Positions 1 to 64,000 of a DNA stretch of 64,000 nucleotides are shown here, piece by piece. The position numbers and the translations under genes are program-made. Positions within the stretch are counted from its first letter, which is position 1; each line of letters starts with the position of its first letter. The stretch comes from Candidatus Chisholmbacteria bacterium RIFCSPHIGHO2_01_FULL_52_32 (GTDB taxonomy: Bacteria; Patescibacteriota; Microgenomatia; UBA1400; Chisholmbacteraceae). The notes beneath the pieces were generated by a model. That model searched no databases, was not told the DNA's origin, and worked only from the letters and a program-made list of their open reading frames with translations. The stretch is from positions 82,100 through 146,099 of the forward strand of contig MHCJ01000003.1 in assembly GCA_001816585.1 (NCBI GenBank). Direction: 5' to 3'.

Positions 1-695
1 TTCCGCTGGAGCGGTTTACACGACGCGCCTGAAATCTCTATTGTTGAGGGTATTTCTGTCGCACGGTTTGCTCCCGATCCGCTGGCGCGCGACGCCGACC
101 TTACCGTGTTTGTGCTTTCGCATCCGTTTCTCTCTGATCAAGTCCCGCGTGAGGGGTACGCGGTCCTTTACGCTAAAGATAATAATGCTTCGCGCTTGGT
201 TCGCCGCCATATTGCTCCGGCCTCGCTCATCAGCGGGCGCGAAGGGGGAAGGGTATTGAATAGGATGGGGACGTGGTGGCAGCCGAAGGTGCCGTTCGAG
301 TATCTTTTGGGCCTGAGTCAGCCGGGGTTATGGAAAAAACAACCGGACGGTAGTGGGGAGTAGGCTTCAATTTTCTTACCGGGTTCCGGTGATGAGTAAA
401 CTGCGTGAGAAGAATAAATTCAAGAACTTACCCCGCCTAAGATTGTTCTTCGTCAGTCTCTTTGGGGTGATTCGGAGCAGGCATTCCTTCAACAACAATT
501 TTCGTGACATCTGCCAGCCTTTTTGTAGGGTCGTCTTGACCCGGAGGAAGTCCAGGGTCAATGGCAATGCCTCGCTTGCTCGCCTCGTCAAGCTTAGAGA
601 GGGGAACACCTGATAAATCCGCTCTTCTGGGTTTTCTCACCCAATTCACTCGTTTAGGTCTATCTTCGGATTCGCCTGGCATTCTTGGTATTTTA

Positions 696-2030
696 TCAGA
701 CTTTCTGTAGCGTTAATAGCGTATTGAGGATGTTCTGGGCCCCGCTTAAGAAAAGCGTATCGAGATTTAAGGCTTGCTCAATTGCATGGGCAAACCAGGT
801 TTCGTGGTCATGAAGGGCGGGCTGTTCGAGGGCTTTGAGCTGGCTTTGGAAGGTTTCAGGGTTAGCCCGGCGGGCGATGCCTTTTTGCTCGAATGTTTCC
901 TGGATGCGTTCCTCCCACTCGCCCCATGGTTCCATGAGAAGGAGGAAACAGCCGGCTGCAGCCGAGTCGTACGCCATATCTCCGGAAGGTTTGGTGATTA
1001 CCCCATCGGCCCAAGGGAACATCCAAGAAACGAGTTTCTCATTGGCGTCCATAATGTTGTTTCCCCGAAGGATGCGGTAGGTGGCGGTTTGATCAAACTC
1101 GTTTCCGACGGCGATTTGGTGGGCGTTTGCAAAGAGCCCGAACATGGCGGCGAAGTCCTCGTGGGTTCCGGCATAACAGACCAGCTGAATTCTTGGTGGT
1201 GTGGCGGTGAGGTGGGGGAGGAGTTGGTTTAAGATCAATTCAATCTCGCCTTTGTTCGTGCCAAGGCCCCCAGTAGTAATCCCAAGGCGGAGGCTCGCTT
1301 CGATGGGGGACGGATGGGTGAAGCGCTCAACAAACTTATCTACGGACTTGGTTTTGCGGGCTTCGACGATACGCGGATCGACCGGCGGGCCGGTAACGTG
1401 GACGCGGTCGGCATCGAGGGTTTTCCTCTCACGCTGGGCTCCCTCAAGTAGCTCGATCTTGGTTTTGTCGTCAAAAACAGCAAAACTGAGATTGTTCTTG
1501 TCGGCATTCTTGAGGTACTGGGGGCGGACGTGGGGGTCGGTGACGGCCTGGAGGACGGTTTTACCAGCGTCAACGAGGAGGTTTCCGGTTTCGTAATGGA
1601 AGGAGGCGATGGGGCGCGTGACGTTTTGAAAAAAGAAAAGCAGCGGCTCCTTGATGGCGTCGGAGATGGGGAGCTTTTCGCGGGCCCGGGTATCGATGAT
1701 GCCCTTGATTTTTTTGAGGAGTTCATGTCGGGCGACGGCTTCGGCAATTTTCTCGGTCATGACGACTTTTTGCCAATCCTCAGCAGCGACGAAGTTCGTC
1801 GGATCAACGAACCAGAAGGTTTTGTCACTGTGGGCCGCGGTCACGAGGAGCGAGAGCGCTTGGGAGTAGTGGGCGCGGGAGAAGACGATTTCCTCTCTTT
1901 TAAACTTATACGCATACTCCTCGCCGATCTGGTCGAAGGCGGTGGCGGAGACGGTGGCGATGGGAACTTCGGCTTCTTCAAGAAGTTTGCGTTCTTTTTC
2001 GAGGATGGTTTGGAGCTCTGGGTCCATCAA
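696..2030 (-). CDS. GT-B glycosyltransferase (GT28 MurG/MGDG-synthase-like)
   Basis: 444-aa ORF. The C-terminal half has a GT-B pattern (…ADGVITKPSGDMAYDSAAAG…EPWGEWEE…) resembling the MurG/UgtP nucleotide-sugar-binding domain. Judged by eye only. Confidence 0.5.
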   Translation of the reverse strand: MMDPELQTILEKERKLLEEAEVPIATVSATAFDQIGEEYAYKFKREEIVFSRAHYSQALSLLVTAAHSDKTFWFVDPTNFVAAEDWQKVVMTEKIAEAVARHELLKKIKGIIDTRAREKLPISDAIKEPLLFFFQNVTRPIASFHYETGNLLVDAGKTVLQAVTDPHVRPQYLKNADKNNLSFAVFDDKTKIELLEGAQRERKTLDADRVHVTGPPVDPRIVEARKTKSVDKFVERFTHPSPIEASLRLGITTGGLGTNKGEIELILNQLLPHLTATPPRIQLVCYAGTHEDFAAMFGLFANAHQIAVGNEFDQTATYRILRGNNIMDANEKLVSWMFPWADGVITKPSGDMAYDSAAAGCFLLLMEPWGEWEERIQETFEQKGIARRANPETFQSQLKALEQPALHDHETWFAHAIEQALNLDTLFLSGAQNILNTLLTLQKV

Positions 2031-2089
2031 CTTTCATGATAAATATTTTTGGCGTGCTTGTCCAGGGAAGTATAGGTTGCTACTTTCTT

Positions 2090-2291
2090 GTTCGCACAAG
2101 AGGGCAGATACTTCTTTGCTCACCCAAAGAAGTATCCAAGAAAAGGTGCCCCATGAGCGTTCTTTCGGGAACACGTCTCGCTCACGCAATGCGATCAAAC
2201 TCCTTCGCGTCGAGCACTCGTCAGACAGTTGATCGCTTTTCAATGGTGTTCGCTTTCGCGTGTTCTCGAATAGCTCCGCTCAAAGGGGAAC
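2090..2291. repeat. Copy 1 of a ~200-bp interspersed hairpin element (family also at 22551-22755 and partially at 18100-18180)
   Basis: Long near-identical stretches shared with 22551-22755 (…gaatgacgcccc(a)tgagcg(g/t)tctttcgggaac…gcgatcaaactcct…gatcgctt…cgctcaaaggggaa). Contains a perfect 12-bp hairpin, GATACTTCTTTG…CAAAGAAGTATC. Confidence 0.5.
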
Positions 2292-2367
2292 AGCCAAAAT
2301 ACTAAAGACTAAAGACTAATGACTAAAGACTGAATGCTCAACCCTATACCCTATTCTTTGTTTTGCT

Positions 2368-3759
2368 TTGACGATGAGATTTACATACACTGAATGTATG
2401 GAGAAAGGGAGGTTTTCCGATTTCTTTGCCCGTGAGGATGTGATGGTGGTTTTAACCAGCTCACCTGCGGGGCTGGGACATGTACGGGTCACGGAAGCGC
2501 TGCGCGGGGGGTTGGAGGAAGGGGTGCGGGTGGAGGTGTTGGGACTTGAGGATCAGTCGGCTCAAGGGTTGCATCGGGCGGCAAGCCGAAACGTGATTTT
2601 GCGGGCAGTTATGGAGTTCGTTCAGAACAACCCATTGGTTGAGGAGAGTTTTTCAGAGCTGTATCGGGAGCGGCTGCGAAGAAAAGGCAAGGAAGCCTAC
2701 CATCGGCTGGTTGAGCTGGTCAAAAGACGACGGCCAAAACCCAAAGTGCTGTTGATTGTTTCCACCCATTTCGGTCTAGGATACCAGATAGCTGCGATCA
2801 AAAATAGGCTTGCCGAGGAGTTTAAACTGTGCGTGGTTTTGGCAGTGGTAGTGACCGACGATTCGCCGCAGAAGGTGTGGGGAGTGGTCGGTGCGGATTT
2901 TCTGTTTGTTCCAAGTCTAACCACAAAAGAATCTCTGGAAAGATACATGATGAGAATTACCAGAATTGTGCCGGAGGTGTTTGTAGTGCCGTATCCGGTT
3001 TCCGCAGATTTCTGTCAGCCTTTAACAAACAAAGCGTTTGCCGATCGGAAGTTGCAAGTCAATCCCCGGTTCAAAGAGCCGATGAAGATCATGATTCCAA
3101 TATCCGGTGCAGCCGTCCAATTGAACTATATTGAGGAAATGATTACTACATTAGAAAAGGAGAGGATTGCCGACATAACCGTTGTCTCTAGGGAATCAGA
3201 CTACACAAAACGGTTTTTGTCATGGTGCGGAGAGAGAAAATCGGTACGGGTGGTCGCGGAGATACAGGACCGGGATGTCGTCGCCGGCTATGAGAAGGAG
3301 TATGCCAACTCGGTATTCGGAGTCGAGATTACCAAACCCTCCGAGCAGGCTTTTAAGGCATTGATTACCCCGAAGCAGCGCGGTGGGGTCATCCTTCTTT
3401 TTTCGAATCCGGTCGGAAGGCAGGAGAATGATAACCTGGCGTTTTTGGTGCGGCACGATCTGTTGCCGTCTCCCGCTGATCGGGAGGTTCTCGGGAGATA
3501 TCTTTCTACCGGCGAGCGGAGGCTTATTGACGCAGCATTTTTAGAACGGGCGCAGCATTGGCGGGGGTTACTCCTCCCGTCTTCGGGAAGGGATGCCGGG
3601 AGGGCAATTTTGAAGCTTAGGCAGTGCGGGGTTTTGTCAGCGATGCTTGATTTTTCAGGGTACATGGACCACCCGGAATTGCGCAGCGATGGTGTCAGGA
3701 GGATTTGGAAGAAACTTGCGACAAGGGTGGGGGAGAAGTGCGGGATAGCAAGTAGCTAA
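2368..3759 (+). CDS. GT-B glycosyltransferase-like protein (MGDG synthase/UgtP-like N-terminus)
   Basis: 463-aa ORF. N-terminal 'VLTSSPAGLGHV' resembles the G-loop of MurG/MGDG-synthase family enzymes. Divergent from the upstream glycosyltransferase. The start may instead be the ATG at 2398. Confidence 0.45.
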   Translation: MTMRFTYTECMEKGRFSDFFAREDVMVVLTSSPAGLGHVRVTEALRGGLEEGVRVEVLGLEDQSAQGLHRAASRNVILRAVMEFVQNNPLVEESFSELYRERLRRKGKEAYHRLVELVKRRRPKPKVLLIVSTHFGLGYQIAAIKNRLAEEFKLCVVLAVVVTDDSPQKVWGVVGADFLFVPSLTTKESLERYMMRITRIVPEVFVVPYPVSADFCQPLTNKAFADRKLQVNPRFKEPMKIMIPISGAAVQLNYIEEMITTLEKERIADITVVSRESDYTKRFLSWCGERKSVRVVAEIQDRDVVAGYEKEYANSVFGVEITKPSEQAFKALITPKQRGGVILLFSNPVGRQENDNLAFLVRHDLLPSPADREVLGRYLSTGERRLIDAAFLERAQHWRGLLLPSSGRDAGRAILKLRQCGVLSAMLDFSGYMDHPELRSDGVRRIWKKLATRVGEKCGIASS

Positions 3760-3880
3760 TGGCTAATGGCTGATAGCTGATAGCAGATAGCATATAGCTA
3801 ATAGCTTATGGCTAATAGCGGATAGCAGATAGCGAGTAGCAAACGGCTGATGGCACATAGCGTTTAGGGTTTAGCGTATA
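3760..3880. repeat. Cryptic tandem array of (A/G)TAGC-type 5-6-mers (tagctaatggctaatggctgatagctgatagcagatagc…)
   Basis: Directly visible. The same family recurs at 15114-15230, 45835-45860 and 61110-61150. Confidence 0.6.
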
Positions 3881-3934
3881 GCGTACAGGATGTAGAAAGA
3901 TTGATGATTTATGAAGGTTTCTCATGGGGACTGT

Positions 3935-5065
3935 CTATGATTTTTGTGCGGCGGAGATGTCCCTGAGGATACGCTGCGGTTCAATCAACGGGGTGACGTG
4001 GAGGCCTTGCTCTTCTTTAAGGAAAACGACCTGGGGATTATCTGAGACTTCTTGCTCGAGTTCGTAACTCCTGGTTAAGCGATCGTTCTTTCCAGCCCAT
4101 ATGACTATTTTTCCTCCCTCTTTTACTTTCATCTGCTGCCAAGACTTTGCTTTTCGACAGACCTTGTCTAACTGAGCGTTGAAGATGGCAGATTTGATTT
4201 TATCCTGATGGGGGAGGTCTGGTGTTTTTCTTCCCCAGACCAACGAATAAGCGGGTAATCTGCCGAGCATTCCGGAGAATCCGCCGATCTCGTAGGCCAG
4301 GCCGGCAGCGAGCTCCATTCTCGATTGATCGACTGAACTGGCTGGGGAGAACAGGACGGCTTGGCTGACACGCTTTTGAAACGCCTGGTCGTTGAGGATC
4401 TCGCTGACGATAGGACCTCCGGTTGAGTCAGCCCAAAGCTCAATTTCTCCTTCTGGTGCAACTTGCCTTAGAGCACATTTGAAGAATGTGACATGGGGTT
4501 CGTAGTTCGGAGATCGGGAGGCCTTGTCGGCAAATTCCGCGGTCGTCCTTCCCAGGCTTGATTCCGGATAGCCAATGACTACAACTTTTCTTCCCATGAA
4601 AGCTAACTCCTGCGCTAGGCCACCCACAGGATCGATATCGGCAGAGATGCTGGGGATGAGATAGATTGGCGGTTTTTTCTCCGTTTCTAGGGTGGTCTGT
4701 GACTCCGGAGGATCGAGGATGAGGAGGCGGCTTGTCTGTGGGCCCAAGTCGGGGAGATTGACGGTGATTTCACCCTGGTTGAGGTAGCGACGGGCAATCT
4801 CGTCGCGGATGTGGGCTTCGGCGATGATGCGCTTGCGACCGTCGGGGTCGGTTTTTGGCAGTTCATAATAGCGGCGGAGAAGATCGGCTCTCACGTTGCG
4901 GTTAAGCAATGAGCGGTTGATCTCTCTGGGCTCTCCGGGGATGCGGCTTGGGTGGGTGGCAGCTCTGACGAGATACCAGAGCCTGTCGAACCGTTCGAGG
5001 AGGTTTCTCTCCGGGACTTCGGTTTCTTGAATGGGTGGATGTAGTTCTCCGTGCGCTTCGTTCAT
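3935..5065 (-). CDS. Alpha/beta-hydrolase-fold protein (hypothetical)
   Basis: The ORF track gives 3935..5206, but its first 47 codons are the reverse translation of tRNA-Trp ('AGPPGFEPG'). The start was therefore moved to Met48 (codon 5063-5065). The body has hydrolase-like composition; function unknown. Confidence 0.5.
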   Translation of the reverse strand: MNEAHGELHPPIQETEVPERNLLERFDRLWYLVRAATHPSRIPGEPREINRSLLNRNVRADLLRRYYELPKTDPDGRKRIIAEAHIRDEIARRYLNQGEITVNLPDLGPQTSRLLILDPPESQTTLETEKKPPIYLIPSISADIDPVGGLAQELAFMGRKVVVIGYPESSLGRTTAEFADKASRSPNYEPHVTFFKCALRQVAPEGEIELWADSTGGPIVSEILNDQAFQKRVSQAVLFSPASSVDQSRMELAAGLAYEIGGFSGMLGRLPAYSLVWGRKTPDLPHQDKIKSAIFNAQLDKVCRKAKSWQQMKVKEGGKIVIWAGKNDRLTRSYELEQEVSDNPQVVFLKEEQGLHVTPLIEPQRILRDISAAQKS

Positions 5066-5112
5066 GGAGTTTTCTTGGACATAGTATACATCTTGGGGTA
5101 AAATACAGGCAG

Positions 5113-5184
5113 AGGGCCATGATGTTAACGGCAGCATGGCGGTCTCCAAAACCGCTCGTCCAGGTTCGAATCCTGGTGGCCCTG
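5113..5184 (+). tRNA. trnW: tRNA-Trp (anticodon CCA)
   Basis: 72-nt cloverleaf folded by hand. Acceptor stem AGGGCCA/TGGCCCT. D-stem ATGT/GCAT with loop TAACGGCA. Anticodon stem GCGGT/ACCGC with loop CTCCAAA (anticodon CCA). T-arm CCAGG-TTCGAAT-CCTGG. Discriminator G. CCA is not encoded. Confidence 0.85.
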
Positions 5185-5267
5185 CAATGACTAGGTCATG
5201 AAACATTTGAGACTCTCAGCAGTCTCATGCCAGCTGATTTCCATTGCATTCGCTATCGAGCTCCCAA

Positions 5268-5303
5268 ATACTCATGGAGCGTGTATCGTGCGCTCATGAG
5301 TAT
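5268..5303 (+). other. Perfect 13-bp-stem hairpin (ATACTCATGGAGCG-tgtatcgtg-CGCTCATGAGTAT) 84 nt downstream of tRNA-Trp
   Basis: Inverted repeat seen directly. It is followed by a second GC-rich imperfect stem at 5304-5340 and has no T-run. It may be a processing or termination structure, or part of a small RNA. Confidence 0.4.
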
Positions 5304-5368
5304 ACTGGAGACCTCGCTCGGGTTCGGAGCCTCCGAGAGCTGCAAAAAGCATCTTGATGGAGTAAAAT

Positions 5369-5632
5369 ATGGTTATGAAGAATTGGAATACTGACGTTTC
5401 TCGTTTCAAATCACCTCAGCATAAGCGCCTTTGGGAACTCTCTCAGCTTATCAATTATGGCCTCGAAGGGCGTAAACTCAACAAACGCGAACTTGCTATA
5501 AATTGGGCCGATTTGAAACCACTGCTCGATCCTGAACGGGCAAGAATGTTAGAATTTATCCTATGGAGAAAACTGTACTCACTCCCAACCAACGCGCGGT
5601 TCTGGAATCTCTCGCCCAAGAAAAATACATAA
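5369..5632 (+). CDS. Small ORF upstream of and overlapping the AbiEii-like gene (candidate cognate antitoxin, truncated AbiEi-like?)
   Basis: 87-aa ORF ending 70 nt inside the toxin gene in another frame. The assignment is purely positional; no recognisable domain. Confidence 0.3.
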   Translation: MVMKNWNTDVSRFKSPQHKRLWELSQLINYGLEGRKLNKRELAINWADLKPLLDPERARMLEFILWRKLYSLPTNARFWNLSPKKNT

Positions 5633-6225
5633 CCGAAACCTTCTTCTTGTCCGGAGGAACTGCCCTTTCTGCATTTTATTTTAAACACAGAATCTCCGAA
5701 GACTTCGATCTTTTTTCCGAAAAGGTATACGAAGCTAAAAAAGTTGCTATCTGGGTGCAAAAGGCCGCAAAAAATCTCAAGGTTCAGAAAGCTGAACAAC
5801 AAAAACTCACTGGTCAGGATGTCTATTACTTCTCTTTTGGCAAAAACGACTTTGTTAAAGTAGATTTCTCGTATTTTCCGTTTCCTCACCTGGGAGAATT
5901 TACGAAATATCAAAAGCTGAGGATTTCGAGCCTTGAAGACCTTGCCGTGAACAAACTTCAGGCTATAGTAACGAGAAAAAGATCTAGAGATTACGTAGAT
6001 TTATACCTGTGTTTACGAACTCTCAAATGGTCTTCAGAAGATATGCAGAAATACTACAGGCTCAAGTTCGATATGCACGTCAGTTTTGAGCAACTTGCTA
6101 CTTCGTTTACTAACGTTGTTGATGCACACGACGCGCCAAAATTCTTGGGAAAGACATCCTGGGAGGTCGTGAGAAAATATTTTCTTTCCTTAGCCCAGGA
6201 ATTAAAAAGCAAAATTATTGAATGA
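5563..6225 (+). CDS. AbiEii/DUF1814-family nucleotidyltransferase (type IV TA toxin-like)
   Basis: 220 aa. Motif '…FFLSGGTALSAFYFKHRISEDFDLF…' matches the GGTAL…HR.SEDxD signature of AbiEii/AbiGii nucleotidyltransferases. Confidence 0.65.
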   Translation: MEKTVLTPNQRAVLESLAQEKYITETFFLSGGTALSAFYFKHRISEDFDLFSEKVYEAKKVAIWVQKAAKNLKVQKAEQQKLTGQDVYYFSFGKNDFVKVDFSYFPFPHLGEFTKYQKLRISSLEDLAVNKLQAIVTRKRSRDYVDLYLCLRTLKWSSEDMQKYYRLKFDMHVSFEQLATSFTNVVDAHDAPKFLGKTSWEVVRKYFLSLAQELKSKIIE

Positions 6226-6248
6226 TCTTGAAAATTGTGATGTTCAGG

Positions 6249-6278
6249 TAGGTTCGAACGTCGTCCATCAGGTGCTGC
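6249..6278. repeat. 30-bp direct repeat, copy 1 (taggttcgaacgtcgtccatcaggtgctgc)
   Basis: Identical 30-mer at 6684-6713. The two copies bracket ORF 6307..6681 exactly. Confidence 0.7.
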
Positions 6279-6306
6279 TATATAGCCTAAGTGATATACT
6301 TAATTT

Positions 6307-6681
6307 GTGAAGAGAAAATACCTAATTTTCTTTATAGTTCTAATCGCCTTTTTCCTCTTACTAATATTTAGACAAGGGTACTATCCCTGGGAACATATAA
6401 GCTGTATTTTTTCCAGAGGAGACTACCAGGGATTAGCAGGTCCGCTTGGCTCTCCCCCGCTCGGATTTAAATGCGTCCACACTTTTAGCGATGCAGGTAA
6501 AAAATGCTTCAGCAACAATGATTGTCAGGGAAATTGTCTGGTCACCAAAGATACAATTGTAGAAAAAACTGGACTACTAAAGTCCAAGGTCACTGGTGGA
6601 TTTGGAGCCTGCGAGGCAAACGATTTAAGATACCCATCCTATCCAGGTGATTTTGAAAATCCTCAAGGCTGGATAATCTAA
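6307..6681 (+). CDS. Small secreted/membrane-anchored Cys-rich protein (hypothetical), low-GC cassette
   Basis: 124 aa with an N-terminal hydrophobic segment and six Cys in the mature part. AT-rich relative to surroundings. Flanked by perfect 30-bp direct repeats. Confidence 0.5.
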   Translation: MKRKYLIFFIVLIAFFLLLIFRQGYYPWEHISCIFSRGDYQGLAGPLGSPPLGFKCVHTFSDAGKKCFSNNDCQGNCLVTKDTIVEKTGLLKSKVTGGFGACEANDLRYPSYPGDFENPQGWII

Positions 6682-6683
6682 AA

Positions 6684-6713
6684 TAGGTTCGAACGTCGTC
6701 CATCAGGTGCTGC
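6684..6713. repeat. 30-bp direct repeat, copy 2
   Basis: Identical to 6249-6278. Confidence 0.7.
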
Positions 6714-7035
6714 AACAGTCTTCTGGGATGTAACCTCTATCCTTCGACTACGCTCCCTTCGGCATTGCTCAGGGCAAGAAAGACCGGTTGGGGTTCGACT
6801 TGTGGTGTGCTTGTTGAACCATTCCCTCCGGCCCTGCACTTCGACGCGATTCTCTCGCTCAGTGCGAGGGAGTCGATGCGAAGTATAGCGGAGGGATGAG
6901 AAGTTTACCCTAAGCGAAGTCGAATGGGATTCCCTCCGGCCCTGCAAGGTGCCATTCGATAACTATAACTGGATCTAGCCAGTTGATACGCTTTGACTTC
7001 TTGAAATCCCTCCATAGATAATTTATAGTCAGGTC

Positions 7036-7329
7036 ATGTTAACAAAGACAGATTTAAAAGAAATCAGAAAAATAATAAGGGAAGAGGTTGAAACTGAGTC
7101 TGAAAATAATAAAAGTGAAATTCAGGCAGAAATGAAAATGAACATGATAAGAGTTGTTACGGAAATAAGAGAATTAAGTTCTCGGCTTAAGAATGTAGAA
7201 GTGAAGTTAAACAAAATGCAGAAAGACCTGAAATATTCAGTAAATTTCCTTGACAAATTTGGCTTGAAAATCCAAAGTAGGGTTGAAAGAATCGAAGCAC
7301 ATCTTCGTCTAGAACCCATTTCTTCTTAA
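7036..7329 (+). CDS. Small coiled-coil protein (hypothetical)
   Basis: 97 aa, K/E-rich with heptad-like composition. AT-rich. Confidence 0.4.
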   Translation: MLTKTDLKEIRKIIREEVETESENNKSEIQAEMKMNMIRVVTEIRELSSRLKNVEVKLNKMQKDLKYSVNFLDKFGLKIQSRVERIEAHLRLEPISS

Positions 7330-7511
7330 GCCAGTTCCCTTCAAGATTTACTGACCCCTGCCCGTTTTCAATGATGCTTCCTTCAATCTTCCGATGTCTT
7401 GGCCAAATTACTCCAGGATTGTCTTGACGGAGCGCAATCCATTCCGAGGCTGTTTTTAAAAAAACCTATAGCGCTTGACACCTATTTTAGCTGTGGTACG
7501 CTTGACTAAGC

Positions 7512-7931
7512 ATGGTAGAAATGCCATCGGTTGAGACCGCTCCAAAAATGGTCGCCCAAGACAAGGCTGCAGAAGAGCCCCATTTGCATACCGAGTTCGG
7601 CGCCATCAGCCCGGATGATGTCGGTATTTACGGAAGAGTGATCGGCCGCCTTCGTCAGCAACCTGATGCTGAAGGGGTATCAATCCTTATCCTTTCAAAG
7701 GGGGAGCGGTCTTTTGAAGGAAAGGATCTTACGATCCCTGAAGGGAAACTTGGGCTCATTTTTCAGGAGAACAAACCAGGGGCAATTGATGCCCGATTTT
7801 TTGGGGCGCTGTCCAGGGCACTTCAACTGGAGAAGGATGTTGAGAGCCGGAGGTTTGCGAAAATTGATGAACTCGCGAAGGCAAAAAGTGCACATCCAGA
7901 GGGTAATAAACCGAAACGCATGGCTGCTTAG
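7512..7931 (+). CDS. Hypothetical protein
   Basis: 139-aa ORF with ordinary composition. Confidence 0.45.
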   Translation: MVEMPSVETAPKMVAQDKAAEEPHLHTEFGAISPDDVGIYGRVIGRLRQQPDAEGVSILILSKGERSFEGKDLTIPEGKLGLIFQENKPGAIDARFFGALSRALQLEKDVESRRFAKIDELAKAKSAHPEGNKPKRMAA

Positions 7932-8079
7932 TCCGCTTCTGTTCATGTAGTCGCTCGGGTTTCTATATCGGCTGATCCAGCCGTCTCGCAATCCAGAGAG
8001 CGTTTTAGGTTGGATACAAGCGGAATTTTTGGTGAATATAGTTGCCCTGCTGTGCTAGACTATAAGCCTAAAGGTTGTT

Positions 8080-8898
8080 ATGCAAAGCCCTGAACAATCG
8101 AGCCAGAACTCGCATGTGAATTTTCGTGAGCTCCGCTATGGGCTACTCCCTGTGGGTGAACTCCTCATCCGCCTCACCGAGGCGAGCGGTGATGTTCATA
8201 CTCAGGAAGGTCTATCCAAAGCTTCCGCCATGCTCAGTCAAAGGGGAATGGTGGTTTTGGATGCCCACCTTGCACCCTTTGATATTATCGCAACCAGTAT
8301 TGCTCTGAGCGAGGGGTTGAAGGTTAGGAGTTGCGTGGCCCCGGTATCTGCCTACGATTACTATTTCCCGATCATTCGCCGGGGATTTTTTTCCAGGCTG
8401 GGAAAGATCAACGGTGTCGAGCTGTTTCCGGTGTATCGGGATCAAGACTTAGAACACTGGAAGAACAAACCGTTTCAGCCGCCCAAACAGGATTGGCGGC
8501 AGAGACGGGAAGCGGTGCTTTCGTACTATCGAAGGTCTCTCTCGGCTGTTGCGGAACCCGGTTCGCTGGTAGTGGTTGCCGCATACAACGGAGTCAACCG
8601 GCTCGGTGAGGATCTGGCCAACGGAGTGTCGCGGCTTTTAAAATCTGGAAGCCCGGCGCTGTGTTCCGTTTCCCGGTTCGATCAAAAGTCGGGTAAATTC
8701 CGTCTCTTCACGGCAGAGGACTTGCTTGAGTTTCCGCAGGAGGTGACAAGAAATGAGCTCCATCGTGCAGTGCATACCCAACATCGGGAAATACTGGGGC
8801 GCATTGGAGCGATGCGAGGAGCGGGGGAAATAGCACTTGAGGCCCGAGGACAAGAGTTTAGTCTGGACAGTGGCCCGGATTCTTCGAACTTAGGGTAA
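8080..8898 (+). CDS. Acyltransferase-like protein (HX4D motif 'HLAPFD')
   Basis: 272 aa. It has an HxxxxD motif typical of lysophospholipid acyltransferases. A further PlsC-like acyltransferase and a possible third (8890..9720) lie nearby. Confidence 0.4.
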   Translation: MQSPEQSSQNSHVNFRELRYGLLPVGELLIRLTEASGDVHTQEGLSKASAMLSQRGMVVLDAHLAPFDIIATSIALSEGLKVRSCVAPVSAYDYYFPIIRRGFFSRLGKINGVELFPVYRDQDLEHWKNKPFQPPKQDWRQRREAVLSYYRRSLSAVAEPGSLVVVAAYNGVNRLGEDLANGVSRLLKSGSPALCSVSRFDQKSGKFRLFTAEDLLEFPQEVTRNELHRAVHTQHREILGRIGAMRGAGEIALEARGQEFSLDSGPDSSNLG

Positions 8899-9720
8899 GG
8901 GATAAACGCCCCTCATGTTCGGCGGCAGAAGCAGGGAAAGCTTTTCCATCATCTTATCCACAACCCGTTGACCATCCTGTATCCCTTCCCGTTCCACTTC
9001 TTGTATTCGATACGGCTGTCCGGCGGCGATCTCGATTTTGCCTAATTTCAGCTTCCGGTTAAATTCACCTTTGGGGATGATGGCAAGCGGCAAAAACAGG
9101 ACATTCTCTCCGTATTGATGGAGCTCGGCCAAACCGTCTTTTGCCGGTTGGAGTTGTCCGTCGGTGCCTCGTGTTTCCTCAGGGGAAATCGCCCACACCC
9201 CACCGGGGCGGCTCAGGACTTCAACCGCTTTATCGCGATACTGCACCAGGAGTGAGCGCCGCTCGGTCCGGGAGTAGGAGTCAATATCATAACTCTGGAC
9301 AACCGGAGCGATTTCCACACCAAGCAGGTCAGCCAGGCGAAAGGCTGGTGCCCAAAGGCTGCGGGTGAAGTCGTAATGCTTGCGGGCAACCGGCCCTCCA
9401 CCGAGCTTCAGATTCCCGTCTTTTCCGCTGAGTTCCTTGAGCAGGAAAAAGGCAATAATCGGCCCATCGGCCATATTGATGTGGTTGAAGTAGGCGACTC
9501 CCGACCCCTGTTTCAAATGGTCATTGAACTGATTGAGGTTCTGGCGGGACTCGGGAGTGACCTCACAGCCGAAGATGGTTTGCATCAGTTCCCATCCGGT
9601 TGTGCCGAAAAATTCGTAGGAGAGGAGCCTGAGTTTCTCGCGTGTCTGCTCAGATGCTGCTGAATGCGGAGTGGGGTTTTCCAGTGTCATTTGAGGAGGT
9701 AGTGTAGCACATCTTTGCAA
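8890..9720 (-). CDS. Acyltransferase-like protein (HX4D motif 'HINMAD')
   Basis: 276 aa, 'YFNHINMADGPII'. Convergent with the previous gene. Confidence 0.4.
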   Translation of the reverse strand: MQRCATLPPQMTLENPTPHSAASEQTREKLRLLSYEFFGTTGWELMQTIFGCEVTPESRQNLNQFNDHLKQGSGVAYFNHINMADGPIIAFFLLKELSGKDGNLKLGGGPVARKHYDFTRSLWAPAFRLADLLGVEIAPVVQSYDIDSYSRTERRSLLVQYRDKAVEVLSRPGGVWAISPEETRGTDGQLQPAKDGLAELHQYGENVLFLPLAIIPKGEFNRKLKLGKIEIAAGQPYRIQEVEREGIQDGQRVVDKMMEKLSLLLPPNMRGVYPLP

Positions 9721-9760
9721 GATACGGTTGACCAGATGGTTGGCTGACTTTTCTGGAGCG

Positions 9761-9790
9761 TTGACTTTGGAAGGTGGAATAGCTAGAATA
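9761..9790 (+). promoter_or_regulatory. Sigma70-like promoter (TTGACT-18-TAGAAT)
   Basis: Hexamers read directly, ~70 nt upstream of the ATG at 9864. Confidence 0.45.
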
Positions 9791-9863
9791 TCGCACTGTG
9801 CTCGAACCAGGGAACGGATCGGGAGCTCGCTTACTTTGTTGTGTTTCGCTACAAGCAGATATT

Positions 9864-10727
9864 ATGGAACAAGAAGATCAACCTCAACCCAGCGCTCCTG
9901 CCGGATCCGGCGGTACTTCGAAATGGAAGAAGGCTTTTTTGAGTCTGGTTGTCGTTACTGTTCTCTTGATGGTCGGCGGCGGAATACTCTGGTTCGGGCT
10001 GCAGAAAGCCTCAAAATCACCATCCCGGGAGGGGGCAGCCAGTACGGAGGCGGTGAGTGAGGAAGCTACTTCCGCAAACGAGCTTGTGACGGATACAGAC
10101 GCGACACCCAGCGTTACCCCTCAACCGACCAAGACTCCGACCACGGCACCATTACCCACACCAACTCCAACACTCGCTCCAACACCAACCCCGACTACCC
10201 TGATTGAGACGTTCGACTCAAGCGCTGCGCTGGACGGATTCCGAGCGAGTAATGCGGGGGGCAACGCTGGACTTGAGCTGCGAGCGGGACGGAACGCTAC
10301 CCTGACAACGCGCGGGTTTGTCAGCTTCGGTATCGGGGAGATTCCCGATGGTGCGACCATCGAGCAGGCGACTTTGAAAATATACCAAGTGAGCGTGGTC
10401 GGGGATCCCTATGGGGCGGGCTTAAGGGTAATGCTTGACCACCTTGACTATGGTACAACCCTTGAGCATGCGGACTTTAGTGCGGCTTCGTTATCTTCCA
10501 GCTTTACCACACTTTCCACAAATGCGAGCGTCGGCTGGAAGGAAGTTGACGTAACCGATCAGGTACGCAGTGATCTCTCAAACAATCGGGAACGCAGCCA
10601 GTATCGGCTGCATATGGCTACCGAGACTGTCGGTGGGACGGTGACGGGTGACTTTGCCTATTTTGAAGCGGCGGATAATTCAACGGGAAGCGGGTATACC
10701 CCGCAGCTTGTCGTCCGCTACCATTAG
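9864..10727 (+). CDS. Membrane-anchored protein with Pro/Thr-rich linker and C-terminal globular domain (hypothetical)
   Basis: The ORF track starts at 9798; Met at 9864 is preferred because it follows the promoter. It has a TM segment (LSLVVVTVLLMVGGGILWF), then a 'TPTPT…PTPTPT' linker, then a ~200-aa domain. Confidence 0.55.
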   Translation: MEQEDQPQPSAPAGSGGTSKWKKAFLSLVVVTVLLMVGGGILWFGLQKASKSPSREGAASTEAVSEEATSANELVTDTDATPSVTPQPTKTPTTAPLPTPTPTLAPTPTPTTLIETFDSSAALDGFRASNAGGNAGLELRAGRNATLTTRGFVSFGIGEIPDGATIEQATLKIYQVSVVGDPYGAGLRVMLDHLDYGTTLEHADFSAASLSSSFTTLSTNASVGWKEVDVTDQVRSDLSNNRERSQYRLHMATETVGGTVTGDFAYFEAADNSTGSGYTPQLVVRYH

Positions 10728-10777
10728 TTTTTCCGGCTGATCCTGTTTGTTTTTTTTAAATAAGGCTTTATTTTTCT

Positions 10778-11464
10778 ATGGGAAAAGAACAGATCCTTTT
10801 TCGGCAATCCACACCGCTTCAGGAGTCCGCACGAAACTTTGCTTTGCATCTGTTTGATGCGTTCCGCTTTGAAGTATCCGGTGTAGAAAACCTCAATCAC
10901 CTTTCGGAGCCTTCGATTTTGGCGTTTTTCCCTCACTACGGACATGCCGATTTGCCTGCGATTCGTAAGGCCGTACCTTCGAATCTTCGCAAACTGCTGG
11001 TTTTTCCGGAAGCAGCCGATTACTGGAGCACCAACCCGTTTCGTTCCCAAATCAGCTCGCTTTTTTTACCGACAATCCCTTTGAATCGAGACGGCGCCGG
11101 GAGCGTCATCCTCGATGATCTCGATACGCTCGGTGGGCTGATGTCCTCTGGGTATTCCGTTGTCGTTTCCCCGGAGGGGACACGTTCCGAACTGCCGCTC
11201 GAAGAACGCGAACTGCGGACCGGGACCGCGGAACTTGCCTTGCGGACGCACTGCCCGGTGATTCCGGTTAGGCTTTACGGATTTGAAGATGTGATGCCAA
11301 AAGGCACTCCGCTCCCAAGACTCTTTGATCGGTTGCAGCGCAGGTCGGTCAAAGTGGTGTTTGGCTCGGCCCTCCGTTTTGGAAAAGAGGCTTTTTCTGG
11401 AACACGAGCCCAGACGCGGAAAGCGACCACGCACGTCCTACGGGAGGTTCTGCTTCGGATGTAA
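10778..11464 (+). CDS. plsC: 1-acyl-sn-glycerol-3-phosphate acyltransferase (PlsC family)
   Basis: Contains 'HYGHAD' (HX4D) and 'SPEGTRS' (PEGTR), the two PlsC signatures. Confidence 0.65.
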   Translation: MGKEQILFRQSTPLQESARNFALHLFDAFRFEVSGVENLNHLSEPSILAFFPHYGHADLPAIRKAVPSNLRKLLVFPEAADYWSTNPFRSQISSLFLPTIPLNRDGAGSVILDDLDTLGGLMSSGYSVVVSPEGTRSELPLEERELRTGTAELALRTHCPVIPVRLYGFEDVMPKGTPLPRLFDRLQRRSVKVVFGSALRFGKEAFSGTRAQTRKATTHVLREVLLRM

Positions 11465-11522
11465 TCGGGCAGCTTGTCCTTTTTCCTGCCAACAATGCGG
11501 GGGAAAGGAAGGTTTGAGCGGT

Positions 11523-12737
11523 CTATTTTTCGAGGTAATCCTTGAGTTGCTTCCGGTAGAATGGGTGCCTGAGATGGTTAAGTGCGTCGGCTTCGATTTG
11601 TCGAATCCGTTCCCTTGTAATATCGAACTTTCGGGCAATTGCTTCGAGCGTGTAACTTTTCCCATCCTTCAGACCGAAACGCAGTTCGAGAATCTTTGCT
11701 TCTCTGGGGGGGAGGTTTTCGAGGAGGGCTTGTAGTTGTGCGCGAAGCAGGTTTAGCGCGACTTCATCTTCCGGGGGAAGGTGTGTGTCGTCCGCGATAA
11801 AATCCCCGAGGTCTTCCTCGCTATCATCTCCGATGGGGGTTGACAGGGAGAGCGGACGCTGGGCGGATGTCTGCATCCTTTGGACTCTTTTTGCGTCCGT
11901 TTCGATTTCCTCTGCAAGTTCTTCAATGGTTGGTTCACGCCCGAGATCTTGGGTGAGCCTGTGGGTTGTTATCAGCATTTTGCGGATATTATCCGACATA
12001 TAGAGGGGAACCCTGATCGTTCTTCCTTGGTCCGCAACGGCATGAGTGACCGCCTGGCGGATCCACCAATTGACGTAGGTTGAGAACTTATAGCCGCGGG
12101 TGTAGTCGAACTTCGCCACGCCACGCATCAGACCGATGTTTCCTTCTTGGATAAGATCCGGAAAGGGAACCCCGCGATTCTGATACTTTTTGGCAACCGA
12201 GATCACGAGTCTGGCATTGGCCACAATGAGATGTTCCCGTGCCGACCACCCGTCCACCACAATCGCTTCAAGCACACTGCGGCGTGAATGGGACGCAAGG
12301 TTATTGAGAAGTTCAAGGCGGGCTCTTTGACCGGCCCTGATACGCTCGGCAAGTTCCACCTCCTCTGTCTTACTTAAGAGTGGTGTCGTTGAGACATCTT
12401 GGATATACATTCCAGTAATATCAGAGAGGTCAAATGGCTTTGTTTCACCAAGCGGTATATCTTCTTCTGCCTCTTCGAGCGGTATTTGGTCAGGCTCCCC
12501 GTCGGCCATCGGTATGCCTTCTTCCTCCATGATGTCGATAATGGCTTCCAGTTGTTCCACATCTTCGTCTGCGTGCGGCACGGTTGTCAGGATATCTTCG
12601 AGCGTGAGACCCCCACGTTCCTGCCCGAACTCAATGAGACCTTCAATGATTGGATTATGCCCCCCTTTTCCTTCCGGATCTTGGGGGCCGGTAGCCAGTG
12701 GACTGCGAGAACCCTGTTGTTCGGGTTTCATGTTCAT
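11523..12737 (-). CDS. rpoD: RNA polymerase sigma-70 factor RpoD
   Basis: Regions 2-4 are obvious (…DLIQEGNIGLMRGVAKFDYTRGYKFSTYVNWWIRQAVT…). The start was trimmed to an internal Met (ORF track 12776). Confidence 0.85.
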   Translation of the reverse strand: MNMKPEQQGSRSPLATGPQDPEGKGGHNPIIEGLIEFGQERGGLTLEDILTTVPHADEDVEQLEAIIDIMEEEGIPMADGEPDQIPLEEAEEDIPLGETKPFDLSDITGMYIQDVSTTPLLSKTEEVELAERIRAGQRARLELLNNLASHSRRSVLEAIVVDGWSAREHLIVANARLVISVAKKYQNRGVPFPDLIQEGNIGLMRGVAKFDYTRGYKFSTYVNWWIRQAVTHAVADQGRTIRVPLYMSDNIRKMLITTHRLTQDLGREPTIEELAEEIETDAKRVQRMQTSAQRPLSLSTPIGDDSEEDLGDFIADDTHLPPEDEVALNLLRAQLQALLENLPPREAKILELRFGLKDGKSYTLEAIARKFDITRERIRQIEADALNHLRHPFYRKQLKDYLEK

Positions 12738-12778
12738 TTCAGAAAGTATGGATTGTATATTACAATATCTTGGCAACT

Positions 12779-13453
12779 ATGCCATTTTTATTGATCGATA
12801 AACCGGAGGGAATGACTTCGCATGATGTGGTTGACCGGGTGCGGGCGATCACCGGGGAGCGTAGGGTCGGGCATGGAGGAACGCTTGACCCGATGGCTTC
12901 CGGACTGCTGATCGTGGGAGTGGGGAGGGAGGCGACGAGAAAGCTGGGTACGGTTACCAAAGGGATGGATAAGAAATACAATGCAGAGATTGTGCTTGGG
13001 GAAGAACGCGATACGGATGATCGCGAAGGGATGGTTATCACAAAAGCGGTCGGGGTTTTACCGCCGCCAAGGAAAGAAATTGAGGCGACGCTGGGAAAAT
13101 TTATCGGCAGGGTTTCGCAAGTCCCGCCGCAGTTCTCTGCAGTAAAGACTGGTGGGAAAAAAGCCTATCAACAAGCGCGCATGGGGGAGAGGGTGCATTT
13201 GGAGCCGCGGAAGGTAACAATTTATTCCATAAAACTCATTGATTATCGGTACCCGATTATTGAAATTGAGTCCAAAGTGTCTTCAGGAACATATATCCGT
13301 GCGCTGGCTCGGGATATCGGGAGAATGCTGGGTACCGGGGCTTATTTAGGTCGTTTGCGACGGCTGCGGATCGGAACATACGCGGTTGAACAGGCAGTTG
13401 AGCTTGATCGGCTGGGCAGGGAAAACTGGAAAACCCATGCGATAGAGTTCTGA
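12779..13453 (+). CDS. truB: tRNA pseudouridine(55) synthase TruB
   Basis: 'LLIDKPEGMTSHDVV…GHGGTLDPMASGLLIVGVG' is TruB motif I/II. The ATG at 12779 has its own start context. Confidence 0.85.
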   Translation: MPFLLIDKPEGMTSHDVVDRVRAITGERRVGHGGTLDPMASGLLIVGVGREATRKLGTVTKGMDKKYNAEIVLGEERDTDDREGMVITKAVGVLPPPRKEIEATLGKFIGRVSQVPPQFSAVKTGGKKAYQQARMGERVHLEPRKVTIYSIKLIDYRYPIIEIESKVSSGTYIRALARDIGRMLGTGAYLGRLRRLRIGTYAVEQAVELDRLGRENWKTHAIEF

Positions 13454-13519
13454 GATGTTGTGATAGCACATCGGCCGATTCAGGTTGCATTTTTACGGAA
13501 AGGTGCTTTACTATAGGTT

Positions 13520-14221
13520 TTGATGAGAGAGCAGAGCGGATCGGGCGATTCTTACAGTCAACTTACCGCGCGCCTTGAGCTCCACAGACAGCGTTTTCGG
13601 CTGGCTGAACGGGGACGGTTTAGCGTGGAAGAATTGATAGGGGAACTCCACCAGAAAGGCCGCGATATTGTTCAGCCGGATGAAGCTACGGAGTGGTTGG
13701 CTAACAAACAGGTGTTGGCGTATTCTTCCGGCGGCGGCTTCGGTATGTTTTACCGGAAAAAGGGGCAGGACCTCTACACGGTATCCTTTACCACAGAACC
13801 ACACGATTGGCCGAATCCCATCAGAGACGCACGGATCAGATATGCCGTTTCCTTTCAAGAGGATGTTGATGCCGGTGCTTCTTCAAGGCACAGTGCCTCT
13901 GTGGCGATTCGTATCCTGGGTGGGGGTGACAACAAAGGCTACCATTGGTGGTCTTATCTGAGTGAGGAGGGGCGTGACCGTCTGCAGTTTGTTCCCGAGA
14001 CTTCGGGGGTAATTTGGGGAGGACATGATTTCAAACGCGGAGTTGAGCCTTTATATGCCGTCGATCCGGCGCTGGTACCGACTGTCTTGTCTTGGGAAGA
14101 GGTGGGGGAGCGATTTAGCCATTTTGCGGAAAAGAGGATCGCTTGGGCAGAGGTGAGTGAGTTGCTGGCATCGCCCACGGCAGCAGGGCATGTTGATCCT
14201 TTTTTACCTGAGGGAGCCTGA
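13520..14221 (+). CDS. Hypothetical protein
   Basis: 233-aa ORF. The next gene begins 3 nt after its stop. Confidence 0.5.
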   Translation: MMREQSGSGDSYSQLTARLELHRQRFRLAERGRFSVEELIGELHQKGRDIVQPDEATEWLANKQVLAYSSGGGFGMFYRKKGQDLYTVSFTTEPHDWPNPIRDARIRYAVSFQEDVDAGASSRHSASVAIRILGGGDNKGYHWWSYLSEEGRDRLQFVPETSGVIWGGHDFKRGVEPLYAVDPALVPTVLSWEEVGERFSHFAEKRIAWAEVSELLASPTAAGHVDPFLPEGA

Positions 14222-14223
14222 TT

Positions 14224-14745
14224 ATGATGTTCAAGGACGCGGAGCCTGCCCGGTTTGCTGTGGAATCATCTCATCATCTGCGGGATTCTGAAAAGGAGCG
14301 GATGGTAGGGGAAAGGATGTTACTGGGTTTTGGACACGCAGTCGGATCGATGGATTCGGTTGCCCATCGAGTCGATATCCAGGTACGCAGGGAAGCACGC
14401 CCTTCTTGGAGGACCTGGATGTGGTTTGCGATGGAGGCTCCGAATATTAATGAGGAGGATGGCAGTATCGGCCTCAAGCTTGCCCTGAATGTTCGGCGGG
14501 TTGGGGAGGATGTTCTGACCCGCAGGTATGGGCTTTCCGAAGGGGATATCGCTGAAGTTGTTGGTTTTTACCTTCGGCAGTTGGTGCGACGTGTTGAACA
14601 ACCCGAGGCGGTGTTTTTAGGCAAGCCTCTTTCGGATTATCAGGAGGTTGGGGGATTGGATGAGCTTTGGACTGAGTGTCTTGGATTCTACGTGCTTGAT
14701 GTGTTCGAGCGGAAGTCCCAGTTTACGGAAAAGGTTCCTTCTTAG
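14224..14745 (+). CDS. Hypothetical protein
   Basis: 173-aa ORF, co-operonic with the previous one. Confidence 0.5.
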   Translation: MMFKDAEPARFAVESSHHLRDSEKERMVGERMLLGFGHAVGSMDSVAHRVDIQVRREARPSWRTWMWFAMEAPNINEEDGSIGLKLALNVRRVGEDVLTRRYGLSEGDIAEVVGFYLRQLVRRVEQPEAVFLGKPLSDYQEVGGLDELWTECLGFYVLDVFERKSQFTEKVPS

Positions 14746-15113
14746 TCGTTCTCAAGAGTGTCTTCATGCCTCTGGCTTTTTTAGTTAGTTATATTGTCGT
14801 CGTTTTTTTTGACTCCCTTGATTCCATCTGATAGACTTTCGGGTGATTTTTGGATCCGCCAACCGGCGGAAACTAAAACGAACCAGATAGGGCGAAGCGA
14901 TATTACGTTTCTCTTTGTGTAGCCCTGTTTGGGCATGAGGCTTTGTAGGGAGCCATTTTGGGAAGGTTTTTGCTCGCTTGGAGCAATAGCGCTTTGAATG
15001 GCGAGCCTTCCTTTCCATGACAACCTTACAGAACCGCTCTTTGAAAACCGTTGTGCGAAATAACCCGCATTCACTTGATGCGTGAGGCAATCATCTCAAG
15101 GCCTATGGCCGAA

Positions 15114-15230
15114 AAGGAGGCAGATAGCGTATGGCGAATGGCAGATAGCGTATGGCTAATGGCGAATGGCTAATAGCAAATAGCTGGTAGCAGATAGCAT
15201 ATTGCAAATAGCGTATAGCTAATAGCCAGA
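15114..15230. repeat. TAGC-type cryptic tandem repeat array (ggcagatagcgtatggcgaatggcagatagcgtatggctaatggc…)
   Basis: Directly visible. Same family as 3760-3880. Confidence 0.6.
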
Positions 15231-15304
15231 GGTCGACAGACAAGAAAGAAACAGGTCGATCGGATCCGGGACTTTTTCTCATACACCAAAAAGGAAGGTG
15301 GGCC

Positions 15305-16579
15305 ATGTCCGCAAGTATGTCGAGACCGCCCTTGTCACCAACGGCGCCGAACAGTTCGGGAGGTAGAGGGGGATGCTTTATGTCCCTCTTCGGAGTCCTC
15401 TTCGTGATTGGGCTCCTGCCTCTGGGGTACTTTCTGCTTGTAGCCTGGTCAAGCGGCGAATCCTTTGCGATGTTGGCCATTTACTTGGCCGTAGGGTTGA
15501 CGGTAGTGTTCTTCGGCGCGCTCTTTCTCGCCATCGGAGCACTGTTCCTTCTGCCGAAGCGCAAGGCACCATCCTCGGCGGAGAAGCCAGGGGAAAAGGG
15601 CCTGCCGCCCGTCAAGCCGTCCGGCGATCCCGAGCGAACCTTCAAGAACACCGTCCACACCATCAGCCGTGTCATCGGGCTCGGCACCCTCGCTCTTCTG
15701 GCCCTGGTGGGCATCGGTGCGTTGGTGATCGGCGCCTGGCCGATTTCGGTCATCGTGGCCGTCCTGGCCGTCTTTGCCTTGCCGCTGGTGGTGATCGTGC
15801 CCAGGGTGCTGCGTGATGCAGCCGTTGTGGTTCCACAGACGGAAGTCTGGATCGTCTTTCTGCTGGGGAAGTTCCGGCGCGTACTTCGGCCAGGGCCGAG
15901 AATTCTCATTCCCTGGCTTGAGCAGGTGGTCGCGCATGAAAGCATGCGCTGGAGACAGGAGGATATTGTTGCCAACAAGACGACCACCAAAGACAAGATC
16001 TCGGTGGATGTCCCTGGGGTTCTCCTCTGGAAGCCAGATGACAAGCATCCGGAGTTACCCTTCCTCATGGTCGAGAACATTGACGAAACATTGCGAAGAA
16101 CCGGTGAGGCATCACTGAAGCAGATTGCCTCGGTCTCGACAACTGAGGAGCTCGTCGAAGCGGCACCTACGACCATTGAGCGGCTGAACAGTATCATGAT
16201 GGAGCAGGTGCAGGCTTTCGGTGTGCAGTTCGCTTTGCGAATCAGCGATACCATCTTCAGTCCGGAACTTCAGGTGGCCATCTCTACGGAGAAGCGGGCG
16301 CATTACGAGGCATCGGCGAAGAAGATCAGGGCTGATGCCGATACCTACGTCATGCAACAGCTGAAGGCCGCTGTCAAGGCGCAGTTCCCGCACGCTTCGG
16401 AGGAGTGGCTGGGTGCAGCTGCCCTGCAACTGAAGGCGCTTGACACGATCCAGTCGTCTACTCAAGGTACTGGGGCGGTAAGTCTGTTCTCGCTTGGGGA
16501 GCTGCTAACCCGAAAGATGCCGGCATATCAACCGTCAGAAGGGGAAGCTGCCCCGCAGCCAGGTGGCCAGAGCACTTAG
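15305..16579 (+). CDS. SPFH/band-7 (stomatin/prohibitin-like) domain membrane protein
   Basis: N-terminal multi-TM region, then '…VVVPQTEVWIVFLLGKFRRVLRPGPRILIPWLEQV…TKDKISVDV…', typical of SPFH domains. Locally GC-rich. Confidence 0.7.
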   Translation: MSASMSRPPLSPTAPNSSGGRGGCFMSLFGVLFVIGLLPLGYFLLVAWSSGESFAMLAIYLAVGLTVVFFGALFLAIGALFLLPKRKAPSSAEKPGEKGLPPVKPSGDPERTFKNTVHTISRVIGLGTLALLALVGIGALVIGAWPISVIVAVLAVFALPLVVIVPRVLRDAAVVVPQTEVWIVFLLGKFRRVLRPGPRILIPWLEQVVAHESMRWRQEDIVANKTTTKDKISVDVPGVLLWKPDDKHPELPFLMVENIDETLRRTGEASLKQIASVSTTEELVEAAPTTIERLNSIMMEQVQAFGVQFALRISDTIFSPELQVAISTEKRAHYEASAKKIRADADTYVMQQLKAAVKAQFPHASEEWLGAAALQLKALDTIQSSTQGTGAVSLFSLGELLTRKMPAYQPSEGEAAPQPGGQST

Positions 16580-16816
16580 ATCCGCACAACGAGAGTCCGC
16601 TAGTTGGCGGACAAAGAGCGATACAAGAGACCGACGTCTGTTCCGCCACTGGCGGGATGGGCACGAGATTGGAACGAGTGGGTTTCTTATACCTTTGGGG
16701 CGCTGCGCGCCTCACTCCTGGTATTATCCACTCCCATTCTTTCTCGTCATTAGGTCTCTTGCTCTTTTTCTGGTGGTTTTGATTCTCGGCGGTTCTTGTG
16801 GTATAGTCTTGGTGGT

Positions 16817-17359
16817 ATGACAGATCACAGTCCGGAGACAACGGTTCCAAAAGTTCCCCATAGAGACCTCAGCCAGCGCTTTCAAAGGGCTCATGAGGTT
16901 TGGGATACAAGAACAGAGGAGCAGAGGGCGATGGGGCTACTGGTGAGGCGTTATGAGAGCGGCGACCCGATCCAACTTGAGGTGGCCCCGGCCCCATTTG
17001 CGGGAGTTGAAGTGAACCCGAACAATTGGGGGGCAAGGACAGATCCTTCACCAGCACAAGTTCCGTTGCGGCTCAATTTACGGGAGAGGGATATTCCTCA
17101 TCGTGAAGGGGAGATCATCCGTATTCCCACGAAGGATCCGCAACAAACCATTTTTCTAGAGATCATGGAGCCTCTATCAAGCGCGAACGGACGGGCAGTA
17201 GGCGAGTCGGTTTTCGTGATGCCCTTAAACCAGGAGGAATCCCAGCGAGTTCAGGAGTCCGGGAGGTATATGGACTATAAAGAACTCCTTGCCGAGAAGA
17301 CTATCAAGATGCTTGAAGGGAGAGAAGTGCTGCGGGTGATGGGAGCCCAGAGGGGCTGA
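16817..17359 (+). CDS. Hypothetical protein
   Basis: The ORF track starts at a TTG (16796). The first ATG is 16817, preceded by an extended -10 'TGGTATAGT' at 16798-16806. Confidence 0.45.
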   Translation: MTDHSPETTVPKVPHRDLSQRFQRAHEVWDTRTEEQRAMGLLVRRYESGDPIQLEVAPAPFAGVEVNPNNWGARTDPSPAQVPLRLNLRERDIPHREGEIIRIPTKDPQQTIFLEIMEPLSSANGRAVGESVFVMPLNQEESQRVQESGRYMDYKELLAEKTIKMLEGREVLRVMGAQRG

Positions 17360-17418
17360 TATTGAGATTACGGCTCTAGCAGCAAAGAAGAAAGTTTAAC
17401 AAATGCTTTTTTCTTGGA

Positions 17419-17442
17419 GGCGCCCGAGAGGGCGTTTTTTGT
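17419..17442 (+). terminator. Rho-independent terminator (GGCGCCC-gaga-GGGCG + TTTTTTGT)
   Basis: Stem-loop plus T-run about 60 nt after the stop of the 16817..17359 gene. Confidence 0.5.
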
Positions 17443-17776
17443 GGCTTTGGGCGAGTGTCAAGCTTATCGTCCCTGCCGACGGGCCGGGGCGCGGTCCGGA
17501 GTTTTTGAACTCTGGCTTTCCTGGGATATTCTGCCACCGTGCATCAGGGCTTTTTTCCTTGTCTCGAAAGCCGCTTGGTCTGTTTCAGCGCTTCCTGTGA
17601 TGGCTCCACCCCGGTTCCCCTGGAAAGCCCTTTCTAACCAAGTCTTTGGAGTCTGATCAGGAAGACTCTCTTGGTCTTCTTTGGGTATAACAGGGTCTGG
17701 TACCTCGGTGGTTTCTCTGCGCTGTCCTTCGGACATATCTGTATTCTACCACATTTCGTCTACCAAATGATATCCG

Positions 17777-18007
17777 TTACGGGCGGATGTTCAGCGGGCG
17801 GAGGATAAGGGAGGAGGCGAGCCCGAACACGAGCAGGATCCAGAAGATTTGGACAGCGAGGAAGATCAGGATGTGCTTCAGCTTTAAGGTTGTGCCGGTT
17901 TTGGCTTGTTTGACGAGGGCGACGATGAGGATGAGCGATGGCCAGAGGAGAAGGGGGGCGGCAAGAACCGCGAGGATGGGATAGAGTTGTTGCATATTAA
18001 TTAGCAT
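17777..18007 (-). CDS. Small two-TM membrane protein (hypothetical)
   Basis: 76 aa, highly hydrophobic. Confidence 0.4.
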   Translation of the reverse strand: MLINMQQLYPILAVLAAPLLLWPSLILIVALVKQAKTGTTLKLKHILIFLAVQIFWILLVFGLASSLILRPLNIRP

Positions 18008-18099
18008 AGCAGTTTTAGCAGAGGTTTGCTTGACCTATTTGTTGAGATTTTTACGCACCCAAGCAGGTGATTTCTTATCTTACTTATCCAAGCATGGCA

Positions 18100-18180
18100 G
18101 TTACTTCTTTGTGCGCACAAAGAAGGGCGGTTACTTTCTTACTCGTCTAAGAAAGTAACCAAAGAATGACGCCCTGTGAA
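18100..18180. repeat. Partial copy of the ~200-bp hairpin element (5' module only)
   Basis: 'gttacttctttgtgcgcacaaagaagggcggttactttcttactcgtctaagaaagtaaccaaagaatgacgccctgtga' matches 22551-22630 almost base for base. Confidence 0.45.
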
Positions 18181-18510
18181 GCCTTGTCGGCGATTCTTCG
18201 GATTCGACGGTGGGAGTCCTTCTCTGCCAGCTGGCGGATCAGGACATTTCATTCCCCTCCAAAATTCCTTCTCCGCCAACTGGCGGATCAGTCAGTTTTG
18301 GTTTCCCACTCGTCTCATCCTCGAATCGCTGCTGCAGCGGCTTCAAAAGGGTGAAGAAATCTCCGTGGGCTCCTCATTCATAATTCATGATTCATAATTC
18401 ATGATTCTTTCTTTTGGCTGCGTTCAAAGGGGACTTTTTTTAATTTCTAAACCCTCTACCCTCTACCTCCCCTCTTGCCTATTGTCTGCCGGGCTGTGTA
18501 GAATGGATCT

Positions 18511-18675
18511 ATGGCAGAGGAGGAGAAAAAGGACACCGGTAAGACGACCACAGTTCTGGTCCAGGAAGAGGAAAAGAAGAAGGGCTTTCCCATGCGACTT
18601 GCGCTCATCTACCTACTTATTTTGGCGACCGGGTTTTTTTTGGGGATTTTGTTTGCTTCGCTTCTTCGAAGTTAA
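18511..18675 (+). CDS. Possible 54-aa single-TM protein (not in ORF track, <60 aa)
   Basis: ATG at 18511 ('MAEEEKKDTGKTT…GFPMRLALIYLLILATGFFLGILFASLLRS*'), preceded by TTGCCT-18-TAGAAT. Weak call. Confidence 0.3.
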   Translation: MAEEEKKDTGKTTTVLVQEEEKKKGFPMRLALIYLLILATGFFLGILFASLLRS

Positions 18676-19017
18676 GAAACGTTTCGGTCTCTGCCTTTTT
18701 CCCCGGAATTCCCCGAGAAGCTCATCCGCTACGGCGGCGATTTCCCCTTTAAGCAATTTCACCGCATCTTTTCCGGTCTTTTCCGTGAGGTATACAAACA
18801 GCGCGTCGTTATGGGGAGCATCATGGAACCGTGTTAAGAAGTCGTGGTGGTGGTGGGAAGGCAGGTTATCCATGACGCAGCCAAGTACCCGATGGTGGAT
18901 GATTTCGTCAATCATCTGCCAGAGTTCCTCTTTCTCCGAAGGAGAGAGCGCGGTACGGTTGACTTCCCGCTCAAGCTCGTCGAGGACGATGAGGTGATCG
19001 TAAAAGACTTTACTCAT
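18613..19017 (-). CDS. Hypothetical protein
   Basis: 134 aa. It overlaps the upstream gene's stop by 4 nt. Confidence 0.5.
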   Translation of the reverse strand: MSKVFYDHLIVLDELEREVNRTALSPSEKEELWQMIDEIIHHRVLGCVMDNLPSHHHHDFLTRFHDAPHNDALFVYLTEKTGKDAVKLLKGEIAAVADELLGEFRGKRQRPKRFLTSKKRSKQNPQKKPGRQNK

Positions 19018-19964
19018 ATGGCTCCTTTCGTATAGTCTACCGGACCCAATGGGATTTGGTTTTGCGGATCATCGACAAAAAACAAAAGCACCGGGCCTTT
19101 TTTGTAGGTCGGTCCTCCCAAGGAAAACATGACCTCCGGGCTGCCCCCAAAATGCTTGCCAGTCCAGGCTGCGGGACCGGCGTCGGCTATTGATGCGACC
19201 ACGGTATTTCCGTTTTGGGTGTTTACAATGAGAACCTTCCGGTATCGGTACCAGTCGCGCAGATAGGGAAGGCGTCGGTTCCAGTCGGGTAGGTACATGG
19301 TTTGAACAACGGCGTACCAGCGCTCCTTCTCCTCAAGCGATGGAGTGAGCTCGGCTTTTGTCGGGGCGAATTGTCCCCAAGCGCCAAGCCCCGGCGCAAC
19401 CCCGGCTTGTAGGATTTTTCCTGCTCCATGGGCAGCGAGGCTATCACCCGGATATCTTTTGAGATGCTGTTCGGCGCCGATTAATCCAAAGGTGGTGTTG
19501 AGATGTTCTCCCTCAAGAGAGGCTTTGGCTTTGATGCCGAGCAGTCTGTCTATGATTTGCTCGAGAAGCTTTTCCTCATCGTGCGTTAACGGGCGAACTT
19601 TTTCGGGGAGGATCTCCCGTAACGATTTCACCAGAAGCCCTTTTGGTGTCGCATCGGGGAGTGATTGGCTGCGGCTGCGGAGCTTTTCAATGATTTCCTG
19701 GGGAACCGGGAGGGATTTGATCCCGGATGGGGGAGTGAGGAGAAAGCTGGCGGTGAGGGCACCGGCACCGATAATTTTAGCGGAGTGGCTGCGGATTTCC
19801 GAAAGATCGAGACCCCGATCCTGAAAAAATTTCTCTACATGGGGATGTTTGCCGAAGAGTTGTGTTTTTACCTTGTGGTGCTTGGCCTGGATGCGATGGA
19901 GGATGGGATGGACGGCTGTCCTTTGCAGGCGCGGATGGGGGAGGCGTTTGGTTGGTTTTCGCAT
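19014..19964 (-). CDS. RlpA-like double-psi beta-barrel domain protein (putative lytic transglycosylase family)
   Basis: C-terminus '…VLIVNTQNGNTVVASIADAGPAAWTGKHFGGSPEVMFSLG' resembles the RlpA/expansin-like DPBB core (VxVTNxxNGxSVVVRINDRGP…LS…LG). Confidence 0.45.
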   Translation of the reverse strand: MRKPTKRLPHPRLQRTAVHPILHRIQAKHHKVKTQLFGKHPHVEKFFQDRGLDLSEIRSHSAKIIGAGALTASFLLTPPSGIKSLPVPQEIIEKLRSRSQSLPDATPKGLLVKSLREILPEKVRPLTHDEEKLLEQIIDRLLGIKAKASLEGEHLNTTFGLIGAEQHLKRYPGDSLAAHGAGKILQAGVAPGLGAWGQFAPTKAELTPSLEEKERWYAVVQTMYLPDWNRRLPYLRDWYRYRKVLIVNTQNGNTVVASIADAGPAAWTGKHFGGSPEVMFSLGGPTYKKGPVLLFFVDDPQNQIPLGPVDYTKGAI

Positions 19965-19998
19965 GGCGCAGTTCTATTGTACCACTGGCGGAGGGGGG

Positions 19999-20135
19999 GA
20001 GAGAGGAATTTAGAGTTTACAATTCAAAGTTAAAAGTGAAAAATTACAATTCAAAATGAAAAGTTTCTCTCCAGACTTGTAACTTTAAACTACAACTTTG
20101 AACTTTACACTTTACACTTTAGACTTTTTAACCCT
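19999..20135. repeat. AT-rich palindromic repeat block (AAAGTTAAAAGTGAAAA / TTTACACTTTAGAC family)
   Basis: An imperfect long palindrome built from 'caaagttaaaagtgaaaa' units. The same family is at 30385-30445, 37040-37150, 38595-38690, 42448-42545, 47028-47068 and 61000-61100. Confidence 0.5.
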
Positions 20136-20153
20136 AGACCCAAGTGCCTTCTT

Positions 20154-20882
20154 GTGCAGGATGGTTTTGGGATGGAAACGAAGGCCGTACCTTTTCGGAT
20201 ATGGAAGCTCGCTCGTTCAAACGATGAAAGAAAGCGAGAGCTTTCCTTCGACAGGTTCAAGACAAGTCAGCCCTCAGAGCTTCAACTTGTTTTTGAAGGA
20301 CATTTTTGTTATAGAGGAAGGACTATGGAAGGACTGATTGAGGGGATTTTAAGCGGTAAAGAGAACCGCGTGGGGTTGGGGGGACTGTTTTCTGTTTCCT
20401 CCGGGGAACGGGTGTTCGTCGGAAGTGATCCGGGATCCGTACGCCAACCCGGAAAGGGAGAACGATCCATTGTAGTCAAGGGCTTGCCGGAGCGCACACT
20501 GTCACGCTTGGCAGTAGAACTGTCCCTTAATCCGGAGGGGAACCTGCGTGTGGTGAGAGGCTCTGGCTCACGGAAAGGGAAGCGCTACTTGCCGCAAAAC
20601 TCGGTAGATATCTGGGGTAGGGATCGTGAGAGGGGTATATGGGAAAAACAGCCGTTGGGCGTTTTACTGGCTGAGCAGATTTGGGCCAAATTTGACGGAG
20701 AGCCGGTGGTGGTGGATATCAACGTTCCCTTTCCCGGAGGCGGGAAGGGGATTGTCCGCTTGAACTCTGCCAGCACCAGTCGAGGAGAGCATGCGAGGTG
20801 GGAGTTTCGGGTTGAGACTGTTGAGCCCAGGAATGCAGATTTGAATTCGAGAGCGATAAGTAAACCGCGTCCTCATGCTTGA
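20154..20882 (+). CDS. Hypothetical protein
   Basis: 242-aa ORF. The start may be downstream at Met58. Confidence 0.4.
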   Translation: MQDGFGMETKAVPFRIWKLARSNDERKRELSFDRFKTSQPSELQLVFEGHFCYRGRTMEGLIEGILSGKENRVGLGGLFSVSSGERVFVGSDPGSVRQPGKGERSIVVKGLPERTLSRLAVELSLNPEGNLRVVRGSGSRKGKRYLPQNSVDIWGRDRERGIWEKQPLGVLLAEQIWAKFDGEPVVVDINVPFPGGGKGIVRLNSASTSRGEHARWEFRVETVEPRNADLNSRAISKPRPHA

Positions 20883-20947
20883 GGGAAAATCTTCAGGAAA
20901 GCTTGCCCACGGGTCGTTATTATTGAGATCACTGCCTAAGAAAGGGA

Positions 20948-21823
20948 ATGATGGTAGGAGCCGAGTCTGCGTCTTCAATGCAGTCTGAACAAAGAACCGA
21001 CCTCTTTTCGGAGCAGTTTGATCTGGCTTTAGCATTTTACGCACTCGACGATGGGACGCAGTCCCGCGAGCGGCACCGGGCGATCGTCCAAGAGATGGCC
21101 GACCGGGCAGTGGAGCTGGCATTGCCCCATCTTGCCCATGTAGTGGAAGAGCAACACGTTTCGCGAGCGGTACTGGTTGCCCCTTTACGGGGTGGGTTGG
21201 GATTGGTCACGCCCAGAACTTTGGGGCGGCTTCGAGGGGCGCTATCCGGGTTTGGGCCGTCTGATGTCTTGGTTGAGCCTTGGGCGGTGGGGGTGAAAAG
21301 GCACCCCGCCCAGGATCGGGCAGAGGTCTACTTTTCCTGCGGTCTTCAACGGGCTGACAATCATGATGCAGCTGCAATTATCCTTGACTTCGGAACGGCA
21401 ACCGGGTTGACGACCGTTGCAGTAGCGCGGGAACTCAAGCAGGCCGGCATTGATTATCGCCGAATGACTTCGATTTCGATGACCTTGGCGGAGAAGGGGA
21501 GGAAGAGGATCCTTGAGTCCTGTATAGATTCCGACGGCCGGCGGATTCAGATTGAGGCAGCGACACGCGCCAACTTGAACGACAAGGATTATGTCTACCA
21601 GATTGCCCCGACGTTCAGTGCTGCTTTTTGTGATGTCAACCCGAAGGATTGGGGAGAACGGATGTGGGGCATGGAAAATACCCATGGTTCACCGGATGTG
21701 CTTCATCATGAGGTCAATGAGTTTATGTACCATTTCTTTCAAACGTTCGAGGGTGTTACGGACTATTCCCAACGGGTGGCTCTCAAGGATTACTACCTCC
21801 GGCAGTACGCTCCTTTAGGGTAG
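20948..21823 (+). CDS. Phosphoribosyltransferase-like domain protein (hypothetical)
   Basis: 'AAIILDFGTATGLTT' resembles the type-I PRTase PRPP-binding motif. The rest is unassigned. Confidence 0.4.
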   Translation: MMVGAESASSMQSEQRTDLFSEQFDLALAFYALDDGTQSRERHRAIVQEMADRAVELALPHLAHVVEEQHVSRAVLVAPLRGGLGLVTPRTLGRLRGALSGFGPSDVLVEPWAVGVKRHPAQDRAEVYFSCGLQRADNHDAAAIILDFGTATGLTTVAVARELKQAGIDYRRMTSISMTLAEKGRKRILESCIDSDGRRIQIEAATRANLNDKDYVYQIAPTFSAAFCDVNPKDWGERMWGMENTHGSPDVLHHEVNEFMYHFFQTFEGVTDYSQRVALKDYYLRQYAPLG

Positions 21824-21888
21824 AGAACTTTCCTCTAGCGAGGCTTTTCGTATTGACAGGATTTTGGAAACTGTAGTACCGTTATGGT

Positions 21889-22110
21889 ATGGTAAAAAAG
21901 AGCTCGCTTGAAGCGCAGGTCGAGGGATGGAGGAATTTTGGGTTGTTACTCCTCCTTGTCTTAGGGGTTGTGGGGGCGATCAGCTACACCCTCATCGTTC
22001 GCCAAAAAACCCGCTTGGACATGCAGGAGCAGCGGATTGTTCAATTGACGGATTCCGTCAATGATCTTGAGGATTCGCTCAAGAGCCCCACTCCCATGCG
22101 CGGGCGCTAA
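21889..22110 (+). CDS. Small single-TM protein (hypothetical)
   Basis: 73-aa ORF with one hydrophobic segment. Confidence 0.35.
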   Translation: MVKKSSLEAQVEGWRNFGLLLLLVLGVVGAISYTLIVRQKTRLDMQEQRIVQLTDSVNDLEDSLKSPTPMRGR

Positions 22111-22144
22111 AACACCTGAATGCATGCCTTTTCTTTAAGGTTGG

Positions 22145-22438
22145 ATGCTTGTATCTCCTTCTTGGTTGATTTCTCCCGACGTGCATGGTATAACGACGAT
22201 CGTGTCTATTTCAATGCCTGAAGGATATCGAGGGGGAGTAAAAATTTGTCAGGATGCTGCCGATGATATTCGGGAAGTTGTGGTGAGGGATCTTCGGGAG
22301 AACGGCAGGCTTTCGCCCCCGATGCGACATATTTGCAAAGAGATCGCCACGAGCGATGCCCAGGTCCATTCGGAGATTGATCCAACGTTTACCTATGGCA
22401 GAGGACCTGCGGCAGGCAGGAGAGAGGAAATAAGGTAG
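22145..22438 (+). CDS. Hypothetical protein
   Basis: 97-aa ORF. Confidence 0.35.
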   Translation: MLVSPSWLISPDVHGITTIVSISMPEGYRGGVKICQDAADDIREVVVRDLRENGRLSPPMRHICKEIATSDAQVHSEIDPTFTYGRGPAAGRREEIR

Positions 22439-22550
22439 GGTTTGTATTTTCTTTCTTATCGCCTCTGTTCTCCTCTTGGTTTGATTGGTTTGATCGATTT
22501 CTCTTTTCCTCCAATGTCGTTTGTTCCCTCTTTGCTTGTCCAAAATTATT

Positions 22551-22755
22551 GTTACTTCTTTGCGCACACAAAGATGGGTGGTTACTTTCTTGCTCGTCCA
22601 AGAAAGTAACTAAAGAATGACGCCCCGTGAGCGGTCTTTCGGGAACAGGTTTCGCTCAGGTTTTGCGATCAAACTCCTCACCCTAAAGGTTCGTCGGACA
22701 GTCGATCGCTTACAAATGGTATTCGCTCAACCTGTTCTCGATACGCTTCGCTCAA
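22551..22755. repeat. Copy 3 (full length) of the ~200-bp hairpin element
   Basis: Contains hairpins TACTTCTTTG-cgcaca-CAAAGATG and GTTACTTTCTT-gctcgtcc-AAGAAAGTAAC, then a tail near-identical to 2150-2291. Confidence 0.5.
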
Positions 22756-22984
22756 AGGGGAATTTGTTTCAGCGGAATTCGTTCGCTTGCCCTTGACGAA
22801 ATTGTTCATAGGGATTTTCAGATTTGTAGTTTACCCATCGCTTTTTTATTGTCTATGCTTCGGTTCCCTCCTGAGGCGGGCAGGCGTATTAAATTGCTCC
22901 GCTCAAAGAGGGATTTGAGTCTAAGAAGCTACCAGCTAAGAAGCTGACTCCTAAACCCTAAACCCTAAACCATGCTCCTTGCTG

Positions 22985-23605
22985 TTAGGGGATGAGAATG
23001 CTGAAGAAGGCGTTTAAGACGGGAGAGATGAGGTAGGAGATTGGGGAAGTACCTCCGAAGGGGAGAATAAGCAATACCAGGAAGATCATGCCATATTGCG
23101 AGAGGATGGCGTTCCATTCATCGGCGAGATCGCGGGGCAAGAAGCCGATGAGGATCTTGCCTCCGTCTAAGGGGTGGATCGGAACGAGGTTAAAGATCGC
23201 CAGGACAAGATTCAAGCGGATGACGGAGGTCATGATAGCCCAGACAAGGAGTGAAGGGGGAAGAACGCGGAGAATGAGGGAGAAGAGGATGGCCACAGTG
23301 ATGTTTGAGGCGGGGCCGGCGAGGCCGATGAGGGCAGCGTCTTTTCGAGGGTTTTTCAAATTGTAGGGATCAAACTGGACCGGCTTTCCCCAGCCGAACC
23401 AGGTGATGAGCATGGCAACGGTTCCGACGAGATCCAAGTGGGCCCGGGGGTCCAAGGTGAGCCTTCCCTGGATTCTGGGTGTGGGATCCCCGAGTTTATC
23501 GGCAGCCAAGGCGTGGGCGAACTCATGAACCGCGATGGTCGCAACCAGGCTTCCGAAAATAACGATGAAAGCAAGGGGTCCGGCGGAAAAGAGTATACTG
23601 ATCAT
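22985..23605 (-). CDS. Peptidase M50 family (site-2 protease-like) membrane metalloprotease
   Basis: 'HEFAHALAA' is an HExxH in a TM helix. It has a multi-TM layout and a later 'LDGG' motif. Confidence 0.7.
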   Translation of the reverse strand: MISILFSAGPLAFIVIFGSLVATIAVHEFAHALAADKLGDPTPRIQGRLTLDPRAHLDLVGTVAMLITWFGWGKPVQFDPYNLKNPRKDAALIGLAGPASNITVAILFSLILRVLPPSLLVWAIMTSVIRLNLVLAIFNLVPIHPLDGGKILIGFLPRDLADEWNAILSQYGMIFLVLLILPFGGTSPISYLISPVLNAFFSILIP

Positions 23606-23675
23606 GGCTTGTTTTTTGCGATCTTGCCTGATATTATAGCGGAATATATTTGATTTGTCCTACGGGGAGACAACA

Positions 23676-24005
23676 ATGTACGCTTGTGAGCATTGCGGAA
23701 GAGGAGTTCAGGTCGGTCGACATATTCGCCATCATCGCGGTGTTGCCGGAGGACGCTGGAAGCGGAAGGCGCCGGTGACCGGGAGGTTGTGGCTGCCGAA
23801 CCTCCATATGGCCCGCGTCGTTGAGGGAGGGAAGATCCTTCGGCGCAGGCTTTGCACGCGGTGTTTGCGAAGGGCCGAAAGACCCCACCAGGCGCTTGAC
23901 GGCAATTCGAAACCTGTCGATTCTTCCGTTTCCAAAGTTGGAAGCTCCGGCGGGCAGGCGAAACCGAAGCCGGCTCTAGAAACACACGCTGTTCAAACGA
24001 TCTAG
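23676..24005 (+). CDS. rpmB: 50S ribosomal protein L28 with C-terminal extension
   Basis: 'CEHCGRG…VTGRLWLPNLHMARV…RRRLCTRCLRR' matches the L28 'R…PNLH' core. The ORF track starts at a TTG (23655); ATG 23676 with GGGGAG 6 nt upstream was chosen. Confidence 0.55.
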   Translation: MYACEHCGRGVQVGRHIRHHRGVAGGRWKRKAPVTGRLWLPNLHMARVVEGGKILRRRLCTRCLRRAERPHQALDGNSKPVDSSVSKVGSSGGQAKPKPALETHAVQTI

Positions 24006-24102
24006 TGTCTGTTTCGGGGAAACTCCGATATCGTTGAGAGGTTCGACCTTCTGACACTCGAGTTGAAAATCCGAGAGAATAGTGCTATAGTACGTTTCAT
24101 GA

Positions 24103-25848
24103 TTGGATCCAGCCGGAGGGCTGGATTTTTTAGAAGGGAAAATCCCGAGTCTTATGACAGAAAAACCACTTCCTATAGAGATCGAAGAACAAGACAGACA
24201 GATACCAATTACTCCGGAGGGCTTTTTCGATCTTTCCCGGTTCGCTGGTGTCCTACCGGAGAATGTCTGGAATCTCTCCGACGATGAGTTCGCTCTGTGG
24301 GCTGAGAAGCAAGCGAATTTGCAGGAGGGAGAGCCCGTCCTTCTAGCGCGGTTCCATCGACCAAAGCAGGGAGAGTTCGCAGGAAGAATGGTAACCCATG
24401 ATCTTGGGAAGAGCGGCGTGTTGGTGATGGATGAACCGGGAGCGACTACTGAGGTACACCTTCCGTATGTGGTCAAGGTTGTTGGTGAAACCAATCAGTA
24501 TTCCCAGCTGCGTCTGGTGAGAAAGCCCAACCTCGAAGACTGTGTGCGCTATCTTCGACAGCGGGAGGGAAAGGAAAGGAGAATCGAGATTCAGCAGATA
24601 TCCTTTCGTACGATCGTGTCCAGAGAGGATGAAAGCCCTGTCATGGGAAGGGAACCAGGTGGAAGGAAAACGTTTTTGAGAAAAAATCTCTCACCGGAAG
24701 TGAAAAATTCAGTAATTTATTCCGACGATCACGTGGTTGCGGTCGAACCGACCGAGGAGTCAAGGAAATATTCTTTTTGCGTTCCTATTGCCAAAGCGAG
24801 GGTTTGGGAACGAACCTCCGTTTCGGCCGTCCAAGAAAACGGAACACCGATTCCAGTTGTGTCAACTGAGCGCTTTTATGGCATCGACTCAGTGTATACA
24901 GGTGTCAAACGGATCGGTTGGTTTGATTCGCTGGCGAATGTGCTACCAGACCTCTCGCCCGAGAACCAAGCAATCCTGGCACGGTTGTGGAATGTTTATC
25001 GGAGAAAGGAGCTAGACAAGCAGAATAAGGGTGAGGAACTCAAGAAGCAAATCGCGGCAGACAAGCATGAGGCATGGGAAGCTTATGAGGATGGCAGGGT
25101 TGTGGTTGAACGAGATCGTCGGTATCGGGAGATTGGCGAGGATGGGGAAGAACACGATTTTGTGCCGGTTCTTGTTGATGGGGAGCGGTATGATATCGAG
25201 CCGTATTACCCCGACGGAACGCGCACGCGTTATGGCGGAAACTGGAAGGCATATACGGCTGCGGAAGCATTTGCCATCGTTGACAGTGATCGATATTTTT
25301 TAGAGAGTCTGTCGCGGGAAAAAGGGATTCAATTCCAGCCGGGACTGATTGCCGACCTTCGGCCGGATTCGGTTGAGATCGACATCGATCAATTGGCCCA
25401 TGCCCCACAGTACACTACGAATGGCTTTCGTTGGGGAAGGGAGCCGATCGCCAGGGACCATTTCAAAAGATTATTTGAATCAAAGATTGTGGAATTTGAG
25501 AGTAATGCGGTAAAACTCACCCTCGAATTTTCCCCCTGCCTTTACGAGCAAACAACTGTGGGGCAACAAGACGGAGGGATTGAGCCTGTACCGGTTGTCG
25601 AATATCGAGTGGCGTACCTCTTAAGCGATGAGATTGTCCAGTACGATGATCGAATCCTTTGCTTACGTGATCATGTTGAAGAACGGGTAGAGAAGATCCT
25701 GAATAAGGTGTTATCTGAACTCCATAAGCCTGCATGGATTCCTCCAGATGATGGTAGAAAAGTACGCTGGTTGGCAGGACAGGAGTGGGCGTCGTCAGAA
25801 ATTGATGGTGAGGCTGATGATGGAATAAAAGAGGAGAACGAGGTGTAA
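24103..25848 (+). CDS. Hypothetical protein, paralog A of a tandem pair
   Basis: 581 aa. The first ~300 aa parallel the next gene (shared 'F(A/L)LWA…', 'PYVV', 'SLED', '(E/P)(N/E)QAILARLWN'). Confidence 0.55.
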   Translation: MDPAGGLDFLEGKIPSLMTEKPLPIEIEEQDRQIPITPEGFFDLSRFAGVLPENVWNLSDDEFALWAEKQANLQEGEPVLLARFHRPKQGEFAGRMVTHDLGKSGVLVMDEPGATTEVHLPYVVKVVGETNQYSQLRLVRKPNLEDCVRYLRQREGKERRIEIQQISFRTIVSREDESPVMGREPGGRKTFLRKNLSPEVKNSVIYSDDHVVAVEPTEESRKYSFCVPIAKARVWERTSVSAVQENGTPIPVVSTERFYGIDSVYTGVKRIGWFDSLANVLPDLSPENQAILARLWNVYRRKELDKQNKGEELKKQIAADKHEAWEAYEDGRVVVERDRRYREIGEDGEEHDFVPVLVDGERYDIEPYYPDGTRTRYGGNWKAYTAAEAFAIVDSDRYFLESLSREKGIQFQPGLIADLRPDSVEIDIDQLAHAPQYTTNGFRWGREPIARDHFKRLFESKIVEFESNAVKLTLEFSPCLYEQTTVGQQDGGIEPVPVVEYRVAYLLSDEIVQYDDRILCLRDHVEERVEKILNKVLSELHKPAWIPPDDGRKVRWLAGQEWASSEIDGEADDGIKEENEV

Positions 25849-25876
25849 GGTATTAAACGAGAAAGGCTATACTTTT

Positions 25877-26857
25877 ATGGCTGGTATTCGTGAACGCCAA
25901 ACACAATTTCTCGGGAGTGGGGACCGCAACGACCGGGGCGCAGCTTTTGTGATTGCGTCAGATGGCTTTGTCGATCTTTCTCCTTTGGAAACCGCTCTTC
26001 CTACTACACTTCGGGAGCTGCCGGACGAAACGTTTCTCGCATGGGCTGCCGATCGGCCTGAAACCCACGAAGGGCGTGAAGGACGGGATTTTGACGATAT
26101 CGTAACTTTCGTTCGGGGAAGGAAGGGAGATTGGATTACGTTGGACATGAGTAAGCTTGGGATTTTCCGCAGCGAGGTTGAGAATTTAAAAATTGATGAA
26201 GGGGTGCCGTATGTGGTTAATATTACAGGTCGTAATCCCGCAGGGAACAAGGGAAAAGGGGTGTATTTTGTTGATGTCTTACGCCAACCCAGCCTTGAGG
26301 ATCTCGAGATTTATTCGCGGGCGTTGTCAAGGAAGTATAGCACCGGGACTCACCTGCAGCTGATGAGAGATTTTGTGCACGCAGAGTTTTATCCGACGTG
26401 GGATGGAAAAACAGAGGGTTATGTCAGCGGCAGAGGAGGACTTTTTGGAGGCTTTTCCGGACCCTTGAGTCTTGATTGGAGAGCCAAGATTCATCCCGAT
26501 ATTTATACAGAATGGGTCGGAATGGCGAATTTGCGCAGCCATCCGACAACATTTATCCCCGTTTGTGTTGCGAAGGAGTGGGAGCGTCAGAGGGTGACAC
26601 TCCAACGATACCCGTCGTTCGATGATCAGGCTATACCCGTAGTCCAGAGGACAAAATACTGGGGAATTCGTGGGCGTGATGTTAAAACCGTTCCCGTGGA
26701 TTCTTTAGGAGCTTTGGATCGGGTGTCCCGGAGTCTTCCAATACCGGAGCAGGCGATCCTGGCACGGTTATGGAATATCCATTGGCAAGGGCAGGGAGAG
26801 AGACGGGAGCTTATATCTTCGGTTCTTGATCGGCTCAAGAGCGAAAACTTGGAGTAG
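25877..26857 (+). CDS. Hypothetical protein, paralog B of the tandem pair
   Basis: 326 aa, homologous to the N-terminal half of the previous ORF. Confidence 0.55.
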   Translation: MAGIRERQTQFLGSGDRNDRGAAFVIASDGFVDLSPLETALPTTLRELPDETFLAWAADRPETHEGREGRDFDDIVTFVRGRKGDWITLDMSKLGIFRSEVENLKIDEGVPYVVNITGRNPAGNKGKGVYFVDVLRQPSLEDLEIYSRALSRKYSTGTHLQLMRDFVHAEFYPTWDGKTEGYVSGRGGLFGGFSGPLSLDWRAKIHPDIYTEWVGMANLRSHPTTFIPVCVAKEWERQRVTLQRYPSFDDQAIPVVQRTKYWGIRGRDVKTVPVDSLGALDRVSRSLPIPEQAILARLWNIHWQGQGERRELISSVLDRLKSENLE

Positions 26858-27911
26858 TTTTTTCTTTTTCTTCTTTGCTTTTCAACATGTGCGGAAGATG
26901 GTGTTTGAACTCGTTTTGCTTGCACCGATTGAGGACCTTTGAAATGAGCGCATCGGTTTGTTCGGGAGTTTTTTGGGTAAGAGGAGCGATTGTTTGGGCG
27001 ATTTTCTTTGGAGACAAATGTTGATCAAAATGAAGATAAAGGATCGGATCAGCCTCTTCATAAGAAAACCCTAATTCTGCTTCGTCGGTCTGACCTTGCC
27101 ATAAACCTGCGGTTGGGGTTTTGGTGATGATCGCATCGGGAATCGTCAGATATTTTGCGAGTTCGCGGACTTGGGTTTTGTAGAGATGGCGGATGGGCTC
27201 GACGTCGGAGGCTTCATCGCCGAAGCGGGTGTAGTAACCAAGCAGGTGCTCGGAGCGGTTTTCGGTTCCGATAACAAGAGCGTCATGGAGTTTTGCTTGA
27301 TCAAAGATGACTATCATCCGGGCGCGGGCGGCAAGGTTAGCCAGGCGGAGGCGGTTGAGAGATGCTGTCGCATCGGGTGACGCAGTTTGCTTGGTCGCTA
27401 AGGTTAGGTTTGTTGCTGTCTTTTCATCATGAGGAGCTTGCCAGGTTTTCAGCCTGGCCATCGCTCCCTTCGCAAACCGGTCACCCTTTGCTCCTTGTGT
27501 GGGGTGAGTCTTATGGGTTGATGCAAGCGGCGAAAATAGGCTACCCTCGCTTTCCCTTGTTTTAGCGTAGTGGTTAATGATGCGCCAGGTTTTTTGGATG
27601 ATGGCCGTGATGGGGATGATGCTGAGATGTTCCTCCGGGATCTTTGTAAGAGAAAGCAGCGAACGCAAATGTTCGAGGTGGATGGGACCTGAAGCTCGTG
27701 ATGGAAGGTAAATGACATGGAGATGGGTTGGACCGACTGCCTTTGCTGTGAGAACGAGGCTTACTGAGGAATCTACTCCGCCGGAGGCCGCAATCACCGC
27801 TTCGGTTTTGCCCGCATTTTGAACGGTCGCTTTGATGAATGATGAGATTGTCTGTGTTTCTGGTTTGGGATCGATTGTCGGAGGATATTTCTGAGAAAAC
27901 TTCGCCATGGT
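26835..27911 (-). CDS. nadE: NH3-dependent NAD+ synthetase NadE
   Basis: 'AASGGVDSSVSL' PP-loop. The start was trimmed to Met at 27909-27911 (ORF track 28058). Confidence 0.8.
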   Translation of the reverse strand, partial: TMAKFSQKYPPTIDPKPETQTISSFIKATVQNAGKTEAVIAASGGVDSSVSLVLTAKAVGPTHLHVIYLPSRASGPIHLEHLRSLLSLTKIPEEHLSIIPITAIIQKTWRIINHYAKTRESEGSLFSPLASTHKTHPTQGAKGDRFAKGAMARLKTWQAPHDEKTATNLTLATKQTASPDATASLNRLRLANLAARARMIVIFDQAKLHDALVIGTENRSEHLLGYYTRFGDEASDVEPIRHLYKTQVRELAKYLTIPDAIITKTPTAGLWQGQTDEAELGFSYEEADPILYLHFDQHLSPKKIAQTIAPLTQKTPEQTDALISKVLNRCKQNEFKHHLPHMLKSKEEKEKTTPSFRS

Positions 27912-27924
27912 AGAGGATCTCTTC

Positions 27925-28554
27925 TTAATAAAGTTTATGGACTCTAAGGTATTGTAGCACCGCTTTTGGGACAAGGTGGGCAATCGGAAGACGTTTCCCA
28001 ATTCTCTCGCGGATGAGGGTCGAGGAGAGGTTTGTGATGACTTGGTTTGGGGAGTCAAGCAGGGTCATATTGAGAAACTTCAAGTCGTTGGTATAGCCGG
28101 CTCGCGGGTAGATGTAAAAGGGAAGTTGTGAAAGGAGAATCTCCCAGTGGCCCCATTTGGTGAAGCCGCCGAGCTGATCGGAGCCCATTAGGAATGAATA
28201 ATGAATAGGGAATAATGAATTATGGTCGGAGAGATCCATTTTCCTTTGAAGATACTCCCTTTCTGAATGGAGTTTTTGCAGGGCTGCGTAGGTTTCGCCG
28301 GAGAGTCTGAAATCTACTTCTATGGGACAGCATTTTACCTTCGTTTGGACGTTGGGGGAAAGGGTGTTGATGAGGAGGTTTGCCATAGCAAGGCGGTGCT
28401 TGGCAGGGGCGAGGTTTTTTAAGAAGGTATGCTTGAAACAGGGAAGGATCCACAGTTCGTCGATGTTTGGGATGAGCTCAAACGCCTGCTCAATGACGAT
28501 CGCATGCCCAAGGTGCGGAGGGTTGAAACTGCCTCCGAAGAGCGTTATGTTCAT
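27925..28554 (-). CDS. nadD: Nicotinate-nucleotide adenylyltransferase NadD
   Basis: 'LFGGSFNPPHLGH' (H/T)xGH motif. Forms an operon with nadE. Confidence 0.8.
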   Translation of the reverse strand: MNITLFGGSFNPPHLGHAIVIEQAFELIPNIDELWILPCFKHTFLKNLAPAKHRLAMANLLINTLSPNVQTKVKCCPIEVDFRLSGETYAALQKLHSEREYLQRKMDLSDHNSLFPIHYSFLMGSDQLGGFTKWGHWEILLSQLPFYIYPRAGYTNDLKFLNMTLLDSPNQVITNLSSTLIRERIGKRLPIAHLVPKAVLQYLRVHKLY

Positions 28555-28629
28555 GACTTCAGATTATACGCGATTCCCGATTGTATTTTCAGGGGTGACA
28601 TATTCGTATTTTTCGGTACAATATAGGGC

Positions 28630-29370
28630 ATGGAAGATTCTGAACAGAGAAGCGGGAACGGGTTGCCTTCACCTGATCAGCCTCCGGGTCGAACCAGGCT
28701 TTCCGAAGTCATGGAAAAGTATCAGGGGCTGGTGAGGGAGATTTTTTACACCGGTCTTTCTGGAAAGAGAGCTAGGCTTCCGTACGACGATTACAGCAAA
28801 GCTTCCGAGACCCAGCAACAGCAGATCATGCGGGCACTTCATGAGGCAGCCGTTGCGGACGGAAAAAGGATCATTCTTGAAGTTGGGCCGGGGGAGCGTT
28901 TGAGTCCTTTGGAATCTGCGGTCTTTCGGCCGGATACGGTCGTTTTTGCTATTGATCCGTTCTTCGTGCCGAAGGAAACCTATGGTTCCGACCCGGCTCG
29001 CGAACTGACCGAACGTGCAAAGCAGCGAAAGACGTTTGCGGCGTTTTTCGGACTTGCAGCAGAAACCATAGACCCACAACTACGATTTGACCGTGTCCAG
29101 ACGGTCTTCCCCAATGCTTTTTCGCATGTTGAACTTGCCGTCTCTGCCAGCCGATTTGTCAAGAAAGGCGGGGATTTGGTCGTGGTGGTTGACCCGTTGC
29201 TCCACGGTGAACCGACCGCCGAAGACATTGTTGGCGCCCTGCCGAAGGATTTTGAGGCAGCTCTTACGACGATTGATCGGACCCAACTCAAGGATAGGTA
29301 CGGGATATCCGATACTGAATTGGCTCCCGATGCGCGGATGCCGGTCGTTCGGGCGGTTCGGAAATCATGA
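28630..29370 (+). CDS. Hypothetical protein (possible SAM-MTase-like 'ILEVGPGE' motif)
   Basis: 246-aa ORF. The motif resemblance is weak. Confidence 0.45.
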   Translation: MEDSEQRSGNGLPSPDQPPGRTRLSEVMEKYQGLVREIFYTGLSGKRARLPYDDYSKASETQQQQIMRALHEAAVADGKRIILEVGPGERLSPLESAVFRPDTVVFAIDPFFVPKETYGSDPARELTERAKQRKTFAAFFGLAAETIDPQLRFDRVQTVFPNAFSHVELAVSASRFVKKGGDLVVVVDPLLHGEPTAEDIVGALPKDFEAALTTIDRTQLKDRYGISDTELAPDARMPVVRAVRKS

Positions 29371-29396
29371 ATATGAAATAACCTTACGGAGGAAGG

Positions 29397-30191
29397 ATGA
29401 GCGAAAAATCACTCTTGCGGTCTGAAGTCGGACAGGGAAGGGCAGTTCCGGAAAGAAAAGAACTGCCGGGAACAGTCGTGGCTGTAGCCTGTATGGATGA
29501 GGCTTTAGGTTATAGTCCTGGGATACTGGTTGCCGGTGTCGGTGGTTCGGCTGTGACCGCGTATGAAACCGGCAATCAAACCTTCTTCCCGGATCAGAAG
29601 CGGAGGTTGGTTGAGCGGGTTCGGCCGGTACTCTACCATTCTCTGGGCAAGATGGCAGATCAACTGGGGCTCGGTTTTGGGGTGACGAGCCATGTCGGAT
29701 GCGGGTGGGCAGGAGTTCAAGGTATCGAGAGCATTTCTATTCCCAGGTTAACCCAAGCGATGTCGTTTGGGTTGGGAAGGGAGTATTTCGGCCACATCCC
29801 GTTTGCAAAAGAACCATCGGCACTAGATAAACCCGGTGTTGCAGCGTATACCAAAAGATCGGCGTCGGACCATTATCACAATGCAGAAAGTATCGTCTTG
29901 ACCGTTGGGGGGTTTATTTCCCAGAACGAGATTGACCGGATTGCCAGCCGGCATGGCAGGCCATTTATTCTCAGCGCTGATTGGTTGAATGATGTCGTCA
30001 TAAGCGGTGGTGATATCCATGAAGCGCTTGATTTTTTAGAGGTTGAAATCAATATCGCAAGAGGGATTGCGGAGGGTGTGGTGAAGCCGGGCGCATTTCA
30101 GATCTTTGATGGGCAGCGGCTTGATACGATGACTACAGTACGGAATCGGGCGTTTGTCCACCGCCTGTTGCAGCGGTTTACCCGGGCATAG
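29397..30191 (+). CDS. Hypothetical protein
   Basis: 264-aa ORF. Confidence 0.45.
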   Translation: MSEKSLLRSEVGQGRAVPERKELPGTVVAVACMDEALGYSPGILVAGVGGSAVTAYETGNQTFFPDQKRRLVERVRPVLYHSLGKMADQLGLGFGVTSHVGCGWAGVQGIESISIPRLTQAMSFGLGREYFGHIPFAKEPSALDKPGVAAYTKRSASDHYHNAESIVLTVGGFISQNEIDRIASRHGRPFILSADWLNDVVISGGDIHEALDFLEVEINIARGIAEGVVKPGAFQIFDGQRLDTMTTVRNRAFVHRLLQRFTRA

Positions 30192-30238
30192 GCTCTCTGC
30201 TTTTCAAGGCCGGAAAGGTGTCTTTATGTCCTTCGGCG

Positions 30239-31360
30239 TTAGAGGGAGAGGATGTTTTGGATGTTACTGAAGGAAGTGGGATTTTTCCCTTCGAGTTGTA
30301 CCTGATCGAGGATAAGAATAGGGTTTAACCTGCCTGCCGGTGGGGCAGGGGTATAGGGTTTAGGGTATAGGTGGGCAGTTAAGATTTTCATCCGTTTCTC
30401 TTCACTTTTAACTTTTAACTTTTGACTTTTAACTTTTACTTTCGTCCAGATACCTGGCCAGGGAGAGAAGGCGCGAACAGCACGCTCGAGAAAATCGGCT
30501 CGGCCGACCGAAATTTTCTTGGCTGCTGAAGGGTTATCTTGAATGGCTTTTCTCTTCTGTTGTGTCTGCCATGCCTTTGGCCTGGCCGTCGCAGCCGGCG
30601 AAAATTTGTCGACCTCGCTCTGTTGAAAAACTTCTTTGAGCCGTTGATTGAGCCTATTTGGGGCGAAAAGTTTCCCTGCCATTGCCTGTTGGATGAGTTT
30701 CCAGGGAACAAAGCCATCATCGCGGGTGAGGCGGGGAGCGTAGGTGGCTCTCAGATGATCTTGTGCGCGGGGAGTGATCTTTCCTTCCACCCACGAGCGG
30801 AGGATGGTGATGAGGACTTCGCCGCCTTTAGAAAAAAGACGTTGGTAGAGCGTTTTTGAGGTGTCGTCCGCGCGGATTTCTTCCTTGAACTGAGCGATAA
30901 TCGGACCGTGGTCAAACTGCTCATCCATCCTGATGATCGTCATTCCGGTTTCTTTTTCGCCGGTGAGAATGGCGAACTCTCCGGGTGAGGCGCCGCGGAA
31001 TTTTGGCAGAAGAGAGGGGTGAAGGTTGAGACACCCATGCTTGGGGTAGTCGAGGAGTTCCTTTGGAATGAGTTGGGCGTAGTCAGCGACGATCGCAACA
31101 TCCAGCTGTGGAAGGTTTAATACCTTTATGGGAGTCTCCCTTAAAGGTGCGGGGGTTATGACGGGAATGAAATGTTCTTTAGCAAAAGTGTGGGGCGGGG
31201 TTTTGGTTAATATCTGTCTTCTGCCTACCGGACGAGGCGGAGCGGTTATTACGAGTTTTACTGGAAACCTCGCGTCTAATAAGGCTTTGAGGACGGTTAC
31301 CGAGTTTGGGGAAGAGCCAAAGAAGGCTAAAGAAAACGGTCGGTTCATCGAATTGATCAT
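30239..31360 (-). CDS. fmt: Methionyl-tRNA formyltransferase Fmt (with C-terminal repeat-derived insertion)
   Basis: N-terminal formyltransferase domain (…LNLHPSLLPKFRGASP…). A ~30-aa low-complexity insert 'KVKVKSQKLKVKSEEK…HLYPKPYTP' is encoded by the AAAGTTAAAAGT and GGGTTTAGGG repeat units at 30349-30445. Confidence 0.8.
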   Translation of the reverse strand: MINSMNRPFSLAFFGSSPNSVTVLKALLDARFPVKLVITAPPRPVGRRQILTKTPPHTFAKEHFIPVITPAPLRETPIKVLNLPQLDVAIVADYAQLIPKELLDYPKHGCLNLHPSLLPKFRGASPGEFAILTGEKETGMTIIRMDEQFDHGPIIAQFKEEIRADDTSKTLYQRLFSKGGEVLITILRSWVEGKITPRAQDHLRATYAPRLTRDDGFVPWKLIQQAMAGKLFAPNRLNQRLKEVFQQSEVDKFSPAATARPKAWQTQQKRKAIQDNPSAAKKISVGRADFLERAVRAFSPWPGIWTKVKVKSQKLKVKSEEKRMKILTAHLYPKPYTPAPPAGRLNPILILDQVQLEGKNPTSFSNIQNILSL

Positions 31361-31374
31361 ATACCCTTGTTGGA

Positions 31375-31998
31375 TCAGAAGAGGGGCGCATATGCGAGGG
31401 ATACTTCTTCAAGCTTTTCACCTTTTGCCTCGTAGATCGGGAGATTGTCTTTTACCGATCGGTCGGTAAAAAGGATGCCGTTTAAGTGGTCGAGTTCGTG
31501 TTGAAAAACCCTGGATGGGAAGTCAATGAGCGTTTCGCTTCGCTTGCGCAGGGCATAGGGTTTAGGGATTAGGGTAGAGTATTTGACGGTTACCCACCGG
31601 TGGCGATAGACGGGACCCCAGAAGCCCGGAATTGAGAGACATCCTTCGAGGGTGGGTTTTTCTTTGTTCGGACCTAAGGTCAGTTCAGGTGAGGCCTCGA
31701 TGATCTCGGGGTTGATGATGATTTGGAGGATCGGTTTTTCCTTGTCTTCCGGATCGCCCGATGGGGGGAGGAGGATGGCAAAGACGCGGAGGGTTTTACC
31801 GATTTGGACCGCGGAGAGACCGACTCCGCGGGGACTGCGGCTTTGCAGGGTATCTCCGAGATCCTTGATCAGGCGTTGGGTTTTTCTGTCGATTGACTGG
31901 ATCGTCTTTGAAGTTTGCCGGAGGATCGGGTTGGGAACGGTGAGGATTTTTTTCATTCCTCCATTATACCAGCTAGACTTTCGGGTATAGATTGACAT
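31375..31998 (-). CDS. def: Peptide deformylase Def (with repeat-derived insertion)
   Basis: 'GVGLSAVQIG' and 'HELDHLNG' motifs. The in-frame insert 'YSTLIPKPYAL' is encoded by the tagggtttagggattaggg repeat at 31553-31585. Confidence 0.8.
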   Translation of the reverse strand: MSIYTRKSSWYNGGMKKILTVPNPILRQTSKTIQSIDRKTQRLIKDLGDTLQSRSPRGVGLSAVQIGKTLRVFAILLPPSGDPEDKEKPILQIIINPEIIEASPELTLGPNKEKPTLEGCLSIPGFWGPVYRHRWVTVKYSTLIPKPYALRKRSETLIDFPSRVFQHELDHLNGILFTDRSVKDNLPIYEAKGEKLEEVSLAYAPLF

Positions 31999-32060
31999 AA
32001 GTTGCCCTATAATATATACTTCTGAGGCTATTGATCGTATAGTTTATACTATAAAAGATT

Positions 32061-32537
32061 ATGCCATACGTTGAAAAATGGGTTGTGCCTCATGATCGCG
32101 AAACACTGCTTTGGCAAGTGCAACAGGTTTTTCCTGATCCCAAGCCATTGCCCACCGGCATTTGGTCGAATACCGAACTGGCGGAGGTGTTTGGCGCGAA
32201 GGTATTAAACGAATTGGTATCTGCGTTTAAATATGAAGCTGAAGGGAACCCGATGATGCTTCGGATGGTTCTTTCCCAAGGAGCCGAGAAGGCGATGATT
32301 TCCCAAAAGGAAAGTGAGCGGGACGTGCCCTCGCCACATATGGAAACGAAGAAAAATTTCGGAGCGGAGGAGCGAGCCAGGATGTTTCATGAGATGAGTG
32401 AAGCGGAATGCCGCCACTACGAAGGACTTTCGGAAGCGTTCGAATTGTGGATGAATTTAGACGGGGAACTACAGCAGATTGCAGATGCGCGTGACCTGCA
32501 GCGTCTTCGCCTGGAATTAATCCCCAAGGCGGCTTGA
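32061..32537 (+). CDS. Hypothetical protein
   Basis: 158-aa ORF. Confidence 0.45.
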   Translation: MPYVEKWVVPHDRETLLWQVQQVFPDPKPLPTGIWSNTELAEVFGAKVLNELVSAFKYEAEGNPMMLRMVLSQGAEKAMISQKESERDVPSPHMETKKNFGAEERARMFHEMSEAECRHYEGLSEAFELWMNLDGELQQIADARDLQRLRLELIPKAA

Positions 32538-32620
32538 TTATTTCGTAAAAGTTAGCGACTCTTAACGGCTGTCTTTGGGACCGACAGGCGGTTTCTTTTT
32601 TTTGGCTTGAAACTTAAGCA

Positions 32621-32670
32621 GAAGTATCGTTAACTATGCGACGATCGTCGCATAGATAAGAACATTTAAG
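32621..32670. repeat. 3'-flank palindrome element (…AGTATCGTTAACTATGCGACGATCGTCGCATAGATAAGAACATTTAAG…), second copy at 47888-47938
   Basis: Contains a 22-bp perfect palindrome, CTATGCGACGATCGTCGCATAG. A near-identical block follows the topA stop codon. Confidence 0.45.
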
Positions 32671-32696
32671 TCATCACTGTCTTGGGGGCAGTCACC

Positions 32697-35132
32697 CTAT
32701 TTCCTTATCTCATTCCTCTTCCCAGACACCGTCGCCAGGCGCTCAAGGGCGTTCAGCGCTGTTTGGTTACTCGGGAAAAACTCCAGAATAGCTTGGTACT
32801 CAAGTTTGGCGTCTTCGAGTTGGCCTTTCTTTTCAAAGGCTGCAGCTAGCGCGAGTCCCGCTGGTTCGTAGTCCGGCTTGAGTCCGACCGATTGTTTGAA
32901 TCCTTCTATGGCTTTATTTGGCTCATCCGCGGCATAGAAGAGACCGAGGTTGTAGGGGAGTTTGGGGTCGGTGGGGGCGAGCTCTATAGCCCGCTTCAGT
33001 GCTTTTTCTGCTTCTTGGCGATAGAGAGGATCAACGGCGGAAAGATGGAGCATGGTTGCGGCGCGGTTTTTCAGGAAATTGAGGTGTACCGGGTTTTGCA
33101 GAAAGACGAGATCAGAATGGATTTTTGCAAGCTGGGCAAACTGAGCGGACGACGTCGCTTCCTGGCTCTGGGCGAGGGCTGAGGCAGAGCGAGCCAGATC
33201 GAGACTGAGACGATCGCGGAAGAGCGGTTCGCCGGGAACCAGTCGCACCGCCCGCTGCATGAGGAGGAGGCCTTGACTGATTTTATCGGCATCGGAGAGG
33301 GCTTTGCCTTCGGTAAACAAGCGGTCTGCATACCAGCGGGTCATGACTTGGAAGAGGAGAACGATGGCTATGGCAATGACAATGATACTGAGGAGCCATT
33401 GGTAAAGCGACGGCTGTTTCTCATTTACTTCCTCCTCGTTGTTTATTGACGTAGGTTCTTTGGGACTTAGGGCGATGGCAAAGGCCGGAAACATGAAAAA
33501 GAGAAGACCGTCCGTGACCGTTGAGAAGCCGAAGAAGTTGGTGATGAGGACACCGAGGAAGCCAGAGAGAAAGGCGGGGAGGAGTGAATTATGAAGGATG
33601 AATAATGAATTAGGGGGGGAGTCGCTTTTAGTTTCACTACTATTCATGATTCTTGATTCATGATTCTTGATTCCTATCTGCCTGATTGACCAGAAGATAT
33701 AGGAGGCGATGAAGAAGAGATAGGTTCCCAGGCCGAATGCGCCCGTGGTAGCCAAGAAATTCAGGTATTCGTTGTGGGCTTTGTTGTAGAGGAAATCCCA
33801 TTCGGAGACGAAGTTGTGCTCGATGGGACGAAAGTTGTAGTACGAGTAGGCGAAGGTTTCAACACCGGAGCCGAACAAGGGCCAATGGCGCCAGACTTCA
33901 ATGGCGCCGCGCCAGACAATTTTTCGAATTTCGCCGGATTCCGTTCCTCCAAGTTCCGCGAGCGGAGCTTTCGAAAGTGCAGCTTCACTTTGGGCGGTTT
34001 CCGTGGTTGGCCCAATCCGGTTTATGATTGACATTGCGGACGGAGTGAAGGGGGTGCCTACCACTGCCGTTAAAAGGAGAATGAGGCTCGTTGTCACAAG
34101 GAAAGATTTTGCCGCTTGTTTTTGTTGTCGGACGGTTCGCCAAGCGAGGAGCCAAAACGCTCCATACATGAGTGTAAATCCCAGGAGTCCGGAGCGGGAT
34201 TTGGTGTAGAGGAGGGTGAGGAAAAAGATACCAAACAGCGTGTACGGCATAAGGATTGAAAACGCTCGTGGTGCAACAATTTTTTGGTCGCTAACGGTTG
34301 CATTTCCAGCGCTTGCCTTTGATGGAGGATTTACCAGGCCGATTGCCTGGCCTAAGCGACGCGCAAAATTGGCGCCCCGCGCGTTTCTGTCTAAAAGTTG
34401 TTTCTCTGAAAGGAGAGGGGTGAGCGTGAGGGGGGTGACCATGACGAGAAGGGCAGCGAGCCAGTTGGGTTGACCCAGGGTTGAAAATACCCGATTGCGA
34501 ACATCCTGTACCCAATAGTTTTCATCAATACCGAAGTGCTCGAGGATTCCGTAGAGAGAAACGATGGTGGTAGAGATGATGAGGAAGAAGAGAGAGAGCT
34601 TAAGCGGCGAGGTCGGCGAACGAAATTTCTTTGGCTGCATACGGTTCGATTTAGTTGCTGATTCTTTTCCTGTTTCGCCTGCAAGGTTGCTAGCCTTGCC
34701 TATCCAGCCAGCAGAAATTTGTTCCCCGCCCTCTCGTTTATAAGAGAGAAATGATGACATGTTTGAAACAAACGCGTAGTAGAGCAGGATGTAGGAGATG
34801 GTTGAGAAGAGACCACCGTGGAATCGGGAGTAGTATCCGAAGAGCGAGGTGTGCGGCTCGATAGAAAGGACGGTGCTTGCGACTTGGGAGATTAAAAAGA
34901 GCAGGATGGGGATATCCAATGGCGTTTTTCTAAAGAGAATACGCTTTTTTATCACCATCCTTATCAACCATGAAGCGGTAATGATGATCGTTCCCAGGTA
35001 CACCGTTATCATTTTATTGAACTGGAAGAGTTCGACGTGGCCGGGGAGAAAGATGAGGGGGACAGCGAAGAACAGGGTGTAGAAGGTGAGGCGGATGGTT
35101 TTGTGGGCTATGGCTTCACTATCCATGAGCAT
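32697..35132 (-). CDS. Large polytopic membrane protein, O-antigen-ligase/polymerase-like N-terminus with C-terminal TPR repeats
   Basis: 811 aa with more than 10 predicted TM helices, then a TPR-like C-terminus (…AYQAILEFFPSNQTALNALERLA…). It carries an in-frame ATTCATGATTC-repeat insert at 33586-33675. Confidence 0.6.
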   Translation of the reverse strand: MLMDSEAIAHKTIRLTFYTLFFAVPLIFLPGHVELFQFNKMITVYLGTIIITASWLIRMVIKKRILFRKTPLDIPILLFLISQVASTVLSIEPHTSLFGYYSRFHGGLFSTISYILLYYAFVSNMSSFLSYKREGGEQISAGWIGKASNLAGETGKESATKSNRMQPKKFRSPTSPLKLSLFFLIISTTIVSLYGILEHFGIDENYWVQDVRNRVFSTLGQPNWLAALLVMVTPLTLTPLLSEKQLLDRNARGANFARRLGQAIGLVNPPSKASAGNATVSDQKIVAPRAFSILMPYTLFGIFFLTLLYTKSRSGLLGFTLMYGAFWLLAWRTVRQQKQAAKSFLVTTSLILLLTAVVGTPFTPSAMSIINRIGPTTETAQSEAALSKAPLAELGGTESGEIRKIVWRGAIEVWRHWPLFGSGVETFAYSYYNFRPIEHNFVSEWDFLYNKAHNEYLNFLATTGAFGLGTYLFFIASYIFWSIRQIGIKNHESRIMNSSETKSDSPPNSLFILHNSLLPAFLSGFLGVLITNFFGFSTVTDGLLFFMFPAFAIALSPKEPTSINNEEEVNEKQPSLYQWLLSIIVIAIAIVLLFQVMTRWYADRLFTEGKALSDADKISQGLLLMQRAVRLVPGEPLFRDRLSLDLARSASALAQSQEATSSAQFAQLAKIHSDLVFLQNPVHLNFLKNRAATMLHLSAVDPLYRQEAEKALKRAIELAPTDPKLPYNLGLFYAADEPNKAIEGFKQSVGLKPDYEPAGLALAAAFEKKGQLEDAKLEYQAILEFFPSNQTALNALERLATVSGKRNEIRK

Positions 35133-35185
35133 CTATTGTAACAAAGATCGGCGATCCTGTTCGGGTTGACAGGTGCCGAAGCGAT

Positions 35186-35566
35186 GTGGGAAAATGCGGG
35201 CGTTTTAATATGTCGTTTGTGTGTAGCATAGGAGAGGGGGTGGATGGAATGGGAATTGCGGAAGGGGAAGGTTCACCGGCTAGGGAGAAGGATGTGATGG
35301 GATCCGTCGATGATGTGGTGGATTCTTCCTACTTATTACAACGACAAGAGCTCGCCGAAGGGGTTCCGCTGATCATCCGTTACGGAGATAGGGCATTGAT
35401 TTTGGTTTCCGGACCGTATACACCCGAGAGCGGTGATGTTCCGATGGTCGAGGCGTTGGAAGTTCAGGTACTTTCCGAGCGGAGCGGAGTTCATCCGGAT
35501 CGAGCTGTGGATATATTCAAAGAGGCATTGAGGAGGGAAGCGAGTCAGGAACCCACCGGGGTATAG
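35186..35566 (+). CDS. Hypothetical protein (uncertain; overlapping opposite-strand ORF exists)
   Basis: 126-aa ORF. Competing ORF at 35336..35839(-). Confidence 0.3.
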   Translation: MGKCGRFNMSFVCSIGEGVDGMGIAEGEGSPAREKDVMGSVDDVVDSSYLLQRQELAEGVPLIIRYGDRALILVSGPYTPESGDVPMVEALEVQVLSERSGVHPDRAVDIFKEALRREASQEPTGV

Positions 35567-35954
35567 GACGTTTCTGTAATTATTCTTGTTGATTCTTCCA
35601 AAGTTCTTCTTGCGCCACATGGCCTTTCTGTTATACTGGTCGCGGATTTTGTCCCAGATGGTGCTGGGGTCTGATGCTTTGGGATGTGGTTGTTCTTCTG
35701 CCTCCCACGCCGACAAAGATTTCCTTGCCTTTTTATGCATCCTGGCATCAGTTGATCGGACGTATGCAGGCATTTCACTTGTTAACTTTTGTTGCTCACA
35801 CCATTTATGTTCAACCGGCTCTTTGGTCTCTTCAGCCATGATATCGGGATAGACCTGGGCACCCTCCTTCGCGAGACTGCATTGCGCAGACTGCCTATTC
35901 GGCCGTTTCGCAAGCCGGTCGCTTCGGCAGGGCGAGCTGTCATAGGAACTTATT

Positions 35955-37046
35955 ATGTTTAATAGGTTTTTCGGATTATTCAGTCACGATATTGGAATAG
36001 ACCTTGGGACCGCAAATACCCTGGTATTAGTGCGGGGGAAAGGGATTGTGGTGCGGGAGCCATCGGTTGTCGCGCGCCATAAGAAAACCGGTGCGGTGTT
36101 GGCGATCGGCACGGAGGCAAAATTGATGGTGGGAAAGACCCCGCAAGCCATTGAGGCCTTGCGTCCTTTACGTGACGGGGTGATAGCGGATTTTGATGCG
36201 GCGGAGGCGATGCTTTCTTACTATATCCGCTTGGTTCATGAGACGCACGGTATCATCCCAAAGATTCCCCGCCCGAGAGTTGTGGTCGGTATTCCCTCAG
36301 GAGTTACGGAGGTGGAGCGGCGGGCTGTGCAGGAGGTTTGTCTGTCTGCCGGAGCGCGGGAGGCGTATCTAATTGAAGAGCCGATGGCAGCCGCAATCGG
36401 GGCAGGGCTTCCGATTGAGGCGCCTCAGGGCCACTTCATCGTTGATATCGGAGGAGGGACGACCGAGATCGCAGTCATCTCTTTGGGAGGGATTGTTCTC
36501 AATCGTTCGATCCGGATCGCGGGAGATGAATTGGATGAGGCAGTCCAATCTTTCGTGCGGCTGAAGTTCGGACTCTTACTCGGCCTGCCGAGCGCCGAGG
36601 AAGTCAAGATTGCGGTTGGGAGTGCCTACCCGTTTGAGGAGCAGGATCGTGATGAGACGACACAAGCAAAGAAGCGGTCTTCGGGAACCCTTCAGATCGT
36701 GGTCCGGGGGCGGGATCTGGAGACGGGACTGCCGAAGTCTTTGAAGATCAATAGCTTTGAGGTTCGTGAGGCGCTCTCACCGGTCATCCGACAGATCATT
36801 GAAGAAATCAAGGATACGCTTGAGGAGACGCCTCCGGAGCTGATTGCAGATGTTTTAGAGCACGGGATCACTATGGCAGGGGGAAGCTCGCTCCTCCGTG
36901 GGATTGATCGCTTGGTTTCGGAGGATACAAAGATGCCGGTGTGGGTGGCGGATGATCCTCAAACGGCGGTTGTACGGGGGTGCGGGATGTTGCTTGAAGA
37001 TGCGCGCCTTTTGTCCAAAGTGCGGGTGAGAGGAGCCTTAAGATAG
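35955..37046 (+). CDS. mreB: Rod shape-determining protein MreB
   Basis: 'IGIDLGTANTLV' actin-fold phosphate-1 motif. Full-length MreB. Confidence 0.9.
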   Translation: MFNRFFGLFSHDIGIDLGTANTLVLVRGKGIVVREPSVVARHKKTGAVLAIGTEAKLMVGKTPQAIEALRPLRDGVIADFDAAEAMLSYYIRLVHETHGIIPKIPRPRVVVGIPSGVTEVERRAVQEVCLSAGAREAYLIEEPMAAAIGAGLPIEAPQGHFIVDIGGGTTEIAVISLGGIVLNRSIRIAGDELDEAVQSFVRLKFGLLLGLPSAEEVKIAVGSAYPFEEQDRDETTQAKKRSSGTLQIVVRGRDLETGLPKSLKINSFEVREALSPVIRQIIEEIKDTLEETPPELIADVLEHGITMAGGSSLLRGIDRLVSEDTKMPVWVADDPQTAVVRGCGMLLEDARLLSKVRVRGALR

Positions 37047-37150
37047 TTAAAAGTTTCAAGTTAAAAATTCAAAGTTACAGTTTAATATTCAACATTGAAA
37101 CACTATCACTCATTCTTCTCTAATGCCTTTAACTTTTCACTTTTGACTTT
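37040..37150. repeat. AT-rich palindromic repeat block (AAAGTT/AACTTT family)
   Basis: 'gttaaaagtttcaagttaaaaattcaaagttacag…ctttaacttttcacttttgactttgatctttacac'. Confidence 0.45.
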
Positions 37151-37185
37151 GATCTTTACACTTCTCTTCCTGTATACTGCTGTCG

Positions 37186-37761
37186 ATGAAAAGCCTTGCC
37201 CATCTGATTTCGAGAATCTTTGATCCGATGGTTGAAATCCCAATTCTTCTGGGGCTGGCGGTGTGGTTTGCGTACCTCAATGGTTTTGCCTGGAAGTTCC
37301 TCCTTGTTCTCATGCTCATCGATGCTGTCATCCCTTTCCTCTTCTTTCTCCATCTCTACAGAACCCGGGAGGTTCATGATTGGGACATCTCGCGAAGGTG
37401 GGAACGGATCCCTGTTTATGGGTTTACTCTCCTGGCACACCTTGGTGGTATCGGATTGGCAATCCTGACCGGACGGACCGAAGTTGCCCAGATCCTGTCG
37501 GTGTTTTGGTTACTTGGGATACTTTTCTTCGGGCTGACGTTCTTCTGGAAGGTGAGCGTTCATGCCGGTGTGAACGCGGCCATGGCGACGTTCTTAGTGC
37601 TTATGGTAGGAGTGCAGTTTTCATGGGTTTATGGTTTGCTCATACCGGTTGGTTGGGCCCGGATTTCCTTGGGGCATCACACGTTCACCCAATTTTCCGT
37701 CGGTGCGCTTCTGGCAAGCTTGAGCATGTGGCTCGGATTTCGTCTTTTTGGTCTCGTCTAA
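37186..37761 (+). CDS. PAP2-family (phosphatidic-acid-phosphatase-like) membrane protein
   Basis: 6 TM helices. 'KVSVHAG' and 'SLGHHTFTQFSVG' resemble PAP2 motifs 2 and 3. Confidence 0.5.
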   Translation: MKSLAHLISRIFDPMVEIPILLGLAVWFAYLNGFAWKFLLVLMLIDAVIPFLFFLHLYRTREVHDWDISRRWERIPVYGFTLLAHLGGIGLAILTGRTEVAQILSVFWLLGILFFGLTFFWKVSVHAGVNAAMATFLVLMVGVQFSWVYGLLIPVGWARISLGHHTFTQFSVGALLASLSMWLGFRLFGLV

Positions 37762-38566
37762 GAATCCAGTTTCGGGGGGAGAAGTGAGGAAAGGTTTTTC
37801 ATCTTCACTGATCTTGTTTCTGAGTTTGGTGTTCGCCTCCATTCTCCTTTTTCTGGTTGACCGTTCCGGATGGATCAGGGAAGTGCGGGGAGGATTTGAG
37901 CGCTTACTCCTTCCTGTTGAGGGAGCCGTGTATCGGACCTCTCAGGGCTTGGTGACTCCGTTACGGTTGTTGCGGTTCGCCCGAAGCGGGACGGCGCGGA
38001 TCGCAGATTTGGAACGGCAAGTTTCGGAGCTTGCCGTTGATGCTGTCCGCGTTTGGGATTTGGAGAGGGAGAACGAGGCGATGCGAAAGCTCCTCGGTTC
38101 ACCACTTCCTCCTCAATGGATCTACGTTCCTGCCCCAATTGTCGGCAGGGGTGACGAGTTGGCCTTAGGGGTGGGAGAAGTTGCAGGAATTGCGGGTGGC
38201 GAGGCGGTTGTCTGGCAAGACATGTTGTTCGGTACTGTTGCCACTGTTTCGAAGCGGCAAAGCAGCGTCCGTCTGCTTACGGACCCTGAGAGCCGTATTC
38301 CCGTGTTCGTTCCCCGAAGCAGGGTTGATGGATTGGTTGAAGGGCGCTTCGGTTCTCAGGTGGTGTTGACTCAGGTGCTTCAATCCGGAGATCTTATTGA
38401 GGATGATTTGGTCGTGACGAGCGGAGAATCCGGCATTCCCAGAGGTCTCGTCGTTGGGAAAGTGGGGGCCGTTATTTCTGATGAGACGGATGTCTATAAA
38501 GAGTTGCTGGTTGAGCCGATTGTTGATATCGGACTTATTGATACCGTGTTTGTGATAAAAGGGTAA
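37748..38566 (+). CDS. mreC: Rod shape-determining protein MreC
   Basis: N-terminal TM segment, coiled-coil, then a beta-rich C-terminus (…LVVTSGESGIPRGLVVGKV…). It sits between mreB and mreD. Confidence 0.7.
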   Translation: MVSSKNPVSGGEVRKGFSSSLILFLSLVFASILLFLVDRSGWIREVRGGFERLLLPVEGAVYRTSQGLVTPLRLLRFARSGTARIADLERQVSELAVDAVRVWDLERENEAMRKLLGSPLPPQWIYVPAPIVGRGDELALGVGEVAGIAGGEAVVWQDMLFGTVATVSKRQSSVRLLTDPESRIPVFVPRSRVDGLVEGRFGSQVVLTQVLQSGDLIEDDLVVTSGESGIPRGLVVGKVGAVISDETDVYKELLVEPIVDIGLIDTVFVIKG

Positions 38567-38594
38567 TGCAAGGGCAACCCATTCGGCAAGCTCA

Positions 38595-38690
38595 GGGCGA
38601 GAGTACAAAGTGAAAAGTTTCAGAGAAGAATAAAGAATATCATTCCCAATTTTGAACTTTTAATTTTTAACTTTTACCAAATCTGGGGTT
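38595..38690. repeat. AT-rich palindromic repeat block (AAAGTT/AACTTT family)
   Basis: 'caaagtgaaaagtttcag…ttttgaacttttaatttttaacttttacc'. Confidence 0.45.
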
Positions 38691-38696
38691 GATCAA

Positions 38697-39131
38697 ATGT
38701 CAATCTTTATTGTCGGTCTGACCGTCTTATTTTTGGCGATTTTAGGGAAGAGCGCATTCGGACTGTCCTTGGTTATGCCGCTGACTCTTGCAATAAGTTT
38801 TCAACTTGATGCACGGAAGAGCTTTTTTACCGCTTTTGTCGGCGGGCTTGTCCTCAGTTTGGTCGAGGGTTCTCCCTTGGGACGGGAGAGCCTGGCTTTG
38901 CTTTGTGCGGCTGGTTTCTTGCATGCCTACGGACGGCGGTTTTCCAGCAAGCACTGGTTTTTCTTTGTTGTATTTGCGGTTTTGGGGAGTCTTATCTACC
39001 TTGGGATTGCGGGGAGGCGGATCGGGTTTTGGGTGGTCGCTTCGGAGGCATTATTGGTTGTGATGTTCTTGTTTGCTGTGCGGGGGATCAGGGAACGCCT
39101 CTTTTCGGATGCCATCACACTTAAAGTATGA
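38697..39131 (+). CDS. mreD: Rod shape-determining protein MreD (putative)
   Basis: 144-aa polytopic membrane protein immediately after mreC. Its stop overlaps the mrdA start (ATGA). Confidence 0.55.
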   Translation: MSIFIVGLTVLFLAILGKSAFGLSLVMPLTLAISFQLDARKSFFTAFVGGLVLSLVEGSPLGRESLALLCAAGFLHAYGRRFSSKHWFFFVVFAVLGSLIYLGIAGRRIGFWVVASEALLVVMFLFAVRGIRERLFSDAITLKV

Positions 39132-40855
39132 AGACTTCTGTTTCCCTCGGACCATTGTTTGCGGATGAATTGCAAGGCAGAACTCTCAAGGAAGCAACGG
39201 AAGTATCTCCTGTCCGGCTTCGGTGGTTGGGGACGGCTCTGGTTATTATTTTCGGAGCCTTTTTTCTTCGTTTGGTTTGGCTCCAAGTTGTCAAAGGACA
39301 GGAGAACCGGATCCTTTCTGAGGAGAATCGGATTCTCGCGCGCCGGATTCCCGCTCCAAGGGGGTTAATTCAGGATAGAAACGGAGAGATTTTGGTGCAG
39401 AACATCCCCGTTTATCGGAAGCGGAACCCTGCATGCCCTCGTCTGAATGGAGAAGCAGCTTCCGAAGACTGCACGGAATTTTTGGGAATTTCCAGAGAGG
39501 AGGCGCTTCAGCTTGAGGTTTCGGGGAGGGGGAGCGAGGTGGTGACCCTGGTCGGTCGTACCTACCCTTTAGGTGCTTCGGTTTCTCATCTTACCGGATA
39601 CGTTGGCGAGGTTACCCGTGAGGAACTCTCCCTTCATTCCGAATACTCCTTGGGAGATTTGATCGGAAAGACGGGTGTTGAGCGGACGTACGATGGACTG
39701 CTTCACGGGAGGGATGGAGCTGAGCTCGTGGAAGTCGATGTTCGGAATCAGGTTGTCCGTGAGGTTTCGCAAAAAAAACCGGTTTCCGGAACGGACCTCG
39801 AACTCACCATTGATCGGAGGCTTCAGCTGAAAGCCTTTGAAGCGATTTCGGATCGGAAAGGGGCACTGGTTGCGCTTGACCCGAGAAACGGAGAGGTACT
39901 GGCTTTGATCTCTTCTCCCAGTTTCGATCCGAATAATGTCGCCATCAGTTTGGATCGCCAGGATGAGCCATTCTTCTTTCGGGCTATCGGAGGGGCTTAC
40001 CCTCCGGGTTCTGTGTTTAAGGTGGTGACGGCGTCCGCAGGTCTTGAGGAAGGCAAGATTGACGCGCAAAGTGAGTTTGAGGATACCGGGGAGATCCGGG
40101 TCGGCCTTTTCCGGTACGGTAACTGGTATTTTGACCAATACGGTCGGAAGGAAGGATTTCTTAATATTGTTCAGGCGATCAAGCGTTCCAACGATATCTT
40201 CTTTTATAAAGTCGGGCAGCTTGTGGGGCCGACGCGACTTTCGGAATGGGCGAAGGTGTACGGATTCGGCAGGCTTTCTGGCATTGATTTACCGGGCGAA
40301 GCGGAAGGATTGGTTCCGTCTCCTTTGTGGAAGGAGCGGGAGCGGGGGGAACGCTGGTTTCTGGGAAACACCTATCATTTTGCCATCGGGCAAGCGGATC
40401 TTGAGACAACGCCCTTGCAGGTGTCGCAAATGACTGCTGTCGTTGCCAGCGGTGGCAGGTTGTGCCGGCCGCATGTGTTGTTTCGGGAAGGATCAGAGGA
40501 GACTTCAGACGACGGGCTTTGTCAAGAGCTCAATATTGCGGATGAGACGATCCGCTTGGTCTCGGAAGGGATGGTTGAGGCCTGCCGACCGGGCGGGACC
40601 GGATTTCCATTCTTCAACTTTGGGGTTACCAAGGATGGGGAGTTTCGGCAGATTGAAGTCGGATGTAAGACGGGCACAGCGGAGTATGGGGATTCGGAGG
40701 GACGTACCCATGCATGGTTTACCGTATTCGCTCCGGCGGAGGCACCGCGGATTGTGGTGACGGTGCTTTTGGAGGGGGCGGGGGAGGGATCGTATCAAGC
40801 GGCTCCGGTGGCGAAGGAGTTCCTTTCGTACTATTTTTCGGAAGTATCCGAATAA
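39128..40855 (+). CDS. mrdA: Penicillin-binding protein 2 (elongasome transpeptidase)
   Basis: N-terminal TM segment and a transpeptidase with 'GSVFK' (SxxK). It follows mreBCD. Confidence 0.85.
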   Translation: MKTSVSLGPLFADELQGRTLKEATEVSPVRLRWLGTALVIIFGAFFLRLVWLQVVKGQENRILSEENRILARRIPAPRGLIQDRNGEILVQNIPVYRKRNPACPRLNGEAASEDCTEFLGISREEALQLEVSGRGSEVVTLVGRTYPLGASVSHLTGYVGEVTREELSLHSEYSLGDLIGKTGVERTYDGLLHGRDGAELVEVDVRNQVVREVSQKKPVSGTDLELTIDRRLQLKAFEAISDRKGALVALDPRNGEVLALISSPSFDPNNVAISLDRQDEPFFFRAIGGAYPPGSVFKVVTASAGLEEGKIDAQSEFEDTGEIRVGLFRYGNWYFDQYGRKEGFLNIVQAIKRSNDIFFYKVGQLVGPTRLSEWAKVYGFGRLSGIDLPGEAEGLVPSPLWKERERGERWFLGNTYHFAIGQADLETTPLQVSQMTAVVASGGRLCRPHVLFREGSEETSDDGLCQELNIADETIRLVSEGMVEACRPGGTGFPFFNFGVTKDGEFRQIEVGCKTGTAEYGDSEGRTHAWFTVFAPAEAPRIVVTVLLEGAGEGSYQAAPVAKEFLSYYFSEVSE

Positions 40856-40856
40856 G

Positions 40857-40900
40857 TACGAAATTCGAAGCACGAAGCACGAAATTCGAAACAAATTCGA
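40857..40900. repeat. CGAAATTCGAA-type palindromic repeats (left flank of four-helix-bundle gene)
   Basis: 'cgaaattcgaagcacgaagcacgaaattcgaaacaaattcgaat'. The right flank at 41274-41335 holds the perfect 16-bp palindrome CGAAATTCGAATTTCG. Confidence 0.5.
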
Positions 40901-41266
40901 ATGACAAAAATTCAAAATTCAAAACGATATGATCTTGAAGAGAGATCCTTTCGCTTCAGTAAGAGGGTTAGAGATTATACGAGAGAGCTTCCTAAAGGAA
41001 TGGCCAATCGGGAGTATATAAGACAACTTCTTCGGTCATCCGCCTCAATAGGGGCGAACTACATAGAAGCAAATGAATCGTTAAGTAAGAAGGATTTCTT
41101 GATGAGAATCAAGATCTGCCGCAAAGAGGCAAAGGAAAGTTGCTACTGGTTGCGGTTAGTAGAGGTTGGAAGTAATCGAGAGTTGGAGCGAGAGCGAGCG
41201 GATCTCACTAAGGAATCTTCAGAGCTAATGATGATCTTTAGTGCAATTATGAGGAAATCTGGATGA
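40901..41266 (+). CDS. Four-helix-bundle protein (23S-rRNA-intervening-sequence-type family)
   Basis: '…LLRSSASIGANYIEANESLSKKDFLMRIKICRKEAKESCYWLRLV…' matches the conserved core of this family (…RSA.SI..NIAEG…KDF…E…Y…L). Confidence 0.6.
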   Translation: MTKIQNSKRYDLEERSFRFSKRVRDYTRELPKGMANREYIRQLLRSSASIGANYIEANESLSKKDFLMRIKICRKEAKESCYWLRLVEVGSNRELERERADLTKESSELMMIFSAIMRKSG

Positions 41267-41340
41267 TGTTTATGTGTTTTGAATTTAGAATTTAGATATT
41301 GTTTCGGATTTCGAAATTCGAATTTCGGATTTTCTGATAT

Positions 41341-42450
41341 ATGGCTGAAATCGATCAGACTGAACGTGCTTACCGAGCGGCGGTGTATGAAGTGGATGGG
41401 ATCGGGCCGGCGAGGATGAAGGTTTTGTTGTCTGCCTTTGGCAGTGCAGAGAAGGTTTGGGGAACGGAAGAGAAGAAATTTCGTGAGATTGGGCTTTCCG
41501 GGGCGATTGTATCGGAGATCCGTAAAAAACGGGCAACAGTAGAACCGAAAAATCATCTTGCGGCTTTAGCAAAGCTTGGGATCCGTGTTTTAGTCATAGA
41601 AGACGAAGAGTACCCGGAACTTCTTAAAAAGATTGATGATTCCCCGCAAGTCTTATTTGTCAGAGGGCACTTTGATGCTTCGGACGCACGGGCAATCGCG
41701 GTGGTGGGAACGCGGAAGCCGACACCCTACGGGAGAGAGGTGACCGAGCGGTTGGTTGAACAATTGGTGGCGCTGGGATTTACCATCGTGTCGGGATTGG
41801 CTCGGGGAATAGACGGGATTGCCCATCGGACCGCTTTGGCAAGCGGAGGGAGGACCATTGGGGTTTTGGCGGGAGGGGTGGATCGGGTTTACCCGCCGGA
41901 GCATGTGGGGCTTGCGGAGGATATCTCAAAGCACGGAGCCGTGGTTTCCGAATTTGCGCCGGGTAAGTTGCCGATACCGGGGAATTTTCCGGCGAGGAAT
42001 CGCGTTATTTCCGGGCTGGCTTTGGGGGTGTTGGTCACGGAGGGGGCGGCAAAATCGGGGAGCAAAATTACCGCTACCTGGGCAGCGGAACAGGGGAGGG
42101 AGGTGTTTGCGGTACCGGGGCCGATAACAAGCCACCTTTCGCAGGCGCCAGCCGACTTGATCAAACTTGGGGCAAAGGTGGTGACGGATGTTTCGGATAT
42201 TTTAGAGGAACTTCGCGTACAGGTCGCACCTGTACGCGCTGGCGAAGTACGGGAGGTTGAAATTCCATTAGAGAATCTCGGTGCAGACGAGCGGAAGGTA
42301 TGGGAGGCGCTTGCGGACGGGAGTTTGCAGGCGGATGATCTTGTGCGAAAAGTTGGAATGGAAACGAGCGCCGTTTCGGCGATCCTCACGATGCTTGAGC
42401 TTCGGGGGTTGGTGAAGCATCTTGGGGGAATGGTTTACTGTAGAAAGTGA
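41341..42450 (+). CDS. dprA: DNA processing protein DprA (Smf)
   Basis: Rossmann-like core '…GRTIGVLAGGVDRVYPPEH…' with a C-terminal wHTH. Confidence 0.85.
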   Translation: MAEIDQTERAYRAAVYEVDGIGPARMKVLLSAFGSAEKVWGTEEKKFREIGLSGAIVSEIRKKRATVEPKNHLAALAKLGIRVLVIEDEEYPELLKKIDDSPQVLFVRGHFDASDARAIAVVGTRKPTPYGREVTERLVEQLVALGFTIVSGLARGIDGIAHRTALASGGRTIGVLAGGVDRVYPPEHVGLAEDISKHGAVVSEFAPGKLPIPGNFPARNRVISGLALGVLVTEGAAKSGSKITATWAAEQGREVFAVPGPITSHLSQAPADLIKLGAKVVTDVSDILEELRVQVAPVRAGEVREVEIPLENLGADERKVWEALADGSLQADDLVRKVGMETSAVSAILTMLELRGLVKHLGGMVYCRK

Positions 42451-42545
42451 AAAGTTCAAAGTTAAAAGTGAAAACTTACCATTCAAATTCAAAACTTGCT
42501 GTCAACTTGTCACTTTCAACTGCAACTTTTAACTTTTCATTTTGA
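42448..42545. repeat. AT-rich palindromic repeat block (AAAGTT/AACTTT family)
   Basis: 'gaaagtgaaaagttcaaagttaaaagtgaaaac…caacttttaacttttcattttgaactttaaac'. Confidence 0.45.
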
Positions 42546-42858
42546 ACTTTAAACTTTTTTCACCCTAAACCCTATTGCCTAGTGCCTATTTTTTGCATTC
42601 TGCAGGAAACCTTAAAGAAAGATTTCTTCCAGAATGCAGGAAATCACGGAATTGAGGGGGACGAGGGGGGGCTTTTGAGGGCCCAAGGTAAGAAGCCTCG
42701 TCGGCTCAAATGGTGCGATTTCCTACACGCATTCTGATTCGGGTGAATCCTGAGACGTAATGCAACGCAAGTGTTGTGTTGTCCAGGACTTTCCCGGATC
42801 GATGCAGTGAATAGCGGAATGAATGATGCTCCTCATGATGGAGGAGGAATGAGTGCGG

Positions 42859-42883
42859 AGGCTGGCGATCGAGCTGCCAGCCT
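42859..42883. repeat. REP-like hairpin AGGCTGGC-n9-GCCAGCCT (copy 1 of 3)
   Basis: Perfect 8-bp stem. Copies at 43210-43234 and 43595-43619 each lie 19-45 nt past the stop of a minus-strand small gene. Confidence 0.5.
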
Positions 42884-42928
42884 GTGTCGGTGTCGATCGG
42901 ATTTGGCTCACGACCGCCATCATGGATT

Positions 42929-43138
42929 CTATTTCTCGATGACTTCGACCTCCTCCTTGGGGTCGAATCGGTCGGCAATGCCATCGCCCAGCCAGAGTGA
43001 ATGACCTTCCTCGTCAGATCCAGGTTTGGTTTTGACATGAAAGGCCTCGTTGAGCTTGATGAAGAGCTCACCACTCTGCCGGCGATAGACGGCGCAAGCC
43101 CGAAGTCTCCCAATTCTTCGCATTCTTCGCTTTCCCAT
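42929..43138 (-). CDS. Small basic protein (hypothetical)
   Basis: The ORF track gives 42929..43258, but its N-terminus runs through the REP-like hairpin. It was trimmed to Met at 43138 ('MGKRRMRRIG…'). Confidence 0.3.
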   Translation of the reverse strand: MGKRRMRRIGRLRACAVYRRQSGELFIKLNEAFHVKTKPGSDEEGHSLWLGDGIADRFDPKEEVEVIEK

Positions 43139-43209
43139 CTGTCGTTTCCTCCTTTTCTTGGACGCAACAGGTTGAACCCGTGGTTCAGTGGATGTTATTA
43201 GAGTGGTAG

Positions 43210-43234
43210 AGGCTGGCGAAAGAGCTGCCAGCCT
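43210..43234. repeat. REP-like hairpin (copy 2)
   Basis: aggctggcgaaagagctgccagcct. Confidence 0.5.
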
Positions 43235-43258
43235 GTAGTGGTTGATCCAGTTGAGCAT

Positions 43259-43534
43259 TCAGATGTCGTTACGGCGCAGCAGGATCCTCTCCGGGATGTG
43301 ATATCTCCAGAGACCCCAGATCACAAGGAGCAGTGGACCTCCAAGCGCAGCGGCGAATGCCCATGTTGGAAGGAAGAACAGGATGGTAAACGCCCAATGG
43401 GTCAGGAGGCTTGTATTCGGGTACTGCAATCTCGTATACAGCGCTATGATCAACGACAACACGAGGAGCGACCCAAGCCAGAGTCCAGCCACCCGAACGA
43501 GAGCCACTATCCATTTCCGTCTTTGCGCAAACAT
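43259..43534 (-). CDS. Small membrane protein (2-3 TM; holin-like?)
   Basis: 91 aa, hydrophobic. Flanked by REP-like hairpins on both sides. Confidence 0.4.
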   Translation of the reverse strand: MFAQRRKWIVALVRVAGLWLGSLLVLSLIIALYTRLQYPNTSLLTHWAFTILFFLPTWAFAAALGGPLLLVIWGLWRYHIPERILLRRNDI

Positions 43535-43594
43535 GTCATTTTCTCCTTCTCGCCAATGGCGAGGCTAAGGTGACGGATCAGTAGATGATGGCGG

Positions 43595-43619
43595 AGGCTG
43601 GCGAAAAGCTTGCCAGCCT
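43595..43619. repeat. REP-like hairpin (copy 3)
   Basis: aggctggcgaaaagcttgccagcct. Confidence 0.5.
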
Positions 43620-43639
43620 TTTCGCTCGGGCCGGAGTGA

Positions 43640-44044
43640 TTAGATGGTGAGCAAGGTGGTAAGGAACCCGAAACCGCCTAAAGCGAAGAACATCACCATG
43701 ATGCAGATTCTGCCGAGCATCATGGAGGCTTCGCGTTCGAGTCCCCTTCGCTTCGTTGCAGCCCTGACTGGACCATCATGTCCAGGCCAGTCCACGATGA
43801 CGTCATCTGCTGTCCCACGCAGCTCTCTGAGCTCTCGGCGCAGGCGATGGTACTCCTTTAATCCTCCGTCTTGCATCACTCGACGCAGCAGCAGACAGCC
43901 AAAGAGCAGGTAGGCTAAGGCAATGGAGATGCTGATGAAGATACGGATCAGAATTGGAATTGTCATTCCCTTCCTCCTCCAACCAATGGCTAGGCTTATC
44001 AGATCGGATCGGTTGGCCTCTAAGGGGGCAGTTCCTTCCGGCAA
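43640..44044 (-). CDS. Small membrane protein (hypothetical)
   Basis: 134-aa ORF with TM segments at both ends. The start may be the internal Met. Confidence 0.4.
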   Translation of the reverse strand: MPEGTAPLEANRSDLISLAIGWRRKGMTIPILIRIFISISIALAYLLFGCLLLRRVMQDGGLKEYHRLRRELRELRGTADDVIVDWPGHDGPVRAATKRRGLEREASMMLGRICIMVMFFALGGFGFLTTLLTI

Positions 44045-44076
44045 AAGTCCTCCGGGATCAGTTGTCGTTGTCGGCG

Positions 44077-44451
44077 TCAGCCGATGGCCAAGAGGGCGGT
44101 TGAGGTCAGGGCGCCGACGGGCGGGCCGATGAAGGCTTCAGCGGTGAAGCCAGCTACAAAGGCCAGTGCGAAACGGAACGGTCGGCTAGCAGGCTTGAAT
44201 TTCGTGGACCAGAGCGCGGCGATGATGACAAGCCCCGCAATGAGCGAAAGGATGACCCGGGCGGCAATCGCCAGGGTTGACCCAAAGTACAGCTCACCGC
44301 CATTTGCGACGACTTCCAGGACTTGCCAGAGCCAGCGACAGCTGTGCCCGATGACGACGAAGAGGTAGGTGATTCCCATCTCTCCGGCTTCGGACATCTC
44401 CTGGTGTCCGTTTTGGACGGCCTGGGCGAAAAACACGATTCGGTTCATGGG
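44077..44451 (-). CDS. Membrane protein (hypothetical)
   Basis: The ORF track 44077..44781 overlaps the upstream gene out of frame. It was trimmed to Met at 44451, just past the upstream stop (44483). Confidence 0.4.
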   Translation of the reverse strand, partial: PMNRIVFFAQAVQNGHQEMSEAGEMGITYLFVVIGHSCRWLWQVLEVVANGGELYFGSTLAIAARVILSLIAGLVIIAALWSTKFKPASRPFRFALAFVAGFTAEAFIGPPVGALTSTALLAIG

Positions 44452-44482
44452 GTTCCTCCTCAGTATGAGCCGGTTTCGACGG

Positions 44483-45568
44483 TCAGGCGTCGATGACGCC
44501 TCGACCCAACAGATCGTCTCGGACGATATACCAGCGTTCTGCCTCGGGACGTTCGAGGAACGGTGTTGACGGTGGTGGTGGAGGTTGGACTTGCCACTGC
44601 GGCCATTCGGTGAATGCCTTCCACCACCCTTCATTGGTGATTCCAGTACCGAAATGCCATCCACCACCTCCGATAAGATTGCGGGTATGGAGCTCTTGGC
44701 CGAAAGCTGCGATGGCTTCAGTGGTTGCTGTTCCACCGTCTCCGGTGTAGAGACGGCCGATCGGGATGATCGGCTTACCACCTGCGATTTCAGACCACTG
44801 GGCGAGTGAGTGGTTGAGCATCCAGAGCATGTTGGCTACATATGAGCCCCACCAGTAGACCATCGGCATGCCGAAGTCGCAGTACTGCATGAACGCGGTG
44901 TACATTGACTTGTCGTGCCAAGTGCCTCCGGTGTTCGGGGAGCGGAAGAGGGGGAAGCAGACGAAGACCGTCGGCATTGTCGGTGCGACCAGTTTGAAGC
45001 TTTTCATATAGGTGTGGGCGTTACCCGCTGGATTGGCTTGGACTTCAAACGGTGCCTTCATCAGGGCTTGTGGGGGGACATCTAGCCCTTCGGCAATCCT
45101 CAGTGAGGCGACTTTGAGCGTCAAGCCTAAGTTCACTTGAGGAGTTACTTCGATAAACCCTACCTTTGTGCCCACTGCGGTGGCGACTGCCTGGGCGGTT
45201 TCGAACTCGATTTCGACGTCGAAAGCGACACCATCGAGTCCGATATTGAGCGCCTCTTTGGCTGCTACCTCGGCTTCCAGTGAGGGATTCTCTCCCAGAA
45301 TGTAGGCATAGCCCCAGACCCGGAGGCCTAGGCTCTGCCAGAGTAGGACGTGCTCTTTCTTGAGATTGATACCCCAAGTCGCAAATCCAGGCGGCGTATA
45401 GACGTACTTGCCGTTGACGAACTTCACGATGAGGGTATCGATTCCAGCGGAGAGGGCGGTTTCACCGATATTTTGGGGATTACCCCCAAGCAGCGCCGGA
45501 ACCTTCCAGATGAAGACGTACTTACCGAAGGGAGACATGGGGTTTACTCCTTTCAAAGTCTCCAACAA
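44483..45568 (-). CDS. Putative TIM-barrel glycoside hydrolase (GH25-muramidase-like pattern), Pro-rich linker and small C-terminal domain
   Basis: '…KYVFIWKVPALLGG…GIDTLIVKFVNGKYVYTPPGFATWGINLKKEHVLLWQSLGLRVWGYAYILG…' loosely parallels GH25 (…IDW…GVDFAIIKATEG…Y.DP.F..N…GL.VGAYHF). Followed by 'QPPPPPSTP'. Low confidence. Confidence 0.4.
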   Translation of the reverse strand: MLETLKGVNPMSPFGKYVFIWKVPALLGGNPQNIGETALSAGIDTLIVKFVNGKYVYTPPGFATWGINLKKEHVLLWQSLGLRVWGYAYILGENPSLEAEVAAKEALNIGLDGVAFDVEIEFETAQAVATAVGTKVGFIEVTPQVNLGLTLKVASLRIAEGLDVPPQALMKAPFEVQANPAGNAHTYMKSFKLVAPTMPTVFVCFPLFRSPNTGGTWHDKSMYTAFMQYCDFGMPMVYWWGSYVANMLWMLNHSLAQWSEIAGGKPIIPIGRLYTGDGGTATTEAIAAFGQELHTRNLIGGGGWHFGTGITNEGWWKAFTEWPQWQVQPPPPPSTPFLERPEAERWYIVRDDLLGRGVIDA

Positions 45569-45859
45569 GTGACGGGTTCCCTGTGTGTCTGTTTTGACAC
45601 TTTATCGCGGCAGGATAGCCGCGTTTGATTCCGCTATTCGGTTGTAAAGGTGCGCTTCGGTCTGCCGAGACGACCTTGCATGAGTGTTCAGGGCGTGCCG
45701 ACAGATCTGGCACGATATTTTTCAAAAAAGGCTTCAGTTGCCTGAAGCGGATGTCGATTATATCACAAATTCTCCCTGCAACTTGGCATTTTTCCGTTTC
45801 TCCGCTTGACATGGGTGGTAGAGTTTGAAAGAGTTTTACAAGCTACAAGCTAACAAGCT

Positions 45860-47863
45860 ATGAAATTAGTCATCGTCGAATCTCCAACAAAAGCACGGAC
45901 ACTATCCCGTTTCTTGGGTAAGGGCTATCAGATCGAGGCGAGCATGGGGCACGTGCGGGATTTACCGAAGAAGAAGCTCTCGGTTGATGTCGAGCATGAT
46001 TTCGCTCCGGACTACGCGGTCGTTCCGGAAAAAGAGAAGATCGTTAGGAAGTTAAAAGAGGCTGCGAAGAAAGCTTCGGAGATTTTTCTTTCCATGGATC
46101 CCGATCGGGAAGGTGAGGCGATTGCCTTCCATGTGAAGCACCTGATCGGAGGGAACGGAAAGTTCCGGCGTGTCGTGTTCCACGAAATCACCAAGCCGGC
46201 TATCGAGGCGGCATTTCTCAAACCGCGAGGCATCGATAAGAACCTCGTTGAAGCCCAGCAGGGGAGGAGGGTGCTTGACCGTCTGGTTGGCTACACGCTG
46301 TCGCCTCTTTTATGGCGCAAAGTCAGACGTGGGCTTTCGGCGGGACGTGTGCAGTCGGTGGCTGTTCGTCTGATCGTTGAGCGGGAGCGGGAGATTGAGG
46401 CGTTTGTTCCGGAGGAGTACTGGGTGATTGGTGCGGATGTTTCCAAACTGACCGATCCGAACTCGGTGTTTACGGTTTGGCTGTGGAAGATCGACGGGGG
46501 AAAAGCGAAAGTATCTGACGTAGAGCAGGCAAAGACCGTCGTTTCCGATTTAGAATCTTCAAACTACACGATATCTTCGGTTGAGCGGAAGGAGGTTCGC
46601 AAACATCCATACCCGCCGTTTACCACTTCGACCTTACAGCAAAGCGCTTCGAACCTGTTCCATATGACCGCCAAGCAGACGATGCGGCTCGCCCAAACAC
46701 TGTACGAGTTGGGACACATTACGTACCACCGTACCGATAGCGTTCACCTGGCACCCGAGGCGGTTGCGGCGGCACGGTCCTTTATTCAGAAAACCTACGG
46801 AGATGCCTATCTTCCCGAGAAACCGAGGTTCTATAAAGTGCAGAGTAAGCTTGCCCAAGAGGCACACGAGGCGATCCGGCCGACGCATGTGGAAGTTGAG
46901 CCGGATGCGCTTGATTTTCCCGACAAGGCCGGCGGCGGCCTTCGGCGCTTATACCAACTTATCCACCGGCGGTTTGTGGCCTCGCAGATGGCGGATGCAG
47001 TTTACGATCAGACGACGGTAGAAGTAATAACTCACTCAAAACTGAAAACTCAAAACTTAAAAGTATATCTCTTGCGGGCGGTCGGGAGTCTTCGGAAGTT
47101 TGACGGGTGGAAGAAATTGTTTGGTAAAAATAACGACGAACAGCAATTCCCGGAGCTTGTCACCGGGGAGGGATTGAACCTTGTCAAGGTTTTGTCGGAG
47201 CAGAAATTTACCGAGCCGCCTTCGAGGTACACCGACGCGACCTTAGTGAAAGCTTTGGAGGAGCGGGGGATCGGGCGGCCCTCAACGTATGCGCCGACGA
47301 TCTCCACAATTTTGGCCCGGCAGTACGTTACCTATGATGAGCGAAAGTTTGTCCCGACACCGGTTGGGATTGCGGCCAACGATTTCTTGGTGGGGAACTT
47401 CGATACGATCGTTGACTACGATTTCACCGCCAGCATGGAGGATGATCTGGACAAGATTGCAGACGGGAAGCGGGAATGGGTTCCGGTGATCCGGGAGTTT
47501 TGGGGACCGTTCCATTCAAAAGCGGAGGCCGTGGCAAAGAATGCCAAGCGGGTGAAAGTGGCGACGGAGGCAACGGGGGAGAAGTGCCCGGTTTGCCACG
47601 AGGGAGATGTGGTGATTCGGGTCGGGCGGTTCGGGAAGTTCCTCTCTTGTTCCCGGTTTCCGGAGTGCAAATACACGGCGAATTATGTTGAGAAACTGGC
47701 GGGAGTGAAGTGCCCCCTAGACGACGGGGATGTTGTTATTAAGCGGACGCGGCGTGGGAAGCAGTTTTACGGGTGCTCCAATTACCCTAAATGCAAGTGG
47801 GCGAGTTGGCGGAAACCGACTCCACCCACGGTCACTCCGTCTTCCACTGTTCAAACTTCCTAA
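45860..47863 (+). CDS. topA: DNA topoisomerase I
   Basis: TOPRIM 'KLVIVESPTKA', catalytic-Tyr region, and C-terminal Zn-ribbons (CPVC…C; CPLDDG…C). Carries a ~9-aa in-frame insert 'ITHSKLKTQNLKVY' made of repeat units (47028-47068). Confidence 0.9.
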   Translation: MKLVIVESPTKARTLSRFLGKGYQIEASMGHVRDLPKKKLSVDVEHDFAPDYAVVPEKEKIVRKLKEAAKKASEIFLSMDPDREGEAIAFHVKHLIGGNGKFRRVVFHEITKPAIEAAFLKPRGIDKNLVEAQQGRRVLDRLVGYTLSPLLWRKVRRGLSAGRVQSVAVRLIVEREREIEAFVPEEYWVIGADVSKLTDPNSVFTVWLWKIDGGKAKVSDVEQAKTVVSDLESSNYTISSVERKEVRKHPYPPFTTSTLQQSASNLFHMTAKQTMRLAQTLYELGHITYHRTDSVHLAPEAVAAARSFIQKTYGDAYLPEKPRFYKVQSKLAQEAHEAIRPTHVEVEPDALDFPDKAGGGLRRLYQLIHRRFVASQMADAVYDQTTVEVITHSKLKTQNLKVYLLRAVGSLRKFDGWKKLFGKNNDEQQFPELVTGEGLNLVKVLSEQKFTEPPSRYTDATLVKALEERGIGRPSTYAPTISTILARQYVTYDERKFVPTPVGIAANDFLVGNFDTIVDYDFTASMEDDLDKIADGKREWVPVIREFWGPFHSKAEAVAKNAKRVKVATEATGEKCPVCHEGDVVIRVGRFGKFLSCSRFPECKYTANYVEKLAGVKCPLDDGDVVIKRTRRGKQFYGCSNYPKCKWASWRKPTPPTVTPSSTVQTS

Positions 47864-47982
47864 CACAAAGCTACTCTGGAATTCCCAGGAAATATCGTTA
47901 TCTATAGTACGATCGTCGCATTGATGAGAACATTTGATGAGCATCGTGCATCGTGATATGGGAGTTTTTGGGGTTGATCTTA

Positions 47983-48588
47983 TTATGAAGTGAGTAACCC
48001 GCTTTTGAGGAGTGAACGCCTGACTGCCTCAAATATTTTTTGGTGACCGCCGAGGTTGGGATGGAGGCCATCGTCAAAATCCTCATCGGTTAATAGTTGG
48101 AAAATGTCTAAATACGTAATTCTGTGTTTGGTACACACCTTTTGAAGGATTGTATTGTACTTTCGGACATTGTCTTTGCCGTAGCACTTTCCGGTAGTAC
48201 TTCTTGGTAGGGGGAGGGTTTTGGAGTCGTCTCCTTTTACTAATCCGACAAAGAATATGCTTTCGGTCATTTTCTTTGCTGTTTCAATCAGTTTGTTGAT
48301 ATTGTTCTCAAATTGGCTTAGAGGAACAACCGGGTTATCTTTCGTTTTCCTGTAGGCGGAATCATTGATTCCAACGGCAAAAATGATCAGGTCCGGTTTT
48401 CTTGACTCGGCTTCAGGCTCAAATCTTTTTAATACCTCCTCGGAGGTATCTTTATCTACCCCAAGATCGTAGAGAGCGATGAAGGGATTTATTGTTTCCA
48501 GATAGTTTCTCAATAGATTCGCCCAGGCTCCTCTAAACGGGAGAAAGGCTCCCCATGTGATACTGTCCCCAAAAACGCAGATGTTCAT
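47983..48588 (-). CDS. SGNH/GDSL-family hydrolase
   Basis: 'VFGDSIT' block I and 'DGLHPN' block V. AT-rich gene. Confidence 0.7.
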   Translation of the reverse strand: MNICVFGDSITWGAFLPFRGAWANLLRNYLETINPFIALYDLGVDKDTSEEVLKRFEPEAESRKPDLIIFAVGINDSAYRKTKDNPVVPLSQFENNINKLIETAKKMTESIFFVGLVKGDDSKTLPLPRSTTGKCYGKDNVRKYNTILQKVCTKHRITYLDIFQLLTDEDFDDGLHPNLGGHQKIFEAVRRSLLKSGLLTS

Positions 48589-48658
48589 AACCTCTTTATG
48601 TTATCACGTTCTCCGAATCGTGATGTTTCCAGGCCGGCAGCCTTCTCACCGTAGCGTC

Positions 48659-48693
48659 AAGAGGTCGGACCTCTGCACAAAGGTCCGACCTCT
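48659..48693. promoter_or_regulatory. Tandem palindromic boxes AAGAGGTCGGACCTCT-n6-AGGTCCGACCTCT ~125 nt upstream of nrdJ (candidate operator)
   Basis: Palindromes read directly. A near-identical tandem pair is at 56238-56274. Confidence 0.35.
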
Positions 48694-48820
48694 CTGCCCA
48701 AGTGAGAAAGAAAGGTGATCGATTTTTTACGATTTCTTCTTTCCCTTGAGGATGATCGGATTTGATGTCGATATTGATGGTTGCGCCGGGTTTGAGCGGT
48801 CTGTTATCGTGGTTTATGAA

Positions 48821-51034
48821 ATGGCTTTATGGCAGGTTCGTAAACGAAGTGGGGAGCCTGAGGATTTCGATCCGGCAAAGATCACCCGGTCAATCGTCAT
48901 GGCGCAGTCCAATGTAGGGGTTACCGATGCCGAAACCGCCAAGCGGATCGCGAAGATGGCGGTTTCCGATCTTTCCGATCGGCTGGCGTCGGAGCGGGTG
49001 ATCGGGACGGATGAGATCGGGGATACGGTTGAGCGGATCCTGATTGACGAATCCCTCTATGTGATCGCCCGCGCCTATATCATTGCCCGCGAACGCAGGC
49101 GGCAGGAGCGGAAGGCGGAGAAGCAGTTAGGCGTGGTGGATGATGTCGGCCTGCCATACAATTCGGTCGTTGTCATTCGCAACAAGTACCTTCGCAAAGA
49201 CGACAACGGGCACCCGGTTGAGACGCCAAAACAGATGTTTCTGAGGGTGGCGCAGGCGCTGGCTCGGGCGGAATCTTCGAGAAAAGGGTTGTATGAAAAG
49301 CGGTTTTTCGATGTCATGGTTTCTCTGCGGTTTTTGCCCGGCGGGCGGACGCTTGCCAACGCGGGGACGGTCAATAATCAACTCGCCAATTGCTTTGTTC
49401 TGCCCATGCCGGATTCGGTTGAAGGGTTTTTTGAGGTGGTCAAGGCAAGCTCTATCCTCAAGAAGAACGGCGGCGCGGTCGGGTTTAACTTCGGAAAGAT
49501 CAGGCCAAAAGGGGACATTGTCGCCAGGACGAGCGGGAGGGCGTGCGGGCCGGTGGCTCTCATGAAGATCGTGAATGATGCTTCGGATATTTTGCTTCAG
49601 GCAGGCGGTCGACGGAGCGGGAATATGGTCATTTTGCCGGTATCCCATCCTGACATTTTGGAGTTTATCACCTGTAAGGAGGATGAAACGCTTCTTCCCC
49701 ACATCAACTATTCCCTGGGTGTGACGGGGAAGTTCATGGAGGCGGCGGCGAAGGATCGCAGTTGGAACCTTATCAATCCGAGGAATGGCGAGGTTGTCAA
49801 CACGGTTTCGGCGCGGTCAATCCTTGAGCTTGCCTGTTCCATGGCATGGAGAAATGGGGATCCCGGCTTGGTTTTCTTGGATCGGATCAATGTGGATAAC
49901 CCAACGCCCCAAGTGGGCGTGCTTGAGGCGGTGAACCTCTGCGGGGAGCAACCACTCCTTCCATGGGAGGCGTGCAATTTGGGCAGTATCAATTTGGCAG
50001 CGCACCTTATGGGGAACGGGAAACGGACCGTCGATTGGGAGCGTCTTTCCGAGTCGGTTCGTCTCGGTATCCGCATGCTTGATGATGTCGTGACAGTGTG
50101 CGGCTATCCTCTGCGGAAGATCCAAGAGGTGGTTCGCAGCAACCGGAAGATCGGGCTTGGGGTGATGGGATGGGCGGATGTTTTGGTACGCTTGGGGATA
50201 CCCTACACCAGCGAAGAGGCATTGCGGCTGGCCCACCGGACGATGAAATTTATTCGGGAAACTGCGGAAGATGAGAGCCAGAGGCTGGGGAGAGAGAAAG
50301 GGAGTTTTCCCAATTTCAGAGGTTCGGTTTGGGAGAAACGGGGTTTCAAGCATTTTCGGAATGCGACCTTGCTTACCATCGCTCCGACGGGGTCGATCAG
50401 CATGGCGGCCGGCGTCTCGTACGGGATTGAGCCTTTGTTTGCCCTGGCTTTTTATAAAGAGGCGATGGGAGGGGTACAGCTTCCTGAAGTTAACAGCGAC
50501 CTCATGGAGGCGCTCCGGAATGCCGGTGTCGAGGAGAACGGGCTCTTGGATGAGGTGGCGCAAACCGGAACGATCCAGCACCTTACTAAGATTCCCGAGA
50601 GGATCCGCAGAGTGTTTGTGACCGCCCACGATCTCTCGATCCGCGACCATGTCTTTATGCAGGCTGCGTTTCAGAAGTATACCGACAACGCGGTTTCGAA
50701 AACGATCAATCTCCCGCATACCGCCCGGGTTGAGGATGTGGAAGCTGCCTTCGTGCTAGCCTGGAAGACCGGGTGCAAAGGGATCACGGTTTACAGAGAT
50801 GCGAGCCGAAAGGTGCAGGTCCTGCACGTCGGGAAATATTCAATAGACACAAGACACAAGACACAAGACACAAGACAGGGGAAAAAAGATGTCCCCGTGC
50901 AGGCTAAGAAGCTGCAAGCGAGTAAGCTACTAAGCTCCTCTTCCCTCGAGTGTCCGCAGTGCGGGGCGATGATGCAGATGGCGGAGGGGTGTGCTACTTG
51001 CCCTTCTTGCGCGTTTTCGGTCTGCAGTCTATAG
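48821..51034 (+). CDS. nrdJ: Class II (adenosylcobalamin-dependent) ribonucleotide reductase NrdJ with N-terminal ATP-cone and C-terminal Zn-ribbon
   Basis: ATP-cone '…QVRKRSGEPEDFDPAKITRSI…'. Class II core '…NLCGEQPLLPWEACNLGSINL…'. C-terminus 'CPQCG…CATCPSC'. Start trimmed to Met at 48821. Carries an in-frame (ACACAAG)x5 repeat at about 50846-50877. Confidence 0.85.
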   Translation: MALWQVRKRSGEPEDFDPAKITRSIVMAQSNVGVTDAETAKRIAKMAVSDLSDRLASERVIGTDEIGDTVERILIDESLYVIARAYIIARERRRQERKAEKQLGVVDDVGLPYNSVVVIRNKYLRKDDNGHPVETPKQMFLRVAQALARAESSRKGLYEKRFFDVMVSLRFLPGGRTLANAGTVNNQLANCFVLPMPDSVEGFFEVVKASSILKKNGGAVGFNFGKIRPKGDIVARTSGRACGPVALMKIVNDASDILLQAGGRRSGNMVILPVSHPDILEFITCKEDETLLPHINYSLGVTGKFMEAAAKDRSWNLINPRNGEVVNTVSARSILELACSMAWRNGDPGLVFLDRINVDNPTPQVGVLEAVNLCGEQPLLPWEACNLGSINLAAHLMGNGKRTVDWERLSESVRLGIRMLDDVVTVCGYPLRKIQEVVRSNRKIGLGVMGWADVLVRLGIPYTSEEALRLAHRTMKFIRETAEDESQRLGREKGSFPNFRGSVWEKRGFKHFRNATLLTIAPTGSISMAAGVSYGIEPLFALAFYKEAMGGVQLPEVNSDLMEALRNAGVEENGLLDEVAQTGTIQHLTKIPERIRRVFVTAHDLSIRDHVFMQAAFQKYTDNAVSKTINLPHTARVEDVEAAFVLAWKTGCKGITVYRDASRKVQVLHVGKYSIDTRHKTQDTRQGKKDVPVQAKKLQASKLLSSSSLECPQCGAMMQMAEGCATCPSCAFSVCSL
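50980..51017. repeat. Direct repeat A (last codons of nrdJ); 35/38 identical to 52643-52680
   Basis: A reads gcggaggggtgtgctacttgcccttcttgcgcgttttc. B reads gcggagaggtgtgctacttgcccctcctgcgcgttttc. In the nrdJ frame both continue to encode …CATCPSCAFS(V/A)CSL and end in a stop codon. Confidence 0.7.
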
Positions 51035-51133
51035 ACCTTTTTGGGCGGTTCTTCTTCTTGAGAGATGGGTGCAATTCCAAAATTCTTATTTCCCATCGTC
51101 TTTGATCATATATCCCTTTTACGGCAAATAAAC

Positions 51134-51161
51134 TTGACAAATTGAAAAAGCACGTTATACT
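51134..51161 (+). promoter_or_regulatory. Sigma70-like promoter TTGACA-16-TATACT inside the insert
   Basis: Read directly. Followed by hairpin CCTCAAA-taac-TTTGAGG and the ATG at 51238. Confidence 0.45.
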
Positions 51162-51237
51162 ATCGGTCATTCTTTCTTCCTCAAATAACTTTGAGGAAAT
51201 TTTATAGGCTTTATTGCTTAGTCAGGGAAACGTCTAA

Positions 51238-51999
51238 ATGAATATGAATAAGACGAGCCGAAAAATGAAAATATTGAGTCTTTTTTCAGAAATTCTTATC
51301 ACCATTGTGGTCCTATCGGGAACCGTCGTTTTGGTCGCACCGGCGATAGTTTCCGAGGTGGTCGACGGAAGCATCTCAGTATTGGCATGGGCCGACGACG
51401 ACAAGGATGACGGGGAGGAAGCTGATGATGAAGATGAGCGAGGACGCAAAGATCGGGACGACGATCAGGATGGTGAGGATGATGAGGACAATGAGGATAA
51501 TGATGGGGATGATGAAGATCAGGGGAGAGACGATGACGAAGACGACGATGAGGATAATGATAATGATGATGACGATGACAGGGATGATCGGGATCACAAA
51601 GTTGATGTCTGTCATGTTTCCCCAGGAAATCCGGCGAACGCCCATGTTGTGCGGGTCGATGCCCATGCTTGGAATCGGGGTCACAGTCCGCATAACGCAG
51701 GTAATCCGGGACACTCCCTTGACTTTCTAATGGGTTCTGGTGACAGTTGTCCACGATCGGTTGGGGGTCCCGCACCCACTCCTGGTGGACAGGGAGGTTC
51801 TTCTAGCCAATCCAGTTCGAGTTCTAGCTCAAGTTCTAGTTCAACGAGTGAATCGAGCTCGCCATCGACCGGGCAGGTTCTGGGGGCGGCTACATCTCAA
51901 TTGGCGGCAACGGGTGATGGTGTCCTTGATTTAGTGGTTCGGTTTTTGGGAGCCTTACTTTCGGGGGGCGGGATTCTCGTTTGGAGAAGGAGTCGCTAG
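51238..51999 (+). CDS. Sortase substrate: signal-anchored, extremely acidic (Asp/Glu-rich) low-complexity protein with C-terminal LAATG sorting signal
   Basis: N-terminal hydrophobic segment. A ~90-aa D/E tract and a Ser-rich tract. C-terminus 'LAATGDGVLDLVVRFLGALLSGGGILVWRRSR' is an LAxTG motif plus hydrophobic stretch plus basic tail. Confidence 0.65.
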   Translation: MNMNKTSRKMKILSLFSEILITIVVLSGTVVLVAPAIVSEVVDGSISVLAWADDDKDDGEEADDEDERGRKDRDDDQDGEDDEDNEDNDGDDEDQGRDDDEDDDEDNDNDDDDDRDDRDHKVDVCHVSPGNPANAHVVRVDAHAWNRGHSPHNAGNPGHSLDFLMGSGDSCPRSVGGPAPTPGGQGGSSSQSSSSSSSSSSSTSESSSPSTGQVLGAATSQLAATGDGVLDLVVRFLGALLSGGGILVWRRSR

Positions 52000-52590
52000 A
52001 TGCGAAGGATCGTCCGATTCCTTGCAGTTCTTTCGGTTTTGGGCGGAGCGTTCCTTTTGGCTCTGCCTTATTTTTGGAGTTCGCATAGGTCAGAAAGCGA
52101 GAGATCGCTTGAGAAGGATCAAGCTGTGATTGCGAAATCGCGAGTCGAACGCGAACCAGATGAATTGCCTTTACGGGTTCGGGTTAACAAGGTTTCAGTC
52201 GATCTGCCGGTCAAGTCGGCGACGGTTTCAGAGAACGACTGGGGACTTTATGTTGATGCGGTTTCGTACCTTAAGACGAGTGGAAAGCCTGGAAAAAAGG
52301 GAAATTTGGTGCTCTATGGGCATAATACCAATCGACTTTTAGGTCCATTGCGTTGGGCAGGGGTGGGAGATAGGGTTTTTCTTGAGACTGAAAGCCGGTT
52401 ATTGAGCTATCGAATTGTCGAGAAAAAAATCGTTCCTCCGACTCAGCTTGATATCGTTTTTCCAACGAATGATGAGCGACTTACACTGTTTACGTGCACC
52501 AACTTCAACGACGCTGACCGCTTGGTTCTTGTGGCACAGCGAAGTGCGACGTTTGGAGATTTGCTAAGCTCCGACATTTTAAGTGAGTAA
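52000..52590 (+). CDS. srt: Sortase (transpeptidase; LAxTG-type, class E-like)
   Basis: 'LVLYGHN' (catalytic His), 'LTLFTCT' (TLxTC Cys) and a downstream Arg. N-terminal membrane anchor. Its start abuts the substrate gene's stop. Confidence 0.8.
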   Translation: MRRIVRFLAVLSVLGGAFLLALPYFWSSHRSESERSLEKDQAVIAKSRVEREPDELPLRVRVNKVSVDLPVKSATVSENDWGLYVDAVSYLKTSGKPGKKGNLVLYGHNTNRLLGPLRWAGVGDRVFLETESRLLSYRIVEKKIVPPTQLDIVFPTNDERLTLFTCTNFNDADRLVLVAQRSATFGDLLSSDILSE

Positions 52591-52642
52591 CTTTACGTGT
52601 CTCCTTCCGGTTTCAATCTAGCTTGCTCCAAAGCCAGACTTG

Positions 52643-52680
52643 GCGGAGAGGTGTGCTACTTGCCCCTCCTGCGCGTTTTC
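52643..52680. repeat. Direct repeat B (duplicated nrdJ 3' terminus)
   Basis: See repeat A. An in-frame stop lies just upstream (tag at 52619-52621), so only the last ~24 codons are present. Confidence 0.7.
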
Positions 52681-52707
52681 CGCGTGTTCCTTGTGAAACC
52701 TCCCGGC

Positions 52708-52736
52708 TTGACAACCTTTGTATTATAGGGTATCAT
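52708..52736 (+). promoter_or_regulatory. Sigma70-like promoter TTGACA-17-TATCAT
   Basis: Read directly upstream of the 52813 gene. Confidence 0.45.
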
Positions 52737-52812
52737 ATGATTATTCCCGGACAGGTGGTTCGGGATTTTTTAAAGGGTTTTGTCGAAAAAAGTGTATATG
52801 CGGGGGTAATCC

Positions 52813-53586
52813 ATGGCATCATCTGAAGGAAACCAACCGTCATTTGCGCAAGAAGCTGTGCTTGAAGAAGTCGGCAGGATATTGCCCGATACTGATCGGT
52901 CTTCTTTGTACTTTTCAAACCGAGATTTATTTCGGGCGTATGGAGTGGAGTTGGGGGATATTGCCCATCAGCTTGGGGAAGTGAGCGGTGTTTATCCGAA
53001 GGAAACACGCCTTGCCTTGTCGATTTTAGCCTTCAACAAACTCGGTGAAGCTGGTGATGGACAAGACCTGACTAGAAAAGAACGGTACTTACGAGAGTCT
53101 TACCAGGCTTTGGATCAGACAGAGCAGGGTATCGTTGATGTTCTGGTAGGCTCAATTTCTCGTCCTCCCGAAGAGAGGCGAATGGTGGAGGTTGATCTAC
53201 CGTTCTATGAACAGGTCGTCAGTGCAGTGGTAGGGAAGGATTGGGAAATGCACAAAGACCTTCGTGACAGGATATTTGGTGATGAACAGTTTGACCCTCT
53301 CGTATTCAAGAAACGATTGCGTGCTGAATATGCAGTGATTCAGAGAGAGCAGTTTATAAGATGGGCGAGTGACAATTTCTCGAATGATAATGGGAATCTC
53401 GAGCGGTTTGAGGCCTTATTGGCAAAGTATCCGGATGTCGCTCCATTGTTGGACAGCAGAGTGGAAGATACCTCCACAGAGAAGCACAAACAGGTCAAGG
53501 CGATTCTATACGGGCTGAGATCAACCACTCCACCTCGCGCTGTTACTCCTGGTGTCTATCAGTCGTGGGTACGGCCTCATTCGTAA
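52813..53586 (+). CDS. Hypothetical protein
   Basis: 257-aa ORF. Confidence 0.5.
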   Translation: MASSEGNQPSFAQEAVLEEVGRILPDTDRSSLYFSNRDLFRAYGVELGDIAHQLGEVSGVYPKETRLALSILAFNKLGEAGDGQDLTRKERYLRESYQALDQTEQGIVDVLVGSISRPPEERRMVEVDLPFYEQVVSAVVGKDWEMHKDLRDRIFGDEQFDPLVFKKRLRAEYAVIQREQFIRWASDNFSNDNGNLERFEALLAKYPDVAPLLDSRVEDTSTEKHKQVKAILYGLRSTTPPRAVTPGVYQSWVRPHS

Positions 53587-53600
53587 ACTCTTGAGCCTCT

Positions 53601-53635
53601 CTTCGTATCCTGACGAAGATGCATCTGCTTTTTTC
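53601..53635 (+). terminator. Putative terminator (CTTCGT-atcctg-ACGAAG, palindrome AGATGCATCT, T6)
   Basis: Stem-loops plus T-run 15-50 nt after the stop at 53586. Confidence 0.4.
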
Positions 53636-53761
53636 CGGCCTTCTTGTACGTTTCCCTTGTGTTCTACTGTCCGCTACACAGGAAGCCATACCATTTGGCA
53701 TTGACTTTTTGTGCTAGGATACGCGTGTGAGACTTCTTGAGGAGCCTTAGGAGGAGTATCT

Positions 53762-54160
53762 ATGGATATAGAGAAGAAGCGCGTCTATGTGGTTCCGAAT
53801 GGGGATGCTCATGAGGCTCTTCATTACGGGGCAGACACCCAGATTTTCGTTGCCGGTCCGGACGGCATTCGGGGACCATACGAGACTGCAACACATGTAG
53901 TGGAGCGAGGGTTCCGGATAGTTGGAACTCTTGACCGCTTTCGGCCGCTTCCGGAGATTGCCCAAGAATTGGGTGCGGAGGATTTTGCCAGCCTTCATTC
54001 TCAGCTGAAGGCTGTGGTAAGTGCGATTCAGGGTCGGATGGAAAATGCCGATTTCTACTTGAATGAGTGTGGGGCGACAGCTGAACAAAGAGAGCGAGTA
54101 TTTACAATGGCAGAGCAATTACGTCAGGATGTGAGGGGTGAAACGTATGACAGAAGGTAG
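53762..54160 (+). CDS. Hypothetical protein
   Basis: 132 aa. AGGAGG 7 nt upstream. It overlaps the next ORF by 23 nt. Confidence 0.45.
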   Translation: MDIEKKRVYVVPNGDAHEALHYGADTQIFVAGPDGIRGPYETATHVVERGFRIVGTLDRFRPLPEIAQELGAEDFASLHSQLKAVVSAIQGRMENADFYLNECGATAEQRERVFTMAEQLRQDVRGETYDRR

Positions 54161-54479
54161 CGGAGGTGGCGCACCAGACGGGATGTTTGATCCTTTCTCA
54201 CAGAAAGGACGAGAGCGGGAGCCGCTGGGTGCCGAGAGTCCCGGTGAGGCGGATGAGATGAAGCAGAAGGGCCCGGCAATTTCCGGGCGGGTGGATAGTA
54301 TTGAGGTTATTCCGCCAATCTTTGGTGATACCGGAGGAGAATCAGATATTGATACGGGTTCAAGTTTACCGGCGCCTGTGATAGATGTTAAGGCTTCTCT
54401 CAGTATCCAGGACCGAATTGATCTTGCAGCGAAGGCAATGGAGACCGAAGCCTGGATTAGAATGCGGGACGGCGGATAA
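54138..54479 (+). CDS. Hypothetical protein
   Basis: 113-aa ORF, translationally coupled to the previous one. Confidence 0.4.
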   Translation: MKRMTEGSGGGAPDGMFDPFSQKGREREPLGAESPGEADEMKQKGPAISGRVDSIEVIPPIFGDTGGESDIDTGSSLPAPVIDVKASLSIQDRIDLAAKAMETEAWIRMRDGG

Positions 54480-54599
54480 AGTTTAACGGAGTTTGCCTGA
54501 AGTAAAAAAGTTAGTCCGGCGTCTTCGCTATTATTCCTTTCCCCATAATCAATACTCGTTACTCATTATTTCTCGCTCGGGGCTTGTATTTGTGAAGTC

Positions 54600-56192
54600 T
54601 TGTGTGCTACGTTCTTTCAGATGAGTCTTCGGGTGCGCGGGTGGCCGATCTATTATAAAGATATCCTTCGGGTGAAAGACCCTGATCATCATGTGGGGGT
54701 TTGTTCGTTATGGACGGAGCGGCAGGTGGTTGAGAAGCTCGTCTCGGGCACGCGATACAACCTCATCGGCAACCTCTACAGTGCGCAAGGGATCAATGCG
54801 ATGATCCGAAACATCTTTGCTAACCCTTCGATCCGTACGGTTGTGTTATGGGGAGCGGAGATGAGTTTGTCGGGGCATTCGCTGTTGATGCTGATGAAGG
54901 AGGGAGTGGATGAGGCAAGGCGGATCAAAAACGGGCGAGGGGAGATTGAGGAGGAGATTCCGCTTCCTGTCGTTGACCAGTTCCGAAAGGTGGTTGAGGT
55001 GGTTGATCTGCGGGGAAGGGATCGGGATTTCCTCGTTGCCACACTTCGGCAGTTGGATAAAGTAAAGAAGCCGCCATTTGCACGAAAGCCAAAACTCTTT
55101 CCTAAATCGGAACCGAAGACTACGATGTTTCCGAGCGAGAGTGTTGGGTTTCGGGTATCCGGAACAAAGGTCGCCAAGACGTGGCTTAAGCTTCTCAATG
55201 AGATCTACAAATATGGAAAACCCAAGCATACGCGTTACAGCAGGGATAACTCGATTCGTGAGATTTTGAATCTGACGGCGGTTGTCACCGATGAGGACCC
55301 CGAGAAGATTTATTTTCCCTCTTACCTTCCGTTTTCCGAGACCGAACTTATCGCGTACTATGCTGAACTGTTGACGGACCGGCAGATTCCGGGAGTCGCC
55401 TACAACTATGGGAGAAGACTGCGCAGGGAGCTGGGGGTGGATCAGATTGCCAAGATGAAGGAGCTTGTTAAAAAGCGGCCGGCATCCAAAAAAATGGCAG
55501 CCTTCACCGCGGACGTGAAGAAGGATTGGGGAGCGGTGCATAAGGGTGACACGCCGTGTTTGACACAAATATTAGGAAGCATCTTCGAAAAACGGTTTTA
55601 CATGACTGCCCATTTTCGGAGCCAAGACATGGTGCACGGTTGGCCGCGGAATGCCTTTGCCCTTCGGAAACTGCAAAAAGAAATTGCGGATGCTACCGGC
55701 TATAGAATGGGACCGCTGACGGTTATTACCCACAGTGCGCACATCTACGGAGATGACTTTTTGCTGGTTGAAAATCTTCTCATGGATCATTACGAGAAAG
55801 AATTGGGCTTCTCGCCGGCCGTTCATTTTACCTTTGATCCGCGCGGCAATGTGGTGATTGAAATTGTGAGTATGAAAGAAGCGCTGCAATTTCATGAATA
55901 CTCCAAACGTTATGAAAAGGGGGCAGTTCCTTTTGCCGTTTCACAGACGCTGAAGCGGCTGCCCAAGCGGGGGAGAAATTCCGGCAAGCTCATCCGGGCG
56001 ACGCTGTTTGCTCCGGACGGCGGCGCACCTCTCAAAATATTTGAAGGAAGAACAGCACAGGAAGTGGCATATCAAATTGCCGATTGGGGATATCTTTCGG
56101 ATCCCGCGCACGCGATGTATGTCGGCCAGGAACTGCAGCGGGCGGAAGAGGCGATTGTTCGTGGCGGGAGGTATCACCAGGATCCGGCGTGA
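54600..56192 (+). CDS. Thymidylate-synthase-family (ThyA/dUMP- or dCMP-hydroxymethylase-like) enzyme with ~150-aa N-terminal and ~110-aa C-terminal extensions
   Basis: Central ~270 aa align by eye to ThyA: 'TRYSRDNS' ~ DRTGTGT; 'YNYGRRLR' ~ YG.QWR; 'GDTPCLTQI' ~ LAPCH (catalytic Cys); 'HFRSQDMVHGWPRNAFAL' ~ YQRSCDVFLGLPFNIASY (Arg-Ser…Asp and Asn retained); 'HSAHIYGDD' ~ THLYSNH. The flanking extensions have no recognisable motif. The start may be Met at 54621. Confidence 0.7.
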   Translation: MCATFFQMSLRVRGWPIYYKDILRVKDPDHHVGVCSLWTERQVVEKLVSGTRYNLIGNLYSAQGINAMIRNIFANPSIRTVVLWGAEMSLSGHSLLMLMKEGVDEARRIKNGRGEIEEEIPLPVVDQFRKVVEVVDLRGRDRDFLVATLRQLDKVKKPPFARKPKLFPKSEPKTTMFPSESVGFRVSGTKVAKTWLKLLNEIYKYGKPKHTRYSRDNSIREILNLTAVVTDEDPEKIYFPSYLPFSETELIAYYAELLTDRQIPGVAYNYGRRLRRELGVDQIAKMKELVKKRPASKKMAAFTADVKKDWGAVHKGDTPCLTQILGSIFEKRFYMTAHFRSQDMVHGWPRNAFALRKLQKEIADATGYRMGPLTVITHSAHIYGDDFLLVENLLMDHYEKELGFSPAVHFTFDPRGNVVIEIVSMKEALQFHEYSKRYEKGAVPFAVSQTLKRLPKRGRNSGKLIRATLFAPDGGAPLKIFEGRTAQEVAYQIADWGYLSDPAHAMYVGQELQRAEEAIVRGGRYHQDPA

Positions 56193-56237
56193 AGGAGAAG
56201 TAAGGAGCAGGGAAGTTGTCGAAAGGTCGACGGCGTC

Positions 56238-56274
56238 GAGAGGTCGGACCTCTAAACACAGAGGCCCAACCTCT
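56238..56274. promoter_or_regulatory. Tandem palindromic boxes GAGAGGTCGGACCTCT-n6-AGAGGCCCAACCTCT (second site of the same motif as 48659-48693)
   Basis: Read directly. It lies between the TS-like gene and the downstream kinase/HAD/tmk genes. Confidence 0.35.
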
Positions 56275-56503
56275 ATAGAAAAATTGTTCTCAGAGATGCG
56301 GCCGCACCCGCGAGAACAATAGTTGTGAGAGGGTGATTCATTTGATAGGTGGTTATTGGAGCTTTTTTCCCCGAAACTGAATCTCATTCTTCCGATCCTG
56401 AAACTTCCTAGACCCTAGACCCTGCATCCTAGCGCGGTTTCGGGTCATTTTCTTCTTTACAAGCTTTCCTTTATCGTGCTACCGTGCTTGCGGTATTACC
56501 GAT

Positions 56504-56776
56504 TTGTTTTATGTGAAAATGAGCGGACCAGAAGGTAAGCGAACATTCCCTCCATATGCTGTTCAAGGACCGGACGGGTTAATATTCCCCGAAGCAATGA
56601 GTCAGACTCCTCCGAGGCCGTTCTCAGAAGTTGTGAATGAGCGGGCGAAGATGCTCGATCTCAAGCCCGGTGAGTGGTTATTGGGAGCTGATGGCCCGGT
56701 CGGCGTGGTTGATCCTGAAGGCAATGTTGTGCTCATTCAGGATCTGCCGGGTTTCCGACCGGAAAACCTGTCTTGA
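56504..56776 (+). CDS. Small hypothetical protein
   Basis: 90-aa ORF. Confidence 0.4.
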   Translation: MFYVKMSGPEGKRTFPPYAVQGPDGLIFPEAMSQTPPRPFSEVVNERAKMLDLKPGEWLLGADGPVGVVDPEGNVVLIQDLPGFRPENLS

Positions 56777-56827
56777 TGAAAGATGCCTCTGATTTGTGTT
56801 GGCTTAAAGTAACGGAGGACATAATCT

Positions 56828-58111
56828 GTGAGTGGTGTTGTTGAGCGCAGAAGCCTAACTGAGACTGGCGCGAGATTGGTTGAGGAGTTGATTCCGGATG
56901 AGGGATTGTCGCTTGATATTCGGGAAGAGATTCATACCGTTTCAACCGGGTTTCGCATCCTCAAGACCGAACCTTCCTCGAGTTTCTCGGCTTTTCTTGG
57001 GAAGAACTACCCCAAAGTTTCCGATGCTTTTTCCGGTGAGATAGTCCTGAAGTCCTGCGGAAAAACGGAGCATTCGTTTTTCCATAATGACGGACCGATC
57101 GGAGAGATGACGCTTGCAATGGAGACGGATGTCGATCTTCGGCAATCAAGCGTTGGCATGCCTTCAAGCTTTGGGGTTGCCTATATGAGTGCTTCGCGCG
57201 GGCCACGCAGACAGGCTGTCCTTACCTCAAGTCGGGTACGGGGAAGCGAACCCTGTGTCGTTATGCCACAGTTCCCTGTGGGCTCATCACTGTCTGAGAT
57301 GTATACCTCTTTCACTCCGTCTTCAACGGCGGAACAGGAAATTGCGCGCACTCTACTTAAACGGCTATTTTCCATGAAACGTCCGGTTTCCCAGGATGTG
57401 GCTGAGACGTACGGTTCTGTCCCGGCAACCCTTGGGCTTATCCGCGATGAACGGATGCAGAGATTTGAGTTTGAGGATCCCCTGTTTTCCGAACAGGCAA
57501 GGGTTGTTAACCGGGCTTTGGAGAGGGCGCTTCTTGGGCAAGAAATGGGAGTGTTTCTTGCCGATGAGATCCGTGCCGGCCGGGTGGGGGAGCAACATGG
57601 GGACGCGCGGGCGTTTGATAACCTCCACTTCGTGCGGAGGAAAGACGGAGGTATCGAGGCATTCATACGCGATCCGGTGCGCTTGAGCCGGAAGACCAGC
57701 GGGGGGCCCAAGCTCATGCGGGAGTGGTTCGTTACTCATGATGATTTGCAGGCCGGGATGCTGATCGGCGGTCCTTTTGTCCAAGAGCGATTTCACGGAT
57801 TCGTACGGAATCTCATTACCGCGTATATGGATTCTGACCCTCAGAACCGGGCAATTCTTACCAACCCTCTGCGTTCTCAGCTGTTTGGGCTCGGAATCGC
57901 ATACGGGGTAAGCATCGACCTTGCGGTTGCCAACTACCATCGCAGAGATCTTGAACATCGCCTTGATACACTCCGGCATTCTGATTCCGGCCGGGGAACT
58001 GAGGAAATAGACGCCCAATTCAATGAGCGCGTACGACTGATGGATCGGTATTGGGATAGCCTCGCGTTTTTGGCCGAAACCGATTTTGTCGGGTGGAAGG
58101 AGGCCTTATGA
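56828..58111 (+). CDS. Kinase-fold protein (APH/ePK-like catalytic-loop motif 'HGDARAFDNLHF…IRDP')
   Basis: 427 aa. 'HGD…N' followed by 'I(R)DP' resembles the HGDxxxxN…IDxE catalytic core of aminoglycoside/choline-kinase-like phosphotransferases. Overlaps the next gene by 19 nt. Confidence 0.45.
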   Translation: MSGVVERRSLTETGARLVEELIPDEGLSLDIREEIHTVSTGFRILKTEPSSSFSAFLGKNYPKVSDAFSGEIVLKSCGKTEHSFFHNDGPIGEMTLAMETDVDLRQSSVGMPSSFGVAYMSASRGPRRQAVLTSSRVRGSEPCVVMPQFPVGSSLSEMYTSFTPSSTAEQEIARTLLKRLFSMKRPVSQDVAETYGSVPATLGLIRDERMQRFEFEDPLFSEQARVVNRALERALLGQEMGVFLADEIRAGRVGEQHGDARAFDNLHFVRRKDGGIEAFIRDPVRLSRKTSGGPKLMREWFVTHDDLQAGMLIGGPFVQERFHGFVRNLITAYMDSDPQNRAILTNPLRSQLFGLGIAYGVSIDLAVANYHRRDLEHRLDTLRHSDSGRGTEEIDAQFNERVRLMDRYWDSLAFLAETDFVGWKEAL

Positions 58112-59346
58112 ATGTTGAGGCAAGACCGATCGGTACGGAGCGCCACATTCCGGCCCGTATTGAGCAGCTTGGAGGTTTACGACGGATCGGGCCGATTGAG
58201 GTTTCCCGGGATCTTACCTATGAGCCGGAAGGTGCGGCGATCGGTTTGCATGAGACTTTGTCCGACGACCCGACTTCCACCGGAAGATTGGTTCGGTTTC
58301 TCGCAAACGGAGAGGATTTCGGGGTGAAGACATGGCTCGACCAGGGACATGGGTTCCTGCAATTTTCGATGCCATGGCAACGCCTGTGGTCGCTGGCGGC
58401 GGAGTGCCAGAAAGCCCAGGAAGGACAACGCGATTGGAGTGAGGGCAGCCGAACCCATCTCGGATTGGTCGGTGTGCGCCGGATGGGTGAGGGTCGAGTT
58501 GAAGTTTCGGACGCCTCAACCATTGACGGGGGAGCGGTTGATCCGGGGCTTCTCATGCGTTGGCTTCCCAGCGAGACGAACCTGCCGACGATACTTGTGA
58601 ACGATCCGGAGCGTTTCGTACGTCTTGTGCCGAGGGCGATTATGGCAATTGCCGATAATGAGGTTGTGCTTTCCCCGGAGGAAGGCTTGCGGCTTGGGGG
58701 GGCGGAGGGGATTCGCTTTTGGATTGACAAGGGGAATCTCGGTGCGCTTCGGACCGATTTTGATCCGGCGGCGCGCAGGTTTGCGTCGGAATTTTGGGAG
58801 TCGTTTTCGGGATTTATTGATCGGTTTGCTCCTGTCCTTAATCAACGTGCCTTGGCCGGCAATATCGTTTGGGGGAACGGAGATACCAAGCCGTACAACA
58901 TGTTTGAGGTGGACGGGCGTGTCGGGATCATCGATCCGATCACGCTTCTTTTAAAGACCGGCAGTAGAGGGGAGTACACCCTTGCGCCCTGGCCGTTTCG
59001 GGATCGGATTTCCGAGCTGGCGTATTTTACCTGCTACTTTCGGGCGGGTGAGCGCTTGGTGGGGTCGGCCGACCGCTTCGTTTACGATCGAGCCATTGCG
59101 ACGTACGAGCAGCTCCACGGAGAAGCGGTTTCGGAGGGTCCCGGCCGGGCCCTGCTTTCATTCCATGAAGCGGCTCTTTCGCAGGTCGAGTTTGAGGTCA
59201 ACCTTCGTTTGTCCCGTGATCCTGGTTGCCGGGATAGCGCGATGCGGCAGGAGTTGGCTTGGGCGCTTGAGGAGGAAGCCCTCGAGGCGATCGGGGATGC
59301 CCATGTTCAAGCTTCAGACAGCGGACTTGCAAACGTGGCCTTGTAA
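58093..59346 (+). CDS. Kinase-fold protein (APH/ChoK-like; 'NIVWGNGDTKPYNMFEVDGRVGIIDP')
   Basis: 417 aa. Degenerate 'GNGD…N…IIDP' catalytic-loop/DxG-like pattern. Translationally coupled to the previous gene. Confidence 0.5.
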   Translation: MEGGLMNVEARPIGTERHIPARIEQLGGLRRIGPIEVSRDLTYEPEGAAIGLHETLSDDPTSTGRLVRFLANGEDFGVKTWLDQGHGFLQFSMPWQRLWSLAAECQKAQEGQRDWSEGSRTHLGLVGVRRMGEGRVEVSDASTIDGGAVDPGLLMRWLPSETNLPTILVNDPERFVRLVPRAIMAIADNEVVLSPEEGLRLGGAEGIRFWIDKGNLGALRTDFDPAARRFASEFWESFSGFIDRFAPVLNQRALAGNIVWGNGDTKPYNMFEVDGRVGIIDPITLLLKTGSRGEYTLAPWPFRDRISELAYFTCYFRAGERLVGSADRFVYDRAIATYEQLHGEAVSEGPGRALLSFHEAALSQVEFEVNLRLSRDPGCRDSAMRQELAWALEEEALEAIGDAHVQASDSGLANVAL

Positions 59347-59379
59347 CCCAACAATAATCTTTGGTATTCTGAATGTGGA

Positions 59380-60294
59380 ATGGCAAAACGCGTCAAAGTC
59401 ATCATGGATTTTGATGGAACCTTGACCGATGAGGGACGGCAGGCTCTGGAGCTTGCCACCATTGCCAAAGGAATGCTCGCCGATATCTTAGGAGTTCCGC
59501 TGCCTCGGATCGAAGCAAGTTACAACCGGATTCGCCAGCGTATTCTTCGTACCCCTCAGCATTTCCATTGGGAAGTCAATGGTCTCCCGGCGACCTATGC
59601 CTATGAAGGGGCGTATCTTCTTAACACTACGATCGTACAAGAGATCATCCGCTCCAAACCTGCCTATCTTCACAAAATCCGTAAACTCTATCCTACTGAC
59701 GGGCTTGACCCGATGACCAAATGTACGAACCACCTCTTTCACGCCGGGACTTTTCAGGTCCATCCCTATTTCTTGGATGGTGTACGGACACTTTTGGTTT
59801 CCCTGATTGAACATCCCTTAATTGACCCTGTTATCATGACAAACTCGGAAACGCGGAAGATTACGAAAAACCTTCGGAAGCTTCGGATCGGGCAGCGCGG
59901 AGCCCGGCACAAGTTTCCCCACGAGATTGATGTTCTGGGAGATACCCGGCAGTACCATATGGATCCGGCGTGGGAACAGGCGTTCGACTCTGGAAAAAAT
60001 GGGCTGATTCAAGTTCTGCCGATCAATGAGCATTTTACGGTCGATCTGCGGCGGCCGGTCTATCATGCGGCTTTACAGAGGATTATGGATGAGGGTTATG
60101 ATCAGGTTGTGGTGGTTGCCGACGGTTTTTCTCTTGCCGGTGCGTTGCCGCTTGCGATGGGTCTTCGCTTTATCCTTAAGAAAACTGACTTCACCCCTGC
60201 GTGGACTGAGGAATACGTTTCGACACACCCGAATGGGTCGGTGGTTTCGGGTATACCTGAGCTTGGGAGCCTGCTTCGATCTTTGGTAGAATAG
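59380..60294 (+). CDS. HAD-superfamily hydrolase (phosphatase)
   Basis: Motif I 'IMDFDGTLTD'. 304 aa with a large cap insertion. Confidence 0.7.
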   Translation: MAKRVKVIMDFDGTLTDEGRQALELATIAKGMLADILGVPLPRIEASYNRIRQRILRTPQHFHWEVNGLPATYAYEGAYLLNTTIVQEIIRSKPAYLHKIRKLYPTDGLDPMTKCTNHLFHAGTFQVHPYFLDGVRTLLVSLIEHPLIDPVIMTNSETRKITKNLRKLRIGQRGARHKFPHEIDVLGDTRQYHMDPAWEQAFDSGKNGLIQVLPINEHFTVDLRRPVYHAALQRIMDEGYDQVVVVADGFSLAGALPLAMGLRFILKKTDFTPAWTEEYVSTHPNGSVVSGIPELGSLLRSLVE

Positions 60295-60298
60295 CGGC

Positions 60299-61009
60299 AT
60301 GGACGAACAAGCGGCGGGAACTCTCCTTGAGCAAGCTTCTCATACGGAGTTTTCACCTTCATGGATTTCAGAGATTCGGGCGTTAGGCTGGGACTTGGAT
60401 GGGACGCTTTACCGGGACGTCCCGGAAATACGTGAGCGGATGGAAGGGCAAGTTCTCACGACCATCTCGGAGCGTCTTGGTCAGGATCTTGCTTGGGTGA
60501 AGAAGGAATATCGACAGCGGCTCAGGAAGATCGGGAGCAATACCAAAGTGATCGGGAGCTTTGGTCTTGATGGGCCTGAGGTTGTTGACCTGTCTTTTGA
60601 TCAGATTCCCTTCGAGCAATTGCTTCGACCTGACCCGAAGCTTAAAAGAATGTTTGCGTCACTGCCAAACCTAAGGCATGTGCTGATCACCCATAACCGT
60701 ATTGACCAAGCCCGAAGAAAACTTGCCTGTTTGGGTTTGCCGGAATCGGTTTTCACCCTCGTCGTGCCGGTGTATGATTGGGAGATGAGCAAGCAAGATC
60801 CTTCCCTTTATCGAAAGGTTCTCGAGCTCTTAACAATTCGCCCTCATCAGATGCTCTACTTAGGGGATCGGGAAGCTGTTGATATCCTCCCTGCGAGGGA
60901 AGCGGGACTGCGAACGGGAATGGTGTGGGGGGATTCGAGCGCGGCTGACATCTCGCTGCCGACGGTGTACGATGTGGGGGAATTGTTTCAAGTTACAAGT
61001 GAAAAGTGA
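60299..61009 (+). CDS. HAD-superfamily hydrolase (pyrimidine-5'-nucleotidase-like)
   Basis: Motif I 'GWDLDGTLY'. Motif III/IV '…LYLGDREAVDILPAREAGLRTGMV'. Confidence 0.7.
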   Translation: MDEQAAGTLLEQASHTEFSPSWISEIRALGWDLDGTLYRDVPEIRERMEGQVLTTISERLGQDLAWVKKEYRQRLRKIGSNTKVIGSFGLDGPEVVDLSFDQIPFEQLLRPDPKLKRMFASLPNLRHVLITHNRIDQARRKLACLGLPESVFTLVVPVYDWEMSKQDPSLYRKVLELLTIRPHQMLYLGDREAVDILPAREAGLRTGMVWGDSSAADISLPTVYDVGELFQVTSEK

Positions 61010-61105
61010 AAAATGAAAAATTACAATTCAAAATTAAAAGTTTTCTCCCATAATTTTTAATTTTAAACTGCAACTTTGAACTTTGAATTTTAAACTTTAA
61101 ATTTT
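61000..61105. repeat. AT-rich palindromic repeat block (AAAGTT/AACTTT family) plus CCCTAA unit
   Basis: 'caagttacaagtgaaaagtgaaaaatgaaaaattacaattcaaaattaaaag…ttaattttaaactgcaactttgaactttgaattttaaactttaaatttttta accctaag'. Confidence 0.45.
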
Positions 61106-61152
61106 TTAACCCTAAGAACCTAATACGCTAAATAGCTAAAAGTTAACAAGCT

Positions 61153-61782
61153 ATGAAAAAGGGTGTTCTCATCAGTTTTGAAGGGGGAGAGGGGTCGGGG
61201 AAGACCGTTCAGATCAAGCGGTTGCGGGACCGACTGACGAAAGCGGGTAAGGATGTTGTCGTGGTTCGGGAGCCCGGAGGGACTGTGATTTCCGAACAGA
61301 TCCGTGAGGTACTGCTTTCTCCGAAGAATATCGGGATGGCATACACGACGGAGGTTCTCCTCTTCCAAGCGGCTCGGGCGCAGATTTTTCGGGAGATTGT
61401 CCTTCCTTCGCTTGCAGCCGGCAAGGTGGTCTTGATGGATCGGTCGCGGGACAGCTCGACCGTGTACCAGGGTATGGTGCGGGGATTTGGGGTGGATCTT
61501 ATTGAGGGATTGAATGAGCTGTCGACAAAGAAAACGTACCCTGACCTGACGTTCCTTTTGGATGTTCCGGTCGAGACCGGACTTGAGAGACGAAATCATA
61601 CTTCCAAGATGGATCGGTTAGACATGGAGGCGCGGGAGTTCCATGAGCAGGTCCGCAGAGGCTACCTCACACTTGCACGCAAGAATGACCACCATCGTTG
61701 GGTGATAATTAATAGCCAGCAAAGCATTGATGCTATTTCCGAGCGTATTCGGGACGAAGTTCGCGCGCGAAAGATTGTGTGA
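61153..61782 (+). CDS. tmk: Thymidylate kinase
   Basis: P-loop 'ISFEGGEGSGKTVQ', DRS-like 'LMDRSRDSSTVYQG', and lid region. Confidence 0.85.
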   Translation: MKKGVLISFEGGEGSGKTVQIKRLRDRLTKAGKDVVVVREPGGTVISEQIREVLLSPKNIGMAYTTEVLLFQAARAQIFREIVLPSLAAGKVVLMDRSRDSSTVYQGMVRGFGVDLIEGLNELSTKKTYPDLTFLLDVPVETGLERRNHTSKMDRLDMEAREFHEQVRRGYLTLARKNDHHRWVIINSQQSIDAISERIRDEVRARKIV

Positions 61783-61930
61783 GTACCGAATCACTTCATC
61801 ACGCCTTGACAGCAGTTGTACTTCTGCGGTAAAATTCGCCGCACGAAACGGTCATTTCCTGCCGTTTCTTTTCAATTGACCTTAACAAACATTACATTGT
61901 AAAACTGGCTGCCTTTGCTTTATAATTCCT

Positions 61931-64000
61931 ATGGCTTCAGCAGAGTCAAGCTTGCCAAGACGAGTTGAGACAGAATCTTCGGTTATTCACGGGAAGCAGG
62001 GGGAGGACTTTGAGGGTCGTCGTGGAATGAATCCTGAACGTTCGGAGCCAGATCCAATTCCGGTTGTACGGATCATCCCCCTGACATTCAAATCCGTACA
62101 AAAGCTGCGCGATGAACTCGATTCCGGGCAGAAGATTGATGACATCGAGCTCACCCGGGTCGTCATGAGCGTAAAAAGTAGTAGTAGCACTACCAGTTAT
62201 GGAATGACGATGCCGCTCGGCGGGAAGATGGAGCCGGGAGAGACTTTCCTTGCGGCTGCGCGTCGGAGGATCCGGGGTGAATCGATGCTCTATCCGATGG
62301 GCGGGCACTGGTGGGAGGATCGCCCGCTGTTTCGGCCGATTGATGGCAGCTACACCTACTCCATTCTCGGACAGGAAAGAACTACCGAGAGTCCTCCAGA
62401 GCCTCGGTTTGTAACCATCCTGCCTTATCCGGTGCTGCCCCCCGAATATACGCGGCTTCACCTCAAACCCAATCCGAAAAAAGATAAGATCGCTTCCTTT
62501 GAGTCATTTACTCCAAGCGAATTGAACGTTCTCATCCGGCATGGGGAGGTTGATCGGCTCCGCGACGAAACAGGTCCCTTAGGCGAAGCGCTGACAACCT
62601 TTGACCTCGCCGGCCACTTCAGTGTTGCGGCAAAATATGATATCGAGATAGAACCCGCGGAAGCGCAAAAGAAGAACCGCGTACTTGAGAATCTCCTTGA
62701 GCGGGTTGATGATTTTGAATGGCAGACACGGTCGGCGGTGCTGTCCGAAATTCAGAGTGAGCGGGTACTTCGAAGTGAAGCTTCCGTTCCTTCCCTCACG
62801 AATTGTCGACCGGACGAGATTATCCGTGCCTTTGAACGCGTCCACATTTTTTGGCTCCTTAGGGACGAGAAATCCCGTGAAGCCTCGGGTGTCCGACGTC
62901 CTCCTCCCGGATTGGATCTCCTCAAGTTTGCCTGGTTTATGTCCGGAGAGGGGATTGAACCAAAAGATATGGTATCCCTCTTATTTGAAAGCCCCACTGA
63001 TCATATCCGAAAGACCGTGCGGTCTGTCGTCCTGTCTCTTCGTCGAGCGGTACTTACTGTTGAACAGAAGCGCTTGGAGGCCGAGCATGGTCCAGATCAA
63101 GCCAATAGTTTGATGAAAGCGGTGAAGCTCGATACCATGCTTGAGCTTGTCCGAAGCCGATTTGGGAAGATGGCCCCCCTTGGTCGGTTTGAATATCTGC
63201 GTGAACTCGATGCGATCTTTGTAAGGGAATTTGCCAAACATCTCGGTACTACGCCTGAGGCGATTTGGGAAGTCAAACCGAAGATTGATCGCTTCTTCTA
63301 CTCCATGGTTGATCAGAGTTTGCAGGCGAACCCGAAGTTTGCCCGGATGCACCAACCCAGCAAGCCGTTCAATGAGATTATGAACTCTGAAGTGGCGCGG
63401 TTGATCCTCATCTCCCTTGGCGTGAACCCCCTGTCTCCCAGTGATCGGATCACCGATGATCGACTGCGGCGGCAATTCACCTACGAAGCGACCAGACACT
63501 TGGGTTTTATCGTCCGAGGAGTTGAGTCCCATAAACGGTACATGGAACTTCTCCGGAATGGGAATGCTCCCATTGAGGCGATCATGGATAGCCTGTTTAC
63601 CCCGCCGGATCATGAGGAAGTGAGACATGCGGGAGACCGGACGTATACCGTGCTTCATAGACGAACGCGGTTCCGGGTTGACGGGGAAGAGCAGCACGTT
63701 TTCGTTGATGAGAAGCCGCCGAAGGATTTCGAGTCATTCCTCCGGAAGTCTCTGCTTGAACCGCTTGATGAGATCTACGATGTGTTCTCGCGGAACATCG
63801 TCCTTGTCGCGAATGAAGACATCGAACATGGGGAAGAGACGTCTCGAACCGCCGAGTCGTTTGCCGACCTCCTTAAGAAACGGATACGGGTCGCAAATAC
63901 TATCAAGAATTCCATCAAGCGCCACTTCGTCGATATCTGCACTGATTCTGGCTGGAGGATTGAATTTATTGGTGAGAAGGATTCGTTTGCCCAACTGGGT
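61931..64000 (+). CDS. Large hypothetical protein, 3'-truncated by window end (≥690 aa); degenerate Nudix-like box near N-terminus
   Basis: An uninterrupted reading frame from ATG 61931 to the last base of the window was checked codon by codon. It is absent from the ORF track only because no stop occurs. 'GGKMEPGETFLAAARRRIRGES' partially fits Gx5Ex7REUxEExGU. A TATAAT sits 5 nt upstream of the ATG. Confidence 0.6.
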   Translation, partial: MASAESSLPRRVETESSVIHGKQGEDFEGRRGMNPERSEPDPIPVVRIIPLTFKSVQKLRDELDSGQKIDDIELTRVVMSVKSSSSTTSYGMTMPLGGKMEPGETFLAAARRRIRGESMLYPMGGHWWEDRPLFRPIDGSYTYSILGQERTTESPPEPRFVTILPYPVLPPEYTRLHLKPNPKKDKIASFESFTPSELNVLIRHGEVDRLRDETGPLGEALTTFDLAGHFSVAAKYDIEIEPAEAQKKNRVLENLLERVDDFEWQTRSAVLSEIQSERVLRSEASVPSLTNCRPDEIIRAFERVHIFWLLRDEKSREASGVRRPPPGLDLLKFAWFMSGEGIEPKDMVSLLFESPTDHIRKTVRSVVLSLRRAVLTVEQKRLEAEHGPDQANSLMKAVKLDTMLELVRSRFGKMAPLGRFEYLRELDAIFVREFAKHLGTTPEAIWEVKPKIDRFFYSMVDQSLQANPKFARMHQPSKPFNEIMNSEVARLILISLGVNPLSPSDRITDDRLRRQFTYEATRHLGFIVRGVESHKRYMELLRNGNAPIEAIMDSLFTPPDHEEVRHAGDRTYTVLHRRTRFRVDGEEQHVFVDEKPPKDFESFLRKSLLEPLDEIYDVFSRNIVLVANEDIEHGEETSRTAESFADLLKKRIRVANTIKNSIKRHFVDICTDSGWRIEFIGEKDSFAQLG

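Follow-up and report, generated by a model that had tools for sequence, protein, structure and literature searches.

The DNA analyzed here (hereafter, the window) is a 64,000-nucleotide stretch from Candidatus Chisholmbacteria (CPR/Microgenomates), an uncultured ultra-small bacterium. The window also matches GCA_001816955.1, and a protein of Candidatus Chisholmbacteria RIFCSPLOWO2_01_FULL shares 100% identity with the sortase encoded here. A sequence-only reading of this DNA had placed a sortase and its surface-protein substrate at 51238-52590; both open reading frames are present there on the plus strand, and our analysis confirmed a real two-gene unit, consisting of a sortase and the surface protein likeliest to be attached to the wall by that sortase (Table 1). 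The two genes are translationally coupled, with the substrate TAG directly abutting the sortase ATG and a Shine-Dalgarno-like GGAGAAGGAG located inside the sorting-signal segment of the substrate. The putative promoter precedes the start codon of the substrate by 77 nt; other gene callers use an alternative start, M10 (51265), which yields a 244-aa protein, P0006. Elsewhere in the window, we found genes for peptidoglycan synthesis, namely, mreB, mreC and a PBP2-type transpeptidase (35955-40855). A sortase family is found in over half of all CPR genomes and in nearly all Microgenomates (PMC6744442).

Table 1. Features of the sortase-substrate locus and its flanks, in window coordinates
Feature	Coordinates	Strand	Basis
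RNR 3' end, functional left copy (MAEGCATCPSCAFSVCSL*)	50978..51034	+	direct repeat D2, translation, RNR Pfam matches (class II ribonucleotide reductase)
Promoter-like site TTGACA-16 nt-TATACT (putative)	51134..51161	+	consensus scan; 11/12 consensus positions
Substrate ORF, 253 aa	51238-51999	+	ORF list, translation
Substrate aa 1-52, export signal or signal anchor	51238..51393	+	sequence
Substrate aa 53-120, polyanionic tract	51394..51597	+	composition, repeat analysis
Substrate aa 121-175, Cys/His module	51598..51762	+	module alignments
Substrate aa 176-212, Gly/Pro then Ser-rich linker	51763..51873	+	composition
Substrate aa 213-253 + stop, sorting signal	51874..51999	+	sequence, 27-substrate alignment
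Sortase ORF, 196 aa	52000-52590	+	N-terminal membrane helix; ATG abuts substrate TAG
RNR 3' end, relic right copy (LAERCATCPSCAFSACSL*)	52640..52696	+	no gene body upstream; right cassette boundary

The downstream protein carries both sortase motifs recognized in the sequence-only reading, LYGHN with the catalytic His108 (nt 52321-52323) and TLFTC with Cys166 (nt 52495-52497), to which we add the third catalytic residue, Arg174 (nt 52519-52521). All three belong to the set of residues that are invariant in 27-28 homologues (W81, S94, N102, Y106, H108, N109, T165, C166, D171 and R174). The protein matches the Pfam Sortase model PF04203 (9.7e-18; 64.6 bits against a cutoff of 26.6) and, closer to the threshold, TIGR01076 (41 bits against 39.35). 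In the AF2 model, which has a pLDDT of 76.9 and reaches about 80-95 in the catalytic core, the eight-stranded beta-barrel typical of sortases is predicted; a Foldseek search of this model against the PDB returned 127 matches at E<=1e-3 (best ~1e-11), and the best 50 of these 127 are all sortases. Domain models, catalytic triad and modeled fold together identify the protein as a member of the sortase superfamily. There is no C-terminal membrane anchor.

The upstream protein ends in the tripartite layout of a wall-sorting signal. LAATG (aa 222-226; nt 51901-51915) is followed by 23 mostly hydrophobic or Gly residues (227-249) and an RRSR tail (250-253) at the very C-terminus, so that the pentapeptide, the hydrophobic segment and the basic tail described previously are all borne out; in addition, a QVLG box occupies aa 213-216. 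Under a strict screen of the 64-kb window, the substrate was the sole ORF with a sorting-signal-like C-terminus. The NCBIfam LPXTG-anchor model produced no match at E<=0.01 to this protein or to the other 26 substrates.

To assess the conservation of the pair, we used 28 related loci, 4 obtained from sortase homologues and 24 from GTDB genomes. Nine of these 24 genome loci are titled 'Gammaproteobacteria/Pseudomonadales', titles that we suggest are placeholders because one of the respective sortases is 85% identical to a Woesebacteria sortase. At each of the 28 loci, the same-strand gene directly upstream of the homologous sortase ends in xAxT[GS] followed by a hydrophobic segment and a K/R tail, that is, the same tripartite layout, with 26-39 aa after the motif. 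The signal consensus of the clade is (Q/E)VLG-x0-5-[LYF]-A-x-T-[GS] + hydrophobic + basic tail. When 26 substrates were scored, every one had Ala at P3 and Thr at P1 (26/26 each); P4 is occupied by L (15), Y (7) or F (4) and P1' by G (23) or S (3), and the VLG box is found within 14 aa upstream of the motif in 24. Across 27 aligned substrates, A223 and T225 do not vary, and conservation exceeds 90% at V214, L215 and G216. By contrast, the cargo domains differ between loci (fn3, Big_1, DUF11, CARDB, collagen), so conservation resides in the signal, not in the passenger. Of 27 loci, 21 have a sortase gene that starts within the end of the substrate gene, with an overlap of 1-47 nt. Synteny and the xAxTG signal at all 28 related loci, together with translational coupling, the invariant triad and the peptidoglycan-synthesis genes nearby, uphold the earlier proposal of a cognate sortase-substrate pair, and the presence of the signal at every one of these loci, along with its uniqueness in the window, indicates a pairing beyond chance; the adjacency of the genes suggests that the substrate may be dedicated to its sortase, one enzyme to one substrate. 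The extended sorting signal is apparently new to description, and in the literature searched we found nothing on what CPR sortases anchor or which signal they read.

The substrate begins with MNMNKTSRKMK, in which K5, R8, K9 and K11 form a basic n-region, followed by a hydrophobic stretch of ~26 aa. Two candidate AxA cleavage sites, A34-P-A36 and A50-W-A52, were located by sequence; this N-terminal signal has an unusual length and might remain uncleaved. Between the polyanionic tract and the linker lies a segment with the pattern KV.VCH..(G)NP....GH..H ... CP, which includes the only two cysteines of the substrate (C125 and C171) and six His. Judging by the module alignments, this segment is a short, divergent version of an extracellular Cys/His module that is widespread but uncurated: the module profile matches 5,681 cluster representatives at E<=1e-3, and no Pfam or NCBIfam model covers it. 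An AF2 model of the module built from 37 sequences was of low confidence (pLDDT 57.5), with only a beta-hairpin at ~80. The motifs WGDIIPP, GDIIPP and ICHRTNS had no occurrence that we could find in the literature. The poly-Ser tract of the sequence-only reading corresponds to aa 176-212; Ser makes up 40% of aa 176-225, and by analogy with other proteins anchored to the wall, this linker would be the wall-spanning stalk. A word-index homology search with the whole substrate retrieved the same protein and a deletion variant, nothing else. Pfam, NCBIfam and PHROG matches to CDC45, EbpS and a siphovirus capsid protein were compositional and far below cutoff, and we rejected them because they are artefacts of the Asp/Glu tract.

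The acidic run itself is shorter and less uniform than it had first been read: instead of ~90 residues of almost pure Asp/Glu, we measured 68 residues, of which 47 (69%) are Asp or Glu and 8 are Lys or Arg, for a net charge of -39. It nevertheless stands out in the window, with 42 Asp/Glu in its best 60-aa stretch, whereas no other ORF of at least 100 aa exceeds 22. The coding sequence consists of imperfect GAT/GAC/GAG repeats with a 9-nt period, 14 copies in register, and a variant, P0007, has a 40-aa in-frame deletion between DDED repeats. Three further ORFs over the tract, 51299-51775 (-), 51376-51714 (-) and 51407-51730 (+), were dismissed as shadows of the repeat. Homologous substrates lack such a tract (at most 20 Asp/Glu in any 40 aa), those of the nearest relatives having only short acidic/Ser linkers, and because of this absence we place the tract outside the conserved system. 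By all these measures, it is a lineage-specific, repeat-built and length-variable feature that appears to have arisen by lineage-specific expansion of a codon repeat. The same observations, from the 9-nt periodicity and the deletion variant to the tractless homologues and the short linkers of the closest relatives, would fit a low-complexity spacer generated by slippage and tolerated by selection, without a specific ligand-binding role. We consider this possible, if somewhat doubtful, given that the reading frame is held across 68 codons, that the full-length gene is identical in 8 of the 9 contigs spanning it, and that a displayed protein with a net charge of -39 at its distal tip is likely to feel some physical effect of it. 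For the role of the tract, the sequence-only reading suggested cation binding or adhesion; the likeliest role in our view, although still a guess at clearly less than even odds, is that of a disordered, strongly hydrated, cation-attracting brush. The staphylococcal MSCRAMMs (ClfA/B, SdrC-E) are likewise sortase-anchored proteins with a long, repeat-encoded, length-variable and strongly acidic low-complexity region. However, their SD repeats form a wall-proximal stalk below a folded ligand-binding A domain, whereas the tract described here is made of Asp/Glu without Ser and is N-terminal and distal, with another segment, rich in Ser, as the stalk; the two are not homologous in sequence, and the one match, to the unrelated staphylococcal surface protein EbpS, reflects composition (18 bits; cutoff 300).

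The flanks of the pair bear on the suggestion that it is a mobile insert. A duplicated 3' end of the RNR gene brackets exactly two genes, the substrate and the sortase, which indicates that the cassette was inserted at some point. The two copies are 93% identical over a 40-nt core and agree overall at 42 of 57 nucleotide and 16 of 18 amino-acid positions, with the differences in the last 17 nt being mostly synonymous; a terminator-like hairpin (51019-51037) overlaps the left copy. This part of the suggestion is supported, but signs of mobility as such were lacking. No integrase, transposase or other mobility gene lies between the repeats or among the neighbours (a GDSL lipase, RNR, hypothetical proteins and a ThyA-like gene); the cassette is flanked by housekeeping genes, and a PHROG scan of ten neighbouring ORFs gave no matches. 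Likewise, no empty site was found: an exact-pattern metagenome scan with the repeat core returned 0 matches, and a metagenome scan with the downstream 257-aa protein found no relatives. Contigs with the sortase or the downstream 257-aa gene have one gene order in all places shown (10 representative places for each look-up, from 23 and 24 contigs read, with similar ones collapsed).

Taken as a whole, the locus is best explained as a bicistronic cassette of a membrane-anchored sortase and a dedicated wall-anchored substrate, an interpretation that we regard as highly probable. From the layout of the two proteins, we infer the cleavage site, the acceptor and the surface exposure of the product as follows. 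The substrate would be exported via its N-terminal signal and retained in the membrane through its hydrophobic C-terminal segment and RRSR tail. The sortase, anchored by its N-terminal TM helix and with the His108/Cys166/Arg174 site on the extracytoplasmic side, would cut LAATG between Thr225 and Gly226, and the resulting thioacyl intermediate would pass Thr225 to an amine of a peptidoglycan precursor. The predicted wall-linked product of ~170-190 aa would present, from the wall outwards, the Ser/Gly/Pro stalk, the two-Cys, six-His module and the free 68-aa polyanionic tip.

The type of sortase involved is a separate issue. LAxTG is the substrate preference of class E sortases (PMC5148588), and LAATG conforms to it, so that this portion of the class E link drawn in the sequence-only reading stands, but the enzyme does not follow suit. 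With the NCBIfam class E model NF033747, its score is 35.8 bits, where the cutoff is 160, and about equals those with the class D (35.3 against 165) and class C (32.7 against 160) models. All 27 clade members score poorly on every class model, with a best E-value of 8.5e-15 (class D) overall and of 1.2e-11 among the 26 members that match NF033747. The clade profile scores 71 bits on Clostridium perfringens SrtD (CpSrtD), 57.6 on B. anthracis SrtA, ~52 on class C and 37.6 on T. fusca SrtE, and weakly, at 23.6 bits, on Streptomyces coelicolor SrtE1. The column of the conserved class E Tyr, a residue of the beta3/beta4 loop that reads the P3 Ala, was placed by HMM alignment to CpSrtD (4d70), used because T. 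fusca SrtE alignments begin past the relevant loop; in this alignment, the column of CpSrtD F92 and SrtE1 Y229 holds Leu91 (L 21, V 4, W 3 of 28), and Y90 aligns with the preceding conserved His. The ~21-aa class E beta6/beta7 insertion is absent: His108 and Cys166 are 58 aa apart, and alignments to 5hu4 (class A) and 4d70 (class D) show gaps of at most 3 aa. Thus, although a central 81-aa fragment used as the query found Thermobifida fusca class E structures as the best, if weak, PDB sequence matches (24 bits, E=3.7e-4), we consider it very improbable that the protein is an actinobacterial-type housekeeping sortase of class E, with LAATG merely reflecting class E specificity.

The Foldseek matches raise another reading, in which a class-C-like sortase polymerizes the upstream protein into the covalent fibre of a pilus: class C enzymes top the list (GBS SrtC1, E=1.5e-11), and pilus islands typically have a sortase adjoining its substrate. 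Yet the Foldseek scores are practically equal for classes C, D, A and E (TM ~0.57), the class C model score is far below its cutoff, each locus has a single substrate gene, and the YPK pilin motif was found in 0 of the 27 substrates searched. The window substrate has no Ig-like or CnaB domain and, if cleaved at A52, would keep just three Lys (K56, K71 and K121), and the missing C-terminal membrane anchor of the sortase also argues against polymerization, which makes a pilus hardly credible. Somewhat less remote, albeit still improbable, is processing without attachment to peptidoglycan, the substrate being released or transferred to the S-layer, a glycolipid or another acceptor. The CPR envelope is poorly known, the sortase falls outside the characterized classes, and the sequences point to no particular acceptor; against this, the tripartite signal is the canonical wall-sorting architecture, the window carries peptidoglycan elongation genes, and every characterized sortase with this fold is a transpeptidase (PMC5148588). 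Wall anchoring by the adjacent sortase therefore remains the reading that we prefer.

Comparison with known systems helps to define this wall-anchoring cassette. SrtE1/SrtE2 of S. coelicolor, with the chaplins ChpA-C, have in common with it the P3 Ala, the N-terminal membrane anchor, the His-Cys-Arg triad and anchoring to the wall (PMC5148588). Beyond the differences in profile scores, the Tyr and the insertion, the host here belongs to the CPR and not to the Actinobacteria; the clade signal allows Y/F at P4 and has the upstream (Q/E)VLG box; and the clade sortase is always encoded next to a single substrate. Of the solved structures, CpSrtD (class D) is the one that the clade profile matches best (E=7.9e-19), with the whole catalytic domain aligned, small gaps only, and similar size and loop lengths. 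However, it prefers LPQTGS and does not process LAETG (PMC5148588), whereas all clade substrates have Ala at P3, and the window signal, unlike the LPxTA-type signal of class D, combines this Ala with Gly at P1'. SrtB-IsdC and the class GN 'marine' sortase (TIGR03784) resemble the cassette in that one sortase adjoins one cognate substrate with a variant signal and the pairing is kept across genomes, but they differ in sortase clade, signal and host phylum, the window sortase scores 30.8 bits against 158 on TIGR03784, and the cargo is highly variable between the loci of our clade. Profiles and alignments together place the sortase in a clade of Patescibacteria that none of the curated classes includes and that is consistently paired with one upstream (Q/E)VLG-x0-5-[LYF]AxT[GS] substrate. 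The mechanism is ordinary; the clade is a poorly described one of CPR sortases.

On a broader scale, we tentatively propose, with the balance still slightly on the side of doubt, that Patescibacteria (at least Microgenomates and Paceibacteria) possess a sortase clade outside classes A-F in which strict P3-Ala specificity evolved without the class E determinants. This clade would read (Q/E)VLG-x0-5-[LYF]AxT[GS] and be almost always encoded in a translationally coupled cassette of one sortase and one upstream substrate, with interchangeable cargo, and recombination would be able to carry this cassette from one genome to another, which the duplicated RNR 3' end suggests. The apparent P3-Ala requirement, as judged from the substrate alignments, would make it a second, independent solution to P3-Ala recognition, and if the proposal is true, the clade is a natural source of orthogonal xAxTG sortases; a compact, ~130-aa class D/A-like enzyme that appears to require P3 Ala is a candidate orthogonal ligation tool. 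The polyanionic cargo is a curiosity. The locus and its 28 relatives yield a testable rule, namely, that the gene directly upstream of the sortase is its substrate and bears the signal VLG...[LYF]AxTG. Applied across genomes of these uncultured, host-dependent ultra-small bacteria, this rule could list their displayed surface proteins, and the clade would, if the proposal holds, offer a way to approach the surface proteins of CPR bacteria that are uncultured.

Both open reading frames described in the sequence-only reading are present in the ORF listing of the window (see table), with the sortase ORF opening at the base directly after the TAG of the substrate gene and GGAGAAGGAG located just 5' of its start. 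The sortase matches the Pfam Sortase family (9.7e-18) and carries the His and Cys motifs attributed to it, LYGHN (H108) and TLFTC (C166), together with R174, and the substrate indeed ends in an LAATG signal followed by a hydrophobic stretch and an RRSR tail. Strictly screened in all six frames, the window showed no further sorting-signal-like C-terminus. The window region is identical to contig MHCM01000003.1 of GCA_001816955.1, and the sortase has a 100% identical counterpart in Candidatus Chisholmbacteria RIFCSPLOWO2_01_FULL (CPR/Microgenomates lineage). The GenBank annotation of GCA_001816955.1 leaves the substrate gene uncalled and places an opposite-strand 105-aa ORF within the acidic repeat instead (contig locus L030, 3377-3694 (-)); JGI and ENA callers give a product of 244 or 253 aa. 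The cassette is surrounded by housekeeping genes, encoding a GDSL lipase, a class II ribonucleotide reductase (RNR), a ThyA-like fusion protein, topoisomerase I and DprA. Genes for mreB, mreC and a PBP2-type transpeptidase lie ~11-15 kb upstream of the cassette, indicating that the organism makes peptidoglycan, the acceptor in sortase reactions.

Features of the substrate-sortase cassette and its surroundings
Feature	Window position	Substrate residues	Description
Substrate gene	51238-51999 (+)		253-aa protein
N-terminal segment		1-52	basic n-region and long hydrophobic core; AxA motifs at 34-36 and 50-52
Acidic tract	51394-51597	53-120	68 aa, 47 D/E, 8 K/R, net charge -39
His/Cys-containing segment	51598-51762	121-175	
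Linker		176-212	Gly/Pro/Ser-rich
Sorting signal		213-253	QVLG, five residues, LAATG (222-226), 23-residue hydrophobic/Gly segment, RRSR
Sortase gene	52000-52590 (+)		196-aa protein
40-nt direct repeat	50979-51018; 52641-52680		93% identical
Last 18 RNR codons and stop	50978-51034; 52640-52696		RNR 3' end; downstream copy
29-nt repeat	48654-48682; 56233-56261		86% identical; contains palindrome AGAGGTCGGACCTCT
ThyA-like fusion	54600-56192 (+)		530 aa; MtrA-like N-terminal domain, C-terminal PterinBD-DUF4346 domain
tRNA-Trp	5113-5185		only tRNA gene of the window
Low-GC segment	5000-8000		GC ~0.44 vs ~0.52 elsewhere

The claim that the two genes form a sortase-substrate pair is supported by their recurrence. 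A protein search yielded four sortase homologues (P0002-P0005), all on contigs with a same-strand gene immediately upstream whose product ends in LAATG or LAQTG (three) or LAPTS (one), then a hydrophobic stretch and a basic tail, and a pattern scan across GTDB, with each species represented by one genome, added 24 further loci, all with the same arrangement. When 26 substrates were aligned on the motif, Ala at P3 and Thr at P1 were present in every one, with L (15), Y (7) or F (4) at P4 and G (23) or S (3) at P1', numbering around the predicted T|G cleavage. A (Q/E)VLG box lies no more than 14 residues upstream of the motif in 24 of these, separated from P4 by 0, 3, 4 or 5 residues, and the post-motif segment spans 26-39 residues with K/R at its end. 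Across 27 substrates aligned over their full length, A223 and T225 are the sole invariant positions, and conservation exceeds 90% at V214, L215 and G216. The passenger domains vary by locus (fn3, Big_1, DUF11, CARDB, collagen), and the sortase start overlaps the substrate 3' end by 1-47 nt in 21/27 loci. Thus, signal and adjacency are conserved but the cargo is not, as predicted for a dedicated enzyme-substrate relationship. By record title, 14 of the 24 GTDB loci belong to Patescibacteria lineages (Woesebacteria, Gottesmanbacteria, Pacebacteria, Microgenomatus, Paceibacterota). For nine others (L005, L007, L008, L009, L015, L017, L020, L027, L028) the title reads uncultured Gammaproteobacteria/Pseudomonadales bacterium; we suspect these titles to be placeholders or mislabels because the L028 sortase shares 85% identity with its counterpart in the Woesebacteria MAG L025.

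LAxTG is classically the motif of class E sortases (PMC5148588), and class E identity had been implied for the enzyme, but this assignment does not hold. Only the generic NCBIfam sortase model passes its cutoff for the window sortase; the class models fail equally (E, 35.8 bits vs cutoff 160; D, 35.3 vs 165; C, 32.7 vs 160; GN, 30.8 vs 158), as they do for all 27 clade members. A profile built from 27 clade sortases and scored on solved sortases gave C. perfringens SrtD the top score (71 bits), followed by B. anthracis SrtA (57.6), class C enzymes (~52), T. fusca SrtE (37.6) and S. coelicolor SrtE1 (23.6). With the AF2 model (pLDDT 76.9), Foldseek recovered the sortase fold, leaving the classes unseparated (TM ~0.57 for C, D, A and E). 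According to Kattke et al. (PMC5148588), P3 Ala is recognised by a tyrosine in the beta3/beta4 loop (SrtE1 Y229), the CpSrtD counterpart being F92. In our HMM alignment, CpSrtD I-G-H-F pairs with A-S-Y90-L91 of the clade, so that the class E Tyr position corresponds to Leu91 (L in 21, V in 4 and W in 3 sequences); the Y90 column (Y in 15, H in 10) pairs with the preceding conserved His. The class E beta6/beta7 insertion is missing from the window sortase, in which 58 aa separate H108 from C166 and alignment gaps relative to class A and D enzymes do not exceed 3 aa in this region. The sub-cutoff model score, the 23.6 bits on SrtE1, Leu91 and the lack of the insertion together argue against class E. 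Given that both the tyrosine and the insertion are missing, the clade, with its signature W81, S94, N102, Y-G-H108-N-T, T-C166, D171 and R174, appears to read P3 Ala by means other than those of class E.

Upstream of its conserved signal, the substrate carries two distinctive segments. Residues 121-175 are a divergent short form of a recurrent Cys/His module, KVTICH(A/S/R)T.S..NPY...GH..H.GP...WGDIIPP, that is also found in the substrates of L001, L008, L010, L018 and L023. When the window segment and 36 database proteins were combined into a profile, 5,681 cluster representatives matched at E<=1e-3, of which 2,393 reached E<=1e-10. A single protein can hold as many as six copies, and some of these proteins terminate in LADTG or LPTTG signals. 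The module is covered by no Pfam model among the ten top profile matches scanned and by no NCBIfam model among seven top matches and three CPR substrates, and the searchable literature contains none of the strings WGDIIPP, GDIIPP and ICHRTNS. The module represents a large uncharacterised extracellular domain family, often carried by sortase substrates. AF2 modelled it poorly (pLDDT 57.5), and confidence neared pLDDT 80 only in a beta-hairpin spanning KVDVCHV / AHVVRVD. The window substrate contains exactly two cysteines, C125 and C171, and in 25/28 substrates the last Cys lies 10-51 residues before the sorting motif, often within (D/N)CP, a placement compatible with a putative extracytoplasmic disulfide. 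Separately, three substrates (L007 3207-3668, L008 2718-3842, L014 2842-3513) share a PGDG(R/L)SDGRSDGRSSCP(E/S)CTA(P/A)P segment immediately N-terminal to the QVLG box.

The Asp/Glu run noted earlier is real, but its description as about 90 almost pure residues was an overestimate. Even so, 42 D/E fall within the richest 60-aa stretch, a count that does not exceed 22 in other window ORFs of at least 100 aa. This extreme tract is not conserved (other substrates have at most 20 D/E per any 40 aa), has a coding sequence of imperfect GAT/GAC/GAG repeats with a 9-nt period, and varies in length: 40 aa between DDED repeats are missing from database variant P0007, and a 17-nt frame-breaking deletion occurs within the tract in one assembly (ENA scaffold, L032 3256-4000). 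True slippage could account for these length variants, as could a repeat collapsed during assembly. The periodicity, both deletions and the absence of the tract elsewhere make it look like a recent repeat expansion.

The pair had also been placed on a putative mobile insert. The 40-nt direct repeat brackets exactly the two cassette genes and falls within a duplication of the RNR 3' end, in which the second copy encodes, in frame, LAERCATCPSCAFSACSL before its stop codon and the true RNR C-terminus reads MAEGCATCPSCAFSVCSL. The copies are identical at 16/18 aa and 42/57 nt, the last 17 nt differing mostly synonymously, and the downstream one is a relic of the RNR 3' end that lacks a gene body. 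Most simply, a fragment of a related genome comprising an RNR 3' end, substrate and sortase would have entered the RNR gene by recombination, with a homologous crossover inside RNR on one side and an illegitimate join 57 nt ahead of the resident stop codon on the other. The gene-less relic and the mostly synonymous differences suggest such an acquisition. Insertion at some time is thus supported by the bracketing duplication, but an autonomous mobile element is not: the repeats enclose the two genes only, mobility genes being absent, and PHROG matches were lacking for ten neighbouring ORFs. No empty site was found at representative places of contigs carrying the sortase or the downstream gene or in two metagenome scans. 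The low-GC segment, 3 kb directly after tRNA-Trp, is a more conventional integrated-element candidate than the sortase locus.

Two further features lie nearby. The 29-nt repeat, with its copies 5' of the RNR gene and 3' of the ThyA-like gene, may be a regulatory or REP-like element shared by both deoxynucleotide-synthesis genes. The core of the ThyA-like fusion resembles methanogen-type thymidylate synthase (TIGR03283, 114 bits, under the cutoff of 174.55), an unusual ThyA architecture.

Sortases are already known from more than half of CPR genomes and are near-ubiquitous in Microgenomates (PMC6744442); the part of the literature naming both sortase and CPR that we examined does not describe this signal and pairing. 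Combining the observed genes, residues, fold, pairing and signal with chemistry and location as expected from the sortase family, the best-supported mechanism for the cassette is one in which the substrate would be exported via Sec and retained in the membrane by its C-terminal segment, the membrane-anchored sortase would cleave between T225 and G226, and Thr225 would be transferred to the amine of a peptidoglycan precursor. The displayed product would consist of a stalk, the Cys/His module and a polyanionic tip, the last possibly serving as a cation-binding or electrostatic brush.

Follow-up and report, generated by a model that had tools for sequence, protein, structure and literature searches.

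A three-domain thymidylate synthase in a probable dTTP-supply gene neighbourhood of a Candidatus Chisholmbacteria-like bacterium

INTRODUCTION

In the phage dNMP hydroxymethylase pathways (T4 gp42, 1B49/6L18; SPO1-type), an enzyme of the thymidylate synthase (TS) fold stands beside kinases and phosphatases. The 5-hydroxymethyl-dU (hmdU) pathway of SPO1-type phages uses a TS homologue, kinases and phosphatases, namely a dUMP hydroxymethylase with a dedicated kinase and a dTMP phosphatase. Kinases of the APH fold, by contrast, act on hydroxyl groups, not on NMPs; the APH/choline-kinase/MTR-kinase family includes Rv3168 (3ATT), LicA (4R77), MtnK (2OLC), NahK (4OCJ) and CcrZ (7S3L). At the level of regulation, NrdR boxes are AT-rich, 16-bp palindromes, spaced ~31–32 bp apart, that lie in tandem just upstream of a ribonucleotide reductase (RNR) gene, with a copy at another dNTP-metabolism operon. 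Described thymidylate synthases include canonical ThyA (PF00303; B. subtilis, 1BKO, and E. coli) and the archaeal methanogen-type enzyme (TIGR03283; a short Methanocaldococcus-like ThyA), a stand-alone protein of ~200 aa; the cofactor preference of methanogen-type and fused TSs is poorly known (PMC9012536). Also relevant is MtrA, the corrinoid subunit of methyl-H4MPT:CoM methyltransferase (PF04208; 5LAA, 5L8X, 8Q3V), a domain type that accompanies the pterin-C1 enzyme MtrH, and whose reference residues are the cobalt ligand His84, its partner Glu54 and a GAIP[FY]xEN segment (PMC4915002). Here we describe a gene cluster in which a ThyA-type core is fused to an MtrA-like domain, and which we take, with moderate confidence, to be an ordinary dTTP-supply gene neighbourhood in a CPR bacterium of the Microgenomates (Ca. 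Chisholmbacteria-like).

RESULTS

An ORF check bore out the claim of a first-pass annotation that positions 53762–64000 hold ten consecutive genes on the + strand; positions are those of the window, the whole 64-kb stretch of DNA analysed, from a genome of ~956 kb. That the setting is a cellular chromosome is evident from the presence in the window of genes encoding TopA, DprA, PBP2, MreB, sortase, Fmt, Def, NadE and TruB, and the genomes nearest to it are Ca. Chisholmbacteria and Patescibacteria MAGs. The proposed theme of pyrimidine deoxynucleotide metabolism likewise held, with nrdJ, a ThyA-family enzyme, HAD phosphatases and tmk all present, and the gene order topA–nrdJ–TS–HAD–(tmk) recurs in 10 related genome loci. 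An SHMT gene lies ~5 kb downstream, as seen in L011, L002 and L014 (a contig of the same species, which also supplied gene calls for the TS start and the full length of J); dcd or dCMP deaminase is close by in L011, L012 and L018, and a nucleoside deoxyribosyltransferase::Tmk fusion and a PRTase are also found nearby in relatives. No second TS (ThyX), DHFR or Tdk was found within the window, of which ~40 ORFs were scanned for DHFR. ORFs A (53762..54160, + strand, 132 aa) and B (54138..54479, + strand, 113 aa) match no family and occur only in this species.

The TS gene (54621..56192, + strand) lies in an ORF that opens at 54600 (530 aa); its start is probably M8, giving 523 aa, which matches homologues and the L014 gene call. 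Pfam finds MtrA, Thymidylat_synt and DUF4346 domains, all above gathering scores. In 530-aa numbering, the ThyA core (residues 188–400, 55161–55799, + strand) carries C320, R340, S341, D343, N351, H381 and Y383. The motifs by which the protein had originally been recognised, DTPC320L, R340-S-Q-D343 and PRN351AF, are all present in ORF 54600–56192, and in an alignment with B. subtilis ThyA they fall on the catalytic Cys, the RSxD motif and the Asn that sets specificity; no dUMP-binding or catalytic residue is lost, and the uracil-specificity position is Asn. The TPC Cys, RSxD, the specificity Asn and the His/Tyr of xHxY are thus shared with canonical ThyA (PF00303, 41 bits against a gathering score of 24.3), yet just ~115–140 residues align (E ~1e-10), Lys-Lys replaces the inter-subunit Arg-Arg pair in this TS clade, the core is not C-terminal and there are two extra domains. 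The Trp residues with which E. coli ThyA contacts folate are not evident. The best NCBIfam model is the methanogen-type TIGR03283 (E 4.6e-33), with residues 188–388 spanning model positions 5–199 of 201, at 114 bits, below the cut-off of 174.55; the compact ThyA core and catalytic motifs are common to both, whereas here the core is flanked by an MtrA-like domain on its N-terminal side and by DUF4346 on its C-terminal side. These matches place the core at a distance from characterised ThyA. It nevertheless scores better on ThyA models than on hydroxymethylases (1.7e-10 for ThyA against 3e-6 for dCMP hydroxymethylase in a PDB profile search), has Asn where the phage hydroxymethylases have Asp at the specificity position, and draws only 'thymidylate synthase' matches from PHROGs.

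By homology, then, the 523-aa protein is probably the lineage's normal ThyA-type TS. It had been thought a novel, elaborated enzyme, but related genomes proved commonly to have this three-domain architecture: the same three Pfam domains occur in more than 500 homologues at 60–80% identity, the family comprises 428 clusters at 50% identity (E≤1e-30), and DUF4346 was found in 38, TS in 37 and MtrA in 30 of 38 sampled clusters. The architecture occurs in CPR, candidate division KSB1 and Nanoarchaeota, and many homologues are already annotated 'thymidylate synthase'. Between the same genome pairs TS identity is 66%, against 56% for nrdJ and 54% for topA, as expected for an essential housekeeping enzyme.

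Upstream, nrdJ (48746..51034, + strand) encodes a class II (adenosylcobalamin) RNR with an N-terminal ATP-cone (Pfam), an assignment confirmed by TIGR02504 NrdJ_Z (609 bits, cut-off 400). A tandem palindromic box, a candidate operator, lies ~55–90 bp upstream of its start (48660..48693, + strand; AGAGGTCGGACCTCT-n4-AAAGGTCCGACCTCT), and a second (56239..56274, + strand; AGAGGTCGGACCTCT-n6-AGAGGCCCAACCTCT) lies 47 bp past the TS stop, followed by a hairpin (56282–56317). The report of a box common to the two sites was upheld: the pattern gave 8 strand-hits against 0.5 expected, a number reached in 0 shuffles, and the boxes share ~45 bp (GCGTC-rAGAGGTCGGACCTCT-n5-7-CACArAGGyCCrACCTCT). The arrangement recalls NrdR-box regulation but differs in its AGAGGTCGGACCTCT sequence and ~20-bp centre-to-centre spacing and in being species-specific, with no conservation in the nearest genomes; NrdR was not identified. 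We predict that the box serves a dimeric regulator coupling nrdJ with the D-E-F-G-H(-tmk) unit. Box 2 stands ~245 bp upstream of the next start codon, that of D, a distance that counts against its being an operator.

ORF D (56519..56776, + strand, ~85 aa) matches no family. Relatives carry a small ORF in the same position, before E, and although the versions in L001, L002 and L012 are mutually homologous, BLAST gave no match between them and D. The translational coupling proposed for E (56828..58111, + strand, 427 aa) and F (58108..59346, + strand, 412 aa from its probable start at 58108) is clear, since the TGA of E (58109–58111) overlaps the ATG of F (58108) as ATGA, with GGAGG 6 nt upstream. 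Both had been called kinase-fold proteins. This stands for F, which has the motifs K79, E104, D264-x-K266-x-x-N269 and D281 of an APH/choline-kinase-fold small-molecule kinase and a structure model (pLDDT 79, pTM 0.82) whose closest structural neighbours are kinases of aminoglycosides, choline and sugars; E, with kinase-like motifs (K75, E99, HGD259...N265, RD282P), is only a remote paralogue of F (hhalign, 95% probability, 281 columns). Identity to solved members of the APH/choline-kinase/MTR-kinase family is 7–15%, Pfam APH and choline-kinase models match neither protein, and no relatives were found in viral contigs. With 2 database clusters for E and 6 for F, against >500 for TS, they evidently form new, very small families.

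E and F fill a slot that varies between strains, with TS on one side and the conserved G-H-tmk block on the other. The DNA of loci L001 and L012 is 95–98.5% identical across TS+203+150 and again across G, but the stretch between is unrelated, one having 106-E1-F-Y and the other 114-E2-P-loop, with E1 and E2 26.6% identical. Content that differs between strains 95–98% identical on both flanks is more readily understood as an accessory cassette than as a step in a core pathway. E and F, with the Y or P-loop protein in relatives, could be an accessory module passed on by horizontal exchange and playing no part in dTTP synthesis (phosphotransferases for antibiotics or xenobiotics, kinases of choline or surface sugars, or a defence or antagonism system not yet catalogued), filling a recombination-permissive slot amid housekeeping genes, the rest of the cluster being ordinary. 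The small number of clusters, the fast divergence (27–46% identity, against 56–65% for G) and the structural neighbours of F agree with such a module. We nonetheless regard it as rather unlikely: all recovered loci put the cassette beside pyrimidine-dNTP genes (TS, dcd, HAD-tmk), even where TS is absent (L011, L018), it is packed tightly and co-oriented with G-H (4–34 bp gaps), PADLOC and PHROGs give no match and mobility genes are not adjacent. Within a dTTP-supply neighbourhood, E and F might phosphorylate a hydroxyl of a small molecule, for which the neighbourhood tentatively suggests a salvaged (deoxy)nucleoside or (deoxy)ribose; that neighbourhood, however, reflects shared ancestry in a narrow clade which, with the variability of the slot, argues against a core metabolic role.

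Two HAD phosphatases had been reported. H (60299..61009, + strand, 236 aa) is indeed a HAD-IA phosphatase (PF00702, 1.4e-13), its nearest models being CTE7 and pyrimidine 5'-nucleotidase, both below cut-off, and in 8 of the 10 related genome loci it is next to TS or not far from it. G (59380..60294, + strand, 304 aa) is a divergent HAD-like protein with only a weak Pfam match (E 1.4e-3, below the gathering score), in which motif I is present (DxDxT, as MDFDGT); its 56–65% identity is across five related loci, and it always co-occurs with E. Both might act as nucleotidases opposing E and F. The identification of tmk (61153..61782, + strand) as a dTMP kinase gene is secure (TIGR00041, 168 bits, cut-off 83); a terminator-like hairpin and T-run follow it (61845..61868, + strand), and promoter-like sites (61806–61835 and 61897–61926) precede J (61931..64000, + strand), which runs off the window end and is 824 aa at full length in L014. 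The degenerate Nudix box ascribed to J was recovered as a marginal N-terminal NUDIX match (residues 84–146; 22.6 against 21.1 bits) without two of the three catalytic Glu, and no family match was found beyond it. E, F, G and J, the uncharacterised proteins among which hypermodification enzymes might have been expected, had no match in PHROGs or PADLOC; for H, PHROGs gave nothing beyond a weak, generic HAD match.

DISCUSSION

By homology, NrdJ provides deoxyribonucleotides and Tmk phosphorylates dTMP; if the cluster serves dTTP supply, the TS would methylate dUMP via Cys320 with a reduced pterin C1 donor. This donor would most likely be methylene-tetrahydrofolate, from the SHMT encoded downstream; Fmt encoded in the window indicates that a folate pool is in use. 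The pyrimidine deoxynucleotide theme of the first-pass annotation, the kinase fold of F and the shared box are thereby retained, but not its central proposal, that the TS homologue makes a non-canonical pyrimidine nucleotide such as 5-hydroxymethyl-dUMP for modified genomic DNA, with dedicated kinases phosphorylating the modified nucleotide and phosphatases or a Nudix enzyme removing the canonical one. In formal terms, a TS homologue together with kinases, HAD phosphatases and a Nudix-like protein does resemble the phage hmdU pathways. Four of the proteins (E, F, G and J) are uncharacterised, the divergent TS core falls below the equivalog cut-off, and a methylase and a dUMP hydroxymethylase are indistinguishable by sequence alone. 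Even so, we consider the proposal highly improbable. The same TS occurs in hundreds of CPR, DPANN and KSB1 genomes, mostly without E or F; its core here keeps the uracil-specificity Asn, it is the sole TS seen within the window, and a standard Tmk and a nearby SHMT suit ordinary dTMP synthesis. The Nudix box of J is catalytically depleted, as described above, and the APH fold of the kinases, unlike the NMP-kinase fold, suits phosphorylation of hydroxyls rather than NMPs. Genome-wide base replacement is hardly plausible as an optional trait, and E and F vary between strains and have few relatives, none viral and none in PHROGs. The cluster further differs from the phage pathways in being chromosomal and in having a lineage-ubiquitous TS. 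Nothing in the sequence points to thymine replacement or DNA modification.

The TS extensions, previously described as of unknown fold, are recognised by Pfam as MtrA (PF04208) and PterinBD-DUF4346 (PF14251). The MtrA-like N-domain comprises residues 13–150 (54636–55049, + strand; Pfam match 13–139) and the PterinBD-DUF4346 C-domain residues 406–530 (55815–56189, + strand; Pfam match 413–528), ending in an invariant Y-x-QDPA. Both are integral parts of the TS subfamily, conserved about as well as the core: identities of the N-domain, core and C-domain are 64, 72 and 60% within CPR and 33, 34 and 23% across the family at large. Over ~150 residues the N-domain matches MtrA in its soluble, Rossmann-like domain (E 2.3e-19) but has no membrane anchor and is fused to TS in a non-methanogen, and the positions of His84, Glu54 and GAIPYxEN are gaps or substitutions; its own His93 is near-conserved, with Gln in some members. 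As both domains elsewhere accompany pterin-dependent C1 enzymes, our tentative suggestion for an ordinary TS is that they bind or retain a scavenged pterin cofactor or build an oligomer, and the Y-x-QDPA terminus may close the active site, as the C-terminus of canonical ThyA does.

It is also conceivable, if improbable, that this TS works by a non-canonical mechanism in which its MtrA-like and DUF4346 domains add a second activity; they might, for example, transfer methyl groups or electrons by way of a corrinoid or other cofactor, or re-reduce or retain the pterin in situ. The missing MtrA residues and the replacement of His93 by Gln in some members weigh against this, and the core keeps the full ThyA catalytic set, so that ordinary chemistry suffices. 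Consistent with a second activity, on the other hand, are the core-like conservation of the accessory domains and their presence in essentially all members, the partnering of both domain types with pterin-C1 enzymes, as of MtrA with MtrH (PMC4915002), a weak match that puts DUF4346 at the C-terminal end of DHPS-like TIGR00284 proteins too, the dependence of the organism on cobalamin through NrdJ, and the absence of DHFR from the window ORFs scanned; a literature search found no paper mentioning DUF4346. Were the TS non-canonical in this sense, dTMP synthesis in these reduced genomes would need neither a separate DHFR nor a pool of free folate.

Chromosomal setting of the cluster

All ten same-strand genes at 53762-64000 are present as plus-strand ORFs (A, B, the thymidylate synthase gene, here called TS, D to H, tmk and J), and the DNA on which they lie is a piece of cellular chromosome, as the first-pass annotation had supposed. 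Housekeeping genes run through the window, which also encodes TopA, DprA, PBP2, MreB, a sortase, a GDSL lipase, TruB, an acyltransferase, an AbiEii toxin, Def, a cytidylyltransferase-like protein, an M50 peptidase, Fmt, NadE and an O-antigen-ligase-like protein. The GC skew of each 2-kb bin is positive, its cumulative curve rises monotonically and the plus strand carries most long ORFs; the uniform skew places the whole window on one replichore, whose direction most of the genes follow. A phage or prophage origin was rejected on this housekeeping context, on the lack of PHROG matches for E, F, G and J, and because no relatives of F were found in viral contigs. The ribonucleotide reductase upstream of the cluster is of class II, as had been proposed (TIGR02504, 609 bits).

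Three further features of the window were noted. A single tRNA gene (tRNA-Trp, 5113-5185) falls within a long minus-strand ORF (3935-5206), so that this ORF is probably either shorter or spurious. Near it, where GC content is lower (0.44 at 6-8 kb), is an AbiEii-type nucleotidyltransferase toxin gene (5563-6225). A 291-aa ORF (20948-21823) has a weak, sub-threshold UPRTase-like match (23.3 against 27 bits) and may be another pyrimidine-salvage gene.

The thymidylate synthase core and its family

The TS ORF (54600-56192, 530 codons, with translation most likely starting at M8 to give 523 aa; residues are numbered on the 530-aa ORF) exceeded the gathering scores of three Pfam families, namely MtrA (13-139), Thymidylat_synt (270-395; PF00303, 41 bits against a cut-off of 24.3) and PterinBD-DUF4346 (413-528). 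The best curated NCBIfam model for the core was TIGR03283, the methanogen-type thymidylate synthase, which was covered in full (4.6e-33); the score of 114.4 bits lies under the equivalog cut-off of 174.55, so TS belongs to a related subfamily and is not an equivalog. Every PHROG match of TS is annotated as thymidylate synthase, and the family profile, when searched against the PDB, matched B. subtilis ThyA (1.7e-10) better than T4 dCMP hydroxymethylase (3e-6) and CMP hydroxymethylase (5.7e-6).

The catalytic core that had been recognized from sequence is borne out by the alignment with B. subtilis ThyA, in which C320 corresponds to the nucleophile, R340-S341-x-D343, H381 and Y383 to phosphate- and pyrimidine-binding residues, and N351 to the Asn that determines uracil specificity. 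These seven residues are invariant in 22 CPR homologues, and Asn351 is nearly invariant through the three-domain family. The nucleophile and dUMP-binding residues of E. coli ThyA are C146, R166, S167, D169, N177, H207 and Y209, and dCMP hydroxymethylases of the T4 gp42 type carry Asp at the N177 position, giving cytosine specificity; as the specificity position of TS is Asn351 and not Asp, an identity of that type was rejected. Enzymes of the other hydroxymethylase type, the dUMP hydroxymethylase of SPO1, carry out hydration, not hydride transfer, at the exocyclic methylene, and we know of no reliable sequence discriminator for them. The Arg-Arg pair that the partner subunit donates in E. coli ThyA (R126'/R127') is the consensus of the wider three-domain family, and is replaced in the TS clade by an invariant Lys297-Lys298, so that positive charge is kept and residue identity is not. 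The profile matches and the alignment are evidence that the TS core is probably a dUMP-methylating ThyA. When the same genome pairs were compared, identity was ~66% for TS, ~56% for NrdJ and ~54% for TopA, which is evidence that TS is probably under housekeeping-level constraint. Motif scans for ThyX (RHR-x7-8-S) and ThyA, together with Pfam searches of ~40 ORFs, found no second thymidylate synthase within the 64-kb window. The biochemistry of archaeal ThyA is itself little known (comparative study, PMC9012536).

A word-indexed search returned at least 500 related proteins, several of which already bear the name 'thymidylate synthase' or 'DUF4346 domain-containing protein'. The best 120, which are 60-100% identical over at least 92% of the query, all carry the same three Pfam domains and come from Pacebacteria, Woesebacteria, Beckwithbacteria, Cerribacteria and other Patescibacteria. 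When 1.84 billion representatives, clustered at 50% identity, were searched exhaustively with the profile, 428 clusters reached E<=1e-30; of the top 150, nearly all were 450-530 aa long and matched from the N-domain through the C-domain, and among 38 sampled clusters DUF4346 was found in every one, the TS domain in 37 and MtrA in 30. Among the named members of the wider family are a bacterium of candidate division KSB1 and an archaeon of the Nanoarchaeota. Longer variants also occur, namely P0173 and P0281 (733 aa, Nanoarchaeota, a DPANN archaeon) and P0203 (862 aa), in which the match begins at residue 267, indicating that further fused domains are present. The architecture is therefore that of a large catalogued family and not a peculiarity of this locus. 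That the extended TS is common in related genomes was among the refuting observations named in the first-pass annotation, whose suggestion of a pathway for a non-canonical nucleotide or for DNA modification is not supported.

The fused domains

The two extensions of TS had been taken for novel sequence of unknown fold, whereas both are catalogued Pfam types. The N-domain matched PF04208 (MtrA) with 44.7 bits against a cut-off of 25, and its family profile matched the MtrA structure 5LAA in the PDB at 2.3e-19; judged by these profiles it is a true MtrA homologue. The cobalamin site of MtrA consists of the cobalt-ligating His84, with Glu54 and a GAIP[FY]xEN segment (PMC4915002). None of the three is present in the N-domain by HMMER alignment: His84 falls within a two-residue MtrA insertion that is absent from TS, Glu54 lies in a gap and the segment reads GEIE--EE. 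His-on corrinoid binding was therefore rejected for this domain, the ligand residues being missing.

Conservation within CPR was 64% for the N-domain, 72% for the TS core and 60% for the C-domain, and in the wider family 33%, 34% and 23%, respectively, so that the N-domain is conserved almost like the core and the C-domain somewhat less; at the extreme C-terminus, Y-x-QDPA does not vary within the CPR set. DUF4346 weakly matches the C-terminus of archaeal DHPS-like proteins (TIGR00284), and both accessory domain types accompany pterin-dependent C1 enzymes elsewhere. It is from this company, our one basis for the suggestion, that we infer that the MtrA-like and DUF4346 domains may handle a pterin cofactor. 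A literature search returned no paper on DUF4346 and none on an MtrA-like/TS/DUF4346 fusion, and a search for MtrA with thymidylate synthase and Patescibacteria returned only irrelevant papers on the cytochrome MtrA. Elsewhere in the window, the minus strand carries adjacent genes for methionyl-tRNA formyltransferase and peptide deformylase (30239-31998); the pair shows that 10-formyl-tetrahydrofolate is used, which bears on the C1 donor of TS.

A palindromic box shared by nrdJ and the downstream genes

The first-pass annotation had described one tandem palindromic box both upstream of nrdJ and after TS, and this observation was upheld. The AGAGGTCGGACCTCT palindrome pattern gave eight strand-hits where 0.5 were expected, and both sites share a module of ~45 bp. 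Each box is a tandem pair of 15-bp palindromes ~20 bp apart, an arrangement that fits a candidate site for two transcription-factor dimers on the same helix face. Box 1 (48660-48693) is 55-90 bp upstream of nrdJ (48746-51034), and box 2 (56239-56274) begins 47 bp after the TS stop codon, ~245 bp upstream of D. Putative co-regulation of nrdJ with the D-E-F-G-H(-tmk) unit through the box is a reasonable inference. The box recurs in contigs of the same species (L014-L016) and is species-specific; neither of the nearest genomes, L001 and L002, has it, for which reason a lineage-wide conserved regulatory element was rejected. So was an NrdR box, because neither the sequence nor the ~20-bp spacing fits an NrdR box, and the window yielded no NrdR gene. 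Between the genes a riboswitch or another RNA of known type was likewise rejected, since a tRNA was all that Rfam detected across the window. In an organism where no NrdR box is recognized, a species-specific tandem element linking nrdJ with the downstream operon points to a putative regulator of dNTP supply.

Directly after box 2 is a 36-nt inverted repeat (ttgttctc...gagaacaa, 56282-56317) without a T-run. A single imperfect palindrome (AGAGGTTCGACCTTCT-like, two mismatches) at 24035-24050 lies ~55 bp upstream of a 581-aa ORF (24103-25848) with no Pfam match; it could mark a third regulon member or be due to chance.

Gene neighbourhood in related genomes

The nearest genomic relatives by TS are MAGs of Ca. 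Chisholmbacteria and other Patescibacteria (Microgenomates), with 80% and 79% identity, and public contigs as long as 956 kb carry the species itself. Ten related genome loci share the order topA-nrdJ-TS-HAD(H)-(tmk). In the same species (L014), tmk is followed by J (824 aa), three small genes and SHMT. The closest genomes, L001 and L002, have TS-...-E2-P-loop protein-G-H, E2 being their version of E, and then, in the position of tmk, a protein of ~360 aa (L001:17072-18166, L002:15788-16873), a salvage-type fusion of nucleoside 2-deoxyribosyltransferase to a dTMP-kinase/dNK-like domain; L002 continues with a PRTase (17870-18664) and SHMT. In another relative, L012, a dCMP deaminase gene precedes TS-...-E-F-Y-G, where Y is a third large protein of the relatives' cassettes, and L018 reads dcd-161-E-like-F-P-loop protein. 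In L011 the order is topA-dcd-...-E-F-Y-G-(CMP/adenylate-kinase-like protein, 176 aa)-HAD-tmk-...-SHMT, with dcd after topA in place of nrdJ-TS and the E-F-Y-G-kinase-like-HAD-tmk block kept (3815-15400); the presence of this block without an adjacent TS indicates that the kinase cassette travels with HAD-tmk and dcd. The theme of the neighbourhood is plainly pyrimidine deoxynucleotide synthesis and salvage, as had been proposed, with TS, tmk and HAD genes here and dcd, dCMP deaminase and SHMT near the relatives' loci. Fmt in the window and SHMT nearby show that the organism runs folate-type C1 chemistry.

As for the other products of the cluster, Tmk was identified unambiguously, as expected, and A, B and D had no Pfam or NCBIfam match. 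Of the two proteins annotated as HAD phosphatases, H is a clear HAD-IA hydrolase (PF00702, 52 bits against a cut-off of 26.4), and G is HAD-like by a sub-threshold match (19.5 bits), yet motif I is present as D10-F-D12-G-T. The Nudix box has the form GX5EX7REUXEEXGU, with catalytic Glu residues. The degenerate version that had been read in J (G-KMEPG-E-TFLAAAR-RRIRGESML) does have two of the three REUXEE glutamates replaced, and the family match itself is marginal (PF00293, 22.6 against 21.1 bits). Between tmk and J lie a terminator-like hairpin and then promoter-like sites, and J is probably a transcription unit of its own.

The kinase cassette

E and F had been annotated as translationally coupled kinase-fold proteins. 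The coupling is confirmed by an ATGA overlap of the E stop codon with the F start, behind a GGAGG; the most likely start of F is at 58108, giving 412 aa. Neither protein had a Pfam or NCBIfam match at E<=0.1, PF01636 (APH) and PF01633 (Choline_kinase) included, and PDB sequence searches gave nothing significant for E, F or G. APH/choline-kinase-like enzymes are recognized by a beta3 Lys, an alphaC Glu, a catalytic-loop Asp...Asn and a metal-binding Asp. The corresponding residues are invariant in six sequences each of F (K79, E104, D264/K266/N269 and D281) and E (K75, E99, D259/N265 and D282), and the bilobal protein-kinase-like fold by which the superfamily is defined was found. Support for the fold is direct for F and indirect for E, for which it comes solely from hhalign (the E model, built on a two-sequence alignment with pLDDT 37, was not used): a six-sequence E profile aligned to the F profile over 281 columns with 95% probability and the catalytic motifs in register. 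Y, from L011 and L012, was rejected as a paralogue of F (hhalign, 2.4% probability) despite similar-looking local motifs. Both families are small, with six database clusters for F and two for E, and one metagenome scan for F loci returned a single locus that was already known.

When L001 and L012 were compared, DNA identity was 95-98.5% over TS and the two following genes (203 and 150 aa) and 94% over G, and between these blocks lay 2.4-4.4 kb of unrelated DNA (L001:12962-15382, L012:7010-11410; homologous to ~56500-59350 in the window). This slot contains 106aa-E1-F-Y in L012 and 114aa-E2-P-loop protein in L001, E1 and E2 being only 26.6% identical. In the five loci that cover the positions of both E and G, the two always occur together, and the partner of E varies between F, F plus Y, and the P-loop protein. 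That near-identical strains differ in this way argues for E and F as accessory genes rather than core steps of dTTP synthesis, and is hard to reconcile with genome-wide base replacement. On a rival view the cassette has no relation to its surroundings, being a set of antibiotic or surface-sugar kinases or an uncatalogued defence module; PADLOC returned no matches, and a known defence system was rejected on that result. CcrZ, an APH-fold kinase, is stimulated by ribose and 2-deoxyribose (PMC12369353), and this precedent, with the constant position of E and F among dcd, TS, HAD and tmk, suggests, at low confidence, that they might act in nucleoside or sugar salvage.

Discussion

We consider it probable that the locus serves housekeeping dTTP supply, its ThyA being the three-domain form typical of the lineage and its kinase cassette an insertion that varies between strains. 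A base-modification pathway is not supported, as nothing in the locus points to one. It is unlikely, in our estimation, that TS is mechanistically distinct, with or without E and F as APH-fold deoxynucleoside or deoxyribose kinases. Were this so, TS would be a third way of thymidylate synthesis, in which the fused domains may bind a corrinoid or pterin and would provide or regenerate the C1 donor or reductant inside the enzyme; it would explain dTMP synthesis in ultra-reduced genomes with a minimal folate apparatus. Separately, dNTP salvage could have in E and F its first (deoxy)nucleoside or deoxyribose kinases with the APH fold.

On the housekeeping reading that we prefer, E and F are two new, tiny APH-fold kinase families that occupy a slot, variable between strains, of a dNTP operon, a very large uncultivated set of organisms (CPR, DPANN and KSB1) relies on the three-domain TS for thymidylate synthesis, and the role of its fused domains would bear on the handling of folate and pterin cofactors in genome-reduced symbionts.
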